Virus record (IMG/VR): IMGVR_UViG_3300038465_000034
Source: an uncultured virus (IMG/VR IMGVR_UViG_3300038465_000034)
Lineage: Duplodnaviria; Heunggongvirae; Uroviricota; Caudoviricetes
Direction: 5' to 3' (one strand)
Length of the DNA: 64,000 bases
How positions within the stretch are numbered: position 1 is the stretch's first letter; every line of letters begins with the position of its first letter. Positions 1 through 64,000 of this stretch are shown here, one piece after another. The position numbers and the translations under genes were made by a program. Under the pieces are notes generated by a model. That model saw only the letters and a program-made list of their open reading frames with translations. It did not search any database and was not told where the DNA came from.

Positions 1-2
1 CC

Positions 3-2210
3 TCTACACCGAAGTACGTGATTCGTATTCCGGGCTCTACCGACGCTGCGTGGAATGTGACTGGTTACGGACAACAGCGTGGTGCGGGCCAGCCAAACCA
101 AGCGAACCTCGCACGGTACATGGAAGCTCTCTTGAAGAGCATGGAACCGGGCGGGCACAACGAGCATTTGGTGGGTCATTTCGACCCATCCGAAGCTGCG
201 GTTTATCGCAACGACGGCACCTACAAGAACCCGTTGGCTACATGGTCGAAGGGTGAAGCGAAGCAGGGTGCGGATGTCTCGGGCGATTTCTCGGAAGCGC
301 ATTCCGAGGTTGACAGCCCAGACACCGTGGATCAGGACATCAAGCAGCCGACCGAATCGGTAGGCGAAGCTGGTAAGAGAAAGAACGCTGATGTGGCGGA
401 AGAAACCAAGGAAGAGCGGGCGAAACGTCTGGAAGATCAGCGTCAGCGCGATGCTCGTGAACTGACACGTCGCAAGGCGGCTGACATCTCGGGGGACATC
501 TCTGAGGCTGAGTCGAACACGGAAAGCCCTGACGGGGTGGACGCCGACATTAAGCAGCCTACGGTTTCGGTTCCCGAAGCGGCACGCAAGAACGCTAAGG
601 TGGGATTCACGTTCAACGGACAGCATCGTGAAGCTTCCTTTAGCGATCTCACACAGGCGGGGAAGTTCATAGCGGTAGCATCGGCCAAGTTTGGAAAGTT
701 GGCTGGTGACTGGACAATAAATGCAGCCGATGACGACGATGCGGCAGAGGATCAGTCCGCTGATCCGAAGAAGCCCGCTAAAGCTGAACCAGCCGACGCA
801 GAACCCGCTGAAGCTGAAGACAAACCAGCAGATGACGCGGCACCCGATGCTGAAGCTGAGGACAAGCCAACCGAACAGACTGATGAAACAAAGGGCAAGA
901 ACAAGCCCGCTGAGACACCTGCGGCGGATGCGAAAGCTCCAGCAGCGGCTCCCGCTGCGCCTGCGGCAGCACCAGCAGTTCCAGCAGCACCAGCCCCAGC
1001 AGCCGTAGCAGCCCCAGCGGGTGCGGGTGGAAACGGAACTTCGGAAACTTCTGGCAACGAAACATCGACCGAAACTGGCGGCTCAAGTCCGGGTGGTGCA
1101 TCAACTGGCGGCGTAGGTAGCGGCATGGGTGGTGCGGGTACTGGCGGGGCTGGCACAGGCGGGGCCGCTACTAGCACGGGCACAGGCGGTGCAGGCACAG
1201 GCGGAACCGTGAGCATCGCACCAACAAGCACGAACTCGGCGGGCGGTGATGAGGGCGGCGAAGGTGGTGAAGGTCAGGGCGGCGGGGCGAAAGACAAAAC
1301 CCCAACCATCATCATTTACAACGGCGGCACGGGCGGTGCATCTACCGTCGATACTGACAGCGGTTCTGGACCGGGCGGCGATGGGCCGGGTTCTGACGGA
1401 ACTGGCGGCACGGGCGAAGGCTCGGGTGGTGGTGGAGGCGGCGGCGGTGGACGTGGAACTCCACGCAACCCCGAACAGGCAGCGGATGCCGTATCTCCGG
1501 GCGTTGATAGCGATAATAGGCAGCAAGGTGATTTGGCTAAGCCACAGGGCAACCAATCAAAGGGTAAGCCTTTGGCAACGAAGCCTGAATCACAAGACGA
1601 TCAGTTAAAAGGCAATGATGAGCCTTCGGCAGAGAAACCAGAACTTCGTGGTGACGCACCTGTGAAGCCACAGAAGCCTGAGCCTCCGCACGAGGACGAG
1701 GCCGACACGAAAGAAGCTGCCGCAGGAATGCCAGCCGAAGTCGGGGAATTCCCGTATGTCGAAACGCTGGTAGGTATGGGCTGGAGCGACGAGGGCGATC
1801 CGGGGCACTTCATGCTCAATGATAGTCGCGTCGAAGTCCTGACGTACACCGATGGCTACGAAGTATACGTAGACGGCGAACTGTACGAGTCGGGCGATAA
1901 CGTGGATGAACTTCAGAACACGCTGGAACTCGTTGCCGAACTTGGCACCGATGCATTAAATGCACATCAGGCAGCCGACCCCAGCGGGTATGCTCCGATG
2001 GATGCCGAATCTGCTCCCGAGAGTGATAAGGGCGGCGGTGGGGGCGGTCTTGCGGGACTAGCGGACATGGCCGAAGAGGTAGCACCCCTGTTAGCCTCTG
2101 AAAAAGAGGCATGTGCGGGCTACGGTGATGAAGAAGACGAAGAACGTCCATTCGATCTCGGTATCGGTGATCTGGCGGACATAGTTGTGGAGACGGAAGA
2201 TGCCAATTAG
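3..2210 (+). CDS. Large acidic, Gly/Ala/Pro-rich low-complexity protein, 5'-truncated; possible head-internal or scaffold-like protein
   Basis: The frame is open to the window edge. It has a duplicated 31-aa unit (ADVSGDFSEAHSEVDSPDTVDQDIKQPTESV / ADISGDISEAESNTESPDGVDADIKQPTVSV) and several K-x-A motifs, and lies upstream of terL. Function is inferred. Confidence 0.6.
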   Translation, partial: STPKYVIRIPGSTDAAWNVTGYGQQRGAGQPNQANLARYMEALLKSMEPGGHNEHLVGHFDPSEAAVYRNDGTYKNPLATWSKGEAKQGADVSGDFSEAHSEVDSPDTVDQDIKQPTESVGEAGKRKNADVAEETKEERAKRLEDQRQRDARELTRRKAADISGDISEAESNTESPDGVDADIKQPTVSVPEAARKNAKVGFTFNGQHREASFSDLTQAGKFIAVASAKFGKLAGDWTINAADDDDAAEDQSADPKKPAKAEPADAEPAEAEDKPADDAAPDAEAEDKPTEQTDETKGKNKPAETPAADAKAPAAAPAAPAAAPAVPAAPAPAAVAAPAGAGGNGTSETSGNETSTETGGSSPGGASTGGVGSGMGGAGTGGAGTGGAATSTGTGGAGTGGTVSIAPTSTNSAGGDEGGEGGEGQGGGAKDKTPTIIIYNGGTGGASTVDTDSGSGPGGDGPGSDGTGGTGEGSGGGGGGGGGRGTPRNPEQAADAVSPGVDSDNRQQGDLAKPQGNQSKGKPLATKPESQDDQLKGNDEPSAEKPELRGDAPVKPQKPEPPHEDEADTKEAAAGMPAEVGEFPYVETLVGMGWSDEGDPGHFMLNDSRVEVLTYTDGYEVYVDGELYESGDNVDELQNTLELVAELGTDALNAHQAADPSGYAPMDAESAPESDKGGGGGGLAGLADMAEEVAPLLASEKEACAGYGDEEDEERPFDLGIGDLADIVVETEDAN

Positions 2211-5200
2211 CATTGAGAGGTTGCAGGCTGCCGCCCGCAGGGTTGGGGCGGACTTGATGCACAGTGACGACGATCTGTCTCAGAAGCTCGAACCAGCAAC
2301 CCCCGAAGCTACGGCGGAAGCTGGGCCGAGTCATGATGAGTTGGTTGACAATTCCCACGACGAAAGTGGAGTCGGCGTACTCGACGGTGAGATTCGTTCG
2401 CCTGAACGTCAGAACGTTTCTGCTGTCCGAGATGCCATCGAAGCCCAAGCCGAGATGGAAATCGGTAAAACCATCGAAGATAAAGAAGACGAGATGGCGG
2501 CTCGGGGCGACGGTCCTTACGGAGACAAAGAAGTCAAGGATACCGCCGCACAAGAAGTCACCGCTAAGCCCGGGACTCAGATCATCATCAACATCGCGGG
2601 CAAGAAAGAGCAGCCCATCGGCGGTGAGAAGCAGCATCCGAGAGAGAACACCTCATCCAACGGTATGTTTGGAGGCACGAGTTTGTCAGCAACCCCGAAT
2701 ATGGAAAAGCACGCAGAGCGCCCGCAAGAAGGCTACGCAGGGTACAAGAGCATGTTTGAGGGCGCAGCCCCTAGCCCCGACACGGTTGCTCGGGTTCGCG
2801 GTCAGTACACCTCGGGCATGGGCCGTCAGTCCTGCATGGATCACTTCAAGATTACCGAACAGCAGCTTGGCGACATCTTGAGCGGAAAGTACGGCAGGGG
2901 GAAGATCGCCACGTACCACGAGATCAAAGCGGCATTCCTTTCCAAGAAAGCCGCTTACCTGACGCTTGATGATGTCAAGAAAGCGGGACAGGAATACTTG
3001 CACATGGTTCGCACGGCTGCAATCACCGTGTCACAAGGTCAGGATGAAAAAGGACCCAACACGCTCCTTAACATGAACGGTCGTGAGTATGTCCTCCGTG
3101 GTCAGGACGGCGAGGCTTTTCGCAAGGAATATGACGCGATTCCAAAGCCCGAAGCGGCGGTCAACAAGCTCGTTGAAAAGTACCTGTGGAAGATGCAGCC
3201 GTACAAGAAGCAGACCATCCAGCATCCGCCGTCCGAGGCGAAGCAAGACCCCAACAGTCTCGCTCTTCGCCGTCAGCGGGCGGAAGGGTTGGCCGATGCC
3301 GATGCCTATTGGGAAGGTAAGGAAAAGAATCCGAACGCCTATAAACAGTATATGACGCAGCACGCCTCCGCGAAGATCGCCGCTACGTCATACGCGGAGT
3401 ATCAGAAGTTGGTACAGGAGCGCAACCAGATCATCTCTCAGAACCGTAGCCGTCAGATGAAGGGCGAAGCTCGGCTGCCAGTTCCGCCGAAGCCCGAACC
3501 GCCGATGGTTCCCGTGGCGTATGGTGCGGATGGGACGTATGAGGGTCGGTTGCAAGACCCAGCGGATTGCCCTGAAGGTTGTACCGTAAAGTGGGAGCCC
3601 TCCAAGGGAGCCAGCATGATGAGCTTGGCTAAGATTGCAGGCGACTATTTTGGCTACGATGACTGGATCACGGGTCACACCGCCCTGATGATTAACAACG
3701 ACTCGGCGGGGCTCACGACGTTACACAATCTGGTTCGTAATGCTCTGAAAAAGAAGATGACTCCGAAAGAGTTGGCTGGTCAATTCGCTCGGCTCTTCAA
3801 AAAGTTCGGTGAGCAGAGCAAGAAGTTCTACGCGGAGAATGCCGAGGAAGCTCGTGGCGCTCGTGGGAAGCACGAACGCGAACAACTCGAAGGTGTGGTG
3901 AAAGCACCGAGCGGTGACAAGGCTCGCGATTTCGTCGATAGCCTCACGAACATGTGGTACGATGCGGGTGGGCAGAGCGACTGGGAACAGCCCTCAAATG
4001 AGGTTAACTGGGAAGAGATCGCTTCTGCGGAGATGGAAGCTGAGCGTGCGGAGAATCCAGACAAGTACCCGCAGACGAACAAAGAAGACGACAAATTCAT
4101 GCAGGGTGTGGGGATGAAAATGGAATCACTCAGGGCAGCAACGGCAGTATTAGCAAGGGTCGCCGCTATGGGCGTGGCCGACAAGCACCAGCTTCAGGTC
4201 GCCATCAAATCGCTCAAGATGCCTCCGGCGATGCTGGGCGTCATGGGTGGGCCGAGCAAAGAACAAGCTTTGGAAATCTTAGCTAAGCACGGATTACGCT
4301 GGGATGACGAGGACTATATGGCAGGGGGTAAGGGCGTGAAGAAAGCTGCGGCAGAACCATACACATATCATCAGGTTAGCCCTACTCGCTGGCAGGTCAA
4401 TCAGGGCAAGCAATTCATCGGAATCCGCGATTCCGAACAAGGAGCAATTGATTCCGTGGACAAATACAACAAAGAAGAAGCGGCAGGACTCCCCCCAGTT
4501 CATGCGGGCGAGGGTGCGGCGAAGACTCCCGAAGAGATCGAAAAGGAAGCTGGCTTCAATTTTTTCTTCCCGGGTCAAGTGCTTCGTGAAGTCGCCCCCG
4601 AGCTTCAGCACGAACTCGTGGACTACCCAAACCAGACCAACACCCCGATGCAGTACCCCGACATCGTTGGCGACAAGGACGAGGTTCCAGAAGAGATGGC
4701 TCTTGCAGCCGCTCTCGAAGGTGCCCTTGACACCACCATCATCGCCTACGTCAGCACTAGCCCTGCCGCTGCCGCTGGCATCGGTCGTGACGGCAAGCCC
4801 GAAGTGCTCGAAGGTGCTCCGCTCCGCAAGGAGAACGACATCCGTGGTATGATGTTTACTGACGAGTTCTACGGTCAGCAGAGCGGCGTGCCGGGTAAGG
4901 CATTCGCGAGTGCCAAGGCCGCAGGATTCGCACGTCCGGGTTCGGCGTTCGCCTATCTGAAGAGCCTAAAGCTGGGCAAGACGGCAGGTGCCGACGAAGC
5001 CAAGCAGTTCTCAATCTTCCTCAAGTACGTCTGTGGGGAAATTGCGGCTACCCTCGTGGGGATTTTTCGAGTAACTTCACGGCCTATGCTCAATCAAGTC
5101 CCGGGTAAAGGTGAAATTCAACTAGCTCAAGTAGAACAACCACAAGGGTTGTCGAGCTTTAACATTTACAATACAGGCTCTCGCGTGAAATACTTGATGG

Positions 5201-5376
5201 AGAAACTTACGGATAGTGAGATCAAAGACGCGATAAACGGTAGTTCCGCTCAAGGCGCTGTGTGGCATGATGGCGAAGAAGGTGGTTATGTCTATGAGGT
5301 CTTCGTGAGGATTGACGACATTGACACAGAAAGCCTCATTGCAACCTACAGTTTCATAACCGGGACCAAAGAGTGA
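2200..5376 (+). CDS. Large modular protein with recurrent K-x-A-[A/G/T] linkers; putative virion protein
   Basis: ~1058-aa ORF. ATG 2200 overlaps the end of the previous gene. Linkers KIAT, KKAA, RTAA, KIAA, KIAG, KKAAA, KEAG, KAAG and KTAG separate segments. Confidence 0.65.
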   Translation: MPISIERLQAAARRVGADLMHSDDDLSQKLEPATPEATAEAGPSHDELVDNSHDESGVGVLDGEIRSPERQNVSAVRDAIEAQAEMEIGKTIEDKEDEMAARGDGPYGDKEVKDTAAQEVTAKPGTQIIINIAGKKEQPIGGEKQHPRENTSSNGMFGGTSLSATPNMEKHAERPQEGYAGYKSMFEGAAPSPDTVARVRGQYTSGMGRQSCMDHFKITEQQLGDILSGKYGRGKIATYHEIKAAFLSKKAAYLTLDDVKKAGQEYLHMVRTAAITVSQGQDEKGPNTLLNMNGREYVLRGQDGEAFRKEYDAIPKPEAAVNKLVEKYLWKMQPYKKQTIQHPPSEAKQDPNSLALRRQRAEGLADADAYWEGKEKNPNAYKQYMTQHASAKIAATSYAEYQKLVQERNQIISQNRSRQMKGEARLPVPPKPEPPMVPVAYGADGTYEGRLQDPADCPEGCTVKWEPSKGASMMSLAKIAGDYFGYDDWITGHTALMINNDSAGLTTLHNLVRNALKKKMTPKELAGQFARLFKKFGEQSKKFYAENAEEARGARGKHEREQLEGVVKAPSGDKARDFVDSLTNMWYDAGGQSDWEQPSNEVNWEEIASAEMEAERAENPDKYPQTNKEDDKFMQGVGMKMESLRAATAVLARVAAMGVADKHQLQVAIKSLKMPPAMLGVMGGPSKEQALEILAKHGLRWDDEDYMAGGKGVKKAAAEPYTYHQVSPTRWQVNQGKQFIGIRDSEQGAIDSVDKYNKEEAAGLPPVHAGEGAAKTPEEIEKEAGFNFFFPGQVLREVAPELQHELVDYPNQTNTPMQYPDIVGDKDEVPEEMALAAALEGALDTTIIAYVSTSPAAAAGIGRDGKPEVLEGAPLRKENDIRGMMFTDEFYGQQSGVPGKAFASAKAAGFARPGSAFAYLKSLKLGKTAGADEAKQFSIFLKYVCGEIAATLVGIFRVTSRPMLNQVPGKGEIQLAQVEQPQGLSSFNIYNTGSRVKYLMEKLTDSEIKDAINGSSAQGAVWHDGEEGGYVYEVFVRIDDIDTESLIATYSFITGTKE

Positions 5377-5415
5377 CACTAGACTTCAGTATTCATATAC
5401 ATGAGGGAAGCTTAA

Positions 5416-5622
5416 ATGAAGATTGGGGTCAAGACCTCCAATAAGGCTCGTGTCGTTGCCATGGAAGACTGGAAAGGCAACATCGACCTTATCGAAGCCG
5501 ATCAAGATGAATGGGATGATTGGCTTGAAACCCCCGCAGCACAAGCAAGTGGTGGACAGGGCCGAGTAAGGTTCGTTCGGGCTGACCTAAGAAATCCAGT
5601 ATTATACCGAAGAGGGCGATAA
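5416..5622 (+). CDS. Hypothetical protein
   Basis: 68-aa ORF with GAGGGA upstream, tightly packed. Confidence 0.55.
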   Translation: MKIGVKTSNKARVVAMEDWKGNIDLIEADQDEWDDWLETPAAQASGGQGRVRFVRADLRNPVLYRRGR

Positions 5623-6068
5623 TGGATGAAATTTTCATTTGGCGATGTATCAACTGTGAGATGCGGGTGCAGACTTTCTGTGATTTCCACATCAACGAAC
5701 GGCCAATTTGCGTAGAGTGTAACGCTGAAATGGAACCTCAGCCGCCGCTACGCAGCCGCCCCCAGTTTTTCCTCCCTAATCCTTCCAACTACGTAATTCC
5801 TTTATATAGAGCATTATGGCCGATAAAAAAGTCAAAAATACAGCTTGGACAAAAATTACAGATGGCTTTTTGTCTGGTGCAACAAAGAAAATCAATGCCA
5901 TCGATTTCATCGAAGGTCCGGGCGGGACTGGCATTGTGTTGCGCCCCGTTCAGCGAGTTCTCGTCAAGGCACTCTTCGCCGTTCCCTTTGACTACCGCCC
6001 CAAATGGGCAGACGCCATCGACAATTGGGGAATGGTGGAGATGTGGAACCCTTTCCGTGATGAACTGA
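5622..6068 (+). CDS. Possible small zinc-ribbon protein (3' part overlaps terL out of frame)
   Basis: N-terminal CINC...CVEC and a TAATG overlap with the previous stop. The long overlap with terL lowers confidence. Confidence 0.35.
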   Translation: MDEIFIWRCINCEMRVQTFCDFHINERPICVECNAEMEPQPPLRSRPQFFLPNPSNYVIPLYRALWPIKKSKIQLGQKLQMAFCLVQQRKSMPSISSKVRAGLALCCAPFSEFSSRHSSPFPLTTAPNGQTPSTIGEWWRCGTLSVMN

Positions 6069-7942
6069 TCCGCACAGTCACGGAAGAAGAGTATCTTCGC
6101 ATCGTTCATGACGAAGGTCGCTGCAACGTCGGAGACTGGCGAGATATACCCGAGAGGGGCTTCAACGAAGCCGTTGTCTTCTGCGGTCGCCGTGGTGGTA
6201 AGTCGGAAGTTGTTGCGGCCATTGCCGCTTATAAGCTTTACCTCACCCTGTGCATCAACTCACCGCAGAAATTCTTCGGTTTGGCTGAGGGTTCAAAAAT
6301 TGACTTCACCTTTCTTGCACAGGACGAGACGGGTGCAGGTCGATTGTTCCAAAAGCTTCAGGCTGCCGTCACCCGTGCAACGTGGTTCCACACCTACATC
6401 AAGGACAGCAACGCCAAGAATCTGACGTTCACTTGCGAGGCTGATCGTCATCACAAGGTTGAGGCTAAACCGTCGATCCAAGTCGTATCATTGCCCTGCA
6501 CCACGAACGCCGTTCGTGGTCCGTCGTCTCTCTTCCTCGCCCTCGACGAGTTCGCTCACTTCCGTTCCGAAGTAGGTTCCACGTCGGAGGACATGTACGT
6601 CGCCGCAACGCCTGCCGCTGGCGATTTCCATCACGATGAATCCGCTCCCGTTCTCTATGAGGCTGACTTTCACCAGACGGGGGATTTCCGCCACGCGGAG
6701 CCAGTCGGTACGGAAGGTAAAATTGAGTTTCAGGATTCATTGATTCTGAGCATCTCGTCGCCATTAAAGAAAGTCGGTATGATGTACGACCTCTACCGCA
6801 TGGCGATGGAGGATGGTATCAACGAGGACAACCCCACATTCGCCCTCAGTTGCTCATCGGCGGAAATGAACCCCAAACTCAAAGCGGGGTTCTTGCGTGA
6901 CAAAGCCCGTAAAAATCCTCTCACGTTTAAGGCTGAGTACGGCGGACAGTTCTTGGAATCTACGGAATCGTTTGTTCGTTCCATCGACATTATAACTTGT
7001 ACGGATGTTCTGGTGAATGGTAAGCCCGAAGGTGCGTGGGACAACATGGGCGAGCCCATTAAGGGTGCGAGTGTTCGTCAAAATACCACGCGGTTCACGG
7101 GAGATCAAGTGGGTTACAACTACTTCTGGGGCCTTGATCTTGGCGGCGTGAACGTAACCGATCCTGACAACACTCGACCCGATGGTTGCGCGTTGGCGAT
7201 TGGGCATCTTGAGGTTCGCCCGTCACAGAATCCAACACCCGGATTGACTCACGGCTTCCATCTAGTGTTCGATTATATCGACCGCATGATCGCTGGAGAG
7301 CAGTTCGATGGTCCGGGCGTCGATATTCATACGCCCGATGGCGTCAAGTACACGGATTTCCAACTCCTGCCCGTGAAGGACATTCTGCTTTGGCTGAAGG
7401 AGATGAATAAAATTCTTCCCTGCTTCAAGGGATCAACCGATCAACACGCAGGCCGCCAACTTGTCACTTTGCTGGAGCAGAATGAAATCAACAACATGGA
7501 ACTGGTGAATCTCACTCCCGCTATCAACTCGGAGATGGCTTACGCTTTGCGGTCATTCATCAATGACCATACGGCCAACTTCCCGTACGTGCCAAAGTTT
7601 ATCCACGAAATCAAGATGGTGGAAACCGACGTGGTTGCCAAGTATCGCATTCGCGTGCACGCCCCGCTGGAAAAAGGAGCCCACGACGACATGGTGGATG
7701 CGGTCATGCTCGTTGCTTTGCAAGTTCAAAAATGGTTGGTTGAGGAGGGGCATCTGAAGATGGACCCCACAGGGCAGAGCCTTATCATGCAGCGGCAGCA
7801 GGCACTTCCACATAAGCCGATCCTCAATATTGACGCTATGAGTATGAGCGATTTGAAGGCAGCGGAGCGCACGTACCAAATGAGCAAGTTCAAATTTGGC
7901 GGCGGGAGCCACAGGATAGCCCGAGGTCGTGGACGCAGGTAA
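5816..7942 (+). CDS. terL: Terminase large subunit
   Basis: Walker A GRRGGKS, Walker B LALDEFAHF, ISSP coupling motif, FKAEYGGQF, and RNase H-like nuclease motifs GLDLG and HDDMVDA. Confidence 0.9.
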   Translation: MADKKVKNTAWTKITDGFLSGATKKINAIDFIEGPGGTGIVLRPVQRVLVKALFAVPFDYRPKWADAIDNWGMVEMWNPFRDELIRTVTEEEYLRIVHDEGRCNVGDWRDIPERGFNEAVVFCGRRGGKSEVVAAIAAYKLYLTLCINSPQKFFGLAEGSKIDFTFLAQDETGAGRLFQKLQAAVTRATWFHTYIKDSNAKNLTFTCEADRHHKVEAKPSIQVVSLPCTTNAVRGPSSLFLALDEFAHFRSEVGSTSEDMYVAATPAAGDFHHDESAPVLYEADFHQTGDFRHAEPVGTEGKIEFQDSLILSISSPLKKVGMMYDLYRMAMEDGINEDNPTFALSCSSAEMNPKLKAGFLRDKARKNPLTFKAEYGGQFLESTESFVRSIDIITCTDVLVNGKPEGAWDNMGEPIKGASVRQNTTRFTGDQVGYNYFWGLDLGGVNVTDPDNTRPDGCALAIGHLEVRPSQNPTPGLTHGFHLVFDYIDRMIAGEQFDGPGVDIHTPDGVKYTDFQLLPVKDILLWLKEMNKILPCFKGSTDQHAGRQLVTLLEQNEINNMELVNLTPAINSEMAYALRSFINDHTANFPYVPKFIHEIKMVETDVVAKYRIRVHAPLEKGAHDDMVDAVMLVALQVQKWLVEEGHLKMDPTGQSLIMQRQQALPHKPILNIDAMSMSDLKAAERTYQMSKFKFGGGSHRIARGRGRR

Positions 7943-7988
7943 ACGGACTTTAGAATTCTTTAATATAGCGTAAAAAATAGGCACAAAT

Positions 7989-8525
7989 ATGAAGAAAACA
8001 CTGATGTACCCACCAGTTGTCGATCCCACGGAGAACGTGAAACTCACAGTCGCCGCCGCTACTCTACGACAGGACGATTTGCGTGAGGCAGAAGTCCGTC
8101 GCCAAGACGACCTGCGCGAGGCAGAACGTGTCCGCGTAGATCAGCAAATGACGCTTCGGGCCGATTACGACGCCAAGCTTGCAGTCGCCGAAGCCAAGCG
8201 TATTGACGCTATCCGTGCGGTTGACGTTGCCGCCGTCGCAGTTGCTAACGAACGCGCTACGGCTCAAGCCGCTGTGCTCGCCGCCCAAGTATCGCAGTCC
8301 GCCGAAACGCTCCGTACCCTCGTTGCCGCAACCGCTCAGACCGTTGCTCAACAGTTGCAGACAGTCAGCACAGGTATCGGTGATCGTCTGTCAGCCCTTG
8401 AGAAATCCTCTTACGAGGGCAAGGGAAGTGGTACTGGAATGCGGGATATGTGGGGCTGGATTTTTGGCGGGTTCATGACCTTTGTTGTAGCCGCCGCCGC
8501 CGCATATGCGGCACTGCACAAATAA
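7989..8525 (+). CDS. Coiled-coil protein with a C-terminal transmembrane helix
   Basis: Repeated RQDDLREAE, an Ala-rich helix and a hydrophobic C-terminus WGWIFGGFMTFVVAAAAAYAAL. Confidence 0.7.
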   Translation: MKKTLMYPPVVDPTENVKLTVAAATLRQDDLREAEVRRQDDLREAERVRVDQQMTLRADYDAKLAVAEAKRIDAIRAVDVAAVAVANERATAQAAVLAAQVSQSAETLRTLVAATAQTVAQQLQTVSTGIGDRLSALEKSSYEGKGSGTGMRDMWGWIFGGFMTFVVAAAAAYAALHK

Positions 8526-8596
8526 AACCCTGCACCCTAATTGAGCCGAATGGCATCCAAAAGAAAGTCGGAGTAACTTTTGTACCCTTTTTCCAC

Positions 8597-8625
8597 TTGA
8601 TAAAACCCAAACCTTGGTGTATAAA
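8597..8625 (+). promoter_or_regulatory. Sigma70-type promoter of the sigma-like gene
   Basis: TTGATA (8597-8602), 17-nt spacer, TATAAA (8620-8625). Confidence 0.55.
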
Positions 8626-8723
8626 CTAGATATACCCCGTTAACTTAAGGGTAACGTGCCTACAGTGGAAGGCACTCGCTGATTCCTGCTGGATTCAGTA
8701 TTTTAGACTGTGCTGGAGACCTG

Positions 8724-9776
8724 ATGGTTCCGTTAGAAACCACTGCATTCGCATTTTCTTCTCTCAAGTTCGGCAATCTCTTGGCTGTAGCTCTCTTTCA
8801 AGGCCCTAAACGTATCGATCAACTGTTCGCGCTCGCGGCAGAGCGTCTGCCGCACGAATGCGACGACAAATGGCAATACGAGCTTATCAAAACTCTTATC
8901 GCTATCGGTGAAGAAATCAACGGTGTGTGGCATGTTCGCCGTACGATGCCGATGGACATAATTCCAATCACCACACCCCTACCCAAGCCCGACAGTCAGT
9001 ACGACGTGATCCAGTTTGACCCTCGCACTGGACACCATATTGGCGATGACGGCTTTCGTGTTCCCAATGACTTCCTCGAATTCTATGAGCGTTACCCCAA
9101 CTACATCCGCAATTGGGTGAAGAAACGCCTCGCCCGCTTCACCGTTGACGAAGACGTGGAAGATTGGACTCAGGACCTCATCATTCACATGAAATACCTG
9201 CCGCAAACCAGCAAGCACCGCAAGCCGGGCGCTAATGAGCGCGTAAATGGTTGCACGGACGTGATTGAGACGTTCAACCCCATCCAGCAATACGGGGCGT
9301 CTGAACGCCGCTTCCGAAGCTACGTCAACTTCTGCCTTGCGAATAAGTTCAACACCGTGTATTCGAAGCGTAACAAAAATCCCATCTGTCGGCAGGGCAA
9401 TGTCACCATCGTGACGAATGTCGATCCTAGCCACGAGAATGGCGAGTACAACGTGGTGGACGATGCTTACTGTCACGTGCATTCGGACTACCTGAGCACC
9501 GCCACGGCTCGGACGGCGCAGCAATACGAGAACTACCTGCTCGCCAGCGAATTTCGCCGTTACGTTGCGGCGAGGGAGCCCGAGTTGGCCCCCGTGGTGG
9601 ATGCGATTCAGCACTCATCGTCCCAGCATGAAGCCGCTCGATCTCTAAGCATCAGTGAGACGGTTTTTGCTCGCCATCGGGCGCGACTGAAAGAGTTGGC
9701 CGTGAGCTTCCAGAATAACGATGTGGGTGAGAGCAAACGTAAGCGGGGGCGACGAAAAACGGCACAGGTGGTATAA
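8724..9776 (+). CDS. Phage sigma70/ECF-like transcription factor
   Basis: Region-2-like YIRNWVKKRL..DVEDWTQDLIIHM..FRSYVNFCLANKFNT and a C-terminal region-4 HTH SQHEAARSLSISETVFARHRARLKEL. Confidence 0.65.
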   Translation: MVPLETTAFAFSSLKFGNLLAVALFQGPKRIDQLFALAAERLPHECDDKWQYELIKTLIAIGEEINGVWHVRRTMPMDIIPITTPLPKPDSQYDVIQFDPRTGHHIGDDGFRVPNDFLEFYERYPNYIRNWVKKRLARFTVDEDVEDWTQDLIIHMKYLPQTSKHRKPGANERVNGCTDVIETFNPIQQYGASERRFRSYVNFCLANKFNTVYSKRNKNPICRQGNVTIVTNVDPSHENGEYNVVDDAYCHVHSDYLSTATARTAQQYENYLLASEFRRYVAAREPELAPVVDAIQHSSSQHEAARSLSISETVFARHRARLKELAVSFQNNDVGESKRKRGRRKTAQVV

Positions 9777-9851
9777 CCCCCGCGTCCTTGTTCCAGTCGG
9801 CGTGCACCCCGATAATGACTTCCGCCGCGAGCAGACCCAGCCTGAGGTTCT

Positions 9852-10184
9852 ATGGGAACAGATCGAACTCGCCCTCGCTGCCTGCTGACTCCCTACCCGT
9901 GGTACATACCCTTTGGCACCCGCTTGCACCGGGCTCTGACCTACAACCCTGCCCACCAATCTGAAGCCTACACGGGCAATCCCAAGAAAAAGAAGCTTCC
10001 TTGGCCCCGATGGAGGAAAGAAGTCGCTCGCATCTTTATCATTCTAGACGTGTTCCTGAGCCACCCCGAATATTGGCTCGTAAGCCATTACGATCTCACT
10101 TACCGCCAGTGCGCTCGCCTGAGACACCGTTTTTACTGGCAAACCCGCCTCTACCTCTGGGCTGCTGGTTTCACACAAAATTAA
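9852..10184 (+). CDS. Hypothetical protein
   Basis: 110-aa ORF that fills the gap, with GAGG upstream. Confidence 0.35.
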   Translation: MGTDRTRPRCLLTPYPWYIPFGTRLHRALTYNPAHQSEAYTGNPKKKKLPWPRWRKEVARIFIILDVFLSHPEYWLVSHYDLTYRQCARLRHRFYWQTRLYLWAAGFTQN

Positions 10185-10211
10185 CATGGTTTTTGCTGCC
10201 CTTTAGTAGAG

Positions 10212-10928
10212 ATGATTTGTGAAACCTTGATTGTATCCGATGTCCATCTCGGCTCCGATCTCAGCCTCGCCGCCGACCTGCTGAACCTTCTCAAAAATAG
10301 CACCTTCAAACGACTCATCCTGTTAGGCGACATTTTCAGCGATCTGAATTTCTCCCGTCTCACTAAACAACATTGGAACCTCATCGGTTACATTCATAAA
10401 CTTAGCGACCCAAAGCGTGGTGTTGAAGTTGTGTGGGTCGAGGGCAACCATGATGCGGGCATTACGCAGGTCATGGAGCACCTGCTTGGCGTCAAGGTTT
10501 ATCAGCGGTATGAATGGGTGTGGAACAACCTGCGGTGCCTAGCGATCCATGGGCATCAGTTTGACAACTTGTGGGCGGGCGGTACACCCTTCCTCGGCGG
10601 CGTGGCAACCAAGTTCTACATTCAACTTCAGAAGATTGGATTCCTGAAGAACTGGCTGCCTCGATTGATAGACAGGCTTCACACCCACTGGGAGAGGCTG
10701 TCAACTAAAGTGGCGGATGGGGCTTTGCGGCTGGCCGCTCGGGATGGGGCGGCTTATGTTTTCTGCGGGCATACCCACCAAACGGATACCAAAATTCTCG
10801 ATGGAATTCAATATTTCAACTCGGGAAGCTGGGTGGGTACTTTAGGCAGCTACATTACCCTGAGCGACGACGGAATCCAAGTCCGTGAATACCAACCAGT
10901 TAGCCCCTTTCTCACCCCCCAATCCTAG
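10212..10928 (+). CDS. Calcineurin-like metallophosphoesterase (LpxH-like)
   Basis: SDVHLG, LLGDIF, EGNHD, IHGHQFD, CGHTH and NSGSW motifs. Confidence 0.85.
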   Translation: MICETLIVSDVHLGSDLSLAADLLNLLKNSTFKRLILLGDIFSDLNFSRLTKQHWNLIGYIHKLSDPKRGVEVVWVEGNHDAGITQVMEHLLGVKVYQRYEWVWNNLRCLAIHGHQFDNLWAGGTPFLGGVATKFYIQLQKIGFLKNWLPRLIDRLHTHWERLSTKVADGALRLAARDGAAYVFCGHTHQTDTKILDGIQYFNSGSWVGTLGSYITLSDDGIQVREYQPVSPFLTPQS

Positions 10929-10990
10929 TTCTCGATTATCACCTTAAAAGGATCAAGACTATCGAAATCCCTTACTAGGGGGACTCCACC

Positions 10991-11131
10991 ATGTTTACAC
11001 TCATTAAGCTTGCTATTGATGCTGCGGTTCTTGCGGCTGTGTTCTACGGCGGTGTCAAGTTTGGGATAGCATATCCCACTGTTGGCGCGAAACTCACTTC
11101 ACTCTTTAGCTGGGTAAAGTCCTTACTCTAA
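10991..11131 (+). CDS. Small membrane protein (46 aa, not in the ORF track)
   Basis: Manual translation MFTLIKLAIDAAVLAAVFYGGVKFGIAYPTVGAKLTSLFSWVKSLL, with GGGGA upstream. Confidence 0.6.
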   Translation: MFTLIKLAIDAAVLAAVFYGGVKFGIAYPTVGAKLTSLFSWVKSLL

Positions 11132-11139
11132 GAGGAACC

Positions 11140-11439
11140 ATGACCCCAATTAAGGACATGTTGGAGATCGCGGAGAACGTCACCGTCCTTCTGGCTCTCC
11201 TCGGCGGGGCGGCGGGAGGCATCAACTGGTACGTCAAGCGGCATGATCGTCAGGCGGCGGGTGAAAAAGCCGTCACTCAGATCGATGCTTTGGCGATAAG
11301 CTTCCCCAACATGGTCGCAGACATGGCGGTTGTGAAGAAGACCAACGAGAAGGCCGTTGAGATTCTCACTAGCATGGACAAAGGAATCGCTGTAATGGCT
11401 GCACGAAGCGAAGGCTCTCGAACACGGAGAACAGACTAA
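11140..11439 (+). CDS. Single-TM protein with coiled coil (holin-like, tentative)
   Basis: GAGGA RBS and an N-terminal hydrophobic segment VTVLLALLGGAAGGINWYV. Confidence 0.6.
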   Translation: MTPIKDMLEIAENVTVLLALLGGAAGGINWYVKRHDRQAAGEKAVTQIDALAISFPNMVADMAVVKKTNEKAVEILTSMDKGIAVMAARSEGSRTRRTD

Positions 11440-11440
11440 C

Positions 11441-11971
11441 ATGGCAAGAACACAGATCATCAACAACCCGCCGATCACGCTCAGCCCCACGTTTGGGACG
11501 ACGGGCTCGCCGACAGGGTTGAACCCGCTTTACACTGTTTGTGATCCAGCCAACGGCAACTATTTCCTGACGACTGGTCGTGATCTGGTGACCTTCTATT
11601 GCGCTGCCGCTGCTACCGCATCCGCATGGTCGGGCACAACGCAATATCTTCCGGGGCAAGTTGTCAATTTCGGCGGTCAGGCTTACATCGCCCTCGTCGG
11701 CAATTTGGCTCAGACACCATCTTTGTCACCTCCATCATCGTACTGGGGCGCTTACGCGGATGGGGATAGTACGATCACGCTTTACTCGGCTCCCGATGCT
11801 TGCACGGGTCGCACGTCCGACATTGACGACTACGTTGTACCCGTTGCCACGGAACTTTATCCGGGCACAGAATTTCTGGTACTGCCGTCCTCGGTGTTCA
11901 CGCAGGCGAGTCAGCAATTCCAATTTCTAGCCAGTTCGAATCTGGTGAGTGTTTACGTAAGGTACTTCTAA
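11441..11971 (+). CDS. Virion-like protein with an inserted CBM5/12-like module
   Basis: AWSGTTQYLPGQVVNFGGQAYIAL...PS...YW matches the W..Y..G..V...G..Y pattern. Confidence 0.6.
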   Translation: MARTQIINNPPITLSPTFGTTGSPTGLNPLYTVCDPANGNYFLTTGRDLVTFYCAAAATASAWSGTTQYLPGQVVNFGGQAYIALVGNLAQTPSLSPPSSYWGAYADGDSTITLYSAPDACTGRTSDIDDYVVPVATELYPGTEFLVLPSSVFTQASQQFQFLASSNLVSVYVRYF

Positions 11972-11980
11972 GGAGCAATC

Positions 11981-13378
11981 ATGGCAAACGCACCCACAAT
12001 CATCAAGGGACAGCTTACATTCCTCGGGTCAATCGCTGGACAGGTGTCGGTTCAGGCACAGCCCGTCGCGGGCAACAACCTGCTCTTTAACCTGCCTAAC
12101 ACCGTGCCGAATCCGAATGCCGTGATTTCGGTGCTCTCCGTCGTTGGCAGCACGGTCACCCTCGGCTTCACCCCACCTCCTCCGTCCTCCTTCAGTTTCT
12201 CGCAGATCACGGGCACCATCGCGACAGATCAACTAGGGAATGTCGAAGGCAACGGCTCCAGCGTCCAGTTGACGAACGGTAGCCTGCCGCCGTCCCCTGT
12301 CACCGTGCAATTGGCTTCAGCAGCGAGTTACGCCGTACTGGGAACCACGGTCACGAACTCGGATGGTTCAAGCACCGTCATCACTGGCGGAAACGTCGGC
12401 GGCACTACCGTCACGTCCGCTGGATGGGTTCTAACTCCCCCAGCAACAGTCATTTCACCCGCCTCTGCTCAAGCCTTGACAGACCTCGCTGCGGCAATCA
12501 CCTACTACAACGGCCTGTCCTCCACGGCGATCACAACCGCCGACCTCGGAACGCAGGGCAACATCGCTGCCAACAGGTTCGGTGCGGGTGTCTACAAGAG
12601 CCCGAGTTCTATCGCCATCAACACCAACATCACCCTTGATGCACAGGGCAATGCGAACGCGATCTTCGTGTTCATCGCCACATCCTCAACCATTACACAG
12701 GCCAGCAACACAACCATCTTCCTAGCCAACGGCGCACAAGCTGCAAACGTGGTCTGGGTCATGACTGGCGGCGGTGCTTCTTGGACCTCCATCACCCCGA
12801 GCACGACAGTTGGTAACATTCTCGCCGGCACCTCGATCACGCTGGGCGGCGGTACGCTGAATGGCAGGGCATTAGCCTCTACCGCAGTCACCCTCGCAGC
12901 GGCGGGCGTCGTCATCACAGTCCCATCCTCGGCTGGCGTAATCGCCGCTGGCGACGTGGTTGTTTACGACGCAAACGGCAACATCGAGTCTTCGGGCATC
13001 CTGCTCAGCAGCCTCGGCGGGGCCGCAGGTGTCACGTCCTTCAATACCCGCAGCGGGGCGGTTTCACCTCTTTCTGCGGACTACGCGGCGTTCTATGAAC
13101 TCAGCACCAAATGGCAGTCAGTGGAAGTTTCCGCTGGAACGGTAACCCACGGGACGCTTGGCGGACCATTCACGGTTAACTTCGGCACGCCCTTTGCGGA
13201 TGGTAACTACGCGGTCGAGGTTACGGCTGTCATCGGAGAAGCGATAGGCACTGGTCCGTGCTTTATTGGCGGCGTTCAGAAGCAGGCAACCCCCGGCGCT
13301 GGAGTCACAGTTTGGGTAACCAACAACGATGGTATCGATCACACGGTAACAATTCACGTAATAGCGAGGCATAACTAA
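11981..13378 (+). CDS. Fibre/decoration protein with a DUF3494 ice-binding-like beta-helix
   Basis: LASAASYAVL..AQALTDL..GVYK..TLDAQGNANAIFVF..LANGAQAANVVWV..GNILAGTSITL..LNGRALA, plus the fibre repeat VTSFNTRSGAV..DY. Confidence 0.8.
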   Translation: MANAPTIIKGQLTFLGSIAGQVSVQAQPVAGNNLLFNLPNTVPNPNAVISVLSVVGSTVTLGFTPPPPSSFSFSQITGTIATDQLGNVEGNGSSVQLTNGSLPPSPVTVQLASAASYAVLGTTVTNSDGSSTVITGGNVGGTTVTSAGWVLTPPATVISPASAQALTDLAAAITYYNGLSSTAITTADLGTQGNIAANRFGAGVYKSPSSIAINTNITLDAQGNANAIFVFIATSSTITQASNTTIFLANGAQAANVVWVMTGGGASWTSITPSTTVGNILAGTSITLGGGTLNGRALASTAVTLAAAGVVITVPSSAGVIAAGDVVVYDANGNIESSGILLSSLGGAAGVTSFNTRSGAVSPLSADYAAFYELSTKWQSVEVSAGTVTHGTLGGPFTVNFGTPFADGNYAVEVTAVIGEAIGTGPCFIGGVQKQATPGAGVTVWVTNNDGIDHTVTIHVIARHN

Positions 13379-13381
13379 ATT

Positions 13382-14755
13382 ATGAATCAATGGACATGGG
13401 CAGGCGATCAGTTTGTCGGCGGCGATCATCATGTTGGCGGCGTCTTAACGGCAGTCGGCGGCGTCTCTAGCACGGCTCCCGTGAGTTTTGCGGGCAGCAC
13501 TTTAACCCTGTCGGCGGTCGCAACTTCCGCAGGCAGTCCGCCCTCAACCGCCGTCTACACGGGGACCATTACGGGCGGGGCAAATAACGCCTTTGCGGGA
13601 GCATCGTTCACTGTTACAGGTTTCCTCACAAGTGCCAACAATGGTGTTGATCTCCTTTGCACAGCTTCGACGGCGACTACATTAACCCTCGCCAACGCGA
13701 GTGCCGTATCAGAAACAGACCCAGCTACCGCCGTTACCGCAGGTGTAATTAGCATCGGCGGTTCCATGTTGGATGGCGTAGGCAATGCGGGGGCGTCGGG
13801 TGATATGATGACCTCCTCTGGTCCGGGGACTCTGTGGCGTCATCCAACGGATTTGACATGGACAGTTTCTCAGGTTACGGGTGCAGCACCTTCGGCATCT
13901 CCAGTTTTCACGGGTACGGTAGTCGTTGACGGCTGGGCAATAAATTCTACGCCGCCCACGACAGGGCAAGTTCTCACCGCAGTTGACCCCACACACGTAA
14001 GTTGGCAGACGCCAGCGGGCGGTGGTGCGGTCGCGTCAGTCTTCACCCGCACAGGCGCAGTCACGGCCCAGTCGGGGGATTACTCGGCGTTCTACGACGT
14101 AACTGGATCGGCATCGACGGCTCAGGCTAACGCAGAAGCGTTCGCTACAGCGGCAGATACAGCGATTCTGTCCAGTGCGGAAGCTTTTGCAACGTCGGGC
14201 GACTCTGCAACCTTGGCGTCGGCAGAAGCATACGTTCAGACGTTTACGCCTGTCGCATCGGGATCACCCGCTGAACCGATTGAGTTCCTCACGGGCTACA
14301 ATGCAAGCACGGGGTTGTTCTCAGCGGCTCAACCAGCGTATGCGAGCATCAGTGGCACGCCAGATTTGTCCGTCTACGCGACAACGACCTACGTCGGTAG
14401 CGCGGTCGCGGTTGAAACGTCCCGTGCTATGGCAGCCGAAGCTTTACTCGCCCCAATTTCCTCGGTGCCAGCACTCTACGGTGACGCGGGCAGCGCAGCT
14501 TCGGCAGGCAACAACCACATTGCAAGTGGCTTGGCTACACTCGTGACTGGTACAGTCACGATCACGTTGACGGGAGCATCGGCATTCTCCGATACAAACT
14601 ACGTCGTCATGGCAACCTTCAACGGTGCGCCATCAGGAGCCATCGACGCTGCGAACTCTCTCGGTGCAACCATCGTGACGGGTAGCTCGTTCACGATTCA
14701 ATCAACCGATCCCGCCGATGTTTCGACCATATTCTGGACGGCAATCGGTTTCTAA
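13382..14755 (+). CDS. Tail fibre-like protein
   Basis: Ala/Thr/Gly/Ser-rich, with a VASVFTRTGAVTAQSGDY repeat and a PTTGQVLT motif. Shares modules with 50456-54343. Confidence 0.7.
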   Translation: MNQWTWAGDQFVGGDHHVGGVLTAVGGVSSTAPVSFAGSTLTLSAVATSAGSPPSTAVYTGTITGGANNAFAGASFTVTGFLTSANNGVDLLCTASTATTLTLANASAVSETDPATAVTAGVISIGGSMLDGVGNAGASGDMMTSSGPGTLWRHPTDLTWTVSQVTGAAPSASPVFTGTVVVDGWAINSTPPTTGQVLTAVDPTHVSWQTPAGGGAVASVFTRTGAVTAQSGDYSAFYDVTGSASTAQANAEAFATAADTAILSSAEAFATSGDSATLASAEAYVQTFTPVASGSPAEPIEFLTGYNASTGLFSAAQPAYASISGTPDLSVYATTTYVGSAVAVETSRAMAAEALLAPISSVPALYGDAGSAASAGNNHIASGLATLVTGTVTITLTGASAFSDTNYVVMATFNGAPSGAIDAANSLGATIVTGSSFTIQSTDPADVSTIFWTAIGF

Positions 14756-14885
14756 CGTTCGGTTTGGGCGAAAGCGTGGCAAACTCAGTACAGGGTCCAA
14801 TATGGGTTACCCACCAGACACGAGGATTGCCGATCTTTCTTCATGGACACGCAAAGAGAAAGAGGCTGTAAAGGTGGGAGTTTTG

Positions 14886-15281
14886 TCAAAATAAGGGCGG
14901 TAGATAGACGATTTCGCTCGGCAGGACAACCGCAATCACATCCGATTTCTCACGGGGCTTAGGATAGGTCAATTTTCCTGACGGAGCCCGATGCCCCGTT
15001 TTAACCTCTACACTCAGCAGTTTCCCGTCAATCCTGACAATTAGGTCTGTCCAGCAGTTGCGGCAGATGGACTTGAAAACATCATGTCCCTTCGCCAGCA
15101 AGTCGGCTGCAACCTGTAATTCCCCAATGTCCCCCACAGTGCCCCGCGTCACATCTTCGTTTGCTGGGGTAAAGGTTCGAGCGTAGTAGTGGTTTTTCTG
15201 GCATTGAGGGTTGCAATACTTCTGATTGCGGGCCAATTCCTCAAATCTAATTCCGCATTCTGGATTTTTACATACTCGCAT
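14886..15281 (-). CDS. PD-(D/E)XK endonuclease with N-terminal Zn finger (homing-endonuclease-like)
   Basis: CKNPEC..YCNPQC, then GDIGEL..TDLIV..VEVKT. Isolated on the opposite strand with its own TGATATAAT. Confidence 0.75.
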   Translation of the reverse strand: MRVCKNPECGIRFEELARNQKYCNPQCQKNHYYARTFTPANEDVTRGTVGDIGELQVAADLLAKGHDVFKSICRNCWTDLIVRIDGKLLSVEVKTGHRAPSGKLTYPKPREKSDVIAVVLPSEIVYLPPLF

Positions 15282-15383
15282 GGGTCAATTATATCATTTC
15301 CCAGTGCAGTACCCTTAAAAATCGATAATGAATTTTATTTTTTACAGTATTACGTCTACAGAACACACATTCAGGAGGCATCA

Positions 15384-16064
15384 ATGCCAAAATCGAAGAA
15401 CGCTACCCCTAAAATGAAGAAACAGAGACAGACGAAGTACACAAAACTCGCTCTCGTCTGCTCAAAAGAGCTTGCAGCCAAGAAGAAAGCACTGGTTGCG
15501 GCTGAGAAACGTCTCGCGAAGGCCCAACAAACTCACCAAGAGCTTCTGTCTGAGGTCGCTCGGCTGGATATGTTGGACCGTAGCCTCATGGCGGTCAACA
15601 ACGGGACCCAACCACCCCAGAACATCAAGTACGTATACACGTACCCGACTTGGGTCTGGAATCCTCCGTACACCTACACCGTCCCGAACTCGGGTCAGTG
15701 GACATTCACCACGCAGCCCAACTGGGTCGGCTACAACACGCCGAATCCCAGTGGCGGCACGGCTATCGGCAGTCTGCTCACCAGCAATAGTAGCGGCCTC
15801 AGCCCCATGGTGAGTTGCACGCTGGCGAACGTGAGTGGAACCTACACCAACAGCAACATGGGGGTCAACATCGCCCAAACCACCCCGTGTAGCAACGATG
15901 GTAGCAGCGTCGTGCTCACGAGCACCAACTCTGCACCGCAATGGCAGAACGCTAACGACGGGTCTCTCGTTGTGGACCTGACGACCCACGAGCCGTATGA
16001 GTCGAACAAGTTCGAAGACGAGATTGAATTGCCGAGCGCCAATCTCGTTCTCGCCGAGGCGTAA
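15384..16064 (+). CDS. Hypothetical protein
   Basis: AGGAGG RBS before ATG 15384. Basic coiled-coil N-terminus and an Asn/Thr/Ser-rich C-terminus. Confidence 0.65.
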   Translation: MPKSKNATPKMKKQRQTKYTKLALVCSKELAAKKKALVAAEKRLAKAQQTHQELLSEVARLDMLDRSLMAVNNGTQPPQNIKYVYTYPTWVWNPPYTYTVPNSGQWTFTTQPNWVGYNTPNPSGGTAIGSLLTSNSSGLSPMVSCTLANVSGTYTNSNMGVNIAQTTPCSNDGSSVVLTSTNSAPQWQNANDGSLVVDLTTHEPYESNKFEDEIELPSANLVLAEA

Positions 16065-16096
16065 CCTGACTTCTCCTTTCTCTTGAGAGGGAGTCA

Positions 16097-16456
16097 ATGC
16101 ACCAACACTTTGAACCCGATGATCGCCCCCGTAGTCCAAATCGTGGGGGCGATTCACATTACTGGGATTTGTATTGTCGGGGGTATGGGGTTGACCCCGA
16201 GATCGCACGTTCTCGTTACGAAGAAGACGAGCCCCTCTTCTACACCAGCACCCGCCACGAGCTTAAGTTCGGCTGCCAGTGCAAACGCTGCGCCCGCCTC
16301 AGCACAATCACCATGGATGACGCTAAGTTTCTCCGCACAATGGGTATTATGTGGAAGGTGCCTCATGTATTGGCTGATGGGAGCGTTCGGCTGGATTCGT
16401 GCAAGTCAGAAGCCGGGGAAGCTGGGCGGACACAGGAAACTCAAGATATACGGTAG
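16097..16456 (+). CDS. Hypothetical protein
   Basis: GAGGGAG RBS and a CQCKRC motif. Confidence 0.45.
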   Translation: MHQHFEPDDRPRSPNRGGDSHYWDLYCRGYGVDPEIARSRYEEDEPLFYTSTRHELKFGCQCKRCARLSTITMDDAKFLRTMGIMWKVPHVLADGSVRLDSCKSEAGEAGRTQETQDIR

Positions 16457-16619
16457 GCTCGACTGTCCCTCTGCTCTCCGTTTCATCGCCCGTGGTCAAT
16501 ACACACAGCACAGAGTTTTCTTCAAGGATGAAGCCACGGCTATCGCCGCTGGGTTCCGCCCTTGCGCCAAATGCTTGCCTGAAAAATACAAGGAGTGGAA
16601 AAGTGGACAAAGGGTTTGA
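16365..16619 (+). CDS. Ada N-terminal-like Zn/metal-binding domain protein
   Basis: GGHRKLKIYGRLDCPSA..RVFFKDEATAIAAGFRPCAKC. Confidence 0.75.
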   Translation: MYWLMGAFGWIRASQKPGKLGGHRKLKIYGRLDCPSALRFIARGQYTQHRVFFKDEATAIAAGFRPCAKCLPEKYKEWKSGQRV

Positions 16620-16908
16620 GAGCAAGGCCATTGCGAAAGTGGCGAAGATGATACTGGACTATGAAAAGGGCTCCAAGGGCATCAACATGAGGGATGGCTT
16701 CATGGATTACAATGAAGCCGCCGCCACGGAGGAAGCTGAGCATTTCTTCACCAAAATCATCACGGCTTTTGCCTTGCTGGATCAGATGGCCCCCGAGTTC
16801 ATTCAATTCGTGGACGAATATCACATCGGCGAGAACATGCGGGACACGGATTGCCATCTGTGCAAACTTCGCGAGGCGGCTCAGGAATACTTGGACGAAA
16901 GGCCATGA
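16603..16908 (+). CDS. Hypothetical protein
   Basis: AGGAG before GTG 16603, CHLC motif, coupled to the next gene. Confidence 0.5.
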   Translation: MDKGFESKAIAKVAKMILDYEKGSKGINMRDGFMDYNEAAATEEAEHFFTKIITAFALLDQMAPEFIQFVDEYHIGENMRDTDCHLCKLREAAQEYLDERP

Positions 16909-17081
16909 CAGGAATCGAGAAGTTCCTTCATCAATTCCCCGATTACGTGGTCACGCCCGAACAGCTTGCCTTCGCTAAGTATTTGGAACAACAAGGGTTA
17001 AGGTTCCTCATCGACTTTGGTTTTGAGAACGCCGAGCGCATCGCTTGGGAACTGGTAGAGATTGAAGGGGTCGTCCAATGA
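16905..17081 (+). CDS. Hypothetical protein
   Basis: ATGA overlaps on both sides. Confidence 0.55.
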   Translation: MTGIEKFLHQFPDYVVTPEQLAFAKYLEQQGLRFLIDFGFENAERIAWELVEIEGVVQ

Positions 17082-17293
17082 GACTGACACAAGTCCAGCA
17101 GAAAAGAATTCTCGAAATCAGCACCAGCGGCCTGTATAGGCACGAGCGCAAAGCCATCCGCAGGGTGTTCGAAGCCTGTGAAGCCGATCAGTACAATGTG
17201 CAGGGTTACAAGCACGTGCTCGAACGTGCGACCAAAGTTCTCGCTCGGGCGGTCGCTGCTATCGACGCAATGGAAAAAGATGAGTCTATTTGA
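17078..17293 (+). CDS. Hypothetical protein
   Basis: ATGA overlap, 71 aa. Confidence 0.55.
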   Translation: MRLTQVQQKRILEISTSGLYRHERKAIRRVFEACEADQYNVQGYKHVLERATKVLARAVAAIDAMEKDESI

Positions 17294-18059
17294 CGATCAA
17301 AACAAGACAGAACTCACAAAACAGATCACCGCTGCAACCTGTTTCTGGCTCGACGAGCGCGGGGTCAAACCCGCCGAGACCGAGGTTACTGTGGCGTTTA
17401 TTGGGTGGATCGCCGACATAGCGGGCGTATTGTGTCCCACCGAAACGGAACTGCAAACTCTGAAGTTGATTCGCCGTAAACCAAAATGGAAAAAGCCGCA
17501 AGAGGAGAGAGACACTTGGCAACGAGACGCAGACGCCCTGAACCGAATGATGACCGTGATAGTCGAGGTCAAAACGTCCCGCAACGACTTTCGCGGCGAC
17601 AAGAAATGGACGATGGAACCGCCAGCCGATCTATGCTGGGTCGCGGCACCCGCTGGGCTGATCGCGGAAGCCGAGAGACCGAAGGGTTGGGGCCTTCTGG
17701 AGTACAGCGAGAAAAGGGACTGCATGATTAGCCGCTGCGTCCCCGAGATCAGGACAACTACAGCGGAACAACAGAGGAACTTGATTCATGCTGTGGCCTG
17801 TCGCCGTGATAATCATACCCGCTACGAACACATCAATCGCCTACGGAAGGAGTATCGCGAGGAGGACAAGCGGCGTGAATCGCTGACCCGCGTAAAAGAC
17901 GCCATGCGTGCCGCCTTGAGCATCGCTCGCGGGGAACATGGGTCGGTCGAGGGAGCCCTTGAGTACCACCGTATCAAACTGAAGGGCATCTATGAACTGG
18001 AAATGATGGGGCTCACCGCCCTCTGGGGTGTAGCAAAGAAAGAAACCAATGGCACGTAA
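17280..18059 (+). CDS. MmcB-like PD-(D/E)XK nuclease-fold protein
   Basis: WIADIAG..IVEVKTSRNDFRGDKKW..ADLCWVAAP..GWGLL. Confidence 0.7.
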   Translation: MSLFDDQNKTELTKQITAATCFWLDERGVKPAETEVTVAFIGWIADIAGVLCPTETELQTLKLIRRKPKWKKPQEERDTWQRDADALNRMMTVIVEVKTSRNDFRGDKKWTMEPPADLCWVAAPAGLIAEAERPKGWGLLEYSEKRDCMISRCVPEIRTTTAEQQRNLIHAVACRRDNHTRYEHINRLRKEYREEDKRRESLTRVKDAMRAALSIARGEHGSVEGALEYHRIKLKGIYELEMMGLTALWGVAKKETNGT

Positions 18060-18450
18060 AGGCCAAGAATTTACGTGGGAAGCCTTCCCCGCCTGTAAGG
18101 ATGCGGAGGGTTATCACTGCCGATTTTGCAAGAAAGTTTTAACGGGGCGCAAAACCGCATGGTGCTCGAAAGACTGCCTTCTAGAAGTTCGTTCTCGTTG
18201 CGACTGGAACTACATCCGAAACAAGGTTCGACGCCGAGATAAATGGAAATGTCAATGGGTGATGGAGGACGGGACGATCTGCTGTCTGCCCGCTAAGGAC
18301 GTAGACCATATTATTGAGCTTGTAGATGGGGGTTGTTTCCATGATTTGTCAAATTTGAGATCGCTTTGCCGACCGCATCATCAAGCCAAAACACTCTTGA
18401 TGCGAAAGGCTCGTGTTGAACGTAAGAAATTAGCAGAAAAATCCACATAA
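18049..18450 (+). CDS. HNH endonuclease
   Basis: VRRRDKWKCQ..DVDHIIELVDGG..NLRSLCRPHH, with an N-terminal CRFC..CSKDC. Confidence 0.85.
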   Translation: MARKGQEFTWEAFPACKDAEGYHCRFCKKVLTGRKTAWCSKDCLLEVRSRCDWNYIRNKVRRRDKWKCQWVMEDGTICCLPAKDVDHIIELVDGGCFHDLSNLRSLCRPHHQAKTLLMRKARVERKKLAEKST

Positions 18451-18479
18451 ATGCAGTATTATGATGAGAGGCAATAGAT

Positions 18480-19016
18480 ATGGCGACTAAATGGCAACGC
18501 ATCCCGATTGGTAGCTACTTCGTAGCAAACAGCCAAGTCTACCGTAAGGTTAGCGGGACGGTAATGCAAGCGGTGTACGAGCCTAGCCTCGAACCTTTCG
18601 AGGATGGCGAAGGACTCACCGAGGTTGGTACGAACCTGCGAGCCATAATCTCTTTGGTCAACCCAAATAGGCGGTCGATGCGTACCGCACTCAGCCGTCT
18701 GGCGAAGTCATACGGGTTAACCACTCGGGAAGTTGAACAGGCTAAGAAACTCGCGGCTAAGAACGAGAAGAGGGAATTTCACGTCCCCTGTCAAGCTACC
18801 CTTGTTCGGGCTGAAGTACAGCGGAAAGCGTTTAAGAAAGCTATTGCAGCATCCCTTCGGTCGTTAAAGCTGCACCTCAGTAAACGCAAAGATCGTACTG
18901 GAATACGGATGCTTGAAAAAGCTGTTAATGCGGGCTCATCGCCCCTACAGGGGATGGTGTTTTCCGCATACAGTGGCGAGACGGACGTATTCGAAGAAGC
19001 TATTTCAAGGAGATAA
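18480..19016 (+). CDS. Hypothetical basic protein
   Basis: 178-aa ORF with a GAGG RBS. Confidence 0.6.
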   Translation: MATKWQRIPIGSYFVANSQVYRKVSGTVMQAVYEPSLEPFEDGEGLTEVGTNLRAIISLVNPNRRSMRTALSRLAKSYGLTTREVEQAKKLAAKNEKREFHVPCQATLVRAEVQRKAFKKAIAASLRSLKLHLSKRKDRTGIRMLEKAVNAGSSPLQGMVFSAYSGETDVFEEAISRR

Positions 19017-19018
19017 CC

Positions 19019-19375
19019 ATGGGCGCTATTTTTTCAGCAATTAAGCTCGGCCAGTTTTTCTACATTGACGGCGAAACGTTCAAGAAGACCACGGACATCA
19101 GCTACGAAGACACGGCAGGGTTCGAAATCTACCTTGACCCGATTCGCGAAGCCAAGATGACCACCGTTTCCCCCAACGCACAGGCGGCAGCGGTCAAGCA
19201 GGGCAAGGGTCCCCTCATCGACTCACAAGCCTACATCACCGATCCACAGACCCGCGTGCAGACCAAGAACCCGAACTTCGGCAAGAAGATCAAGAAGACG
19301 AAAGTTCAGGCGGCGGGAGACGCGCTCACCCAGCCTCAACCACCGAAGAAGATTGCCACTCCCAAGAAGAAGTGA
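19019..19375 (+). CDS. Hypothetical protein
   Basis: AGGAG RBS. The N-terminus resembles that of the previous gene (I..G.(Y/F)F......(Y/F).K). Confidence 0.65.
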   Translation: MGAIFSAIKLGQFFYIDGETFKKTTDISYEDTAGFEIYLDPIREAKMTTVSPNAQAAAVKQGKGPLIDSQAYITDPQTRVQTKNPNFGKKIKKTKVQAAGDALTQPQPPKKIATPKKK

Positions 19376-19376
19376 T

Positions 19377-19880
19377 ATGATCTGTCCTACGTGCAAAACG
19401 GAAGCTGGCGATCAGGTCTGCATGTGCGGGGTATGCCCGTCGTGCGACCCCAAGCATTTTGCCCCGCCCGCACCTTACGATCCGAGATTCGTTCTATCGC
19501 CGCAAAGATCACTGAAGGGGAGCTATAGCGGCTTTGGCAAGACGGGCTACACGCTTCCGAGTGGGGAGGTTGTGGTCACGTCCGAAGGGCTCTACGCCAG
19601 CCATTGGCTATCCGTCAGTCGGCATTCGACGTATTGCAACTGTTCATTTTGTGATCCGTGGTCGATGAAGACGTACAAAAGACTCCCCAAACCCGGGAGA
19701 TTCGGAATCGACGTTCCGCCGCGTGAGAATCCGTACCGCTGGACGCACATTCATCTGCGGCTGGGCAAATGGATTTATTACGTGCAGTCGCAAATTCAGT
19801 TTTTCCCCAGCGTTTGGCCGTTCTTTCACGCCGAAGAATGGGAAGAGAAAACCTGTGAAGTTCAAAGGAGCGACAAATGA
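19377..19880 (+). CDS. Cys-rich hypothetical protein
   Basis: CPTC, CMCGVCPSC and CNCSFC motifs. Confidence 0.5.
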   Translation: MICPTCKTEAGDQVCMCGVCPSCDPKHFAPPAPYDPRFVLSPQRSLKGSYSGFGKTGYTLPSGEVVVTSEGLYASHWLSVSRHSTYCNCSFCDPWSMKTYKRLPKPGRFGIDVPPRENPYRWTHIHLRLGKWIYYVQSQIQFFPSVWPFFHAEEWEEKTCEVQRSDK

Positions 19881-20064
19881 ATATAGAGTTGATGAATATA
19901 CAGGCGAAGCCCTTGGATGAGACTTATCTTTTGTCCCAAGATGCTCGCCTCGCCTTATTTTTCGCGAAACTTCGCTCGACGAGTCGAAACACAGATCACA
20001 TCACCCTTGAAGACATCGTTTATGGCGCTGAGCGTGTAACCAAAAAGGATTTTTAGGAGACCAC

Positions 20065-20775
20065 ATGGGCCGCAACAGTTCGAGAAACAAAACCATCACG
20101 AAGATGTACCTTCCTCGGTTGAAGAAGTATTGCGAGGAACTGGAAAAGCAGCTTGAAGCCTTGAAAAGTGATCCTCAAACAACCCTCGGGCAGGTCATCA
20201 ATCAGGCCCGCGAGTTGTACACCCAGAACAGCCGCCTGTCGGTGCTGACCGCCGCATTGCTTGAGGCACAGGGCAACAAGGTCACGGTCAGTAAGGCAGC
20301 CATGGACAAGTTCGAGAATCATCGCGTCCTCATCAAGTGGGAACTCCCCGAAGGCGTGGAGAAGGCCGAAGACGCCAAGGAATTCGTGTTCATGTACGAG
20401 GCGGTCAAGAATCAAGTCCCGATGCAACCGATTCAGGTTGGACCGATGACCCACGCTTCCGTTCCGATCACCGCACAGGCTATCGAAGGCACCGCCCCAC
20501 TCGCGGTCGAAGCCGAGTGCACGTGTCCTGATTACCCCAACACGATGAGTAAAACCTGCCCCGACCACGGCTTGGATGGTGACCCATCGGTAGCTGATCC
20601 CGAGTCTGACGGAAGCAACGAAAATGAAGCACAAGCCGTTGATCCCGAAATCATTTCCTCCGCAATGCAGGGTGTGGATTGTCCGTACTGTGAGGACGGC
20701 ACTGAGCACAAGCACAGCGAGGAAGATGTCGCTCACTTACGGAGCTTGCTGAATGAACCCACTCCGCAAAGTTAA
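20065..20775 (+). CDS. Hypothetical coiled-coil protein
   Basis: AGGAG RBS, 236 aa. Confidence 0.65.
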   Translation: MGRNSSRNKTITKMYLPRLKKYCEELEKQLEALKSDPQTTLGQVINQARELYTQNSRLSVLTAALLEAQGNKVTVSKAAMDKFENHRVLIKWELPEGVEKAEDAKEFVFMYEAVKNQVPMQPIQVGPMTHASVPITAQAIEGTAPLAVEAECTCPDYPNTMSKTCPDHGLDGDPSVADPESDGSNENEAQAVDPEIISSAMQGVDCPYCEDGTEHKHSEEDVAHLRSLLNEPTPQS

Positions 20776-21013
20776 GCGGCAGAGCGCCGATGGCTCGTTG
20801 ACCGAGATCGATTTCTTGGAGATCAAGGCGGGCGATAAGTTCCGCCTCTATGAATTCGACAGCATCACTCCGGGCGACGAGAACGGCGAGACTCTTTACA
20901 TCGCTATCGAGGACGCTCACCCGCTAGAAGGTAGCTATGCGGCTGTCGTGGTCAACCCCTTTACCGAGACTGTTGGTCCCCATTCTGTGGTTTGGGAAAT
21001 TCCAAACCCTTAG
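20753..21013 (+). CDS. Hypothetical protein
   Basis: GGAG RBS, 86 aa. Confidence 0.55.
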   Translation: MNPLRKVKRQSADGSLTEIDFLEIKAGDKFRLYEFDSITPGDENGETLYIAIEDAHPLEGSYAAVVVNPFTETVGPHSVVWEIPNP

Positions 21014-21113
21014 GTATATCCTGCTGCCGATGACCTTTAATGGGCTGCTCGTTCTGGGCTAGAACCGATTGGCGCGTCAGCCATCAAGCAAGCACGCTCG
21101 ATACCTTTCCTAT

Positions 21114-21141
21114 ACGGGGGCAGCACTTGCTCTGCCCCCGT
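21114..21141. terminator. GC-rich hairpin, probable intrinsic terminator
   Basis: ACGGGGGCAG..CTGCCCCCGT perfect 10-bp stem followed by an AT-rich tract. Confidence 0.6.
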
Positions 21142-21185
21142 CAGTTAAAAATTTTAAAAATTTCCTAGCCATCTGCCCCCTATTT

Positions 21186-21195
21186 TGGGTATAAT
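21186..21195 (+). promoter_or_regulatory. -10 element upstream of the cytochrome gene
   Basis: TGGGTATAAT about 45 nt upstream of the ATG, with AGGAGG RBS at ~21224. Confidence 0.5.
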
Positions 21196-21239
21196 AAAGG
21201 TGAGACGGAATTCATTAAATCTCAGGAGGCAACACTACA

Positions 21240-22274
21240 ATGAAAAGGCTATTCTTAGTTCTTCTTCTGGTGGTAATGGCTTCGGCCATGGCGCTCGCAC
21301 AAGTGACCGCTGGCGGAACAAAAATGACCACAGGTTCCAGCAGTACCGTCGCTCCGGCGATAGACATATTGGGTGCTCACAACAACTACGGTCGTGGCTG
21401 CGCTGGTTGCCATGCCCCGCACAGTGGCGCTTATGGCGCAGGCGGCAACGCCGTCACCGGCACCGTCACCGATTCCTACACTGGCACCAATGCACTGTTC
21501 GCGCAGGACATGGGGCCGCTGTGGGGCCAGACGTTTGACTTCAGCGACATTTCCAATACGGGCAGCGCCAACAAGTACCTGTTGACGACTCCTACCAGCG
21601 GCAGCCCAACCTCGTGGACCGCGCAGCAATACAGCGACGTTCGCGGCATCATCATGTGCTTGGCTTGCCATGACGGCGCAGTCGCCAAGGGCGCGATGAT
21701 GCAGAACTGGGCCTTTGAAGAGCAGATCGGCGCATTGCCGACTTCCTATGGATCGGGCAAAATCCCGACCTTGCTGGGCAACGACGGCACTTCCGCTGGA
21801 AACTACAACAACGACCATCCAGTGGGCGAGAGCGCCACTATGTCTGCCGTGTTGGGCAGCTACTATAACAACGCCTCCAACGGTCTGACGTATACGATCA
21901 CCAACAACGCCATTACTTCGTTCGTAGCCGCTGGTCAATATGCACAATTCGTCACTTCCTACGGCACGCCTGCCATCGGCAAGGGCGCACACTCCTACGG
22001 TACTCCAGTCAACGCGAGCGGCGTTCCGTATCTAGTCTGCACAACCTGCCACAACCAGCACGCGATGAATGTGTACGCATCGTCGGCAACCACCCCGATT
22101 GCTAAAAATACGGCGGGTACCTATGCGACGTTCTTCTTCATCAACGGCCCCTACAATGTAAACGACGTTACATTACATCCGACATCGGCTAACAGCACCA
22201 CGCAGTTCTGCCGCCAGTGCCACTTTGGCGAGTCGAACGAAGCCAATGGCGGCACACTGCCAACGGTGTTCTAA
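21240..22274 (+). CDS. Secreted tetraheme c-type cytochrome with OmcE-like architecture
   Basis: Sec signal MKRLFLVLLLVVMASAMALA. Four CxxCH motifs (CAGCH, CLACH, CTTCH, CRQCH) and four candidate distal His (GAH, APH, NDHPV, NQH). Confidence 0.85.
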   Translation: MKRLFLVLLLVVMASAMALAQVTAGGTKMTTGSSSTVAPAIDILGAHNNYGRGCAGCHAPHSGAYGAGGNAVTGTVTDSYTGTNALFAQDMGPLWGQTFDFSDISNTGSANKYLLTTPTSGSPTSWTAQQYSDVRGIIMCLACHDGAVAKGAMMQNWAFEEQIGALPTSYGSGKIPTLLGNDGTSAGNYNNDHPVGESATMSAVLGSYYNNASNGLTYTITNNAITSFVAAGQYAQFVTSYGTPAIGKGAHSYGTPVNASGVPYLVCTTCHNQHAMNVYASSATTPIAKNTAGTYATFFFINGPYNVNDVTLHPTSANSTTQFCRQCHFGESNEANGGTLPTVF

Positions 22275-22291
22275 CTTTAGTTGATCGAATC

Positions 22292-22325
22292 GGAGGAGGG
22301 GATTTTTTCCCTCCTCCTTTTCTTT
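22292..22325 (+). terminator. Intrinsic terminator after the cytochrome gene
   Basis: GGAGGAGGG..CCCTCCTCC stem followed by TTTTCTTT. Confidence 0.75.
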
Positions 22326-22356
22326 AGTGCACTTCCCAAACTTTCAGATATTTGGT

Positions 22357-22707
22357 ATGGGTCAAGTAAGCAGCAAACTCCGACGTGTTGAAGGGGGCTT
22401 TGCTCACTGGTGCCCCGCCTGCGAAGAAATGCACATACTCCCTGATAGTTGGACGTTCGACGGGAATCTGGAGAGCCCAACATTCGTTCCGAGTTTCAAA
22501 CATTCAGGCATACGGAGAGTGTTTGTCGATGGGAACTGGACTGGGGAGTGGAAGCGAGATGCCACTGGCAACACGATTCCGTTCATCTGCCACTACACCC
22601 TAACCGCCGGACAACTTCAATACTGTGGCGATTGCACACATGTCCTCGCGGGGAAGACCGTGCCCCTGCCTCCGTTGCCTAAAGAACTCACTGACGCTGA
22701 GATTTAA
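22357..22707 (+). CDS. DUF6527-like Cys/His protein
   Basis: HWCPACEEMH..WTFDGNLESPTFVPS..CHYTLTAGQLQYCGDCTH.LAGKTVPLP. Confidence 0.7.
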   Translation: MGQVSSKLRRVEGGFAHWCPACEEMHILPDSWTFDGNLESPTFVPSFKHSGIRRVFVDGNWTGEWKRDATGNTIPFICHYTLTAGQLQYCGDCTHVLAGKTVPLPPLPKELTDAEI

Positions 22708-22859
22708 GTTGTCAATTTTCTAGACTTTCAGTATTATGGTTTAGGGCGTGCGTCGGCTTGTGCGGGCAGTTTACGTACCCACGCCCAATTTAACCACCCC
22801 AGAGGAGCATAGACCATGACAGTTCTTCATTAGAAGACCCAAAGGAGGGTCCTGTCACC

Positions 22860-23519
22860 ATGTCTATCTCAATCTGGCGGAAGATTGATCTCTTCCTCCG
22901 TAACCGCCCCATCCCTGTCCCCACAGGCATAGTTCGTACTGTGCCTTGGGACCCCGACTTCATCTACGACAACCCCGATCCATGGTACACGAACGTCTAC
23001 TGGACGATCCGCCGTGGAATCAAGCACATCCGTGAGTTCCCCGAGAACATTTATTACGCCATCAAGTGGTTCATCCAGCGCGGAGCCCGAGGCTGGGCAC
23101 CACGCGACACTTGGGGTCTAGATTCCTACCTCGCGGGCTGGCTGCCACAGGCTCTTCGCTACCTCAAGGAGCACAAGCACGGCACCCCCATGTCCGTGTT
23201 TCCCGAGGGTCCCGAATACATCGACGAGACTGGCAATCCCACCGACGAGGCGCACGAGATCGCAGTCACCCGCTGGGACGCCATCATGGAGAAGATGATC
23301 GCTGGATTCGAGGCAAGCAACCGTCTCGACGACTGCATCTACGAGGAGGAACTCGGTCCCTACCCTAGCCGCCGTCCTGTGGGCGTCAGCTCCGAGGCAT
23401 GGGCTAAGGTCAAGGACGATCACTTCGTCGCTCTGCGGGCTCTGGAAGCGCGGGATCAGGCCATTCTTGAGGAGGGGCTGGCGTTGTTTGCCCGGCACTT
23501 CCAGAATTTGTGGGATTAG
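22860..23519 (+). CDS. Phage hypothetical protein
   Basis: AGGAGG RBS. WGLDSYLA..W..IMEKMIAGF..EGLALF..NLWD resembles a phage family I recall. Confidence 0.7.
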   Translation: MSISIWRKIDLFLRNRPIPVPTGIVRTVPWDPDFIYDNPDPWYTNVYWTIRRGIKHIREFPENIYYAIKWFIQRGARGWAPRDTWGLDSYLAGWLPQALRYLKEHKHGTPMSVFPEGPEYIDETGNPTDEAHEIAVTRWDAIMEKMIAGFEASNRLDDCIYEEELGPYPSRRPVGVSSEAWAKVKDDHFVALRALEARDQAILEEGLALFARHFQNLWD

Positions 23520-23699
23520 TCATGGGATCAGGAAACGCACACGCTAATCGCCACGGACGCATGACGGATTGCATCTATTGCAAATACCGCCCGAAGGAAG
23601 CACGCAAGAAGAACCTTTACCGCAACGCCTGCCAAGGTTCTCGCCAAAACAAGGGCAAGGTAAGCGGCATTAAGAAGAAAGGCAAGAAGGTGGACAAAA

Positions 23700-23984
23700 A
23701 TGCTCGGGTATAGCAAATACTGGACAGCGGGGTTCTCGACCAGTCAATGGTACGAGATCACACATCACAAGGAATTCGGCTGGGCTGAATTCTACTTCGT
23801 CTTCGCGGGAGTGGAGTACGATAATCATTGCCAGTCATGGAGACTGGAGTTCTACTTCATGGGATTGCGGTTTTGGCTCCAGATCGCCGACCCATGGGGC
23901 ACCCACCCCACGGATGTCGAAATGGCACTGGGGGAATTCCTGAAGGACGAACAATGCAATCAAACCCCAAGCGACCAAAAGTGA
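23700..23984 (+). CDS. Hypothetical protein
   Basis: 94-aa aromatic-rich ORF. Confidence 0.5.
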   Translation: MLGYSKYWTAGFSTSQWYEITHHKEFGWAEFYFVFAGVEYDNHCQSWRLEFYFMGLRFWLQIADPWGTHPTDVEMALGEFLKDEQCNQTPSDQK

Positions 23985-24066
23985 TTCGGCGGGGGTGCCC
24001 ATGTTGCGGCACCTACCACCGCGTCCTCGTCAATCCACAGGGAAAGAAAATGAAGGGTAAACACTA

Positions 24067-24648
24067 ATGAAGAAACGTTATCACAAACTCGCCAACGCCT
24101 ATGACGCTTGGTGGTTCCTCTACTACCACCCCAAATTCCAACGGATGATCCGTAATCCAATTACGCCAAAACGGGCGGACAAGATGGAGGCGGCGGGCTT
24201 CCTCGTCTCCCGGGATCGCAGTGGCAAATGCTATTGGTACATGCGGCACATGCCCGTACCCGCCATCACCGAGAATCTCAGCGTCCATTACGCCAAGACC
24301 GATGGTAACCGAGTCACTAACGACCTCAAAAAGAACGTGAGCGTTGAATGCTGGCTGGAGTTCGGTTCCGTAAAGTACGGCTACATGGCGGGAGAGATCA
24401 ACGCTGATTGGGACACCGAGACAGGCGAGATGAACTACCACGACTATCGTCTGGACAGCGGTGGACCGACCTTCGACGCCGCCCTCATCATGATGGCAAA
24501 GAAAGTTCGTAAGGTCTACGGGGACTACTCCCTGCGGACCCCAGCCGATCCTTGCGGCCCGAAGCCCTGTGCCGACTGCAAGAAAATTGGCGTGACCATG
24601 AAACGACTGGGATTGGAAGGCAAAAAGAAGAAACCTGTGGTATCATAG
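24067..24648 (+). CDS. Hypothetical protein
   Basis: 193-aa ORF with a TAATG junction. Confidence 0.65.
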   Translation: MKKRYHKLANAYDAWWFLYYHPKFQRMIRNPITPKRADKMEAAGFLVSRDRSGKCYWYMRHMPVPAITENLSVHYAKTDGNRVTNDLKKNVSVECWLEFGSVKYGYMAGEINADWDTETGEMNYHDYRLDSGGPTFDAALIMMAKKVRKVYGDYSLRTPADPCGPKPCADCKKIGVTMKRLGLEGKKKKPVVS

Positions 24649-24651
24649 TGT

Positions 24652-24858
24652 ATGCTTCACACATTTTCTTGTATTCAATGTAAGGGCTCATGGCAAGCGT
24701 ATTGCTTTGAGGACGTGAATTACACCAAACGTGGTTGGCAACAACGGAAGAAACAGCTTGACCTCGGGCTGTGCGATGAGTGTTTCAAGAAGAAATTTGG
24801 CAAGCTGCCTGAACAGCGGAAGCGGCGCACCGCCGTCCCTATTTTAGTGCTTGGATGA
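24652..24858 (+). CDS. Small Zn-finger-like protein
   Basis: CIQC..CDEC. TGGTATCAT lies 5 nt before the ATG. Confidence 0.45.
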   Translation: MLHTFSCIQCKGSWQAYCFEDVNYTKRGWQQRKKQLDLGLCDECFKKKFGKLPEQRKRRTAVPILVLG

Positions 24859-25004
24859 GACGCCCAGCCGCAAGGTCAGGGACGCAAGGCAGCCGACTTT
24901 AGCCTGACCATCATTGGGAAAAAGGAAGAGCACGGTTGCGAGAAGTGCGAAGAGATGCGACAATACTATGAGGGCATGATGCGCGTCGTCATGGCGAGAT
25001 CGTA

Positions 25005-25187
25005 ATGGCAAAACTGACACCATTCGAGGAGTTGATCGAAGGACTGGCGTTGATCTTTATCATCGTCGTATTCGGTCTACTTTTCTTAGTCGCTGCCACC
25101 ATCATCATTCACAGCAGTCCGATTTCGTGCGTGGTCGCAGCCTTCTGTGCATACGTGCTCTGGGCAGCCGACAAGGGGAAACTATGA
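25005..25187 (+). CDS. Small membrane protein
   Basis: Two hydrophobic segments. Confidence 0.5.
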   Translation: MAKLTPFEELIEGLALIFIIVVFGLLFLVAATIIIHSSPISCVVAAFCAYVLWAADKGKL

Positions 25188-25402
25188 GGACGAAGGTATT
25201 CAAAGTCGAACTGCTGATCGTGAATCACGATAACCTGACGATGAACGAAATCGCGGAGGTCATCGAGAATGCGAACTACCCCAACGACTGCATCGGGCCT
25301 CAGGTCATGGAGATCACGTCCCGCGAGGTCGAGTGGAGCGACGAGCATCCGCTGAACAAACGGACGACACAAGCGGACGCCTACAAGGAGCTTTTCTCAT
25401 GA
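25184..25402 (+). CDS. Hypothetical protein
   Basis: ATGA coupling; begins MRTKVFKVELL. Confidence 0.55.
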   Translation: MRTKVFKVELLIVNHDNLTMNEIAEVIENANYPNDCIGPQVMEITSREVEWSDEHPLNKRTTQADAYKELFS

Positions 25403-25572
25403 ACGCAATGCCATACGCTATTTTTATCCTTGAAGCCACGGTCGAAGACGACCATTATGATGAGCCCGGAACGAAAGAAGAGCTTGAAGCGGACTTCCGC
25501 GATTGGGCGAAAAAGAAGCACCTGAAACTTAAGGCGGTACATGTCGCCGAATACTTGCGAGGCGTGAAATGA
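25399..25572 (+). CDS. Hypothetical protein
   Basis: ATGA coupling and an AGGAG RBS. Confidence 0.5.
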   Translation: MNAMPYAIFILEATVEDDHYDEPGTKEELEADFRDWAKKKHLKLKAVHVAEYLRGVK

Positions 25573-25751
25573 TAAAACTGGATTTCGTGCCCGTAGTTGT
25601 CGATCTTGCCCAGCCGCCTACCGTGGAGATTGACGAGCGGGGGTTCTACCTCATCGACGGTCAGTACGTGCCAGACACGGAAACAGGTCGTCTTAGGCTC
25701 GAATACGCTCTTAGGGATAACCCACTGAAACCAAAGCCAATAAACCCCTAA
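25569..25751 (+). CDS. Hypothetical protein
   Basis: ATGA coupling. Confidence 0.5.
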   Translation: MIKLDFVPVVVDLAQPPTVEIDERGFYLIDGQYVPDTETGRLRLEYALRDNPLKPKPINP

Positions 25752-25793
25752 AATCCTATAGATTTTCGCCTCTTTTTTGGTATAATAGGGGGT

Positions 25794-26069
25794 ATGACGA
25801 ACACAGAATTCATCGCCGCCCTCAACCAGAAGTTCAACAGCATCGGCTACACCTTCCTGATCGAGCGGGACGGCATCAAATACACGCGCATCGTCCAGAC
25901 CGCATCGGGCCATCGCAGCGTCTATTGCTTTGTTGACGCCAGCGGCAACATCTACAAGGCAGCAAGCTGGAAGACACCCGCTAAGGGCGTTCGCTCGACG
26001 CTGGCGACCGTGGACATCAGCACCGTTGACCCACACGGGGCTTGGCTGTATGCGAGAGCGAAACGCTAA
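25794..26069 (+). CDS. Small phage protein, probably leaderless
   Basis: KYTRIV..SVYCFVD..GNIYKAASWKTPAKGVR. TGGTATAAT lies 7 nt upstream of the ATG. Confidence 0.7.
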   Translation: MTNTEFIAALNQKFNSIGYTFLIERDGIKYTRIVQTASGHRSVYCFVDASGNIYKAASWKTPAKGVRSTLATVDISTVDPHGAWLYARAKR

Positions 26070-26341
26070 TGATTCCCTGTTGCCAAGTCTGCGGAAGCAA
26101 GCGCACGGCGGATGCCAAGCAGCCCAGCCTGTGCTACTACATGTGCTACTGGCTGCTCGAAGGCTGGCTCGGGTTTAACGCCCGCACGAACAAAGTTGCC
26201 ATCAGGGATCAACGCGCATTCCAGTTTGTGCCCGATAAACTCTCCTACCCCAAGACTATCGCCAAGGCCCGATCACTCGGCTGGCGTGGGCGTGAGAATG
26301 TGACGGGGACCTTTTTGACTACCGCCGCGCACCCGTGGTAA
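26069..26341 (+). CDS. Hypothetical protein
   Basis: TAATG coupling; CQVC..CYYMC. Confidence 0.5.
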   Translation: MIPCCQVCGSKRTADAKQPSLCYYMCYWLLEGWLGFNARTNKVAIRDQRAFQFVPDKLSYPKTIAKARSLGWRGRENVTGTFLTTAAHPW

Positions 26342-26350
26342 GATCGGTGC

Positions 26351-26554
26351 ATGAGAACTTTCACACTGAACGATACGCAGGTAGAGCAATACTCCGCTTG
26401 GCAAGAGGAACATCGGAAGACTTGTAAGGTCGTGCCCGACTTCTCGGGCGCACATTGCAAGGTCATCTTTGTCCCGAGCGGCCTCGGCGACAGCGCCACG
26501 GTCGAGTGTTTCTGCGGCGAGAAAAAGTATCTGGACGACGGAGTGCAAGCTTAA
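26351..26554 (+). CDS. Hypothetical protein
   Basis: 67 aa; F.PSGLG...VEC.CGE. Confidence 0.55.
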   Translation: MRTFTLNDTQVEQYSAWQEEHRKTCKVVPDFSGAHCKVIFVPSGLGDSATVECFCGEKKYLDDGVQA

Positions 26555-26994
26555 AGTTTCTTAGCCATCGTCAGGGCGTGGTAGTTGAGTTTGTAGTAGT
26601 TCCGCCTGAACGCCGTAACCCTGTAGCCTAGCCTGAAATATAACACTTGCGCCGGGTTCCCGACACTTACTTCCAGTTTAATCTCAGCGAGCCCGCGCTT
26701 CTTAGCAGCCGCCTCGTACAAGCCAATGAGTTTGGTCGCCACTCCCTTGCCGCGTGCCTTGGGAGAAACGTCCACGGTGTCGATGTAGCCCTTGCCAAAT
26801 TCTTTATCCGCCAGTAGGAAGCCTACAATTTTGTCGGCTTCGGCGGCGATCCAGACGTTGTTCTTTTTGGCGGCAGTGAGGAGGGACTTGTTGAAGGTTG
26901 CTTGGGTCCAAAGAAAGGGTGCTTGGAAGCACCCCTTCTCGATTTCGTACAAGGCAGGAAGTTCTTCCGCGTCGAGGCTATTGCGAAAGGTCAT
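26551..26994 (-). CDS. GNAT N-acetyltransferase (RimI-like)
   Basis: IDTVDVSPKARGKGVA..LEVSVGNPAQVLYFRLGY..RNYY. Confidence 0.9.
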   Translation of the reverse strand: MTFRNSLDAEELPALYEIEKGCFQAPFLWTQATFNKSLLTAAKKNNVWIAAEADKIVGFLLADKEFGKGYIDTVDVSPKARGKGVATKLIGLYEAAAKKRGLAEIKLEVSVGNPAQVLYFRLGYRVTAFRRNYYKLNYHALTMAKKL

Positions 26995-27020
26995 GTAGCC
27001 TCAGTGTATCACAACCGTTG

Positions 27021-28283
27021 TTAGTCGAGGAAGATCGGCGTTGCCATCGTCTTCGAGTTGAACTTCTTGTTGATGAGGAAGAACGCTTGCGTCGGCTTCT
27101 CGAATGCTGCGCCGATGCTGTTGGCAAAGGCGTTGTATCCGATCAAGCTGCCGTTCGTAACGAACGTTCCGCTATCAATGTACTGGTGGAAGTGACCGAA
27201 CAAGTCGAGATTTGGAGTCCTCGGGTTGTTGATGTTCCAGTTGGCGATCTTCTTGTTGACGGGAATCGTGATACCACCAACACCGCCGCCGTAGCCGATA
27301 GCATGACCGTGGTGAGTACGGAGTTTGAAGGCCCCACCAAACAGATCGTGCGTGCTGTGGTAACCGTCAGCAATGCACCACTCGATGCGGTTGCCGTACT
27401 TCGTGTCGCCGTCGAAGATCATCTTCATTTCGCGGTACATCAATCTTTCCCACGAGTTGGATGGCTCAGTCTTCTGACGCAGTTTCGGTGTGCTGCGACC
27501 GTGGTTACCCGTGTGGCAAGCGACTTTGAGGACCGTCTTCTTGCTGAGGTTGTCGAGGGCGAACTTCATACCGCTGACAAGACGCTCCTGCACCCACCAG
27601 ATCGCATCTCCCGGGCCAAGCTGGTTGCTTTCAGCTACGTCGGGATGGATGGTGTTGGTGATGAAATCACCGAGCAAGGCCAGAAAGACGACGGGAATGT
27701 TGGTGTCCTTCTGCATGATGTCCGTCAGGCGCATCATGTTCTGCCAGTACATCTCGATGCGGTGGTCGGCGGTAGTCAGATCGAAGTAGTTGCGGCCTTC
27801 GACATCGGCGTAATCAACCTTTTCTTCGATGTGCCAATCGCTCGCGGCCCACACAGCAACCGACTCGCTGGTGCCAGTGACGACCTTTGGCAGGATGCTG
27901 AGATGTTGCGACGTGCGAGTGCGAAGGTCCTGCAACACGGACAAGGTTTCCTCGGCCCGTTCCGCACGATGGATAGCCGCCTCATACTTGGCCTTCAGGT
28001 TGTGCTTGCGATCTTTGACTTTCTCGATCTCAAGTTCGACTTGTTTATCGGGCGAGGGCTTTGCAATCTTGGAGACCACCTGCGCTTCGGCCAGAAATGC
28101 TTGAAAGGTCGGCCAGTAGATGTTCCATTTGTCTTTGAACTCACTTTTGTTGCGGAAGAAATCGCGTGTAAGCTCTTCGGTTTGGGTTGCAAGACGCTGG
28201 GCTTCAGCGATGAGGGTTTGCTTTGAAACTTTCTTCGAATCTTTTTTCTTAGCCAAGAATGTTTCCTCCGAGAAGAGACTCAT
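27021..28283 (-). CDS. Calcineurin-like metallophosphoesterase with N-terminal coiled coil
   Basis: SDWH, LLGDFI, GNHGR, HHGH, GHFHQ and NGSLIG motifs. Confidence 0.85.
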   Translation of the reverse strand: MSLFSEETFLAKKKDSKKVSKQTLIAEAQRLATQTEELTRDFFRNKSEFKDKWNIYWPTFQAFLAEAQVVSKIAKPSPDKQVELEIEKVKDRKHNLKAKYEAAIHRAERAEETLSVLQDLRTRTSQHLSILPKVVTGTSESVAVWAASDWHIEEKVDYADVEGRNYFDLTTADHRIEMYWQNMMRLTDIMQKDTNIPVVFLALLGDFITNTIHPDVAESNQLGPGDAIWWVQERLVSGMKFALDNLSKKTVLKVACHTGNHGRSTPKLRQKTEPSNSWERLMYREMKMIFDGDTKYGNRIEWCIADGYHSTHDLFGGAFKLRTHHGHAIGYGGGVGGITIPVNKKIANWNINNPRTPNLDLFGHFHQYIDSGTFVTNGSLIGYNAFANSIGAAFEKPTQAFFLINKKFNSKTMATPIFLD

Positions 28284-28568
28284 CTATGCAACGTATAGTT
28301 GCTAAAATAGAGCGCCAGTGCAGAGCCAGTACGGAGCCACTTGTAAAATGTAGCGCCGAAGTCGATGAGGTAGGCTGGTCTGTTGCGTTTTGAGTGCAGT
28401 CTCCCACAATTTGTTAATACCAAGACTGCGCCACAATTTGTGGGGAAAAAGTTTTCTGACAGCCAACGCTGGAAAACTCAGCCGCTTTCCGTATCTTCTT
28501 ATGAGGGGTGCTGCTGACCGAACACGCTACCCAGAGACCCTCAAAACCGTAGAAAATAGGGTATTTTC

Positions 28569-30056
28569 GTGAAAATCGTCATCGCCGACAAGCTGCCACA
28601 AGAGCATTCCACTGAGTTTCGCGGATTGCCGATAATTATCGAGTGGCCGAAGGGGTCTACACGGGTAGGCAAGAAACCTGACGGTACGTCATTCAAAACA
28701 GAGATGAAAGTCGATTACGGCTACATTCCAGACACGACTGGCAGGGACGGAGAGAAGCTCGACATATATCGGGGTCCTGACGAAGATGCCGAATATGCCT
28801 ACATTGTTGAGCAATTGGACGACAAGGGCGAATTCGACGAATACAAGATCATGTTGGGGTTCAGCACGCTGGAAGAGGCTGAAGAAGCATACGTGGGGCA
28901 AGCAGGCGAGGATATGCTGGGTGACATCTCCGAGGTTGATTTCGAGTACCTGTTTGACACCGTAAGGGAAAAGCAAAAGGAAGCCGCCGCAAAAAAAGAA
29001 GCTAAAATCGCCACTGACGACAAGTACACGGTAATCGAAGCTTTCTTAAAGAACTACAAGCACGAGGTGGATTTCTACAAGGAGACCGCAAGTCTCGTAC
29101 AAGATAGACTCAGTGAGGCTCTTCAAGAAGCGGGAATCAAGGCTGTAGTTAGTTCCCGTGCGAAGTCCCCGGATCGACTGGGAAAGAAGTTGCGGAAACG
29201 AGATGTGAAGAAACACTATCAAACCTTTCGTGAAATCAACGACGATATTGTTGATCTCGCGGGGTGCCGGGTAGCCCTGTATATGCCCGCCGACCGAGGG
29301 GCTGTGGGGCAGATTATTGAGAAACTATTTGTGCCCGTTCGTCCACCAAAAAAATTTCCCGAGTCTAGCAATCCCGAGGATGGTGACACGTTAGGTTACA
29401 CGGCAACTCACTACTTGGTACACTTGCGACCTGAAAATCTCCGCAAGAAGGAGCTTCGGTACGCCGACACACAGATCGAGATTCAAGTGGCGTCGGTATT
29501 GATGGCGGCTTGGGCCGAGGTCACACATGACCTGCTTTACAAGCCCGAGAAGGGTGAATTAACGCCTGAGGAGCACGAATCCCTGAGCAACCTGAATAGG
29601 CTGGTGCAGGAGGGAGAACGAGAGCTTGAAAAGCTTCAGTTCGCCATCGAAGGCCGCACGGATGAGAGCCTTCGGTTTGAAATCGCAGCAGCTTTGGCAA
29701 CGAGTCTCAAGGCCCGGTCGATGGGAAAGACTGCCTCCCTGACCGTAGGCGACATTGAGAAAGCCGTTAAAGCTATTGTTGGGAGCAAGACATCCTTGTG
29801 GTCGATTTATGTGAAAGCCACGGAGACACTTAGGAAAGCTCGTTGGGAAAAGCCCGACGATGAGAAATATCGCAAGGCATGGGAATCCGCTGGATACGCG
29901 AAATCCGATGAACCGCCGACGAGTGAAATGCAATACATTCGTGAGGCAATGGAGAAGCTCGCCCCGGGTAAGCCCGTTAGTACACTGTGGGTTCTGCCGA
30001 ATCGTAATGAGATCATGGCTCTTGCTCAAGAATTAAAGGCGAAGGCGAAGGATTAA
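28569..30056 (+). CDS. Fusion of an inorganic pyrophosphatase-like domain and a RelA/SpoT small alarmone synthetase domain
   Basis: N-terminal IEWPKGSTR..DYGYIPDT.GRDGEKLDIY..FDEYKIMLGF. Central RAKS..DLAGCRV..GYTATHY..EIQVASVLMAAWAEVTHDLLYK. Confidence 0.85.
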   Translation: MKIVIADKLPQEHSTEFRGLPIIIEWPKGSTRVGKKPDGTSFKTEMKVDYGYIPDTTGRDGEKLDIYRGPDEDAEYAYIVEQLDDKGEFDEYKIMLGFSTLEEAEEAYVGQAGEDMLGDISEVDFEYLFDTVREKQKEAAAKKEAKIATDDKYTVIEAFLKNYKHEVDFYKETASLVQDRLSEALQEAGIKAVVSSRAKSPDRLGKKLRKRDVKKHYQTFREINDDIVDLAGCRVALYMPADRGAVGQIIEKLFVPVRPPKKFPESSNPEDGDTLGYTATHYLVHLRPENLRKKELRYADTQIEIQVASVLMAAWAEVTHDLLYKPEKGELTPEEHESLSNLNRLVQEGERELEKLQFAIEGRTDESLRFEIAAALATSLKARSMGKTASLTVGDIEKAVKAIVGSKTSLWSIYVKATETLRKARWEKPDDEKYRKAWESAGYAKSDEPPTSEMQYIREAMEKLAPGKPVSTLWVLPNRNEIMALAQELKAKAKD

Positions 30057-30068
30057 GGAGAGGTTTTC

Positions 30069-30608
30069 ATGGCGCTCGCCCCGTTTAGCCGCATTGTTGT
30101 CGATAGAAAGGAAGAGCAGAAATTCATTCGACGTGCCTTGCGAAGACACCCCCTTGAATACATGGAGGCACTTTGGGGTCAAGTCAGAGGGGATATCCTC
30201 TACATTTGCGCTTTCGTCAAACTAGACCACAAAGCTACCCGCGAGAACCTTAAATACGAAGAAGAAGAGCTTGATGAACACGAAGAGGACGCAGAAGAAA
30301 ATGGGCTGCATCTGATTGGCAGCATTCATTCCCACCCAAACTGCGATGATAATGACACTGGGTTTAGCGAAACAGACCTTTCAACCCTGCAAGAATCGCA
30401 AGAGACTGTTATGGGAATCTGTACTGTCCAAACAGCCGTAATTGATGAGAAAACCAAAGTCAAAACCTCTCTGAATCGTCGAAAGATTCATGTGGCTTAT
30501 TGGCCCTCGGTTAAACCCTTGTTAACGATCCGCCCTGATGCCGCTTCTTTCAAACCAGCCCTCAAAAAGAGCTATAGACTAGCAAAAAAGAGGAAGTCCC
30601 GCCGATAG
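30069..30608 (+). CDS. JAB/MPN (JAMM) metalloprotease
   Basis: N-terminal E (PLEYME) plus GSIHSHP...FSETD (HxH..S..D). AGGAG RBS. Confidence 0.8.
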   Translation: MALAPFSRIVVDRKEEQKFIRRALRRHPLEYMEALWGQVRGDILYICAFVKLDHKATRENLKYEEEELDEHEEDAEENGLHLIGSIHSHPNCDDNDTGFSETDLSTLQESQETVMGICTVQTAVIDEKTKVKTSLNRRKIHVAYWPSVKPLLTIRPDAASFKPALKKSYRLAKKRKSRR

Positions 30609-30636
30609 ACTTTGGTTTCCTATGGTAGGACGCGAA

Positions 30637-33600
30637 ATGAACCCATTGCTTCAAAAAACAGCCGCGACGAAAGTGCCCGAATTCATTTATCACGGCACTA
30701 GTGACCGCTATCTCGCTGAGATTCTGAAAAACGGGCTACGTGATCGCAGTTATTTTACGACCGAGCCTGTGGCTCGTTGGTTTGCGGCAAACGCGGCTCA
30801 GAAGGAATATGGCGGCGGAAACCCGATTATCATTCGGGTGCCAACCAAATCCTTAAAGCTAGACGATTTGGATTGGATAAAAAACTCGCCTGCGATTCCT
30901 CCTTCTCTCTCCAGTGTCAAGGATGTTCGTGTATGGCGGTATTTGCATCCGGTGAAAGTGAGTCTCAAGGACGTAACCAAGGTGGGGGGTTTTAAGACCG
31001 CCGCCGCCGCCGACATCGGCATGATTAAGAACATTATCGCAGGGGCAGACTTCGTGACCGAGAAATCCGATCAAAGCATCATCAGTGATGAACCGACCAA
31101 GGAATTGTTTGTCCTGCTCAACAACTACGTATACGGACGTAGCAAGAAACGTCTGGGTTGGCAGTGGGCACTGAGTCTTAGCCGTCAGGCTATGGCGTAC
31201 CTCGATGGACTTGATTGGGAGGCGGGTGAATTCAAGCTCGTCAAGACGAACGATCACGCATTCACTAAGGGGCGAGGTCGGATTAAACAGTGGGGTGGGT
31301 GGAACCTGTCCCGTAATCCCGAGCAGGAACAGAAGCTTCAAGACCTCTGGGCGAATGCTCCGATGGCGAAGTTCGGCTGCTCTGCCGCTCAAGATGACGC
31401 GGACGCCATCGAGGGAGCGAAGGAAGCCAAGTCAGGCCCACATAAGAACGCAACCACTCAGGTCAACCTCCCGGCCCCCGCCGCCGCACGTATGGCGGAA
31501 GCCGCTGCGCGTTTCCCCGACGAGGAACTAGGAAAAGATGGTCGAGAGGATGATTTTCACGTAACAATCAAGTACGGCGTAGAAGATGATGGTGACTTGC
31601 TGCGTCAGGTAGTCAGTGAGCAGAAGCCGTTTTCGGTCATACTGGGCAAAACGCTTGTATTCTCTGTGAGCGAGAGCTTCGGGAAGCAAGCCCCCGTCGT
31701 GGTTGAAGCTTATGCTCCTGAACTTGAAGCTCTTCACAATGCGGTCAATGAGGCGATGGGCACTCGTGAGGATGATTTTCCTGACTATAAACCCCACGCC
31801 ACTCTCGCCTATGTCAAACCTGAATTTGCCGCTAAGTACGAGGGACTGGATTGGCTTGATGGGGTTGCGTTTCCAGTAACCAGCATCACGCTTTCAACCA
31901 AGGGCGACAAGCGTATTAACGTACCGTTCGGTCAGAAAACTGCATCCCACAAAACCCCGCCGATGAGCGACACGCAGTACGAGAACCCCGAGATGGGCGA
32001 AGAGACGAATGCTTACGCGGACATCCCCGAGCGTGTGAAAGGTGTCGAAGACCTGCCCGCACTTGAAGACCTTTCGCCCGCCCTGTTTAAGACGGGGGCT
32101 CAGAACTTCAAACCCGTACCGTTCGACAACTGGTGTGATGCGAACCCGATGTACCAGCCTGACGATTTCAACGAGGCTGAGTACCGCTACGACGAGAACA
32201 TCGCCCACTTCAGCACGGTGACGTTCCCCATGACGGTCTACCGTGCGGTTCAAGTCGAGAAGGGTACGGAACCGAACTTGGAAAAAGCGGGCGTCTACTG
32301 GACGTGGGTTGAGAATAGTGCCGATGCGTACTTTGGTTCGGGGTCAATGTGGGATCAGGGTGGTCCGCATCCGAAGAACCCCGAAACGGTAATCATAAAG
32401 GCTAAGGTATTGCGCCCAACCGACGTGGATTGGGACGCAACCCTCCTTGCAAACATGCTCAACGAGGAAGAGAACGAGATCACAGTTAGACAGGGTGCCG
32501 AGCTTCAATTAGTGGGCGTCAATCACGGAGATGCGTACAAGAAGCCTTCGTACAAGAAGACCCAAAAAACAGTCGTGGCTTACGGTGACGACTCCAAGAA
32601 TCTACCCATGCGTGGTCAGAAGGGTATCGGCGGGCAGGATTTCCCCGTGATGACGGAGCCGCCGCTGTTCTCGGATGAGAAGACAGCGGGCAAACTAAAA
32701 TACCTGTACCATGCCACTAAGCCACGCCTTGTAGATGAGATTCTCAAAAATGGGTTAAAGACCCAGTACAGTGAAGAGCATCAAGAATGGGGAGAGTCGG
32801 TTTACCTCACCGATGATCCGCAATGGGCGATGCAATACGGGGGAGCACTTCTCCGCGTGGATGTTTCGAAGCTCAACAAGGAGTTGTTGAGGCCCGACGA
32901 TTTTGAATTCCGCGACATGTGGGAAGAAATCCCGGAGGAAGTTCGTGAGAATTACAACAATTGGGCGCACGCTTCGTGGCAGATGAGTTTGGAGTACGTG
33001 CGTCAGTGTGCCTACCTGCAAGACATACCAGCCAATGCGATTAAACTCGTCCCACCACCCGAGTCGTCAAACCCTATGTCACGTGAGCAACAGCAAAAAG
33101 AATTCCTCGACGCTCGCACCGTAGAGGAAGTTGCCGAGCATTTTGCCATCACGCCAGAGGCCGCCGCGAAAGCTAAGGCTGAGGGCGTAGTTAAGGCATC
33201 GGCAATGAAGACTGCCGACGCGGAATCCTATTTCACGGGCTTGGACGAAGCGGCCCACTCTATCATCACCGAATTCGAACAACACATCAAGGACCCCAAG
33301 TACCGCCAGAAGTGGGAAGTCGTTCCCGCCGCCCGTTTGAAGAAGATTTGGAATGACTACGCCAAGACGGGCATGGTGCGTGACGAGAAGGGTATGGGCG
33401 ACATCGCATGGACGGTGCAGTACAACATTTGGAAGATTCACGCCAACACGATTCTCTGTGGGCATTCGGAGCAGAGCCCCATACAGTTCGCCGAGAATGT
33501 CATGGGAGAAAACCTCGAAGAAAAATATGGTCGAGATGTCTTTCAAGACGACAACTCTTTCTTTGACGACGACAAGGGAGCGTGGCGGCTCTCCGACTAC

Positions 33601-36600
33601 GCACTTGACCCGCTGATTAACGCGGCGGCGAAGCTGGAAAACGCTAAGACAGCAGAACAGCAACTTCAAGCCGTAGATTTCATCCTGAACATCGTCCATG
33701 CCCGCAGTGATCTTGCAAGCTGGTTTGTACAGGGCGGCACCGCCACACTGAATTCGCTCGCTGGGTACAAGAAGGCCAGCGGGTCAACCCAGATGTTGCC
33801 CGACGAGGTAGAGATGGTTGCGGACGTTGCCCACGGCACAGGCGGAAAGTCGTTCCCGAAATTGGAGAAAGAACCGCTGTTCCCCGAGGACAAGGAAGAG
33901 AAGAAAGTAGGGGCAGCTAAGACGGCGGCGGGTCTCCCGTCGTTCAATGCGTGGGTGAAGAAGTCTGGCGGCATCTGGAAGGTCCTCGACCAGTACGATG
34001 TCGATACAGCGGAGACCTATGGCTATGGGCTGGAAGAACCTGATGACACCCCCGCCGCCAAAAAACGTTACGAGAAAGAACTAGGCAAACGAGCTTTGGC
34101 GGACTTCCAAGAACGGTACGAGAACCTGATCGCGGAGTATCAAAGCTGGCAGTTCCCGATGGATGTGTTCCGATGTATTTCTTTACCTTCAGGCGAGAAT
34201 GCACAACAGCAACACCTGTTCCCTGACACCCCACAAGCGAAGCTCCAGCAAGGGTTGCAGGCGATAAAATACCAAGGTGTGGGCATTTATTGGTCATGGG
34301 ATGAGAACTCCGCAGAGTGTCACTGGGGTTCTGGTGGGCCGAACGTGACGCTGCACGGCATAATCAACAAAAACAACGTTGATTGGGAAGGCACGCTTTA
34401 CGCCAACATGTTTCCCGCACTGGGCGACGACGAAAAAGAAGTCCGTCTGATAGAGGGCACACAGTTTGAGCTTGAGGGAATCCAGTACGACGAGAAGTCG
34501 GGATGGTCGCAGCCCCCAGTAAAGACGGTCACGGCGGCGAAAGCTAAGAAGCGTGTATTCTACCATGCGACGAGTGCTGCCAACATCAATGGTATCGCAC
34601 AGCATGGGTTGAAACCTTCGGAGAAGACTAACTGGGGCGGCATGTTGGGGGATAGCTCTCTTGGTAAGACATTCTTCGCAAATACCCCCGCCTCGGCGAT
34701 GTACTACGCCATGATTATCTTCCGCGACAAACTGGAGGATAACGGTCAAGCGCATGTCCCGATCTGTCTCCGCGTCACCATACCGGAGAAGATTCAGTTG
34801 GATACGGAGCGGGCTCAGAACGTGCAGAGAGGTGTCCATCTACCGGAGAGTGAAGCCTATGCTCCCGATGAAGAATCATGGGTGACGGAGGGCATCCCAC
34901 CTGCGAACATTCAGATGTTCTGGCAGGGTAAGTGGCAGCCGATCAAGGCGGGAGACTGGGAGGAGATGTTCTATTACGAAGAAGGAGAGGGCGTCGGGTA
35001 CGTGGACTGGGAAGGTTCCCCTGTCGGTGATTCGGTCCCCGAAGCTATGGCTGACGCTGAGAGCTTCACGATGCCCAAGAAGGCAGGCGTGATGGGTCAG
35101 GTTTATCTCCTGCACTTCGACATTGATCCGAAGGAAGAGGTTCCCAGCACCCGCGAGGATGCCAAGAAACCGTTCCACGCCCGCCACTACATGGGCTGGG
35201 CTGAGAATGCACAGGAGCGCATTGACCAGCATTACAAGGCGACATCTGGCGTCAAGTTGATCGAAGCTATCCACGCGAAGGGTATCTCGTTCACCGTCGC
35301 CCGTATCTGGGATGATGTGGATCGAGACTTCGAGCGTCGGATGAAGAATCAGGGCGGGTTGAACCGCCACTGCCCGATCTGCAAGAAGCTGGGGCTCATC
35401 CCCGCGTCTCGCTATCGGGGTAAGGCATTGGAGAAGCAAGTGGCACCAGAGACACCAGAAGCAGGACCAGATTTCGTGGAGATCGAGAAAAAGGCCGCAG
35501 CGGGCGATCTCGCCAACCTGCGGAGCTACCTCACGCTGAGCAAACGTGAGATGGGCGAGGAGTTGGCGCGTTCATTCAGCGGCTATTGGCAGGAGTTCGT
35601 GGAGAACGAGCACCCCGAGTTCGCCGATAAGATCGACGAAGACGGCTACACAGAGGATTTCGATGCTGTCCCCGAGAACGTGTTCGGTGACTTCCTCGAT
35701 GAATACAGCAGTCGAGCAATGCAGGATGACCCCGCCATGGCTCCCACGTTCCTGACCGTGGACTATCGCCGTGATGTCAAGAACGCTTGGCTCGTGCATT
35801 TCTCCGACTACCCCGAGGCAATCGCCAAGGAGGGCTTTAGGTATGGTATGGATCGAGTGGAAACGCTCGCCCTGACGACTTACTTCAAAGAGGATGCAAA
35901 GAAGTTCGGTGGGTACAACTTCGCCCTCGATGCTCATCATCGCAACCTTGAGGGTCTTGGGAAGAACTACGGCAAGCATTGCGTGCTCTTCCAAGCAAAC
36001 GGCATTGAGACGTGGCATACGGGTGATGATTTTGAACAGATCATTTTCTGGGGCAAGGACGCCAAAAACATCATTCCGATCATGCATTGGAACGACGAGA
36101 TGTGGCACGCTGGGGAAGACGCAGACGGCAACTCATTGTTCAGTGCCTACCAGTTGTCGGAAGTTGTGGAGTGGGCAATTGCGAACGCGGCGAAGCTGCT
36201 ACCTAAAAAAGTTCGAAAGCCAAAGGCTAGTTCTGAGATGACGACGCTGTACCATCGTACTCGCCCGGGACGCGAGGAACAGATCAACGCACAGGGATTG
36301 AGTCATATCGAAGGCGGCGGTGAACTTTGGTTTACCGATGATCCGTCTGCTTATTATGGGGACTCGCCGAACGCGGTGTACAGCGTGGACGTTCCCAAAG
36401 AAGAAGCCGAGGCCGCACACGTGGGTGGACACGACTATCGCTTTATGGGACGTTCGTTCGGACCCGACCAGATCAAGAAGGTCGCTGCGGAGCCATGGGA
36501 AATGCGGCAGGACGAATACGCGGGTCGATGGAATGAACAAGAGACGGAGGAACAAAGCGGCGTGCGTCATCAGAAGAACCAAGACTGGGAGCAGAATTCC

Positions 36601-39600
36601 CTAGCCGCCTTGTCGCTCGGCAAGATCACGCCAGAACAGGCGAAGGAACGCGGTGTGTACGAGGCAAAGTCGTTCATACCACTTCCCACGACTCCGCTGT
36701 ACCACGTTACAACCGCCAAGAGTCAAGTCGAATCAAACGGGCTCAAGACTCGCCGCGAACTTGGTCAAAACTACGGCAAGGGGTTGGGCGGCGGCACCAG
36801 TATGAGCATCAGCTTCACGGATGACATGAGTATCGCCCAAGGCATTTACGACAATCTGCTGATTGCTCGTAAGGTTGCCGCAGGCGAGATGACCTTGGAT
36901 GATCTGATTAGCACCGCAACGAAGGGTATGGGTGCGAACCGTCCATGGATCGACGATATCCTCAAGTCGCTGGGCGGCTCCAACCCGAAGGACAAGATCA
37001 ACGTGGAACTGGACGCCATCCAACGTGGTGTGGCGTTCGAACACGGATTGGGTCGTCCGCCAGATGACGAAGCCATTCTGCCGCAGTATCGTAAGCCCGG
37101 GCCGTGGCGTCCTACTCCTTGGAGCCAACACTGGAAGGGCGGCGATGGGGAAGAAAAATACACCTATTGGGAACGGGACCTGACGGCAGAAGAAAAGCAG
37201 GAGCGTGTTTTCGAGTTCTTCAAGAAGTGGAGTTTCTGGCGTGAGCAAGCAGGCGGCGGACTCGATCCGCTTTATTTCATGAGTGATCCGAAGGCTTTGG
37301 GTCAGACACCAGAGAGCGAGATCGCCATCCTGACATTCAAGGCAGTGCCCGGGGCTATGGGCACCCGTGAATCGGCGTTGGGCGAATGGCGTGTGTACAC
37401 TGGTGCGGCTGTGCAGCTTACGGGTAACGCTGCGGCGGCAAAGATGGGAATGTTTAATCCCAACCGAGCCAACGTACAGTACAAGTCTGAGCAGGGTGTA
37501 GGTGAGTGGCAGGGCTGGAACATTGATTTCAGTGCCGATCCAGTCAAGGAGCACATGCTGCCCGCATCGTTCGTTCGGAAATTGAAGGGAATCGAGCAGA
37601 AGTTCATCAACGTCGCCGATGTGGTGGAAACGCAGGGCGAGCAATGGACAACTGACAGACGTGTGGATGAGATTCACACGCAGATGGAAGCGGAGAAGTG
37701 GTTCGAAGCCATCCTCGTAGATGAGTACGAAGACCAGCCGGGGAAATACTACTTGGAAGAGGGGCATCACCGCACCCGTGCGGCTAAGAAGATGGGCAAA
37801 ACGACTATTCCAGCCGTGATTATGAAGTTGGAACCCCGTAAACCCCACTGGTCGTTATCGTCAGGTATCGTCAGAAAATCGTCAGATATCGCCAAGTTTG
37901 CGTTCCTCATCGAAGTCCCGAAAGACTCTCGTGGTCACTTCTGGGATGAGCCGCCAGCCCACAATTTGGAATTCTGGGCGTTCCGCAGCCGTCCGCCTGT
38001 CCTGATGAACGAGAAGGTGTACTTCACTTTCGACAGGATGCCAGTCGCGGAGACCACCGTCCTCAAGGTTGAGAAACCCGGCGAGTCGTTGTGCGAACTG
38101 AGCGGCAAATACGAGGATCACTGGAAGCTCTATTGGGAGCCGAAGCAGTTTGTCAAGTATGCAGGCACCACAGCGCCTACGCTGTACCATGGCACCTGCC
38201 CCGAGAACGCTGAAGCCATCATGAAGAACGGCTGGGAGCCGAATCAAGTCTCATCGGGCGGGAACGCTGGACAGCCGCAGTACCTCTATCTCACGAACTT
38301 CCCTGAGAATGCTCAGTGGTTCGCCAATGAGAAGGGGTGCGACACCATCCTTGAGGTCCGTAACATCCCGATGTCGTATCTCGAAGTTGATCCTGAGGAC
38401 GGCACTGAGGACACCGTTGAGAGAGAATTGAACTTTAGCGAGAAGGCATTCCCCGGCACGGTTGTACTGACAAAGCCACTACCTGCGGACCACTTCAAGG
38501 TGTTCAAGAGTAAGATCGGCAGCCTGAATGAGAAGCGGAATGAAAAGTGGATTTACCACCCTGACTATGGCGCGTTCTCGCAGAAGGGAAGCATAGGCCC
38601 TCATGCAACACTGATAGCGAGAACTATGGGTGAGGGCATGTCCTCTGGGCGGAAGTACGAAGAGGTACTACGGGGCTACGCGGTGATCGACGTGGATCAG
38701 AAAACCGTGACCTTGGCAACCCCCACAAACGAGTTGATACCTAACGACGTGGTAGACCTGTTCAAAAAGACATATCCCCACTACGCCCTATCGATCCCAG
38801 CGGAGTCGAAAGCAATCGGTGTGACCGCCGCCATGCCGAAGAAGTGGTATCACGGCACGTCCACGAAAAATGCCGAGATTATCATGGGGGATGGTTACCT
38901 ACGCCCAGATCAGGAGACCACCTACGACATCGACATCCCGCGTGACGGGGCGGTATACATCGCAGAGTTCGACGTAGCAAACCAGTACGCTATCGAGCGC
39001 GGCGGACCCGTGCTTGAGGTAGCCGCTCCTGACATCAGTAAGCTCCTGCCCGATGAGGACGATGTTTACGAACTCCTCAATGACCGTGGTGGTGAGTTGA
39101 ACGTCAAGGGTTCCGCCCAAGCCAAGCGAGTTAAGGCTTTGTGGCTCAAGCAATGGAATGACGAGAATGCTTCCTACAATGAGCCCGAGAAGTTCCCGAT
39201 CTATAAAAACTTCGAGGAAGCGTGGAAAGCATGGGGCGAGATCGAGTTCGAGGGCTCGGCAGAGCTTGCGGAGCAGATGAAGTATCTGACCGACTACATC
39301 GTCAAGAATGACCCCAAGCTCGCTCGTGCAATCATCGAACTCAGTGGCAAGGCCGCTCACATGGGACCGCTCAAGGTCGTGCGTCAAGTCAAGACCGCCG
39401 CCCCGAAGTCCATCTGGTATCACGGCACCAGCATTAAGAACCTGCGAAGCATCATGAGTCAGGGATTAGTTCCTGAAGGTACGGAAAAGGTTTGGGCAGA
39501 CGATCCTGATGCTGGGATATCCGCACCCAGCCGTCAATCTTACGGCGGCATTTATGTGTCACAGAACCTCATGACGGCTGCGGGAGCCCCCGATACCGAG

Positions 39601-42600
39601 GATAGAAAGGCTCGCGGCGGCTCGCTCGTGGTTATTATGGAGCTTCAGCCGAACACCATGTACCTTGACGAGGACAACGTTACAGGGGTTCTCGGTGCTC
39701 CAATCAAGCACATGAGCGATAACACCTTCCACGTTCTCTGCTACTACTTGGCAGCTACACAGGAAGGCGCAACCCAAGACTGGCAGGATGAGATCAGGGT
39801 GATGCGGGAAGATTACGTCCGCAAGTGTTTCACGCAATGGGAAGCCAAGTTCGCTGAACGTAAGATGCCATTCCATCCCGAACTGAAGGCTGAGCTTGAG
39901 AAGCTCCTACCCAGCGTGTGGCTAGGTGCCGTCACCCGTGCGGCGGGTCACGTCAAGGACAACTACTCCTACATTCGAGCATGGGATCAAGTCTTCTACG
40001 GCACCCCTAAGGAGAAACAACGCCCCGACATGAACACCATACTCCCCGATGCGTCCGAGGGAGAGGCGGCGTTCCGCGAAGCGGCAGAGAAGGTCACCCG
40101 TACATTGCGGCTCCTAGCCCGTCCGAACACTGAAGGAAGCCAGACATACAACATTAACACCTCCCGCATCAATGAGCCGATTGGCTTCAGCGGGTCAAAC
40201 CACATTCTCGCTCTCGTAGAAGTTCGGGACCTTGAAGTGCGGGCAACCCCATCGCCAGTTCGAATGCTTCTACACTGGGGCACCATCCCGCCAGACTTCT
40301 TCACCCAGTGGAATATAAAGTTTGGCAGCAAGTACGAAGTAGTGGACGCCCGCAAGGGTCAGCCCAAGGCTAAGGGCGTGGCGGCATCGGCTCACGAAGA
40401 CGATCCTCAGGTCTTCTACCACGGAACCTCGTGGCAGGCCGCTCAACTGATCGACAAGGAAGGTTTGAAGGCGAGCGACAACCGTCTGACAGGCGGCAAG
40501 AAATACATCTGGTGCGCCATCGCGGAGTTCGCGGCGAAGGAATACGGTGCGAGTGTGACGGACAGCGACCAGTACGCCGTGATCGAGTTCATCTGGGATT
40601 ACGGCAAGAGCGAGCCTGACCCGGAGCATTTCGAGGAAGGCGACATGTACCGCCGCATTGAGGGCGATATCCCACGGTCGGCGATTACCAAGATCAGCTA
40701 TTTCGACGACGGGCAGATTGTCAAGACGGCTGCGGTAGAGGACGAAATCAAGATCATTACGGCTCCAGACGGTCGAATTACGGCCAAGCATGTCGATGGA
40801 AAAGCTTCAGGCACCATGGAAGACCGCGAGGGACTGGCTAAGTGGTTTGAATGTAATACTTTACCGCAAGAAGGGGCTCAGCAGTACGACAAAGCCTTCG
40901 TTTTGGGCACCGTAACAGTCAAGGTCACCTCACGCCGTACAGGGCTCGGCAGGGCGCTTGTAGGCGCTGTGCTCGACGCAGCGAAGACTCAGGGTGCCAA
41001 AGTGTGCTTCCTGCTCGCTCAATCGCTCACGGGGCTCTCAGCGAAGGAATTGAGCGCCTTCTACAGCAATCTCGGGTTCCAGCCCTACGTAATCGACCCA
41101 CCGCCTCGTTGGTTCGATTCCAGCACCGCAGGCATCTTCATGAAGAAGCTGGCAGGCGTGGCAAAGTTCGCCGCCATGAATCACATTAGCCAGCAGGACG
41201 CCGTAGACCGCAAGATGTTTGGACCCGTCTACCACGGCACCACCGAGGAGAAGCAGGAGAGTATCGGGAACGAGGGTTTCAAAGTTTACATCGGGGATGC
41301 GGGCTCGGGCGACGTAGCCCACGGTTACGAAGGCAACCAGCCATATCATGACGGCATCCCCGCTCCCGTGCACCACCTCGGATTCGGGATTTATTTAAGC
41401 ACGAATAAGACCATCGCGAAGCAGTTCGCGGGCGGTACAACGCGAGGCATGAAGAGTTACTACCTCGACGTGCCGCGCCTTGAGACCATCAACTTCGGAG
41501 TACCGAAGACGATGATGAAATGGTGGATCAGTCAGGGTTACAACGGAAAGCTTGCCAAAAAGGATCGTGTGGAAGCAACCAAACAGATGACCGAGCACCT
41601 CAAGGCTCAGTTCGACGCCGTGTGGTTCAAGGGCAAGGGCATGTACAAGCTGCTCGATGGCGATCAGATTTGTGTGTTCGATTCGAGTCGCATCTATGAA
41701 GTCGATGCAGCTATGTCGAAGTCGGGTGACATCGGCTCCAAGGTCATTCGTAAGGCCGATGGGATGAAGGGCGTCATCAAGAACGTTCGCAGCATCCCGC
41801 CAGACGTTGCACAGCAATACCACGGCGGGGCGGACAAGTTCTACGAGATCAAGTGGACAAAGGGCGGCACCGACCACAACGTCTACGCCCGCGACATTGA
41901 ATTTGTTGGGGCACCCAAAGCTCAAGGTGCGACCGCCTCCAAGACAGCATCGTTCTTCTGCGTTGCCTGCGATGGTGGGGATTGCATTGAGCACGAGAGC
42001 CTGACCGCTGCCGTCAAAAACAACATCAACAAGCTCACCTTTGGGCCTGAGGAAAATAACGATGAGTACGGCGGTTGGACGATCAATGCATGGGCACCTG
42101 ATCGGATGCCGCGCCCCCGCGCTCAATACGAGGGTCCCGTAGGCTTCATCAATATTGGAATCGAGGGAGCGAGCATCGAAGGTCCGTATGTCTACGACAT
42201 CAACGTTGAAGATGATTGGCGAGGTACGGGTCTGGGTCAGCAGCTTTATGACTTGGCTGTCGCGGAAGCAAAGAAGCGCGGGTACACTGAATTCAATTCA
42301 AGCACAGACCAGACTCCCGAAGCGAAGGCAGCGTGGAAACGTCTATCGCAGCGGTATCTGGTGACCCGCAAACAAGATAAGACCGAGAACCTACCCTACT
42401 TCAGCATGAAATTGGCTGAGGGGTTTAACGATGAAGGTTTCTGGGCAGGCGAAGGCAATGCCGCATCTGGCGTGCTTCCGATCTGTACCACCACGCAGCG
42501 TATTTGTCTCGCATGGCGATCACCTGATGTCCACATCGGCGACTGCTGGGGCACCATAGGCGGGGCGTGTAAGCCGAAGATGAGTCTCGCGGAAAGTGCC

Positions 42601-45600
42601 AAAGCTGAACTGACGGAAGAGACGGGCTTCAATGGTGGTATCACCATGCACCCAGCTTACGTATTCTCAAGCGGTAGTTTCTCCTACCACAACTTCCTCG
42701 GCACCGTAGGCACGGAGTTCCGATTCGCTCCGCAGAGCGAGCATCATTGGGAGACCACGGGGCTTGAATGGTTCACGTGGGATGAAATTCAACAGATGGT
42801 AAAGGAAGACTCCAGCGATTTTCACCCCGGACTCATCAGTTTGTTCAAGAGCGATGGCAAGAAGATAGAGCAACTCCTCGGCAAGCCCAAGACGGCATCC
42901 GAGAAGTGGTATCGCAACCTTCCGTCTCCAACGGAATGTCTCGATTGTTCCGCCGCCGATGTGATACGGCATCAGGAAGAACGAAATGATATGGATTACG
43001 GCTTTGACCCAGAGTTCATGAAAGAGATGGAATCGGTACCCGCGAGAGCTTTAGTGTGGGTGACTAAAACTCCCGAGGCAGCAGCGCAGTACGGGGAAGA
43101 CGATATCCATGAAGTTCAAATTGGCGACCCCGAAATTCTCGTCAATGATGGAGAGGACGGGTATCTCGTTCTTGATCGTTCGAAGATAGCGGCGGGCGAC
43201 GACGGAGATATGCCGAACCCGCTCCAAGTTTTCCCCGAACGTCCCGACGTGATGGAGACTTTCCGCCACATGCGTCCGTTTGAACGTGATCGTTTGATTG
43301 AGGAAGCTTCACTTGAGATGGTCAATCCAGCCGACCTGAAGACCAACCAGAAGACAGTGACCAAAAAGACCGTCCAGTGGTTCATGGACAACCCCGAGGA
43401 GATCAGGAAGCCACGGAGCAACGTCGGGCTAAGCGACACCGAGCAATTGTACCCGCTTGTCTGTAAGACCAGTGATGGGTTGTGGCTCTATGATGGCAAC
43501 CACCGTTCCGCTGCCGCCCTCAAGTTAGGTATGGAGATCGAGGCGAAGATTGTAGACCTGACGGACTATGAGGAACCGCAAGAGCATACAGCATCGGACT
43601 CGTGGAAGGACGAGGGTTTGCTCAACGAAAGTGATATGAAGAAGTGGAAGCGATATTGGGATGGTCGTGGGCATAGCACTCAGATCGACAAAGCCGAGGA
43701 TGGGTTGTACCACTGTTGGATCAAGTTTGCCACCACACCAGCTAGGGCATTGAGGCTCTACCACGTTACGACAGTGCCTATCGCCAAGGACATCAAAGCC
43801 CATGGCTTCAAGTCCATCGATCAGGGTGTGTGGCAAGACTATTACGCTCCGCAAGGTCGTGACGGCATCTACTTCTACGATGACCTGAAGTATTCCGATG
43901 CCTACGCCGCCCACGCCGAGGGCAAGCTATGGATGAAGAACTTGGAAACCGAATCGTGGGACAAGGCTAAGGCCAATAAACCTCAGATGGCGATCATTGA
44001 GGCGCAGGTGCCAGAGAACATCGTCGTTACCACGGATGAGAAGGAAGATGGCTTCTTTGTACCCACTGCTGACCTGAACAAGATCAAGATCACGGGCATG
44101 TACAAGTTCGATTATGTTCCGACCGAGGGACGGCAGCCGCGTGAGAAGTTCGGGGCTACATTACAGCCGACATCCATTGATGCCCTGTCGAAGGACACGC
44201 AAGCTGATATCGCATTTATGCTCGCCGAGGAGAACGAATTCTTGTTGCGGGCAGGGTACGATGAGTCGGATGTCAAGAGCAACCTCATTGGAATGGTTGA
44301 CGAACCCAAAGTCCTGCTGGGCAAGATGCCTGTCGAGCAGCTTTACAAAACATTTAACCGCAAGGTGAATAAGGTTGACACGGCAGTCGCCAAGTACGTT
44401 GAGATGCTGAAAGACCCACAGTTTGAATTCGATCCGATCCTCGTGGTGGATGGAAAATTCTACGAAGGCGGGCATCGCATGGAAGCCTACCACAGGGCGG
44501 AGCGAACTATGATCCCCGTCGTGGATGTTACGAACCTTGTAAAGGCACCGCCTGAGAACTGGGAAGCGTGGATGAATGGAGAGGATGTCACCGCCGATCA
44601 GATGTTCCCCATACGGAAGCAAGCGGCAGCTTTCCCGACCTTCGAGCAGGTGATGGATGAGATTACCTTGGCCGACGACGAGTTCATGTTCGGCACCGAC
44701 GAGGAAAGCAAAAGATGGTATGACCAAGCGTTGGCATTCTGGAAGTCCCAGTCCTTCCCGCTGACAATCTATCGGGGCTTGGCAGTATTCGATGAGAGGC
44801 ACGAGATCAATTACAACACGTTTGGTTGGTCGTGGTCTTTGGATAAGGGATTCGCTCAGCGTTTCGCTGAGGACAAGTACATCGATTACCCCGACAAACA
44901 CCGCATCGAAGTTTATGAAGGCAAGATCACCGCGAATGCCGTAGACTGGCTCAACACCTTCAGGGCTTGGGTTACTATTCCCGAGGAGAAAGAAGTTCGG
45001 CTTAAGGCGGGTGCGAAAGTTCAAATCCCAGCGTTGAGTCGCACGGTCACCGCTGCCGATGACATGAAGCCTCGTAGCAAGTACGACAAGGTGTGCCACA
45101 CCATTGCCACGGATGACGCGCTGTACAGCTACTTCGCTGACTATGTGCAATGCGCGGATGCCTTTGAAGATAACCCAGCGGCTTCGGGTAGGGTGGTCGA
45201 GCTTGTTAAATCACTCACGCCGTTTGTGCCGCCGACTACTAGGAAGTGCCTCTATCGTGGGGAAGAGATTCGCATGGGTGATGACCGTCTCCCCGCCGAA
45301 TGGGAGCCGCATCTTCGGGACTTGCTGTCTTGGTCGGTAAATTACGACACCGCCAGAGGGTTTGCTGGACATCGAGGCATCGTGTGGAAGACCGTAGGCA
45401 AGATTCAAGGGATTGCTCTTGAGGATATTGTTAGATGGCGTAACTGGACACATCCCAATGAGAGCAACTATCCGGGTATGCAGTCCGAATGGTTTGTGAT
45501 GAACACCTGCAACGCGAAGGAAGCCGATTGGCAGAAGACTGGCGCTGTATGGAGTCAAAGCAAGAAACGGTACAAGCTTTACCATGGTGGGGACACTGAT

Positions 45601-46374
45601 CTCACCAAAGTCCCTACCTACTTCACGAACAACAAGAGCTACGCCAAAGACTTTGGAGAGGTCAGCGTAGCGTACGTGACCTTCAACAATCCACTGGTGC
45701 TTAATGCGATGGAAGGTGGGTTCGAGGCGGAAGAAAGTCACATCAGGAATGCGGAGTGGCGGCAAGAACAAATCGACAAAGGGTACGACGGTCTCATCGT
45801 GGTTGGCAGCGATGCCCCCGACATGCCGCAAATCGAAGCTTACATCCCATTCTCGGCAAGTCAGGTTCAGCCTGTAATTCTTGATGGTAGCCGTGAAGTC
45901 CTCGGTTCTGAGGATAAGACAGCCTCTAAGACGGCAGCAAAGACAACGCCGATGGACGCCGATTGGAAACAGCGTGTCCAGCAAACCAACGCCCCCGCCT
46001 TAGAAGCGGACCCAGCCCTACGGCAATTACATGACAAAATTCTTGAACACGGCGGGGAAGAAGCCATGGTCGGCAACACAAAACTTCCCCCTGAGGAAAT
46101 TGAACGCTTGCTGACCCGAGGACAATACTGGGATGGGAAGAAATCAAAGCGCCAGCCAATGGAGGCGAACCACTGCCACGGGAATAGCAAGTGTCTCATG
46201 AAAGAAGGGGTGGGGGAAGTTGCTAACGGCTATGCTCTCTCAAAAGATGGATTGTGGCGGTACCATTCGTGGGTGGTCACTCCTACAGGGGTCATAGAAA
46301 CGACCACGCCACGAGAAGGCTACTTCGGTGCCATCCTGACAATGGCTGAAGTCGAAGAGGAATACACCAACTAA
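30637..46374 (+). CDS. Giant (~5,245 aa) polyvalent effector polyprotein: ~17 ART-fold, 2H phosphoesterase, GIY-YIG-like, 3 ParB/Srx-like, 2 GNAT, Nudix and papain-like domains
   Basis: Uninterrupted 15.7-kb ORF (track start 30622; ATG 30637 has AGGA upstream). Repeated YHxT...I...G[LF] and R-S/T-ExE motifs, HVT/HAT pair, (E/D)GxHR x3, RxxGLG x2 and a Nudix box. Confidence 0.85.
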   Translation: MNPLLQKTAATKVPEFIYHGTSDRYLAEILKNGLRDRSYFTTEPVARWFAANAAQKEYGGGNPIIIRVPTKSLKLDDLDWIKNSPAIPPSLSSVKDVRVWRYLHPVKVSLKDVTKVGGFKTAAAADIGMIKNIIAGADFVTEKSDQSIISDEPTKELFVLLNNYVYGRSKKRLGWQWALSLSRQAMAYLDGLDWEAGEFKLVKTNDHAFTKGRGRIKQWGGWNLSRNPEQEQKLQDLWANAPMAKFGCSAAQDDADAIEGAKEAKSGPHKNATTQVNLPAPAAARMAEAAARFPDEELGKDGREDDFHVTIKYGVEDDGDLLRQVVSEQKPFSVILGKTLVFSVSESFGKQAPVVVEAYAPELEALHNAVNEAMGTREDDFPDYKPHATLAYVKPEFAAKYEGLDWLDGVAFPVTSITLSTKGDKRINVPFGQKTASHKTPPMSDTQYENPEMGEETNAYADIPERVKGVEDLPALEDLSPALFKTGAQNFKPVPFDNWCDANPMYQPDDFNEAEYRYDENIAHFSTVTFPMTVYRAVQVEKGTEPNLEKAGVYWTWVENSADAYFGSGSMWDQGGPHPKNPETVIIKAKVLRPTDVDWDATLLANMLNEEENEITVRQGAELQLVGVNHGDAYKKPSYKKTQKTVVAYGDDSKNLPMRGQKGIGGQDFPVMTEPPLFSDEKTAGKLKYLYHATKPRLVDEILKNGLKTQYSEEHQEWGESVYLTDDPQWAMQYGGALLRVDVSKLNKELLRPDDFEFRDMWEEIPEEVRENYNNWAHASWQMSLEYVRQCAYLQDIPANAIKLVPPPESSNPMSREQQQKEFLDARTVEEVAEHFAITPEAAAKAKAEGVVKASAMKTADAESYFTGLDEAAHSIITEFEQHIKDPKYRQKWEVVPAARLKKIWNDYAKTGMVRDEKGMGDIAWTVQYNIWKIHANTILCGHSEQSPIQFAENVMGENLEEKYGRDVFQDDNSFFDDDKGAWRLSDYALDPLINAAAKLENAKTAEQQLQAVDFILNIVHARSDLASWFVQGGTATLNSLAGYKKASGSTQMLPDEVEMVADVAHGTGGKSFPKLEKEPLFPEDKEEKKVGAAKTAAGLPSFNAWVKKSGGIWKVLDQYDVDTAETYGYGLEEPDDTPAAKKRYEKELGKRALADFQERYENLIAEYQSWQFPMDVFRCISLPSGENAQQQHLFPDTPQAKLQQGLQAIKYQGVGIYWSWDENSAECHWGSGGPNVTLHGIINKNNVDWEGTLYANMFPALGDDEKEVRLIEGTQFELEGIQYDEKSGWSQPPVKTVTAAKAKKRVFYHATSAANINGIAQHGLKPSEKTNWGGMLGDSSLGKTFFANTPASAMYYAMIIFRDKLEDNGQAHVPICLRVTIPEKIQLDTERAQNVQRGVHLPESEAYAPDEESWVTEGIPPANIQMFWQGKWQPIKAGDWEEMFYYEEGEGVGYVDWEGSPVGDSVPEAMADAESFTMPKKAGVMGQVYLLHFDIDPKEEVPSTREDAKKPFHARHYMGWAENAQERIDQHYKATSGVKLIEAIHAKGISFTVARIWDDVDRDFERRMKNQGGLNRHCPICKKLGLIPASRYRGKALEKQVAPETPEAGPDFVEIEKKAAAGDLANLRSYLTLSKREMGEELARSFSGYWQEFVENEHPEFADKIDEDGYTEDFDAVPENVFGDFLDEYSSRAMQDDPAMAPTFLTVDYRRDVKNAWLVHFSDYPEAIAKEGFRYGMDRVETLALTTYFKEDAKKFGGYNFALDAHHRNLEGLGKNYGKHCVLFQANGIETWHTGDDFEQIIFWGKDAKNIIPIMHWNDEMWHAGEDADGNSLFSAYQLSEVVEWAIANAAKLLPKKVRKPKASSEMTTLYHRTRPGREEQINAQGLSHIEGGGELWFTDDPSAYYGDSPNAVYSVDVPKEEAEAAHVGGHDYRFMGRSFGPDQIKKVAAEPWEMRQDEYAGRWNEQETEEQSGVRHQKNQDWEQNSLAALSLGKITPEQAKERGVYEAKSFIPLPTTPLYHVTTAKSQVESNGLKTRRELGQNYGKGLGGGTSMSISFTDDMSIAQGIYDNLLIARKVAAGEMTLDDLISTATKGMGANRPWIDDILKSLGGSNPKDKINVELDAIQRGVAFEHGLGRPPDDEAILPQYRKPGPWRPTPWSQHWKGGDGEEKYTYWERDLTAEEKQERVFEFFKKWSFWREQAGGGLDPLYFMSDPKALGQTPESEIAILTFKAVPGAMGTRESALGEWRVYTGAAVQLTGNAAAAKMGMFNPNRANVQYKSEQGVGEWQGWNIDFSADPVKEHMLPASFVRKLKGIEQKFINVADVVETQGEQWTTDRRVDEIHTQMEAEKWFEAILVDEYEDQPGKYYLEEGHHRTRAAKKMGKTTIPAVIMKLEPRKPHWSLSSGIVRKSSDIAKFAFLIEVPKDSRGHFWDEPPAHNLEFWAFRSRPPVLMNEKVYFTFDRMPVAETTVLKVEKPGESLCELSGKYEDHWKLYWEPKQFVKYAGTTAPTLYHGTCPENAEAIMKNGWEPNQVSSGGNAGQPQYLYLTNFPENAQWFANEKGCDTILEVRNIPMSYLEVDPEDGTEDTVERELNFSEKAFPGTVVLTKPLPADHFKVFKSKIGSLNEKRNEKWIYHPDYGAFSQKGSIGPHATLIARTMGEGMSSGRKYEEVLRGYAVIDVDQKTVTLATPTNELIPNDVVDLFKKTYPHYALSIPAESKAIGVTAAMPKKWYHGTSTKNAEIIMGDGYLRPDQETTYDIDIPRDGAVYIAEFDVANQYAIERGGPVLEVAAPDISKLLPDEDDVYELLNDRGGELNVKGSAQAKRVKALWLKQWNDENASYNEPEKFPIYKNFEEAWKAWGEIEFEGSAELAEQMKYLTDYIVKNDPKLARAIIELSGKAAHMGPLKVVRQVKTAAPKSIWYHGTSIKNLRSIMSQGLVPEGTEKVWADDPDAGISAPSRQSYGGIYVSQNLMTAAGAPDTEDRKARGGSLVVIMELQPNTMYLDEDNVTGVLGAPIKHMSDNTFHVLCYYLAATQEGATQDWQDEIRVMREDYVRKCFTQWEAKFAERKMPFHPELKAELEKLLPSVWLGAVTRAAGHVKDNYSYIRAWDQVFYGTPKEKQRPDMNTILPDASEGEAAFREAAEKVTRTLRLLARPNTEGSQTYNINTSRINEPIGFSGSNHILALVEVRDLEVRATPSPVRMLLHWGTIPPDFFTQWNIKFGSKYEVVDARKGQPKAKGVAASAHEDDPQVFYHGTSWQAAQLIDKEGLKASDNRLTGGKKYIWCAIAEFAAKEYGASVTDSDQYAVIEFIWDYGKSEPDPEHFEEGDMYRRIEGDIPRSAITKISYFDDGQIVKTAAVEDEIKIITAPDGRITAKHVDGKASGTMEDREGLAKWFECNTLPQEGAQQYDKAFVLGTVTVKVTSRRTGLGRALVGAVLDAAKTQGAKVCFLLAQSLTGLSAKELSAFYSNLGFQPYVIDPPPRWFDSSTAGIFMKKLAGVAKFAAMNHISQQDAVDRKMFGPVYHGTTEEKQESIGNEGFKVYIGDAGSGDVAHGYEGNQPYHDGIPAPVHHLGFGIYLSTNKTIAKQFAGGTTRGMKSYYLDVPRLETINFGVPKTMMKWWISQGYNGKLAKKDRVEATKQMTEHLKAQFDAVWFKGKGMYKLLDGDQICVFDSSRIYEVDAAMSKSGDIGSKVIRKADGMKGVIKNVRSIPPDVAQQYHGGADKFYEIKWTKGGTDHNVYARDIEFVGAPKAQGATASKTASFFCVACDGGDCIEHESLTAAVKNNINKLTFGPEENNDEYGGWTINAWAPDRMPRPRAQYEGPVGFINIGIEGASIEGPYVYDINVEDDWRGTGLGQQLYDLAVAEAKKRGYTEFNSSTDQTPEAKAAWKRLSQRYLVTRKQDKTENLPYFSMKLAEGFNDEGFWAGEGNAASGVLPICTTTQRICLAWRSPDVHIGDCWGTIGGACKPKMSLAESAKAELTEETGFNGGITMHPAYVFSSGSFSYHNFLGTVGTEFRFAPQSEHHWETTGLEWFTWDEIQQMVKEDSSDFHPGLISLFKSDGKKIEQLLGKPKTASEKWYRNLPSPTECLDCSAADVIRHQEERNDMDYGFDPEFMKEMESVPARALVWVTKTPEAAAQYGEDDIHEVQIGDPEILVNDGEDGYLVLDRSKIAAGDDGDMPNPLQVFPERPDVMETFRHMRPFERDRLIEEASLEMVNPADLKTNQKTVTKKTVQWFMDNPEEIRKPRSNVGLSDTEQLYPLVCKTSDGLWLYDGNHRSAAALKLGMEIEAKIVDLTDYEEPQEHTASDSWKDEGLLNESDMKKWKRYWDGRGHSTQIDKAEDGLYHCWIKFATTPARALRLYHVTTVPIAKDIKAHGFKSIDQGVWQDYYAPQGRDGIYFYDDLKYSDAYAAHAEGKLWMKNLETESWDKAKANKPQMAIIEAQVPENIVVTTDEKEDGFFVPTADLNKIKITGMYKFDYVPTEGRQPREKFGATLQPTSIDALSKDTQADIAFMLAEENEFLLRAGYDESDVKSNLIGMVDEPKVLLGKMPVEQLYKTFNRKVNKVDTAVAKYVEMLKDPQFEFDPILVVDGKFYEGGHRMEAYHRAERTMIPVVDVTNLVKAPPENWEAWMNGEDVTADQMFPIRKQAAAFPTFEQVMDEITLADDEFMFGTDEESKRWYDQALAFWKSQSFPLTIYRGLAVFDERHEINYNTFGWSWSLDKGFAQRFAEDKYIDYPDKHRIEVYEGKITANAVDWLNTFRAWVTIPEEKEVRLKAGAKVQIPALSRTVTAADDMKPRSKYDKVCHTIATDDALYSYFADYVQCADAFEDNPAASGRVVELVKSLTPFVPPTTRKCLYRGEEIRMGDDRLPAEWEPHLRDLLSWSVNYDTARGFAGHRGIVWKTVGKIQGIALEDIVRWRNWTHPNESNYPGMQSEWFVMNTCNAKEADWQKTGAVWSQSKKRYKLYHGGDTDLTKVPTYFTNNKSYAKDFGEVSVAYVTFNNPLVLNAMEGGFEAEESHIRNAEWRQEQIDKGYDGLIVVGSDAPDMPQIEAYIPFSASQVQPVILDGSREVLGSEDKTASKTAAKTTPMDADWKQRVQQTNAPALEADPALRQLHDKILEHGGEEAMVGNTKLPPEEIERLLTRGQYWDGKKSKRQPMEANHCHGNSKCLMKEGVGEVANGYALSKDGLWRYHSWVVTPTGVIETTTPREGYFGAILTMAEVEEEYTN

Positions 46375-46664
46375 ACCCGCCGTCCCTTCTTCTTGGCGTC
46401 ACGAATACGCTTCTTCTCCGCACGCTCCTTCATAACCTTCTGCTCGACCGCCCACAGGAACAAGCCTTCCCACGAGAAGTCAAAGGTCTGTCGCGTGCCC
46501 TTGAGCCGCACACAACCGTGAAATCCGTTATCGACCTCAATAATAATGGGACGCATGACAGGACGACGGAGCGTTTTCTTCTCCACGGTATGGCTACCCC
46601 ACCCCCGCATCTCGGCGTCAGTCTCGAAGCTCAGCCGCGTCTTCCGCTTGCTAACCTTGGTCAT
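46371..46664 (-). CDS. Hypothetical basic protein
   Basis: AGGAGG RBS and TGGTATAAT upstream of ATG 46664. Confidence 0.65.
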   Translation of the reverse strand: MTKVSKRKTRLSFETDAEMRGWGSHTVEKKTLRRPVMRPIIIEVDNGFHGCVRLKGTRQTFDFSWEGLFLWAVEQKVMKERAEKKRIRDAKKKGRRV

Positions 46665-46825
46665 AGACCTCCTTTGATCTATAACCATTATACCATGATG
46701 GGGGCTTAAGACTTGACGTTTGATGCACTTACGGGTAACAAGTCCTGTGATTTCAACACGAAAAATATTTATTTGACAAGAATTTCCCACAACTACTGCA
46801 TTTCTTCAATAGAGGGACAATTTCA

Positions 46826-47131
46826 ATGGACTTCAAAAAATTTCTTCCCAAACTTCAACCGTGGCTGGATAGGCTCCAGAACTATTTTCACATTCCCATC
46901 GCCTGTGCGTTCCAAGCGGCGATTCTCGGATGGCACTGGCACACGGGGAAGGATTTGGGTCCGAATGTTCAGGGCACGGTGTTTAGTTTCTACGCTCTTT
47001 TGGGCGGACACTTCGTAGGTAGTCAAGTCTGGCCTGACAAAACACTCCCGCCAACGGTAAACGTGGACGTGAACAACAGCAATGTGAACACGGCACAGGC
47101 TACCGTTGCTCCCGATCCGTCGAAGGGTTAA
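46826..47131 (+). CDS. Small two-TM membrane protein (holin-like, tentative)
   Basis: Two hydrophobic segments and a GAGGG RBS. Isolated + gene. Confidence 0.55.
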   Translation: MDFKKFLPKLQPWLDRLQNYFHIPIACAFQAAILGWHWHTGKDLGPNVQGTVFSFYALLGGHFVGSQVWPDKTLPPTVNVDVNNSNVNTAQATVAPDPSKG

Positions 47132-48315
47132 GACCCCGACGCGCCCCCGAAGGGTTTCTTCGTGATTGGAACGATTGGCCTCACATTGATGGGGTCTTCA
47201 CGTCGTTTTACTCCGTAGCGTTCGACCAAATCGGTGTGCTGCTGAAATCCATTCAGGATCGGCTCCGCATTGCCAGACGGCTCCTTGCAAAACGTAATGG
47301 ATTCCTCCGCATCGATGTCCACACGAACGAAGTCGCCCAGCTTGACCTGACCCGTGGCGACTAGGTTCGCCATTGGGAATACCAAATTGGTTTCGATAGC
47401 ACGTTTCAAATGACGTGCTCCGTACTTCGGGTCCGTACCTTCTTTGAGCAGTCGCGCCTTCACCGCAGGTGTGCAGTTGAATACGAACTGGTTCGCACCC
47501 GCAGCCATCAGGATGCGCTGTTGCACCATGCCAAGCTCGATCTCAAGAATCTGCTCTAAATGTTCGGGGCGAAGGGTCTTGAATACGACCGACTTGTCGA
47601 TGCGGTTCATGAACTCAGGCGTGAATTTGCGACGGGCAGCATCCACCGCGCTGCGGTCAATTTTTGCATCCAGCGAATCATCAACGACAATTTGATCCTT
47701 GGAGATACCAAAGCCCATGCCGCCATTCATCAGTTCGTTCATGTCGGCGGCACCGAGGTTCGATGTCATGATGATGATGCAGCTACTCAAGTCCACGCGG
47801 CGGTTGTCGCCGAGAGTGAGATTGGCTTTATCGAGGATGCCAAGCAGTAATTGCCAGAGCGAGTCGGATGCCTTTTCGATCTCGTCGAACAACAGTATCG
47901 AGAGCTTCAGTTTCTCGGTGTGATACTGGTTGAGAGCTTCCTGTGTGAGCAAAGGATGAGTTTCGCGGTGACCGAGGTAGCCCGGGGGCGAGCCGATCAA
48001 CTTCGCAATCTCGTGCGAGTGCTGGAACTCGGCGCAATCGATCTTGATGCACGCCCGCGCATCGCCAAAGAGGGATTCGGCCATGGCTTCGACCACGCGG
48101 GTTTTGCCGCTGCCTGTGGGACCGAGGAAGAGAAGGTTGCCGACTGGACGACCCGGAGCATTCATGCCCGCCAAGAACATCTGGTAAATCTCGGCGACTT
48201 TCTCGACGGCGGCGTCTTGTCCCACAATTTTACGACGCAGGGCCTTCTCGAAATCACACGCATCGTTCGAGCGTTTGCTGGGGTCTAATTTGAGTCCCGT
48301 GCCAGTACCTTTCAT
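47128..48315 (-). CDS. ClpA/B-family ATPase with only the second AAA+ module (D2 plus D2-small)
   Basis: IVGQDAAV, FLGPTGSGKT, KLIGSPPGYLG, LLFDEIEKA, IMTSNLG, FTPEFMNRID and YGARHLKRAI. AGGAG RBS before ATG 48315. Confidence 0.9.
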   Translation of the reverse strand: MKGTGTGLKLDPSKRSNDACDFEKALRRKIVGQDAAVEKVAEIYQMFLAGMNAPGRPVGNLLFLGPTGSGKTRVVEAMAESLFGDARACIKIDCAEFQHSHEIAKLIGSPPGYLGHRETHPLLTQEALNQYHTEKLKLSILLFDEIEKASDSLWQLLLGILDKANLTLGDNRRVDLSSCIIIMTSNLGAADMNELMNGGMGFGISKDQIVVDDSLDAKIDRSAVDAARRKFTPEFMNRIDKSVVFKTLRPEHLEQILEIELGMVQQRILMAAGANQFVFNCTPAVKARLLKEGTDPKYGARHLKRAIETNLVFPMANLVATGQVKLGDFVRVDIDAEESITFCKEPSGNAEPILNGFQQHTDLVERYGVKRREDPINVRPIVPITKKPFGGASGS

Positions 48316-48427
48316 GCTCACTCCTGTTCCGTATCCGAGTCCCACAAGTCCGCCTTCCTAAGATTCGAGAAGTGGCTTTCCGCTCTGACAGGTGCCGACC
48401 TCCCTAAAACCTCACCAATACTGCAAA

Positions 48428-48796
48428 TTACGCCTTCTGCTCCTCAGATGTCTTGAACCGTACTGTCTTGCCGCCGTCATCGGACGTGAAAAGGTCCTCC
48501 GAGCATTTTACACAGAATTGCATCGGTGGGGGTAGTGTCGTGTTCAGGCGATCCATTTCCCGTTGGATCATCCGCTCATGCCGCTGTGCCATCACATACG
48601 AGCATACCATGACCGTGCGGAACCGTGACCAGCCCTTTGCACGGGCGAGGGCGAAGATGCGATTGAGAATTGGGTCATTCAGGGCGGCACCAACGAGTGC
48701 CAGCCAGATTGAGGCGTCATTGTCCTCTTGGAGGACTTTGCTGAACTCGTCGTCGGTTAAGAGGGGTTTCGATGCGGGCCAAGCCATTCCGTTCAT
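48428..48796 (-). CDS. Hypothetical protein
   Basis: TAATG coupling to the upstream gene. Confidence 0.55.
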   Translation of the reverse strand: MNGMAWPASKPLLTDDEFSKVLQEDNDASIWLALVGAALNDPILNRIFALARAKGWSRFRTVMVCSYVMAQRHERMIQREMDRLNTTLPPPMQFCVKCSEDLFTSDDGGKTVRFKTSEEQKA

Positions 48797-49311
48797 TAGA
48801 TGCCGTCCTTCGCCGCTTTGGTTTTGAATTCTTTGGCGTTGTCGTAGATGCAGAGAACACCCAGATGCTCGGTGTTGCTGACGATCATGGTGAAGTCCTT
48901 GCCGCGATAGGTGGTGTCGGTTGACGGCCCTCCCCACGGGCGGTCGGTGCAGTCCTGAATCGGGAGATCATCCCCCAAATTGTGGAGAACTTTATTGAAT
49001 TCCACGTCGTAGCCGAAGTATTCGAGGATTCGCTTCCGCTGTTGGATGTAGCCGTTGAGGAGCGGGAATCCAGTGGATGTCGGCATGGTGAGACTTGAGT
49101 CTGACAGAGTGAGGCCGAAGTTGTCAAGCCAAAGCTTGATGTAGGCCAGAACCTTCTTGCCCGCCCATTTCGAGCGCAGGATTTGCTCAGGCGTCAGTTT
49201 GACCACATCTTCGATGGTCTCGCAACCCAGCCGCTTCAGGACGTTCTTTGCCCGCGTCGGCAGGTTCTTCGAGTCCCCGACACTGATGGCTAGTACGTAG
49301 GCATCGCTCAT
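48796..49311 (-). CDS. Protein with an RNA polymerase alpha-CTD-like domain
   Basis: LPTRAKNVLKRLGCETIEDVVKLTPEQILRSKWAGKKVLAYIKLWLDNFGLTL follows the alpha-CTD HhH pattern. Confidence 0.75.
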   Translation of the reverse strand: MSDAYVLAISVGDSKNLPTRAKNVLKRLGCETIEDVVKLTPEQILRSKWAGKKVLAYIKLWLDNFGLTLSDSSLTMPTSTGFPLLNGYIQQRKRILEYFGYDVEFNKVLHNLGDDLPIQDCTDRPWGGPSTDTTYRGKDFTMIVSNTEHLGVLCIYDNAKEFKTKAAKDGI

Positions 49312-49703
49312 TGGGCTAACCTCTGGTAAAGCGCAATCATCGGCTTCAGTTGTTTCTTGGCCGAGCGGAGGGTTGTCTTGATGGCTGCCTCGGGTGTCGT
49401 TCCGTGCTCGACGAGATTCCCGCCCCACGGTCCCGAAACCTGCAAGAAAGCCCCAAAGGTGCGCCCACCGCCGAAGTCATGCAGTTCGAGTTGTAGTTCT
49501 TTGTTGCTGACGGCGTAGTGCCAGCCGAGGTTTTCCCAAACCCGAGATGTCCATTTTCCGCCGACGCTCTTCTTCAGCCGCGTCACGAGGTTTCGGGCAT
49601 TCTTCTTGGCTCGCAGGAATTCGGAAAACGAGCACCCGTGCCCACAGGCGGACGCGCAGTAGCGTGAGCCCTTTCTCACTGCTTTCCAACTTAGACTAGC
49701 CAT
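49308..49703 (-). CDS. Hypothetical protein
   Basis: GAGGAG RBS; YCASACGHGC and VWENLGWHY. Confidence 0.65.
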   Translation of the reverse strand: MASLSWKAVRKGSRYCASACGHGCSFSEFLRAKKNARNLVTRLKKSVGGKWTSRVWENLGWHYAVSNKELQLELHDFGGGRTFGAFLQVSGPWGGNLVEHGTTPEAAIKTTLRSAKKQLKPMIALYQRLAQ

Positions 49704-49748
49704 AGTGTTCTCCTCATACCCATTCTACCAAGAGAATCGGAGTTTTGG

Positions 49749-50435
49749 TTAGGAATTTGTGGGTTTGGAATCAACAACTTGAAGTGCGGCAAGCTCCCGC
49801 CGCATGTTTTCTTGAGCCAAGAGGGTATAGGTTCCCGCGAACTGTGGACTGAAGTAAAGCTGCGGTCTGGCGAGGAATTTCTTCAGGAATGCCGAGCGGC
49901 CCATCTTCCACATCTCGTCGGAGGCGAAGTTGTACTCCATGCGGATGAGACGACAGTTTTCGTCATACTGTTCTGGTGCCGCTCCCAGCCCCGCGAGATC
50001 GATATCGGTCACAATATTGGTGTGTTCGGTGTGAGTGGTGCTGAGGATGAGGCCGACGATCTTGTCGGCATCTTCTATGTCGAATCCTAGTGTGGGATTG
50101 TCTTTCTCAAAGACCATTGCGCTGCGGACCTCGTTATCGTCGCGGGTGGGCTCATAGATTGCGTCATGGTAAGCCCACGCGAAGAAAATAGTGGGGTCCA
50201 TTTTGTCGAAAAACTTGAAGTATTCACTGAAGCCGAACTGGATGTGCCCTAGTGTGTGGTAATGGCGATGGGGCTCAAGATAGCGGTGCTTCAGATCGTC
50301 CGCCACACGCCCGATCCTGAGATCGGTGGGACAGCATCTCCCCGCACGAGGGGCCGTTCGAACGAAGTCATTGAACTTCAGGATGGGGGACGGTTTGTAT
50401 TCCTCGTAAGGAGGGGCAGAACGAAAAACATCCAT
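49749..50435 (-). CDS. HD-superfamily phosphohydrolase (COG4339-like)
   Basis: YLEPHRHYHTLGHI..YHDAIYEP..NEVRSA..DIDLAGLG..IRMEY. Confidence 0.85.
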   Translation of the reverse strand: MDVFRSAPPYEEYKPSPILKFNDFVRTAPRAGRCCPTDLRIGRVADDLKHRYLEPHRHYHTLGHIQFGFSEYFKFFDKMDPTIFFAWAYHDAIYEPTRDDNEVRSAMVFEKDNPTLGFDIEDADKIVGLILSTTHTEHTNIVTDIDLAGLGAAPEQYDENCRLIRMEYNFASDEMWKMGRSAFLKKFLARPQLYFSPQFAGTYTLLAQENMRRELAALQVVDSKPTNS

Positions 50436-50455
50436 ACCACTATAATACCACGTTT

Positions 50456-53400
50456 TTAGAATTCCACCACGTTCAACCAAATGATTGAGTTAAGTCTTCC
50501 AGCCCACATCGCTGTAAATGGCTCTGAAGGAATCGCAATGATTGAATCCCCATTGCCAACGGATGTAATGCCGCCCGCCGCTGTCGTTCCCGACGTTATG
50601 GTGATGACGGTACCCTCACCCGTACTGACGGTAATCTCTGAGTTTGCGGGGCAAGCAATGTTTGTAATGACCACCGTGCCTGCATGAGTTTCAGCGACTC
50701 CGCCCGAGTTATTCAATATCAAGGATTGAGGAGTAGAACTAGCGACGGTGAACGTACCGTTGTTACCTGCGTTGGAAAATCCACTGACTGTAACGCTTTG
50801 CCCGTACAAAGGGTTAATGAACAGAGTTGCTTGCTGCCCAGCGGCGGTAACTCCGTTAGCGTTTGCTAGGGCTATAAATGAAATTTGTTCATTTATACAA
50901 AGAAACGTTCCGTTGTTGGCGGCATTCGTTGCCCCGACGACGGTGACGTACTCACCAACTGACTGACCCGCTATGCCGGCCGCTGTTTGGTATAAAGTAC
51001 AAAGTGTACTAGGCGTAGCTGTTGCGGCGTGCGTCTCCGCAACTGCGTATGGGTTCTCTACTAGTATCGTTGTGCTTGTGCTGGAAACAACCAGAAAGGT
51101 TCCGTTGTTAAGAGCATTAGTGAAACCCGCGATTGTAAACCGCAATCCTGCATATCCCGACGTAGTGAACCCTGTTCCTGTGTAGGTTGCATTCGTACCA
51201 GCCGATGTAGTCACGGATGTAAGCGAGAAAGGCGCATTGACTGGGGTAATAGCAGTAGCGGCAAAGACTGGACCGCCACCAACACCGATAGTGCCCGCGT
51301 AGTACGTCAATCCGTTAGCGGCGGTGGACGCCGACGTTAGTGTGTAGGATGCGGAGCCGCCTTTTACGTTGTATAAACTAACTTGCGCGGTAGAGTTGTT
51401 TGCGTTAGCAAACGCACCAACTATGTTAGTAACAGCGGCCATGTTGCCAACGCCAACCAGCAATCCATTTTTCGAACCTGAAGGAGTGTACAAAGTGTTG
51501 GCTACGAAAGGTGTTGGGTTGGTCAATTTGACAGATTTTAATGCCGCAGTGTTATCAAATTCAACTATCCAAGCGTCCAACATATACGGACCTACCGATT
51601 GCATGAATGCTGTCTGTGGTGACTCGCTTTCTGCTACAGCGTTAGGATTAGCAAGCAGCGCACCTTGATTCGTTCCAGTGCCGGGACTAAAGAAGAGTCC
51701 GTTGTTCGCGGCACTAGTGCAACCTGTCACGAGATACCAGCCAGCGTTGCCGACAGCGTTTCCCTGCCATGTGTACAGCGATGTCTTCGCCACGGCGGAA
51801 CCAGCGTGTGTTTCCGCTACTCCACCGATGTTTTGTAGAGTAAGTGTTGTAGTCGTTGAAGCTACACATAAGAAAGTTCCGTTGTTCCCCGCATTGGTGA
51901 AGCCAGTTACGACGAATATGTCTCCGATAAAGAGGTTCCCCGATCCGCCAGTGATCGTGCCTACATAGTCGGTGAATCCGTTGCCCGTCGCAAAAACAGA
52001 AGTCAAAGTGAACGGTCCCACGGTCAAGAGCGCACCTACCGTAGTTACCACCGATTGAGTGAAATCTGAGCCTCCTCCCGACCCCGGAGGACCCTGCAAC
52101 ATGGAGAAGCCTTCCCCCGCTTCAGCGATATAGCCTACGGTGTCAAACCCAAGGGTTTGCTGACCAGTTAGTGTCTGTAGGGATGATAGAGGACAATAGA
52201 TTCCACCAATCTTTACCATCGACGTGAAATTGATAGCGTTAGTTTGTTGGGCGTTTTGAGTTACGTCTAACACCCCAAGCATAGCTCGTCTTCCCGCTGG
52301 GACTGTGTAGTAATCGAAAATAGCGGAAGTGAATCCCGGTTGAACTTTGATCGGGTAGAACTTGACGTTGGGCAAGTTTGCATACGCTGAAAACTGACTT
52401 GGCATCATGCTCTGCGTAAGAGCTTGCAAAACCGCTGCCCCACCACCCGAGCTAGTCGCAAGAACTTGATTGCCCGCACCTGTGATCGTCGAGATCGGTA
52501 CAAGTAAAGCAGCCGCTGTGTCCACGTATGCCGTGGTAGCTATCTGTGTGTTGTTAGTTAGTGGTGGTGCTGTAGGTGCTACAGGCACTCCAGTAAATGT
52601 CGGGGAAGCCAAAGGAGCAGCGCCAGTAACTTGAGCAACGGTGTAATCCCCTGATACAGCGACGACCGCACCCGTGCGACCGAAGACACTGGTTACAGGA
52701 TAGGCGGGGGTGCCAGCGGTGAACAAACCAGTGGTAGTGTTGTAGCCAGTGACAAACTCACCCGCTATGGGGGTGAAGGTCTGAGCTAGTGCTGCGCCTG
52801 AGTCCTGCACATTGCCGGAGCCGTCTGTAGTCACAACGTGACCAGACACGGCAGTTGAAAGATTGGGGTCTGCTGTTGCCGCGACAAGAGTGCTGCCCGA
52901 TCCCAAGACGGTGATCGAACCTGTGGTCGTGACTATTCCCGTGGCGATGCCCGCTCCAGCCACGAGGGTCACAGTGCCGCCCGAGAACGTTCCCTGCACT
53001 GGGGCCGTGATGTTGTTATCGTTTAGAGTCACGGTGCCCGTCATGGAGATCGCTCTGCCGTAAAGGATAGCCGTCGCCCCTAGCGTGATATTGCTTTGAG
53101 CGAAAAGGTCTCCGACTTCCGTGGCGACGTTATCGCCTACGGTGATGCTACCAGCGACCAGCCAGATCACGTTCGCGGCTAGTGCTCCTTGAGACAAGAC
53201 CACCTTCGCGTCGTCGCCTATCGTCAAGTTGCCGCCGATCTGAAAAACAAACGTCCCACCGGGGTTGCCTTGCGCGTTGAGGGTCAATGTCTGATTGGCG
53301 TTTAGTATGACTGAGCCTACGTTGTTGTAGACTCCTGTGGTGATCGTTTGACCGTCCAACGGAGTGGTCAACGCCCCTGTCGGCGTCAGTCCCGTGAAAT

Positions 53401-54343
53401 AGGCATACGCATTTGCCGCGTCAATCTGAGCTTGTTGTGCATGAGCATCGTCAAGTGCCGCTGGAAGAACGAAGGTTCCAGCAAACGAAAGTGTTGCGGT
53501 TGGATAGGACCCAAGGTTTCCGCCCGCAATGATAGATGTTGGCGGTGACCCAGAGCTAGTGACCGCATTGGCGCTGAGGATAGCATAATTTGCTGCGGTT
53601 GCTAAGTGTTGGTCAATCGGAGATGATAATGCTACCCATGGAGCGATCCACCTGACGCCGCTTCCTGTGGAGCTAAGCACCCATCCGCCTGTGCCGGGTG
53701 AAGTAGTGCTGTCGATTAGTTCCGCACCCAAAGTGACGTTGCCCGAAAACACAGCGCCAGAGAGCAGTGCGTACAAACCTAAGTTCGGCGTGCCACTGAT
53801 CTGCGAATAGGTGTAGTCGCCTATCTGCGCCGTTACTGCCCCTGTGCGACCGAATACGGAAATGACGGGGCTACTGGCGGCTGTGACGTAATCCTGCGCC
53901 TTCACGTAAGCCGTTGTAGCGACATTTGTCGAGTTGTCTAAGGTTGAGGGTGTCGGGGCGGTTGGCGCACCAGTAAACGCGGGGGAAGCCAGCGGAGCAT
54001 AAAATACTAGGGCAGATGTGGTGAACGCTTGTGCAGCGGTTTGGGCTGCCGCCGCCGCGCCTAGAGTGTCGTAGAAAGCCGAATAGTCACTAGATTGAGC
54101 CGTGACCACACCAGCACGCCCGAATACGGAGGCGACATCGCCTCCACCCCCTCCACCCCCACCGCCGAGAGAGGGGTCGAGTTGACCGTTTGCATTGAGA
54201 CGGACGATTTTATACGCATCCTGCGGAGCAGACGGCGGCGAGCCAACGAGTCCAGTCGAGGCAGAGATTGCCTCAACAAGCACCTGTTGGAATGATCCAC
54301 CCGTTTGAGGGGTGAGGATGGGGATGAAATTAGGGGTAGCCAT
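50456..54343 (-). CDS. Long tail fibre-like protein with a DUF3494 ice-binding-like domain and repeated beta modules
   Basis: 3x V.SVFGR.G.V.A...DY, 2x APLASP.FTG.P.APT...N.T..ATTAYV, a DUF3494 signature (LATAANYAIL..TLNAQGNPGGTFVFQI..AANVIWLV..LYGRAI), and 5x NNG(T/L)F repeats. Confidence 0.8.
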   Translation of the reverse strand: MATPNFIPILTPQTGGSFQQVLVEAISASTGLVGSPPSAPQDAYKIVRLNANGQLDPSLGGGGGGGGGDVASVFGRAGVVTAQSSDYSAFYDTLGAAAAAQTAAQAFTTSALVFYAPLASPAFTGAPTAPTPSTLDNSTNVATTAYVKAQDYVTAASSPVISVFGRTGAVTAQIGDYTYSQISGTPNLGLYALLSGAVFSGNVTLGAELIDSTTSPGTGGWVLSSTGSGVRWIAPWVALSSPIDQHLATAANYAILSANAVTSSGSPPTSIIAGGNLGSYPTATLSFAGTFVLPAALDDAHAQQAQIDAANAYAYFTGLTPTGALTTPLDGQTITTGVYNNVGSVILNANQTLTLNAQGNPGGTFVFQIGGNLTIGDDAKVVLSQGALAANVIWLVAGSITVGDNVATEVGDLFAQSNITLGATAILYGRAISMTGTVTLNDNNITAPVQGTFSGGTVTLVAGAGIATGIVTTTGSITVLGSGSTLVAATADPNLSTAVSGHVVTTDGSGNVQDSGAALAQTFTPIAGEFVTGYNTTTGLFTAGTPAYPVTSVFGRTGAVVAVSGDYTVAQVTGAAPLASPTFTGVPVAPTAPPLTNNTQIATTAYVDTAAALLVPISTITGAGNQVLATSSGGGAAVLQALTQSMMPSQFSAYANLPNVKFYPIKVQPGFTSAIFDYYTVPAGRRAMLGVLDVTQNAQQTNAINFTSMVKIGGIYCPLSSLQTLTGQQTLGFDTVGYIAEAGEGFSMLQGPPGSGGGSDFTQSVVTTVGALLTVGPFTLTSVFATGNGFTDYVGTITGGSGNLFIGDIFVVTGFTNAGNNGTFLCVASTTTTLTLQNIGGVAETHAGSAVAKTSLYTWQGNAVGNAGWYLVTGCTSAANNGLFFSPGTGTNQGALLANPNAVAESESPQTAFMQSVGPYMLDAWIVEFDNTAALKSVKLTNPTPFVANTLYTPSGSKNGLLVGVGNMAAVTNIVGAFANANNSTAQVSLYNVKGGSASYTLTSASTAANGLTYYAGTIGVGGGPVFAATAITPVNAPFSLTSVTTSAGTNATYTGTGFTTSGYAGLRFTIAGFTNALNNGTFLVVSSTSTTILVENPYAVAETHAATATPSTLCTLYQTAAGIAGQSVGEYVTVVGATNAANNGTFLCINEQISFIALANANGVTAAGQQATLFINPLYGQSVTVSGFSNAGNNGTFTVASSTPQSLILNNSGGVAETHAGTVVITNIACPANSEITVSTGEGTVITITSGTTAAGGITSVGNGDSIIAIPSEPFTAMWAGRLNSIIWLNVVEF

Positions 54344-54378
54344 TTGCCCTCACTAAAAGAGGATGAAAGCCTAATGAC

Positions 54379-54927
54379 CTACGAATGCTCGAACCACTCC
54401 ATTTTAGCGCCGACATCTATAAGTCTTTTAGCGTCAACGTTAGTGAGGGCAAATAGTTTCTTGCAGGCATCGGCGAACCCCCATTGTCCTCTGGGCTCCA
54501 CTCGGATATAACGATGTTCAAGTCCAGCTTCCCGCAGGCGAAGCAGATCGTCGCCGTAGAGTGGGTCTTCGAGCCAATACCAGTCCTCAGGGCCTTCGAG
54601 GACGGCATCCACCTTTTCATTTTTGCCGCTCGAAAGCCGCGTCATCCACGCACAGTATTCGGTGTCCCGCCAGATGTCCTGACCGTACAGGTTGTCGATG
54701 AGTTTCTTGAGCGGCTCTGGTCCCCAGCAGGTGAGCCAGCGAACGTTGTAAAGCTCCTTGAGCACCCGAAGCTGGGTCATGACATTTGGTCGGAGATCGA
54801 ATCCCGAGTCGTCCCAGATGCGGGCAATGATAGTGTCATCTACGTCGATAAAAACAGTGGGGCGTTTCGATAGATCGGGCAGGGTGCCAGTTACGTCAAC
54901 ACGTTTTGCTGTGGGGCTGCGTTTCAT
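54379..54927 (-). CDS. HAD-superfamily phosphatase
   Basis: VFIDVDDTI, WLTCW, K and WLED motifs. Confidence 0.7.
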   Translation of the reverse strand: MKRSPTAKRVDVTGTLPDLSKRPTVFIDVDDTIIARIWDDSGFDLRPNVMTQLRVLKELYNVRWLTCWGPEPLKKLIDNLYGQDIWRDTEYCAWMTRLSSGKNEKVDAVLEGPEDWYWLEDPLYGDDLLRLREAGLEHRYIRVEPRGQWGFADACKKLFALTNVDAKRLIDVGAKMEWFEHS

Positions 54928-55381
54928 CTTGCCTTCCTGTTTGACCCTTTAGCATGTTAATTATGCCCCTGCATTTCTTTGATCCGCAAAGACAGGGAAC
55001 GGGGGTTTTGCTGTACTCGAAACAGTAGTCCACGGTCAACTCTTCGCCCTTCTTGATGCGCCGAATCGAATAAAAGTAGACTCGGTGCCCGATGATCTGA
55101 GCGTAGAGATTCGGGTTGCAGGAGTGGTTCACCCGCTCGGCTCCGCTACCCCGCACCGCCCCGTCCAATGACCAGTAGTTGTCCAGACAGTAAGTGAAGC
55201 AATGTCGCCGTTTGCCCGTCACCGCTTTGTGATGGCGACGACTCAGCAATTGCCCCGTATATTCGATGACGTATCGCCTCTTGGGGATGTTTTGCTTGGT
55301 GACGACGCCCCAGCGGTGAATAGGGGATCGGACGATCTCTAAATCGAACCATGTGTAATCGGGATTGATGCGTGGTTTCAT
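54896..55381 (-). CDS. SET-domain methyltransferase with post-SET
   Basis: SPIHRWGV, VIEYTG, RVNHSCNPN, IKKGEELTVDY and CLCGSKKCRG. Confidence 0.92.
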   Translation of the reverse strand: MKPRINPDYTWFDLEIVRSPIHRWGVVTKQNIPKRRYVIEYTGQLLSRRHHKAVTGKRRHCFTYCLDNYWSLDGAVRGSGAERVNHSCNPNLYAQIIGHRVYFYSIRRIKKGEELTVDYCFEYSKTPVPCLCGSKKCRGIINMLKGQTGRQDETQPHSKTC

Positions 55382-55833
55382 TTGAATGCCGCCTCAATTT
55401 CCGCATCGGTGGGAGGCTTTTCAGTCACGTTTGGGGCTTCAAACTTTGCGGCGAGGTCGGCGAGTTGCTTCTCCATCCCATCGGTGGGATCGTCTGAATG
55501 TGCGAATTTCCAAATCTCATCCGTAAGATATGTCAGGTGGTAGGCGACGACCTCGTTATCCATTTCCGCCCCGATCCAGTGCATCATTCGCCAAACACAG
55601 TGGAAGCATTCGTGGGAAAGTTCACCGACCGTTGGATTGAAGTGGAAGAATAAATATGACCAGTTCTTACCCTTAACACCCGAGTGGCAGGCGGCTGGGT
55701 CGCTGTCTCCTTTTTCGTATACGCCAAGGCCGCTAGTTCGCGCTATTCGCGATTTTGCAACATCATCGGTTATAATGACCCTGATATGGTAGCGAAATAC
55801 AGGTAGGTCAATTATTTTCTCACGCTCTCTCAT
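55378..55833 (-). CDS. HExxH metallopeptidase-like protein
   Basis: LSHECFHCV..NEVVAY. Confidence 0.6.
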   Translation of the reverse strand: MREREKIIDLPVFRYHIRVIITDDVAKSRIARTSGLGVYEKGDSDPAACHSGVKGKNWSYLFFHFNPTVGELSHECFHCVWRMMHWIGAEMDNEVVAYHLTYLTDEIWKFAHSDDPTDGMEKQLADLAAKFEAPNVTEKPPTDAEIEAAFK

Positions 55834-55964
55834 GCTACCTTTTCTTCGCAGCCCGAAGGTCGGCGATAGTCAGGTCCTCTTCGGCTCGCTGTCTCTCTTG
55901 ATTCAGAAGTTCTGCGGCGGCGTTAATTACGGCTATACGACGAGTATATTGCTCCCACGGGGTC

Positions 55965-56987
55965 TCATTTACTGATTCCATTATACTCAACTGCCTTTCG
56001 CATCCAGTGTTGATCTGTCTGCACATGCTTCGCACGGACGTATTTCCCAACAACATAGGGAAATTCCACCATGCTAAACGCTCTCGCGGGCCGAACGACT
56101 AGCCCTTCCTGCGTCTCGGGATTAAGCTGCTTGCACAACTCTTGGCACAGATCGTCGCTGTACTCGCCCCAATAGATCAGGGGCACTGTGTTGAGCCCGA
56201 GTAGGGCGCACCATTCCATTGTCTCACTCCATGACAAGCAGGTCAAGCCTTTCCAGATGTTGAAGACCATGAAGTACGACGGGAGGTTCTCGTACCGAAT
56301 GGAATGCACTGCCGTGAGATTCTCGCCGCAGATGCGGTAGTTCTCGGGAATTTCGTAGCCAACCTCGGCGTGGATCGCTTTGATATGGGTGCGTGATTCG
56401 TGCGGCTCGAATTCCATGGAGCGGGCGTGCAGTCCGTTGTGGTAAAACGTGGTGCCCTCACCGTCCATCTTCTCAGTTATGACGACTTCCCGCCCATCCC
56501 ATCCCTCAGTGCTTGGCAACTGACGGTCATCATTTTGGAGCCCCGGTGACCACAGGAAGTGGTATGTCCGGGGGTATTTGACTCGTTCGGTGAAGAGATG
56601 GAGGACGGGCTTGAGGATTTTCTGAACACCCTCTTCCTCAAAAAGTTCACCACGCATTCGACGACCGTCAGGAAGGATTGCGTTCCCCCACTTGTCGTAC
56701 TCTTGGTCTGCAAAGAAGTGGGGCGGTAGAACGACTGTTGTGATGCCAGCCCTTTCTCGCAAATGACTACATCTGATGAGCGTAGCTTCTGCCGCAAGAT
56801 GACATTCCGAGCAGAGGCACGCCCCATTGTCCAAAAAATATCCGCCATCTGGAAATAACCTCCGTTCAATGATGTGGTGGGCGTCTACGCCGGGACGCCC
56901 GCAGTTGACACACTTCCCTTTATCGCGATGGAACACCCCATCACGGAAGAGTTGTCGTGTTGAACCGCTCCAACTTAAGTCACTCAT
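55965..56987 (-). CDS. HNH domain fused to an ATP-dependent RNA ligase
   Basis: RDKGKCVNC..DAHHII..NGACLCSECH, then KYPRTYH, TEKMDGE, GEN, FNIW, EGLVVR and KYVR. GAGGGGAG RBS. Confidence 0.85.
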   Translation of the reverse strand: MSDLSWSGSTRQLFRDGVFHRDKGKCVNCGRPGVDAHHIIERRLFPDGGYFLDNGACLCSECHLAAEATLIRCSHLRERAGITTVVLPPHFFADQEYDKWGNAILPDGRRMRGELFEEEGVQKILKPVLHLFTERVKYPRTYHFLWSPGLQNDDRQLPSTEGWDGREVVITEKMDGEGTTFYHNGLHARSMEFEPHESRTHIKAIHAEVGYEIPENYRICGENLTAVHSIRYENLPSYFMVFNIWKGLTCLSWSETMEWCALLGLNTVPLIYWGEYSDDLCQELCKQLNPETQEGLVVRPARAFSMVEFPYVVGKYVRAKHVQTDQHWMRKAVEYNGISK

Positions 56988-57346
56988 GCTCTCCCCTCTA
57001 AAATCATTTGGCGTGCCGTCCGTAGCTCGGACTCTTGGTTTGCCATCTCCCACCACTTGAGGAATCCCTCCACCCCGCCGCCCCTTCTCCACGTCAGACG
57101 CTTCAAGGTCGGGAAGAATTTGTAATACTTGAACGGCTCCGTCTGGTGGATGATCCAATTACAGGGCGGCTTCTTTGTGAAGTCTCTGGGCGTCAGCTTG
57201 CGCCCCAACCGTTTCGCCAAGCACGGGATGCAGACGTTCTCACGATACGTGAGCCCCGCTTTCTTCCACACGCTATCCTTCGCCATGTAGACGTAAAACG
57301 GATAGTGCTCGATGTTCGGCGAACAATCCTGACAGCCCCAGCCCAT
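56984..57346 (-). CDS. Hypothetical Zn-binding protein
   Basis: CQDC..YM..DSVW..CIPCLAKRLGRKL..DF. Confidence 0.6.
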   Translation of the reverse strand: MGWGCQDCSPNIEHYPFYVYMAKDSVWKKAGLTYRENVCIPCLAKRLGRKLTPRDFTKKPPCNWIIHQTEPFKYYKFFPTLKRLTWRRGGGVEGFLKWWEMANQESELRTARQMILEGRA

Positions 57347-57883
57347 TTATCCCCCGTGCCCCACGGCAGCGTAGGAAGCCATGGGAGGCGGCTGCCAGCC
57401 GATGTCTTCGTACCAGACGTAACCTTGTTGCCGTTTGAGGACGACTTCCTCGCGTAACCCGACCACTTTGGGGTGTGACAAACGGATAGCCGTGTAGAAA
57501 TCTCCGCCGTTTCTACGGATATGCAACCCCCGTTTCGCAATAATGAGCGGGAATGGAGCGATTTCGACGTACTGCCGTGCTGTCCAGTCGATTAGGAAGT
57601 GCTTTGCTCCCACGATGCAGTGCCAATCAGCCCGCTGTTTGCCTCCCTCGTTCAGACCTTCTTTGTAAATCTTCGGGCAGAGCCCGATGCTCGGCTTGGT
57701 CTCGAATTCGAACATGTGGAGGCCGAGGCGTTGGGTCAGGCCCATGTCGGTCTGATGGACGAATTTCAAGAACTCACCAGAAGCGTCACAGCACTGGTAT
57801 AGGGCTCCAGCCTGCGTGCTGTACTCGCTGTATTCCAGCTTGAACTGCTCAATGAGTGCTTTGAGTTCTTTCGAGATCAGCAT
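57347..57883 (-). CDS. Hypothetical protein, possible papain/transglutaminase-like fold
   Basis: QCCDAS..WHCIV..IDWTARQY gives a Cys-His-Asp order. Confidence 0.5.
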   Translation of the reverse strand: MLISKELKALIEQFKLEYSEYSTQAGALYQCCDASGEFLKFVHQTDMGLTQRLGLHMFEFETKPSIGLCPKIYKEGLNEGGKQRADWHCIVGAKHFLIDWTARQYVEIAPFPLIIAKRGLHIRRNGGDFYTAIRLSHPKVVGLREEVVLKRQQGYVWYEDIGWQPPPMASYAAVGHGG

Positions 57884-57894
57884 CACTTCCTCCG

Positions 57895-58359
57895 TTAGGC
57901 GTGTGCCGCCTTGATTTTTCGTTCGTACAGGTACGCGGAACCTACGATTTGTGACCGATTCGAGCGGTCGCCCCAATGGTACGGCTGATCGCCCCACGCA
58001 ATCAATGGTATCTTACGGTCCATGCAAATGTCCAGTAGTGTGTGGTTCATCCGCGTGTATAGGTAGCCGTCATGGGTCACTATGCCGGGTGACCGTTCAA
58101 TCTCGCCGACCGAAAGATCGATACCGAAGATATGGAGAGCGATGACCGCTTCGACATCCCGATAGCGAAGCAGGGCCTTGATTCCGTCCCCCTTCTTGGG
58201 GAGGGTGGACATGTCGTAAATGTCCATGTCTTCGGTCTTGAGGCGAGCCGCCAAAACCTCGTAGCCCGCACGCTTACCGAGCCACTCGGCGATGTATTTC
58301 AAGGCAAGAGCGTCATCATCGCTGCCCGTCTGCCGCCCGATACAGATGATTCGGCTCAT
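57895..58359 (-). CDS. Hypothetical protein
   Basis: 154-aa ORF with RBS. Confidence 0.6.
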   Translation of the reverse strand: MSRIICIGRQTGSDDDALALKYIAEWLGKRAGYEVLAARLKTEDMDIYDMSTLPKKGDGIKALLRYRDVEAVIALHIFGIDLSVGEIERSPGIVTHDGYLYTRMNHTLLDICMDRKIPLIAWGDQPYHWGDRSNRSQIVGSAYLYERKIKAAHA

Positions 58360-58360
58360 G

Positions 58361-58780
58361 CTAATCCCCCTCTTTGAACATGCCCAACCAGACTTTCTTG
58401 TCCGCCTTCTCGTGCAGGTTGTTCCAGTCCTGCGAAAGCTTGTGAGTCTTCTTCGGGAAATGTTTCTTTTGAATCTGCTTCACCCATTCTGCCGCCAGCA
58501 CCATGTTGTCGAACTTCTTGTCGAACTGCCGACCGCGAGCCTTCTCATCGTCCCAACACTCTTGCCAGCACTTCTCCTCGGTGTTCCAGATGCCGTTCCA
58601 GTCTTCTTTAATTGTGACGTAGTAGTGCCGCCCGATGCCCCAGAAGCCCATGACAGTGACTTCCACGGGTCGCTTGCCTCTGTGCTTGTCGTACCAGCGC
58701 ACCCACGGCTTCGGGATTTCTTTCAGCTTCCCGCCGTGCATGATACGGGTGCCGCCACTCGGGACCGTGTATTTCTTCAT
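58361..58780 (-). CDS. Hypothetical protein
   Basis: ATGA coupling. Confidence 0.6.
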   Translation of the reverse strand: MKKYTVPSGGTRIMHGGKLKEIPKPWVRWYDKHRGKRPVEVTVMGFWGIGRHYYVTIKEDWNGIWNTEEKCWQECWDDEKARGRQFDKKFDNMVLAAEWVKQIQKKHFPKKTHKLSQDWNNLHEKADKKVWLGMFKEGD

Positions 58781-59037
58781 TCGTATAGGTCCGCTTCCCA
58801 CGCCTTGTCCCGGGCGTCTTCTTTCGCCTGCTCACGTTCGCACAGTAGGCAAACAATGTGCTTACCGCCGTCATCGGTGTAAGTATAGCGTTCCAAATGC
58901 CCGCAGGGGGCCTTTGAGGTATCGAGGGACTGGTAGAACTCGATGGTCTCCAACAGGTCGTTGACGGTGAACTGTGCACCGCTCACCCATCTCATATCGC
59001 CGTCGATTTGAGCGACTTGTTTCGGGCTCAAAATCAT
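58777..59037 (-). CDS. Hypothetical protein
   Basis: ATGA coupling; CGH..CLLC. Confidence 0.55.
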   Translation of the reverse strand: MILSPKQVAQIDGDMRWVSGAQFTVNDLLETIEFYQSLDTSKAPCGHLERYTYTDDGGKHIVCLLCEREQAKEDARDKAWEADLYE

Positions 59038-59504
59038 ACTTCCACCACCGTCACTGTTGGGTAGTAGACTTTGATCGGCTTTTTGGGGAAGAGCTTTTTC
59101 AACGCGGCCTTGAATTCGCCTCGTTTCGACACTTCGGGGTTATTCATGATGTGCAGGATAGCGCGATCCTCGCACTCGATCACCCAAGTGTCTCGGTCGC
59201 CGTTTACGCCCCAGATGCGTTCGGCGTCCTTAGGCAACCCGTCGAAGTCATTGTAGTCGCGCTCGTGCAGGCGGATGTCGGTGTATGCCGCCAACCTATC
59301 CCGCCATGGCTTGGCGTACAGGCGTGACGCCTTTGCCTTGTACCCGGGCTGTAGGCGGCTTTCGGCGACACGTCCCACGTGTTTGCCGTTCAGGTAGAAC
59401 TCCCAATAGTACGTGTTGCTGTACGCGGGGATCACACCTGAACAGCGATCAGCACGTAGGCTGACGATCTTGTTGTGTCCGTCGCGGTATTTAATTGTGA
59501 CCAT
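59034..59504 (-). CDS. Hypothetical protein
   Basis: ATG at 59504, packed in the gene run. Confidence 0.55.
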   Translation of the reverse strand: MVTIKYRDGHNKIVSLRADRCSGVIPAYSNTYYWEFYLNGKHVGRVAESRLQPGYKAKASRLYAKPWRDRLAAYTDIRLHERDYNDFDGLPKDAERIWGVNGDRDTWVIECEDRAILHIMNNPEVSKRGEFKAALKKLFPKKPIKVYYPTVTVVEV

Positions 59505-59859
59505 CTCCGAACCCCCAATTGTTTTTGATGCATATCCGACACCCCAGATCGTTGTGGCGGTTGCAATGCTGGTGCTCGCGTTCATCGTCGATAGGATCGC
59601 CGTCGCTCTGCTCGTATTTTTCCAACATCTTGACGAATTCCGTCCTGTCGCCGTTCATGTAGAAATCATACCATTGTTCGAGGATACGGTCCTGCGCCAA
59701 TTCCGCGTACCCCGCGAGCCTGATGACGTTGCGGAACCGCTCCCGCAGCGATTGGTCGGGGTTGGGCGGAATGGGCGTCCAGTCCGTGCAGTCGTCCACC
59801 TTCTGATGGGGTTCGCGACCGTGAAAGCCTTCGACCTTGCAAATTCCTCGACTACTCAT
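59491..59859 (-). CDS. Hypothetical protein
   Basis: 122-aa ORF packed between neighbours. Confidence 0.55.
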   Translation of the reverse strand: MSSRGICKVEGFHGREPHQKVDDCTDWTPIPPNPDQSLRERFRNVIRLAGYAELAQDRILEQWYDFYMNGDRTEFVKMLEKYEQSDGDPIDDEREHQHCNRHNDLGCRICIKNNWGFGDGHN

Positions 59860-60607
59860 AGCAGTCTACTTTGTGTTGATGGTTTTGAGTACAGTTCAAT
59901 CGTGATACACCCCTCTCCGCTAACTCCAGCCCCCGCTTGAACGTGCTCTCAGGCAGACTCGCCTGCACCGTGGCGATACCAATGTCGCGGAGCCGCTGTT
60001 GCGTGATGCCCTCGAATTCGATCAGGGCCTCGCTCATCTTGTTCTCCATCGTCTCGTCGAAGCACTTCTCGACGTAGGGCAGGTTGCTGTTGATCGCCAT
60101 GACAGCGTGCTCCAGCCCTTCGATCAAGACCTTCTGCTCGCCCTTGTTCAGAGTTTTGTTCCCGGGCAGGTTACTTTCCTTGAGCGTCTTGAGCAGTTCT
60201 TTCAGGGTCTCCGCAGCCTTGCCGACCGTCTTCTTGATCTCGTCGCGGAACTCGCTGGTGAAATGCGTCGGCTCAGGCGTCTTCTCAAGCTGCCGTCCGT
60301 CGATAGAGCGGAGCGTGCAGGGTGTACCCGTGCCGTCGCCGAATGAACTCACGAAGCGAGCCCACTGAGCCTCGGTCATGAAAAGGTCGCAGACAGGCAT
60401 TCGACTTGAAGACGAGACCCAATCGTGCGACAGGGTGCGATGCATCTCGGCGTGTCTGATCTCGACACGGACGAAGTGTTGATGCTCGGCGTCGGAGCCG
60501 AACAGATAGCCCCGCCCGCTGCATCGGCTGACGGTAACAGCACCGTAGGACTCGTGCTCGTAGACCTTGCCGTCCTCAATGTGCGATTTCTTGGTCGTCG
60601 ATTCCAT
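59852..60607 (-). CDS. Phage hypothetical protein
   Basis: 251 aa; HESYG..LFGSD..MTEAQWARFVSS..PCT. Confidence 0.7.
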   Translation of the reverse strand: MESTTKKSHIEDGKVYEHESYGAVTVSRCSGRGYLFGSDAEHQHFVRVEIRHAEMHRTLSHDWVSSSSRMPVCDLFMTEAQWARFVSSFGDGTGTPCTLRSIDGRQLEKTPEPTHFTSEFRDEIKKTVGKAAETLKELLKTLKESNLPGNKTLNKGEQKVLIEGLEHAVMAINSNLPYVEKCFDETMENKMSEALIEFEGITQQRLRDIGIATVQASLPESTFKRGLELAERGVSRLNCTQNHQHKVDCYE

Positions 60608-61107
60608 TAGACCACCACCTTTCTAGCATCGGCGTCTTCGATGGCGAGTATGCCCTCGGTTTGGATTTTGGCACCAGCTTTGCCGATCACAAACTGACTA
60701 ACTAAAACGCGAACGTAGCTCACTACGTCGCCAGCCTGCCCGAAGGCAAAATGAGCGCAGCGGGAATTCTCGGGACGTTGGCTGTTCGTCATTGGCGGGT
60801 TGTGGTAGTCGCGCTTGCCGAGCCAATCGATCACGCAAATGTTGTCGCAAGAACCGTGCTGTGTGATGGTGAAGTACAGGACGGGCTCTTCGACTTTGGC
60901 GAAGCTCTTGACCACGAATACGAAGCCGTAAGCACCGCCGTCAAAGTTATAGAACGGATACGTAAAGACATCGAAATTTTTCGCGGCCTTTTCGAAGTCG
61001 TCGTAGTCCGCTCTCGTGAAGCCGAGGCAAAAATCGCCCTCGCCAAGGATGGTCAGGATGCCCCAGATTTGGGCGGGAATGCCGAGATTTCTGTCTCCGA
61101 GTTTCAT
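60607..61107 (-). CDS. Hypothetical protein
   Basis: GAGGAG RBS before ATG 61107. Confidence 0.6.
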   Translation of the reverse strand: MKLGDRNLGIPAQIWGILTILGEGDFCLGFTRADYDDFEKAAKNFDVFTYPFYNFDGGAYGFVFVVKSFAKVEEPVLYFTITQHGSCDNICVIDWLGKRDYHNPPMTNSQRPENSRCAHFAFGQAGDVVSYVRVLVSQFVIGKAGAKIQTEGILAIEDADARKVVV

Positions 61108-61373
61108 ATTTTTATCTCCTCGATTTCTTCCATTATACCGTAAAAATTGTCGTGCTTCATGCCGATTACCTTCACGCCCTCGCCAAGCTGGAGCAGGTGC
61201 AGCACTGTGCCGCCCTTCACAATCTTGGTTTCGCCTTCTTTGTCGCACACCGTGCCGCTGATGAACTTGATGTCACCCTTCGTGACGATCTTCGGCTGTT
61301 CGAGGTACACCGCCTTCTTGTTGGACGGATGCAGTACCTTGACATACGGAAATTTGATCTCCTCAGTCAGCAT
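61104..61373 (-). CDS. Hypothetical protein
   Basis: 89 aa, coupled to neighbours. Confidence 0.6.
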   Translation of the reverse strand: MLTEEIKFPYVKVLHPSNKKAVYLEQPKIVTKGDIKFISGTVCDKEGETKIVKGGTVLHLLQLGEGVKVIGMKHDNFYGIMEEIEEIKI

Positions 61374-61590
61374 CGTTTAGCTCCAGTTCAGCCACGGCAC
61401 ACTTGAACTCTTCATTGTCCATCAGTGTCGTCAGGTCGCCTTCATGCCGATCCGTCGTGCACAATTTGCGGAACTCGGGCTTGTACGCCTCGGCACCCTC
61501 TGCCGTGCGGAACAATCGCTTCGAGGCCATCGTCCACACCCCATCGACCCACGAACGCCGCCCGCTCACCCTGAGTTGAAACAGTTTCAC
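61363..61590 (-). CDS. Hypothetical protein
   Basis: GTGA coupling. Confidence 0.5.
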   Translation of the reverse strand: MKLFQLRVSGRRSWVDGVWTMASKRLFRTAEGAEAYKPEFRKLCTTDRHEGDLTTLMDNEEFKCAVAELELNDAD

Positions 61591-61931
61591 AGCGTCTCCC
61601 GTAATTGCTCGATGTAGAGTTTCGAGTCCCGCAGCGAGGCACTTGTCAACTCCCGTGCACGCTTGATGGCATTGATGAACTGGTCGCCGGGGAATGGCTC
61701 CTCGCCGCGTATCTTGCCCCGCAGGATATTCTTCAACTCAGTGACGTACTTTCGCGGCAGGGTGTCCAGAGTGAATTCTGGGATGTCCCTCTGCAATCGG
61801 TACGAGGCTTGGCCTCGCTCGAAGGCGTCATGTTGAGCCGCCTGAAACTTCTCAATCAGACTGTCGCCGAAGCTCTGCGACATCCACCGTTGCCCACGCA
61901 CGAATTCACAAAACTCGTCATGATGGTTCAT
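61587..61931 (-). CDS. Protein with a C-terminal ribosomal L7/L12-CTD-like motif
   Basis: FINAIKRARELTSASLRDSKLYIE resembles the bL12 pattern KI.AIK.VRELTGLGLKEAK.LVE. Confidence 0.55.
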   Translation of the reverse strand: MNHHDEFCEFVRGQRWMSQSFGDSLIEKFQAAQHDAFERGQASYRLQRDIPEFTLDTLPRKYVTELKNILRGKIRGEEPFPGDQFINAIKRARELTSASLRDSKLYIEQLRETL

Positions 61932-62350
61932 TTGACCCTCGTAAGGTTTTCGCCGTCCCATTCAAAGCGGATGGCGGATTTCGTATCCCAGAGCCTCGGG
62001 CTCTCCAGCGTAACGCCGTCAGGCTTCACGTAAACGACGCTCTCGCCGTCCACGTTCCACCAGCACTTGATGTCCTGATCGCAGTACCGCTTGCGGTTCT
62101 TGTCGTGATGCCGATCTTCTTCCTTGTACCACGGCTGCACCAGAGCGTTGATCGCCGTCTTAAGCTTCCGAGGGAAGGCGTCCCGCTTCGATGGCTTGCA
62201 GCGGATGACGAAGAAGTTCGCACCCTTCTCGGGCTCGGTGAACGTGCCGTAGACGCTGAACGCCATGTAGTCGCCGTCTTCGCGCTCTTCCATGCGCCCG
62301 ATGCGCCCATCGCGAACTTTCGGGTACAGAATGAGAAATGACTTTTTCAT
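61928..62350 (-). CDS. Hypothetical protein
   Basis: ATGA coupling on both sides. Confidence 0.6.
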   Translation of the reverse strand: MKKSFLILYPKVRDGRIGRMEEREDGDYMAFSVYGTFTEPEKGANFFVIRCKPSKRDAFPRKLKTAINALVQPWYKEEDRHHDKNRKRYCDQDIKCWWNVDGESVVYVKPDGVTLESPRLWDTKSAIRFEWDGENLTRVK

Positions 62351-63144
62351 AATCTGAAATCCTTATTGACCACGATCTGGCTGAGCAAGCACTTCGCGGG
62401 CAGCTTGTCGGTACGGACCCGCTGTATCGAAATCTCCATGATGTGCAGGTTCGCAGTGCCCTTGTTGTATTTCACTTCCACGATATCGCCCTTCCTCACA
62501 GGAGGTTTGCCGATGATCGATGCCCCGCAAATCTCGTGCAGGATACCATGGTCGTCGTAGCACGCGAGGCGCACGCTATTTTTGTGTTTCTTGCTCGGCC
62601 CTACGACAATGGCCTCCAGCGTCTTCCAAAACTTCACTTTCTTGTGATTTCCAGATGTACCCTCGACATACGCCGCCGTCATGTCCCGCACGATCACGCC
62701 CTCGGCCCCCTCTTCAAGCAACTGGATCACCAGTTGAGCCTTCGCTTCATGCGTGCGGGCGGTGTACACGGGAGCGATCAGCTTGCTGTACCCGTCGAAC
62801 TCCTGATGGTAACGGGCTTCGCGGTGCTCGTAAGAATCCGCTCCACAAATTTCGTCGCCCAGAACCAGAGCATCGAATAGCTTGAGTGTCTTGTTGCCAA
62901 CCAGTTCGCCTGCGATGATGAATTGGGGGAGGGGGTGCTTCAAGAGAGCGGCGATTAGATCGCTTGGTAGACCCTTGGCAGGGTCGCCGTTGCGATTGAA
63001 ATCGTGGATGCCGTTCGAATCCTTGCAGATTGTGCGATACTCGCCGTTAAACTTTTCTTGGTAGCCCCAACGCGGGTCGGGGCAATAGCGAGTTAGGACC
63101 GCTTTGTCTACTTCGACTGGTAGGTCTGCAAGAATCTTAGCCAT
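62347..63144 (-). CDS. Minimal ATP-dependent DNA ligase
   Basis: QEKFNGE (KxNG), GELV, LFDAL, EGVIVR, KVKF and a short OB fold. GGAGGGG RBS and GGGTATAAT upstream. Confidence 0.85.
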   Translation of the reverse strand: MAKILADLPVEVDKAVLTRYCPDPRWGYQEKFNGEYRTICKDSNGIHDFNRNGDPAKGLPSDLIAALLKHPLPQFIIAGELVGNKTLKLFDALVLGDEICGADSYEHREARYHQEFDGYSKLIAPVYTARTHEAKAQLVIQLLEEGAEGVIVRDMTAAYVEGTSGNHKKVKFWKTLEAIVVGPSKKHKNSVRLACYDDHGILHEICGASIIGKPPVRKGDIVEVKYNKGTANLHIMEISIQRVRTDKLPAKCLLSQIVVNKDFRL

Positions 63145-63212
63145 TTCCCCTCCCAATGTCATTATACCCAAATCGGAAGAGAAAACGATAGGATTTATGC
63201 CTTTGTTTCCAA

Positions 63213-63527
63213 CTACTTGGAAGCCGTTTTTGCTCGTTCTTTCTCCAACGCTGTCATGCAGCCCTTGCAGTTGTCGGGGCTCTTGTCGTTGCCCTGCTCG
63301 AACTCGCTGCCGAACGTCATCCACCGCTTGCAGAGCGACCGTCCGCCTCGGAAGTAATGCCACTTGGGTGAGTTGTAGAGGTAGGTCCAGCCCTCGGTCG
63401 GCGGGGCGAGCGTAGGCTTCGGAAGCAAACGCGCAGGGGTCTCGTGCGTTGGGCCTGCGTAACCCTCGTCGTCTTTGACTTCGTTCATAGTCGCCAGCCT
63501 CCAGCCAATTTCGTTGTCTAAGCCCAT
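63213..63527 (-). CDS. Hypothetical protein
   Basis: GAGGAG upstream; KWHYF..SLC..CKGC. Confidence 0.55.
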   Translation of the reverse strand: MGLDNEIGWRLATMNEVKDDEGYAGPTHETPARLLPKPTLAPPTEGWTYLYNSPKWHYFRGGRSLCKRWMTFGSEFEQGNDKSPDNCKGCMTALEKERAKTASK

Positions 63528-63627
63528 ATCTTTGCAAACTCCTCGGGCGTCCAGCCCACCTGATCTTGGAAGTCACAGTCGATGACACGGTGGTTCAACG
63601 GATCAGCGGGAAACAGGAAATATGGGT

Positions 63628-63885
63628 TCATGGCTTACCTACCAGTTCGTAGTTTCGTTGCATCAACCACTCCCCGAATGACATCACGGGTCGAATCGAT
63701 TCGAACAGGATTGTGGCCTTGGCGAAGTCGATGGTCTTCTTCACATTCTGAAGATAGATCACCAGCTTCTCGATCTTCACGTTGGCTTGGCACCCGTCGC
63801 AATGGAACCTCCCATCGACGTAGCGTGCCTGTGGCGTGCCACAGAGAGGGCAGGGGTTCTTACCCACCGTAGACCTCTCGCACAA
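63628..63885 (-). CDS. Possible Zn-ribbon protein
   Basis: CPLC..CDGC. Confidence 0.4.
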   Translation of the reverse strand: MCERSTVGKNPCPLCGTPQARYVDGRFHCDGCQANVKIEKLVIYLQNVKKTIDFAKATILFESIRPVMSFGEWLMQRNYELVGKP

Positions 63886-64000
63886 TGGCTGCCAGTGTGG
63901 TGACGATCTCTTCCTTGATGTCGCGGTCGCAGCCTTCCAGTTCGTTGCCGACCCCGCGACGGTCGCCCAGATCGGCCAGAATTGCCAACGCCGTCGTTTC

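Follow-up and report, generated by a model that had tools for sequence, protein, structure and literature searches.

Closest described systems

Peptidases of the JAB/JAMM fold are part of several bacterial defences: Cap3 of type II CBASS, BilC of Bil and BubC of Bub. Overexpression of Cap3 blocks CBASS, and the enzyme is reported to be highly substrate- and sequence-specific (bioRxiv 2022.03.31.486616), and for BubCD a JAB able to cut a linear pre-protein has been described (PMC11601596). Since the JABs of bacterial Ubl-like systems reverse the respective defence, and an excess of Cap3 shuts off CBASS, a phage-borne JAB would be an obvious counter-weapon.

On the phage side, polyvalent proteins (Iyer et al. 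2017, PMC5512222) are predicted virion cargo, and the JAB described with them is RadC, located inside proteins of mobile elements and prophages. Patchily distributed peptidases of jumbo phages, SprT-like ones included, have been proposed to target host proteins (Iyer et al., PMC7824862). In the prohead processing of SPN3US, phiKZ and T4, one short motif recurs across the protease, portal, scaffold-like and internal head proteins; in SPN3US the proteins reported to bear it are the protease, the portal, the capsid and the ejection proteins (PMC10052503).

The DNA analyzed here, 64,000 nucleotides of the uncultured virus record IMGVR_UViG_3300038465_000034 (hereafter the window), touches on all of these systems. 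Its JAB shares the JAMM fold and the catalytic set with Cap3, BilC and BubC. Unlike them, it is phage-encoded, has no adjoining CD-NTase, Ubl, E1 or E2 gene, and is exchangeable with non-JAB peptidases. It is a single free-standing domain, as are archaeal JAMM1 (P. furiosus, 5LD9) and bacterial 2KKS, from which it differs by a longer spacing from the second His to the Asp (13 rather than 10 residues), by a basic C-terminal tail and by having no sulfur-carrier neighbours. The adjoining genes have InPase, RelA/SpoT, ART-PolyVal, 2H, ParB and GNAT modules in common with the published polyvalent proteins. The locus is set apart from those proteins (as described in PMC5512222) by a recurring linker that joins the modules and by a JAB that is a classical JAMM encoded by a separate gene. 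Compared with SPN3US, phiKZ and T4 (PMC10052503), the motif is K-x-A-[ASG] instead of A-x-E, the protease family (phrog_18299) is different, and cleavage is predicted from sequence. Polyvalent cargo and protease-processed head proteins are thus already known, the latter with a different motif; the new point is a slot shared by JAB, SprT-like and HslV-family peptidases. No description of a phage JAB beside polyvalent genes, or of its exchange with SprT and HslV, was found in the openly available main texts searched.

The phage and its host

The window phage is a Tunturi_5-like Acidobacteriota jumbo phage. Among 50,697 records, the only cultured phage with a match to the JAB is Tunturiibacter phage Tunturi_5, a 309-kb myovirus of Acidobacteriota (PMC11924767; no virion proteomics for Tunturi phages was found in the available text of that source). 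In Tunturi_5 (PP885688), gp270-273 bring together a JAB (40% identity), an InPase gene, a polyvalent gene and a divergent phosphoesterase, as in the window; there, however, the JAB gene precedes the InPase gene instead of lying between it and the polyvalent gene, the latter encodes 1489 aa, and the JAB is labelled ‘minor tail protein’ in GenBank. As the cultured match is Tunturi_5 and all seven matches in the GTDB genome set fall in Acidobacteriota bins, the host probably belongs to Terriglobia. One of these bins (L321) carries a JAB match followed by short polyprotein-like pieces and, by eye, a relaxase-like gene, and a near-identical 149-aa JAB stands alone in differing chromosomal contexts in several Terriglobia bins (L322-L327).

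Organization of the locus

The initial annotation had described a tight run of three genes, and all three open reading frames lie on the + strand at the positions it gave. The first (28569..30056) encodes a 495-aa fusion of InPase (PF18823, aa 13-127, 112.7 bits) and RelA/SpoT synthetase (PF04607, aa 196-327, 42.5 bits), i.e. a small polyvalent protein. After 12 nt it is followed by the gene of the 179-aa JAB/JAMM Zn-peptidase (30069..30608), and this in turn by a giant polyvalent gene (30622..46374; 5250 aa from the first ATG), which begins 13 nt downstream if translated from that ATG and 28 nt downstream if, as is likelier, it starts at 30637. Pfam matches in the giant protein comprise PARP-like, 2H, ParB, ART-PolyVal, GNAT and Nudix modules, so that several unrelated enzymatic domains (all of these except ParB) are present in one chain, as in polyvalent proteins; its other modules have no assignment. 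The 2H phosphoesterase module (aa 287-426; 31480-31900, + strand) gave a sub-cut-off match to the anti-CBASS protein Acb1 (E 1e-5, 25.8 of 27 bits). No sigma-70 promoter was found across 28200-31000.

From the likelier start, the giant protein opens with a short leader of the M-N-P-L-L-Q type (30637..30666, +) that closes with the first K-T-A-A and may serve as a head-targeting signal. Leader-like starts are found in 3 of 567 ORFs of the complete relative G005 and in 3 of 177 ORFs of relative G002, all of them motif-bearing, and the pattern also matched three unrelated ORFs.

Upstream, on the - strand, lies a divergent gene for a 420-aa calcineurin-like metallophosphoesterase-type protein (27021..28283; phrog_284, E 4.5e-36), a constant marker of the locus with a homologue upstream in most relatives; longer proteins at the equivalent position in relatives match Metallophos_2 below the cut-off. 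In two distant phages (L028 and L085) a homologue of this gene adjoins a JAB homologue, with neither InPase nor polyprotein present.

Several further genes of the window deserve mention. A stand-alone ClpB D2-type AAA ATPase (47128-48345, -), also present in G005 and G026, lies just beyond the polyprotein. Ahead of a terminase-like gene are two motif-bearing genes (18-2210 and 2185-5376, +), which are probably further head cargo, as their G005 homologues are among the most motif-enriched ORFs of that phage. The 344-aa product of 21240-22274 (+) looks, by eye, like a multiheme cytochrome c, with four C-x-x-C-H motifs behind a signal-like N-terminus; it had no BLAST match in G005. The products of 54896-55381, 49749-50480 and 55965-57158 (all -) we take, by eye, to be SET-like, HD-like and HNH plus RNA-ligase-like, respectively.

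Identity of the JAB protein

The assignment of the 179-aa protein as a JAB, made earlier from the sequence, is borne out by a Prok-JAB match of 40.7 bits (Pfam cut-off 25), by its conserved residues and by structural comparison. The predicted general base Glu30 (30156..30158, +), a role known from JAMM enzymes, as well as His87, His89 and Asp103, are invariant in 150 of 150 homologues, and Ser100 is a serine in 140 of them; the Zn-binding motif H87-x-H89 ... S100-x-x-D103 lies at 30327..30377 (+). In canonical JAMM enzymes the second histidine is separated from the aspartate by 10 residues. The 13 residues of the window protein lie within the range of its 150-member family (10-21), in which 35 members have the canonical spacing.

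An AlphaFold model built from the alignment of the 150 homologues (pLDDT 93) matched P. furiosus JAMM1 best (5LD9, Z 15.1, rmsd 1.8, 117 aligned residues), and further JAMM matches were BRCC36, 2KKS, Cap3 (9ILD, Z 12.9, rmsd 2.4, 122 aligned) and a bacterial Ubl deubiquitinase (8TYY, Z 12.3, rmsd 2.8, 128 aligned), the identity to the last two being 16-18%. The fold is nearer to PfJAMM1, BRCC36, Cap3 and the Ubl deubiquitinase than to RadC (Z 8.3, rmsd 3.5, 110 aligned), and the RadC Pfam profile gave no match at E 0.1. The best PDB sequence matches are the uncharacterised bacterial JABs 2KKS (E 1.5e-11) and 2KCQ; PADLOC JAB models match weakly (E 0.002-0.008), and PHROGs gave no match. The protein is therefore, by sequence and model, a classical free-standing JAMM peptidase whose catalytic site is intact and whose activity is predicted.

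Tail-assembly JABs of the lambda gpK type are fused to NlpC/P60 and lie within the tail-tip gene cluster. Such a role was rejected for the window protein, which is a single domain with no NlpC/P60 match and no adjoining tail genes. A function as an antitoxin of RelA was likewise dropped, because JAB also follows InPase genes that lack RelA.

Linkers and the head-maturation protease

The JAB gene had been said to lie between two linker-bearing genes, and for the giant gene this is clearly so: its product contains 22 K-x-A-[ASG] motifs where 7.8 are expected, and 14 K-[TVI]-A-[ASG] motifs where 1.3 are expected, neither count being exceeded in any of 1000 shuffles. For the InPase-RelA protein the count is not significant (2 versus 1.0 expected, p 0.27), and it qualifies as linker-bearing only because each motif stands where domains meet and GNAT or ART modules are found inserted at the first one in relatives. 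This first motif, K-x-A-A, separates InPase from RelA (aa 137-140; 28977..28988, +), and the second, K-T-A-S, precedes the C-terminal module (aa 387-390; 29727..29738, +). In two relatives (L001 and L010) a GNAT is inserted at the site of aa 137-140, and in a third (L296) ART and GNAT stand between the InPase and RelA domains. Alignment of the window polyprotein with 27 related ones gave 40 breakpoints, of which 15 lay within 15 residues of a motif (4.4 expected). K-x-A-[ASG] linkers are thus module borders at which modules are swapped.

The question of which enzyme would cut these linkers leads outside the window. The head module of G005 comprises a head-maturation protease (phrog_18299, E 2e-15), a capsid protein, a portal and, judging from its location, a scaffold-like gene. 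Among 47 distinct full-length proteases obtained from 80 loci, the motif occurs in the N-terminal 60 aa of all 47 and in the C-terminal 55 aa of 41, compared with 4 in the core. It is common to the protease, the scaffold (335 motifs versus 123.5 expected) and the portal; the tail sheath is mildly enriched (24 versus 13.8), the decoration protein has 4 versus 6.0 and the putative tube protein 0 versus 5.6. The most motif-enriched ORFs of G005 and Tunturi_5 are mostly head or cargo proteins, and beyond the top 22 the counts equal expectation. The motif is also present in 36 of 36 N-termini of the major capsid protein; we did not accept it as a cut site there, as the segment is homologous, by eye, to the start of the phage G capsid, which is devoid of the motif.

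As the motif flanks the protease itself and fills the scaffold, the head protease is the likely cutter, and it is very probable, on this sequence pattern, that a conserved head-maturation protease encoded outside the window cuts the K-x-A-[ASG] linkers. Its assignment comes from PHROGs and GenBank annotation (best Pfam E 0.056, no PDB match), and the Tunturi_5 protease is 59% identical to that of G005. Both JAB and protease are encoded by G001 and G002, whose JABs are 60% identical to the one studied here, and from these relatives we infer that the window phage possesses such a protease of its own. Related proteases and similar motifs also exist in Catera and phage G, neither of which has a JAB; their motif evidence is weak, since the protein sets were picked after the motifs had been seen and the phage G control set is enriched too (7 versus 2.1). 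In phage G, gp19 has been named head maturation protease (PMC12484599); the available text of PMC12484599, PMC7150772 and PMC12363180 contains neither cleavage sites nor JAB data.

The alternative put forward in the initial annotation, that JAB itself matures the polyprotein at K-x-A-A, has in its favour the tight and conserved adjacency of the genes and the precedent of BubCD given above. It now appears highly improbable. Three of the four complete IMG/VR relatives are JAB-less and nevertheless linker-rich, linker density is alike with and without JAB, and the motif flanks the head protease. Pfam found no Ubl-type domain in the polyprotein, whereas the JABs described in the papers cited cleave where a folded partner ends. 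Among the findings that would speak against its proposal, the same annotation had named processing by a prohead protease outside the window; the motif pattern accords with this part, as it flanks the phage's own head-maturation protease encoded there.

Distribution of JAB in related phages

JAB was detected in 5 of 25 related records and in one of the four rated complete. In the other three (G010, G011 and G014; CheckV 100%) it is absent by both the family profile and Pfam, and all three have retained the InPase gene and the protease, as well as polyproteins that contain 5-10 motifs apiece. The density of K-[TVI]-A-[ASG] is 1.54 per 1000 aa in six JAB genomes and 1.74 in six SprT genomes. JAB is thus dispensable for having linker-rich cargo.

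Where JAB is present, its surroundings are stable. Among the 23 listed loci with a JAB identity of at least 50%, all of at least 3 kb and many of them near-duplicates, the InPase gene lies directly upstream in 23, and a polyprotein match lies downstream in 18, the remaining five ending at contig edges. The synteny of JAB with its neighbours is thus conserved, as the initial annotation had expected, and three of the four complete relatives keep linker-rich polyproteins without JAB. Distant JAB homologues occur in very varied contexts, and some are solitary genes of bacterial chromosomes or of other phages; no E1, E2 or Ubl was found in the 147 neighbours scanned (those of up to 900 aa, out of 151) at 46 such loci.

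An exchangeable slot behind the InPase gene

For a census of the position occupied by JAB, loci were collected by InPase, independently of JAB. Of 45 loci, 22 had the clade layout and were reduced to 18 distinct ones; the other 23 represent different contexts and were outside the census. The 18 slots hold JAB (6), a SprT-like HExxH zincin (8), an HslV-family peptidase (1; phrog_1040, E 6e-29), an unidentified protein of 92-96 aa (2) or nothing (1). A recognisable peptidase is hence present in 15 of 18 slots and missing from 3. PF10263 was above cut-off in five of six scanned slot zincins, and one more empty slot, that of G014, was found apart from the census. JAB is thus exchanged with unrelated peptidase classes at one slot.

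The exchange is best seen in G026, which has the InPase-RelA nearest to that of the window (85% identity). DNA identity stops at the InPase-RelA stop codon, the slot of G026 is filled by a 132-aa HExxH SprT gene, and the linker pattern is the same despite the different peptidase. SprT genes of the G026 type were found in 4 of 18 related records searched, none of these four bearing JAB. On a tree of 27 InPases (137 columns; 15 JAB rows, which include loci found via JAB; 8 of 24 inner branches open), the distribution of JAB needs seven changes, and at least four gains or losses are forced by well-supported branches; values as low were obtained in 55 of 500 shuffles, so that the clustering of JAB does not reach significance. 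Exclusivity of the peptidases holds for the slot gene only, as SprT-like matches were found in 17 of 17 records, mostly within polyproteins, and HslV-family genes lie outside the slot in two of the 17 (Tunturi_5 and G236).

The small slot protein (L290:8865-9143 and L295:2328-2618) carries a W-x-D-A motif and has no assignment in Pfam, PHROGs or the Atlas. The InPase gene itself is also variable: in L295 (1046-2281) InPase is fused to a Pol-beta-type nucleotidyltransferase in place of RelA, and in G014 (C1:69976-71100) a RelA-like domain seems to be inserted within the InPase domain, splitting it.

Possible role of the slot peptidase

As close relatives keep the polyprotein and swap in unrelated peptidases at the slot, the giant protein next to JAB is probably not its substrate. 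We propose that the products of the InPase-RelA and giant genes would be head cargo, their linkers being cut by the head-maturation protease encoded elsewhere, and that JAB is a separate, presumably active JAMM Zn-peptidase whose gene occupies an accessory position of the cargo operon open to exchange. The JAB protein has neither a K-x-A-[ASG] motif nor an M-N-P-L-L-type leader and is therefore probably not packaged; its place of action would be the infected cell, at the time of cargo-gene expression, presumably late, judging from the position in the operon. Its most likely task there would be to clip host-made covalent tags or conjugates of the Ubl, CD-NTase or peptide type off phage or host proteins and so serve as a counter-defence. 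This agrees with the second proposal of the initial annotation, the removal of defence tags conjugated by the host, and is the best single reading. We give a probability of about 0.5 to the reading that JAB is a dispensable slot peptidase, probably unpackaged, that would act on protein tags or conjugates made by the host.

The gene content of phage and host bears on this reading in both directions. Neither ThiF nor ThiS had a match in the five JAB-bearing records (two of them complete), and any Ubl-type substrate would consequently be that of the host, since these phages have no E1 or ThiS-type tag. The operon partners of the known defence JABs are likewise missing: instead of the CD-NTase and Cap2 E1-E2 that accompany Cap3, the neighbours are InPase-RelA and the polyprotein, and the Ubl, E2 and E1 of BilC and BubC operons were found neither in these phages, as judged by ThiF and ThiS, nor beside the distant homologues. 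In the host class, Bub-type and CBASS-II gene sets were seen when 19 proteins from 9 of the loci with Multi_ubiq or Prok-E2_B were scanned. Against the host-tag reading, conjugation genes are rare among the 201 genomes of the class of G030 (Multi_ubiq in 17, Prok-E2_B in 3), and 3 of 18 slots hold no recognisable peptidase. Moreover, because Cap3 is so substrate-specific, a single phage JAB may be unable to deal with the variety of host tags.

A second possibility is that the slot peptidase acts on the phage’s own cargo at sites other than the linkers, either trimming it before packaging or, in the producing cell, destroying toxic modules (ART, RelA or GNAT) that were left unpackaged. The slot stays attached to the cargo genes and is filled by a peptidase at 15 of 18 loci, and zincin domains have been proposed to process polyvalent proteins (PMC5512222). 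However, the neighbours stay constant across the peptidase classes, as in the window and G026, and a protein that stays constant while one class of peptidase replaces another is unlikely to be a specific substrate; in addition, JAB also follows InPase genes without RelA, and its distant homologues occur by themselves, in bacterial chromosomes as well as in other phages. We consider this explanation unlikely.

The slot could also be a mere insertion hot spot behind a strong promoter, with occupants that share no function and a JAB that is an unrelated accessory, active for instance in Mec-type hydrolysis on sulfur carriers. The small proteins or empty positions at 3 of 18 loci, the uncharacterised bacterial JABs among the best PDB sequence matches and the very varied contexts of JAB homologues are in keeping with such a view. 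Three unrelated peptidase classes at one position would seem hard to obtain by random insertion, and the JAB-bearing records searched contain no ThiS or ThiF. We regard the hot spot as a tentative option, somewhat on the doubtful side.

Returning to the host-directed reading, the swappable slot hints at an exchangeable anti-host enzyme. Enzymes of the SprT/Wss1 and HslV/proteasome types remove or degrade adducts. A bolder form of the proposal, in which JAB, SprT-like and HslV-family enzymes are interchangeable in a dedicated counter-defence slot, each stripping or destroying host Ubl or CD-NTase conjugates on assembling virions, seems to us rather doubtful. No report of a phage-encoded deconjugase of Bil, Bub or CBASS-II was found in the literature searched. 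If the proposal is true, the JAB of the window would be a phage-encoded deconjugase against one of these systems. The three unrelated peptidase classes at a single position provide both a short list of candidates and natural controls. The K-x-A-[ASG] rule also predicts head processing in phage G, in cluster C mycobacteriophages and in phages like Tunturi_5.
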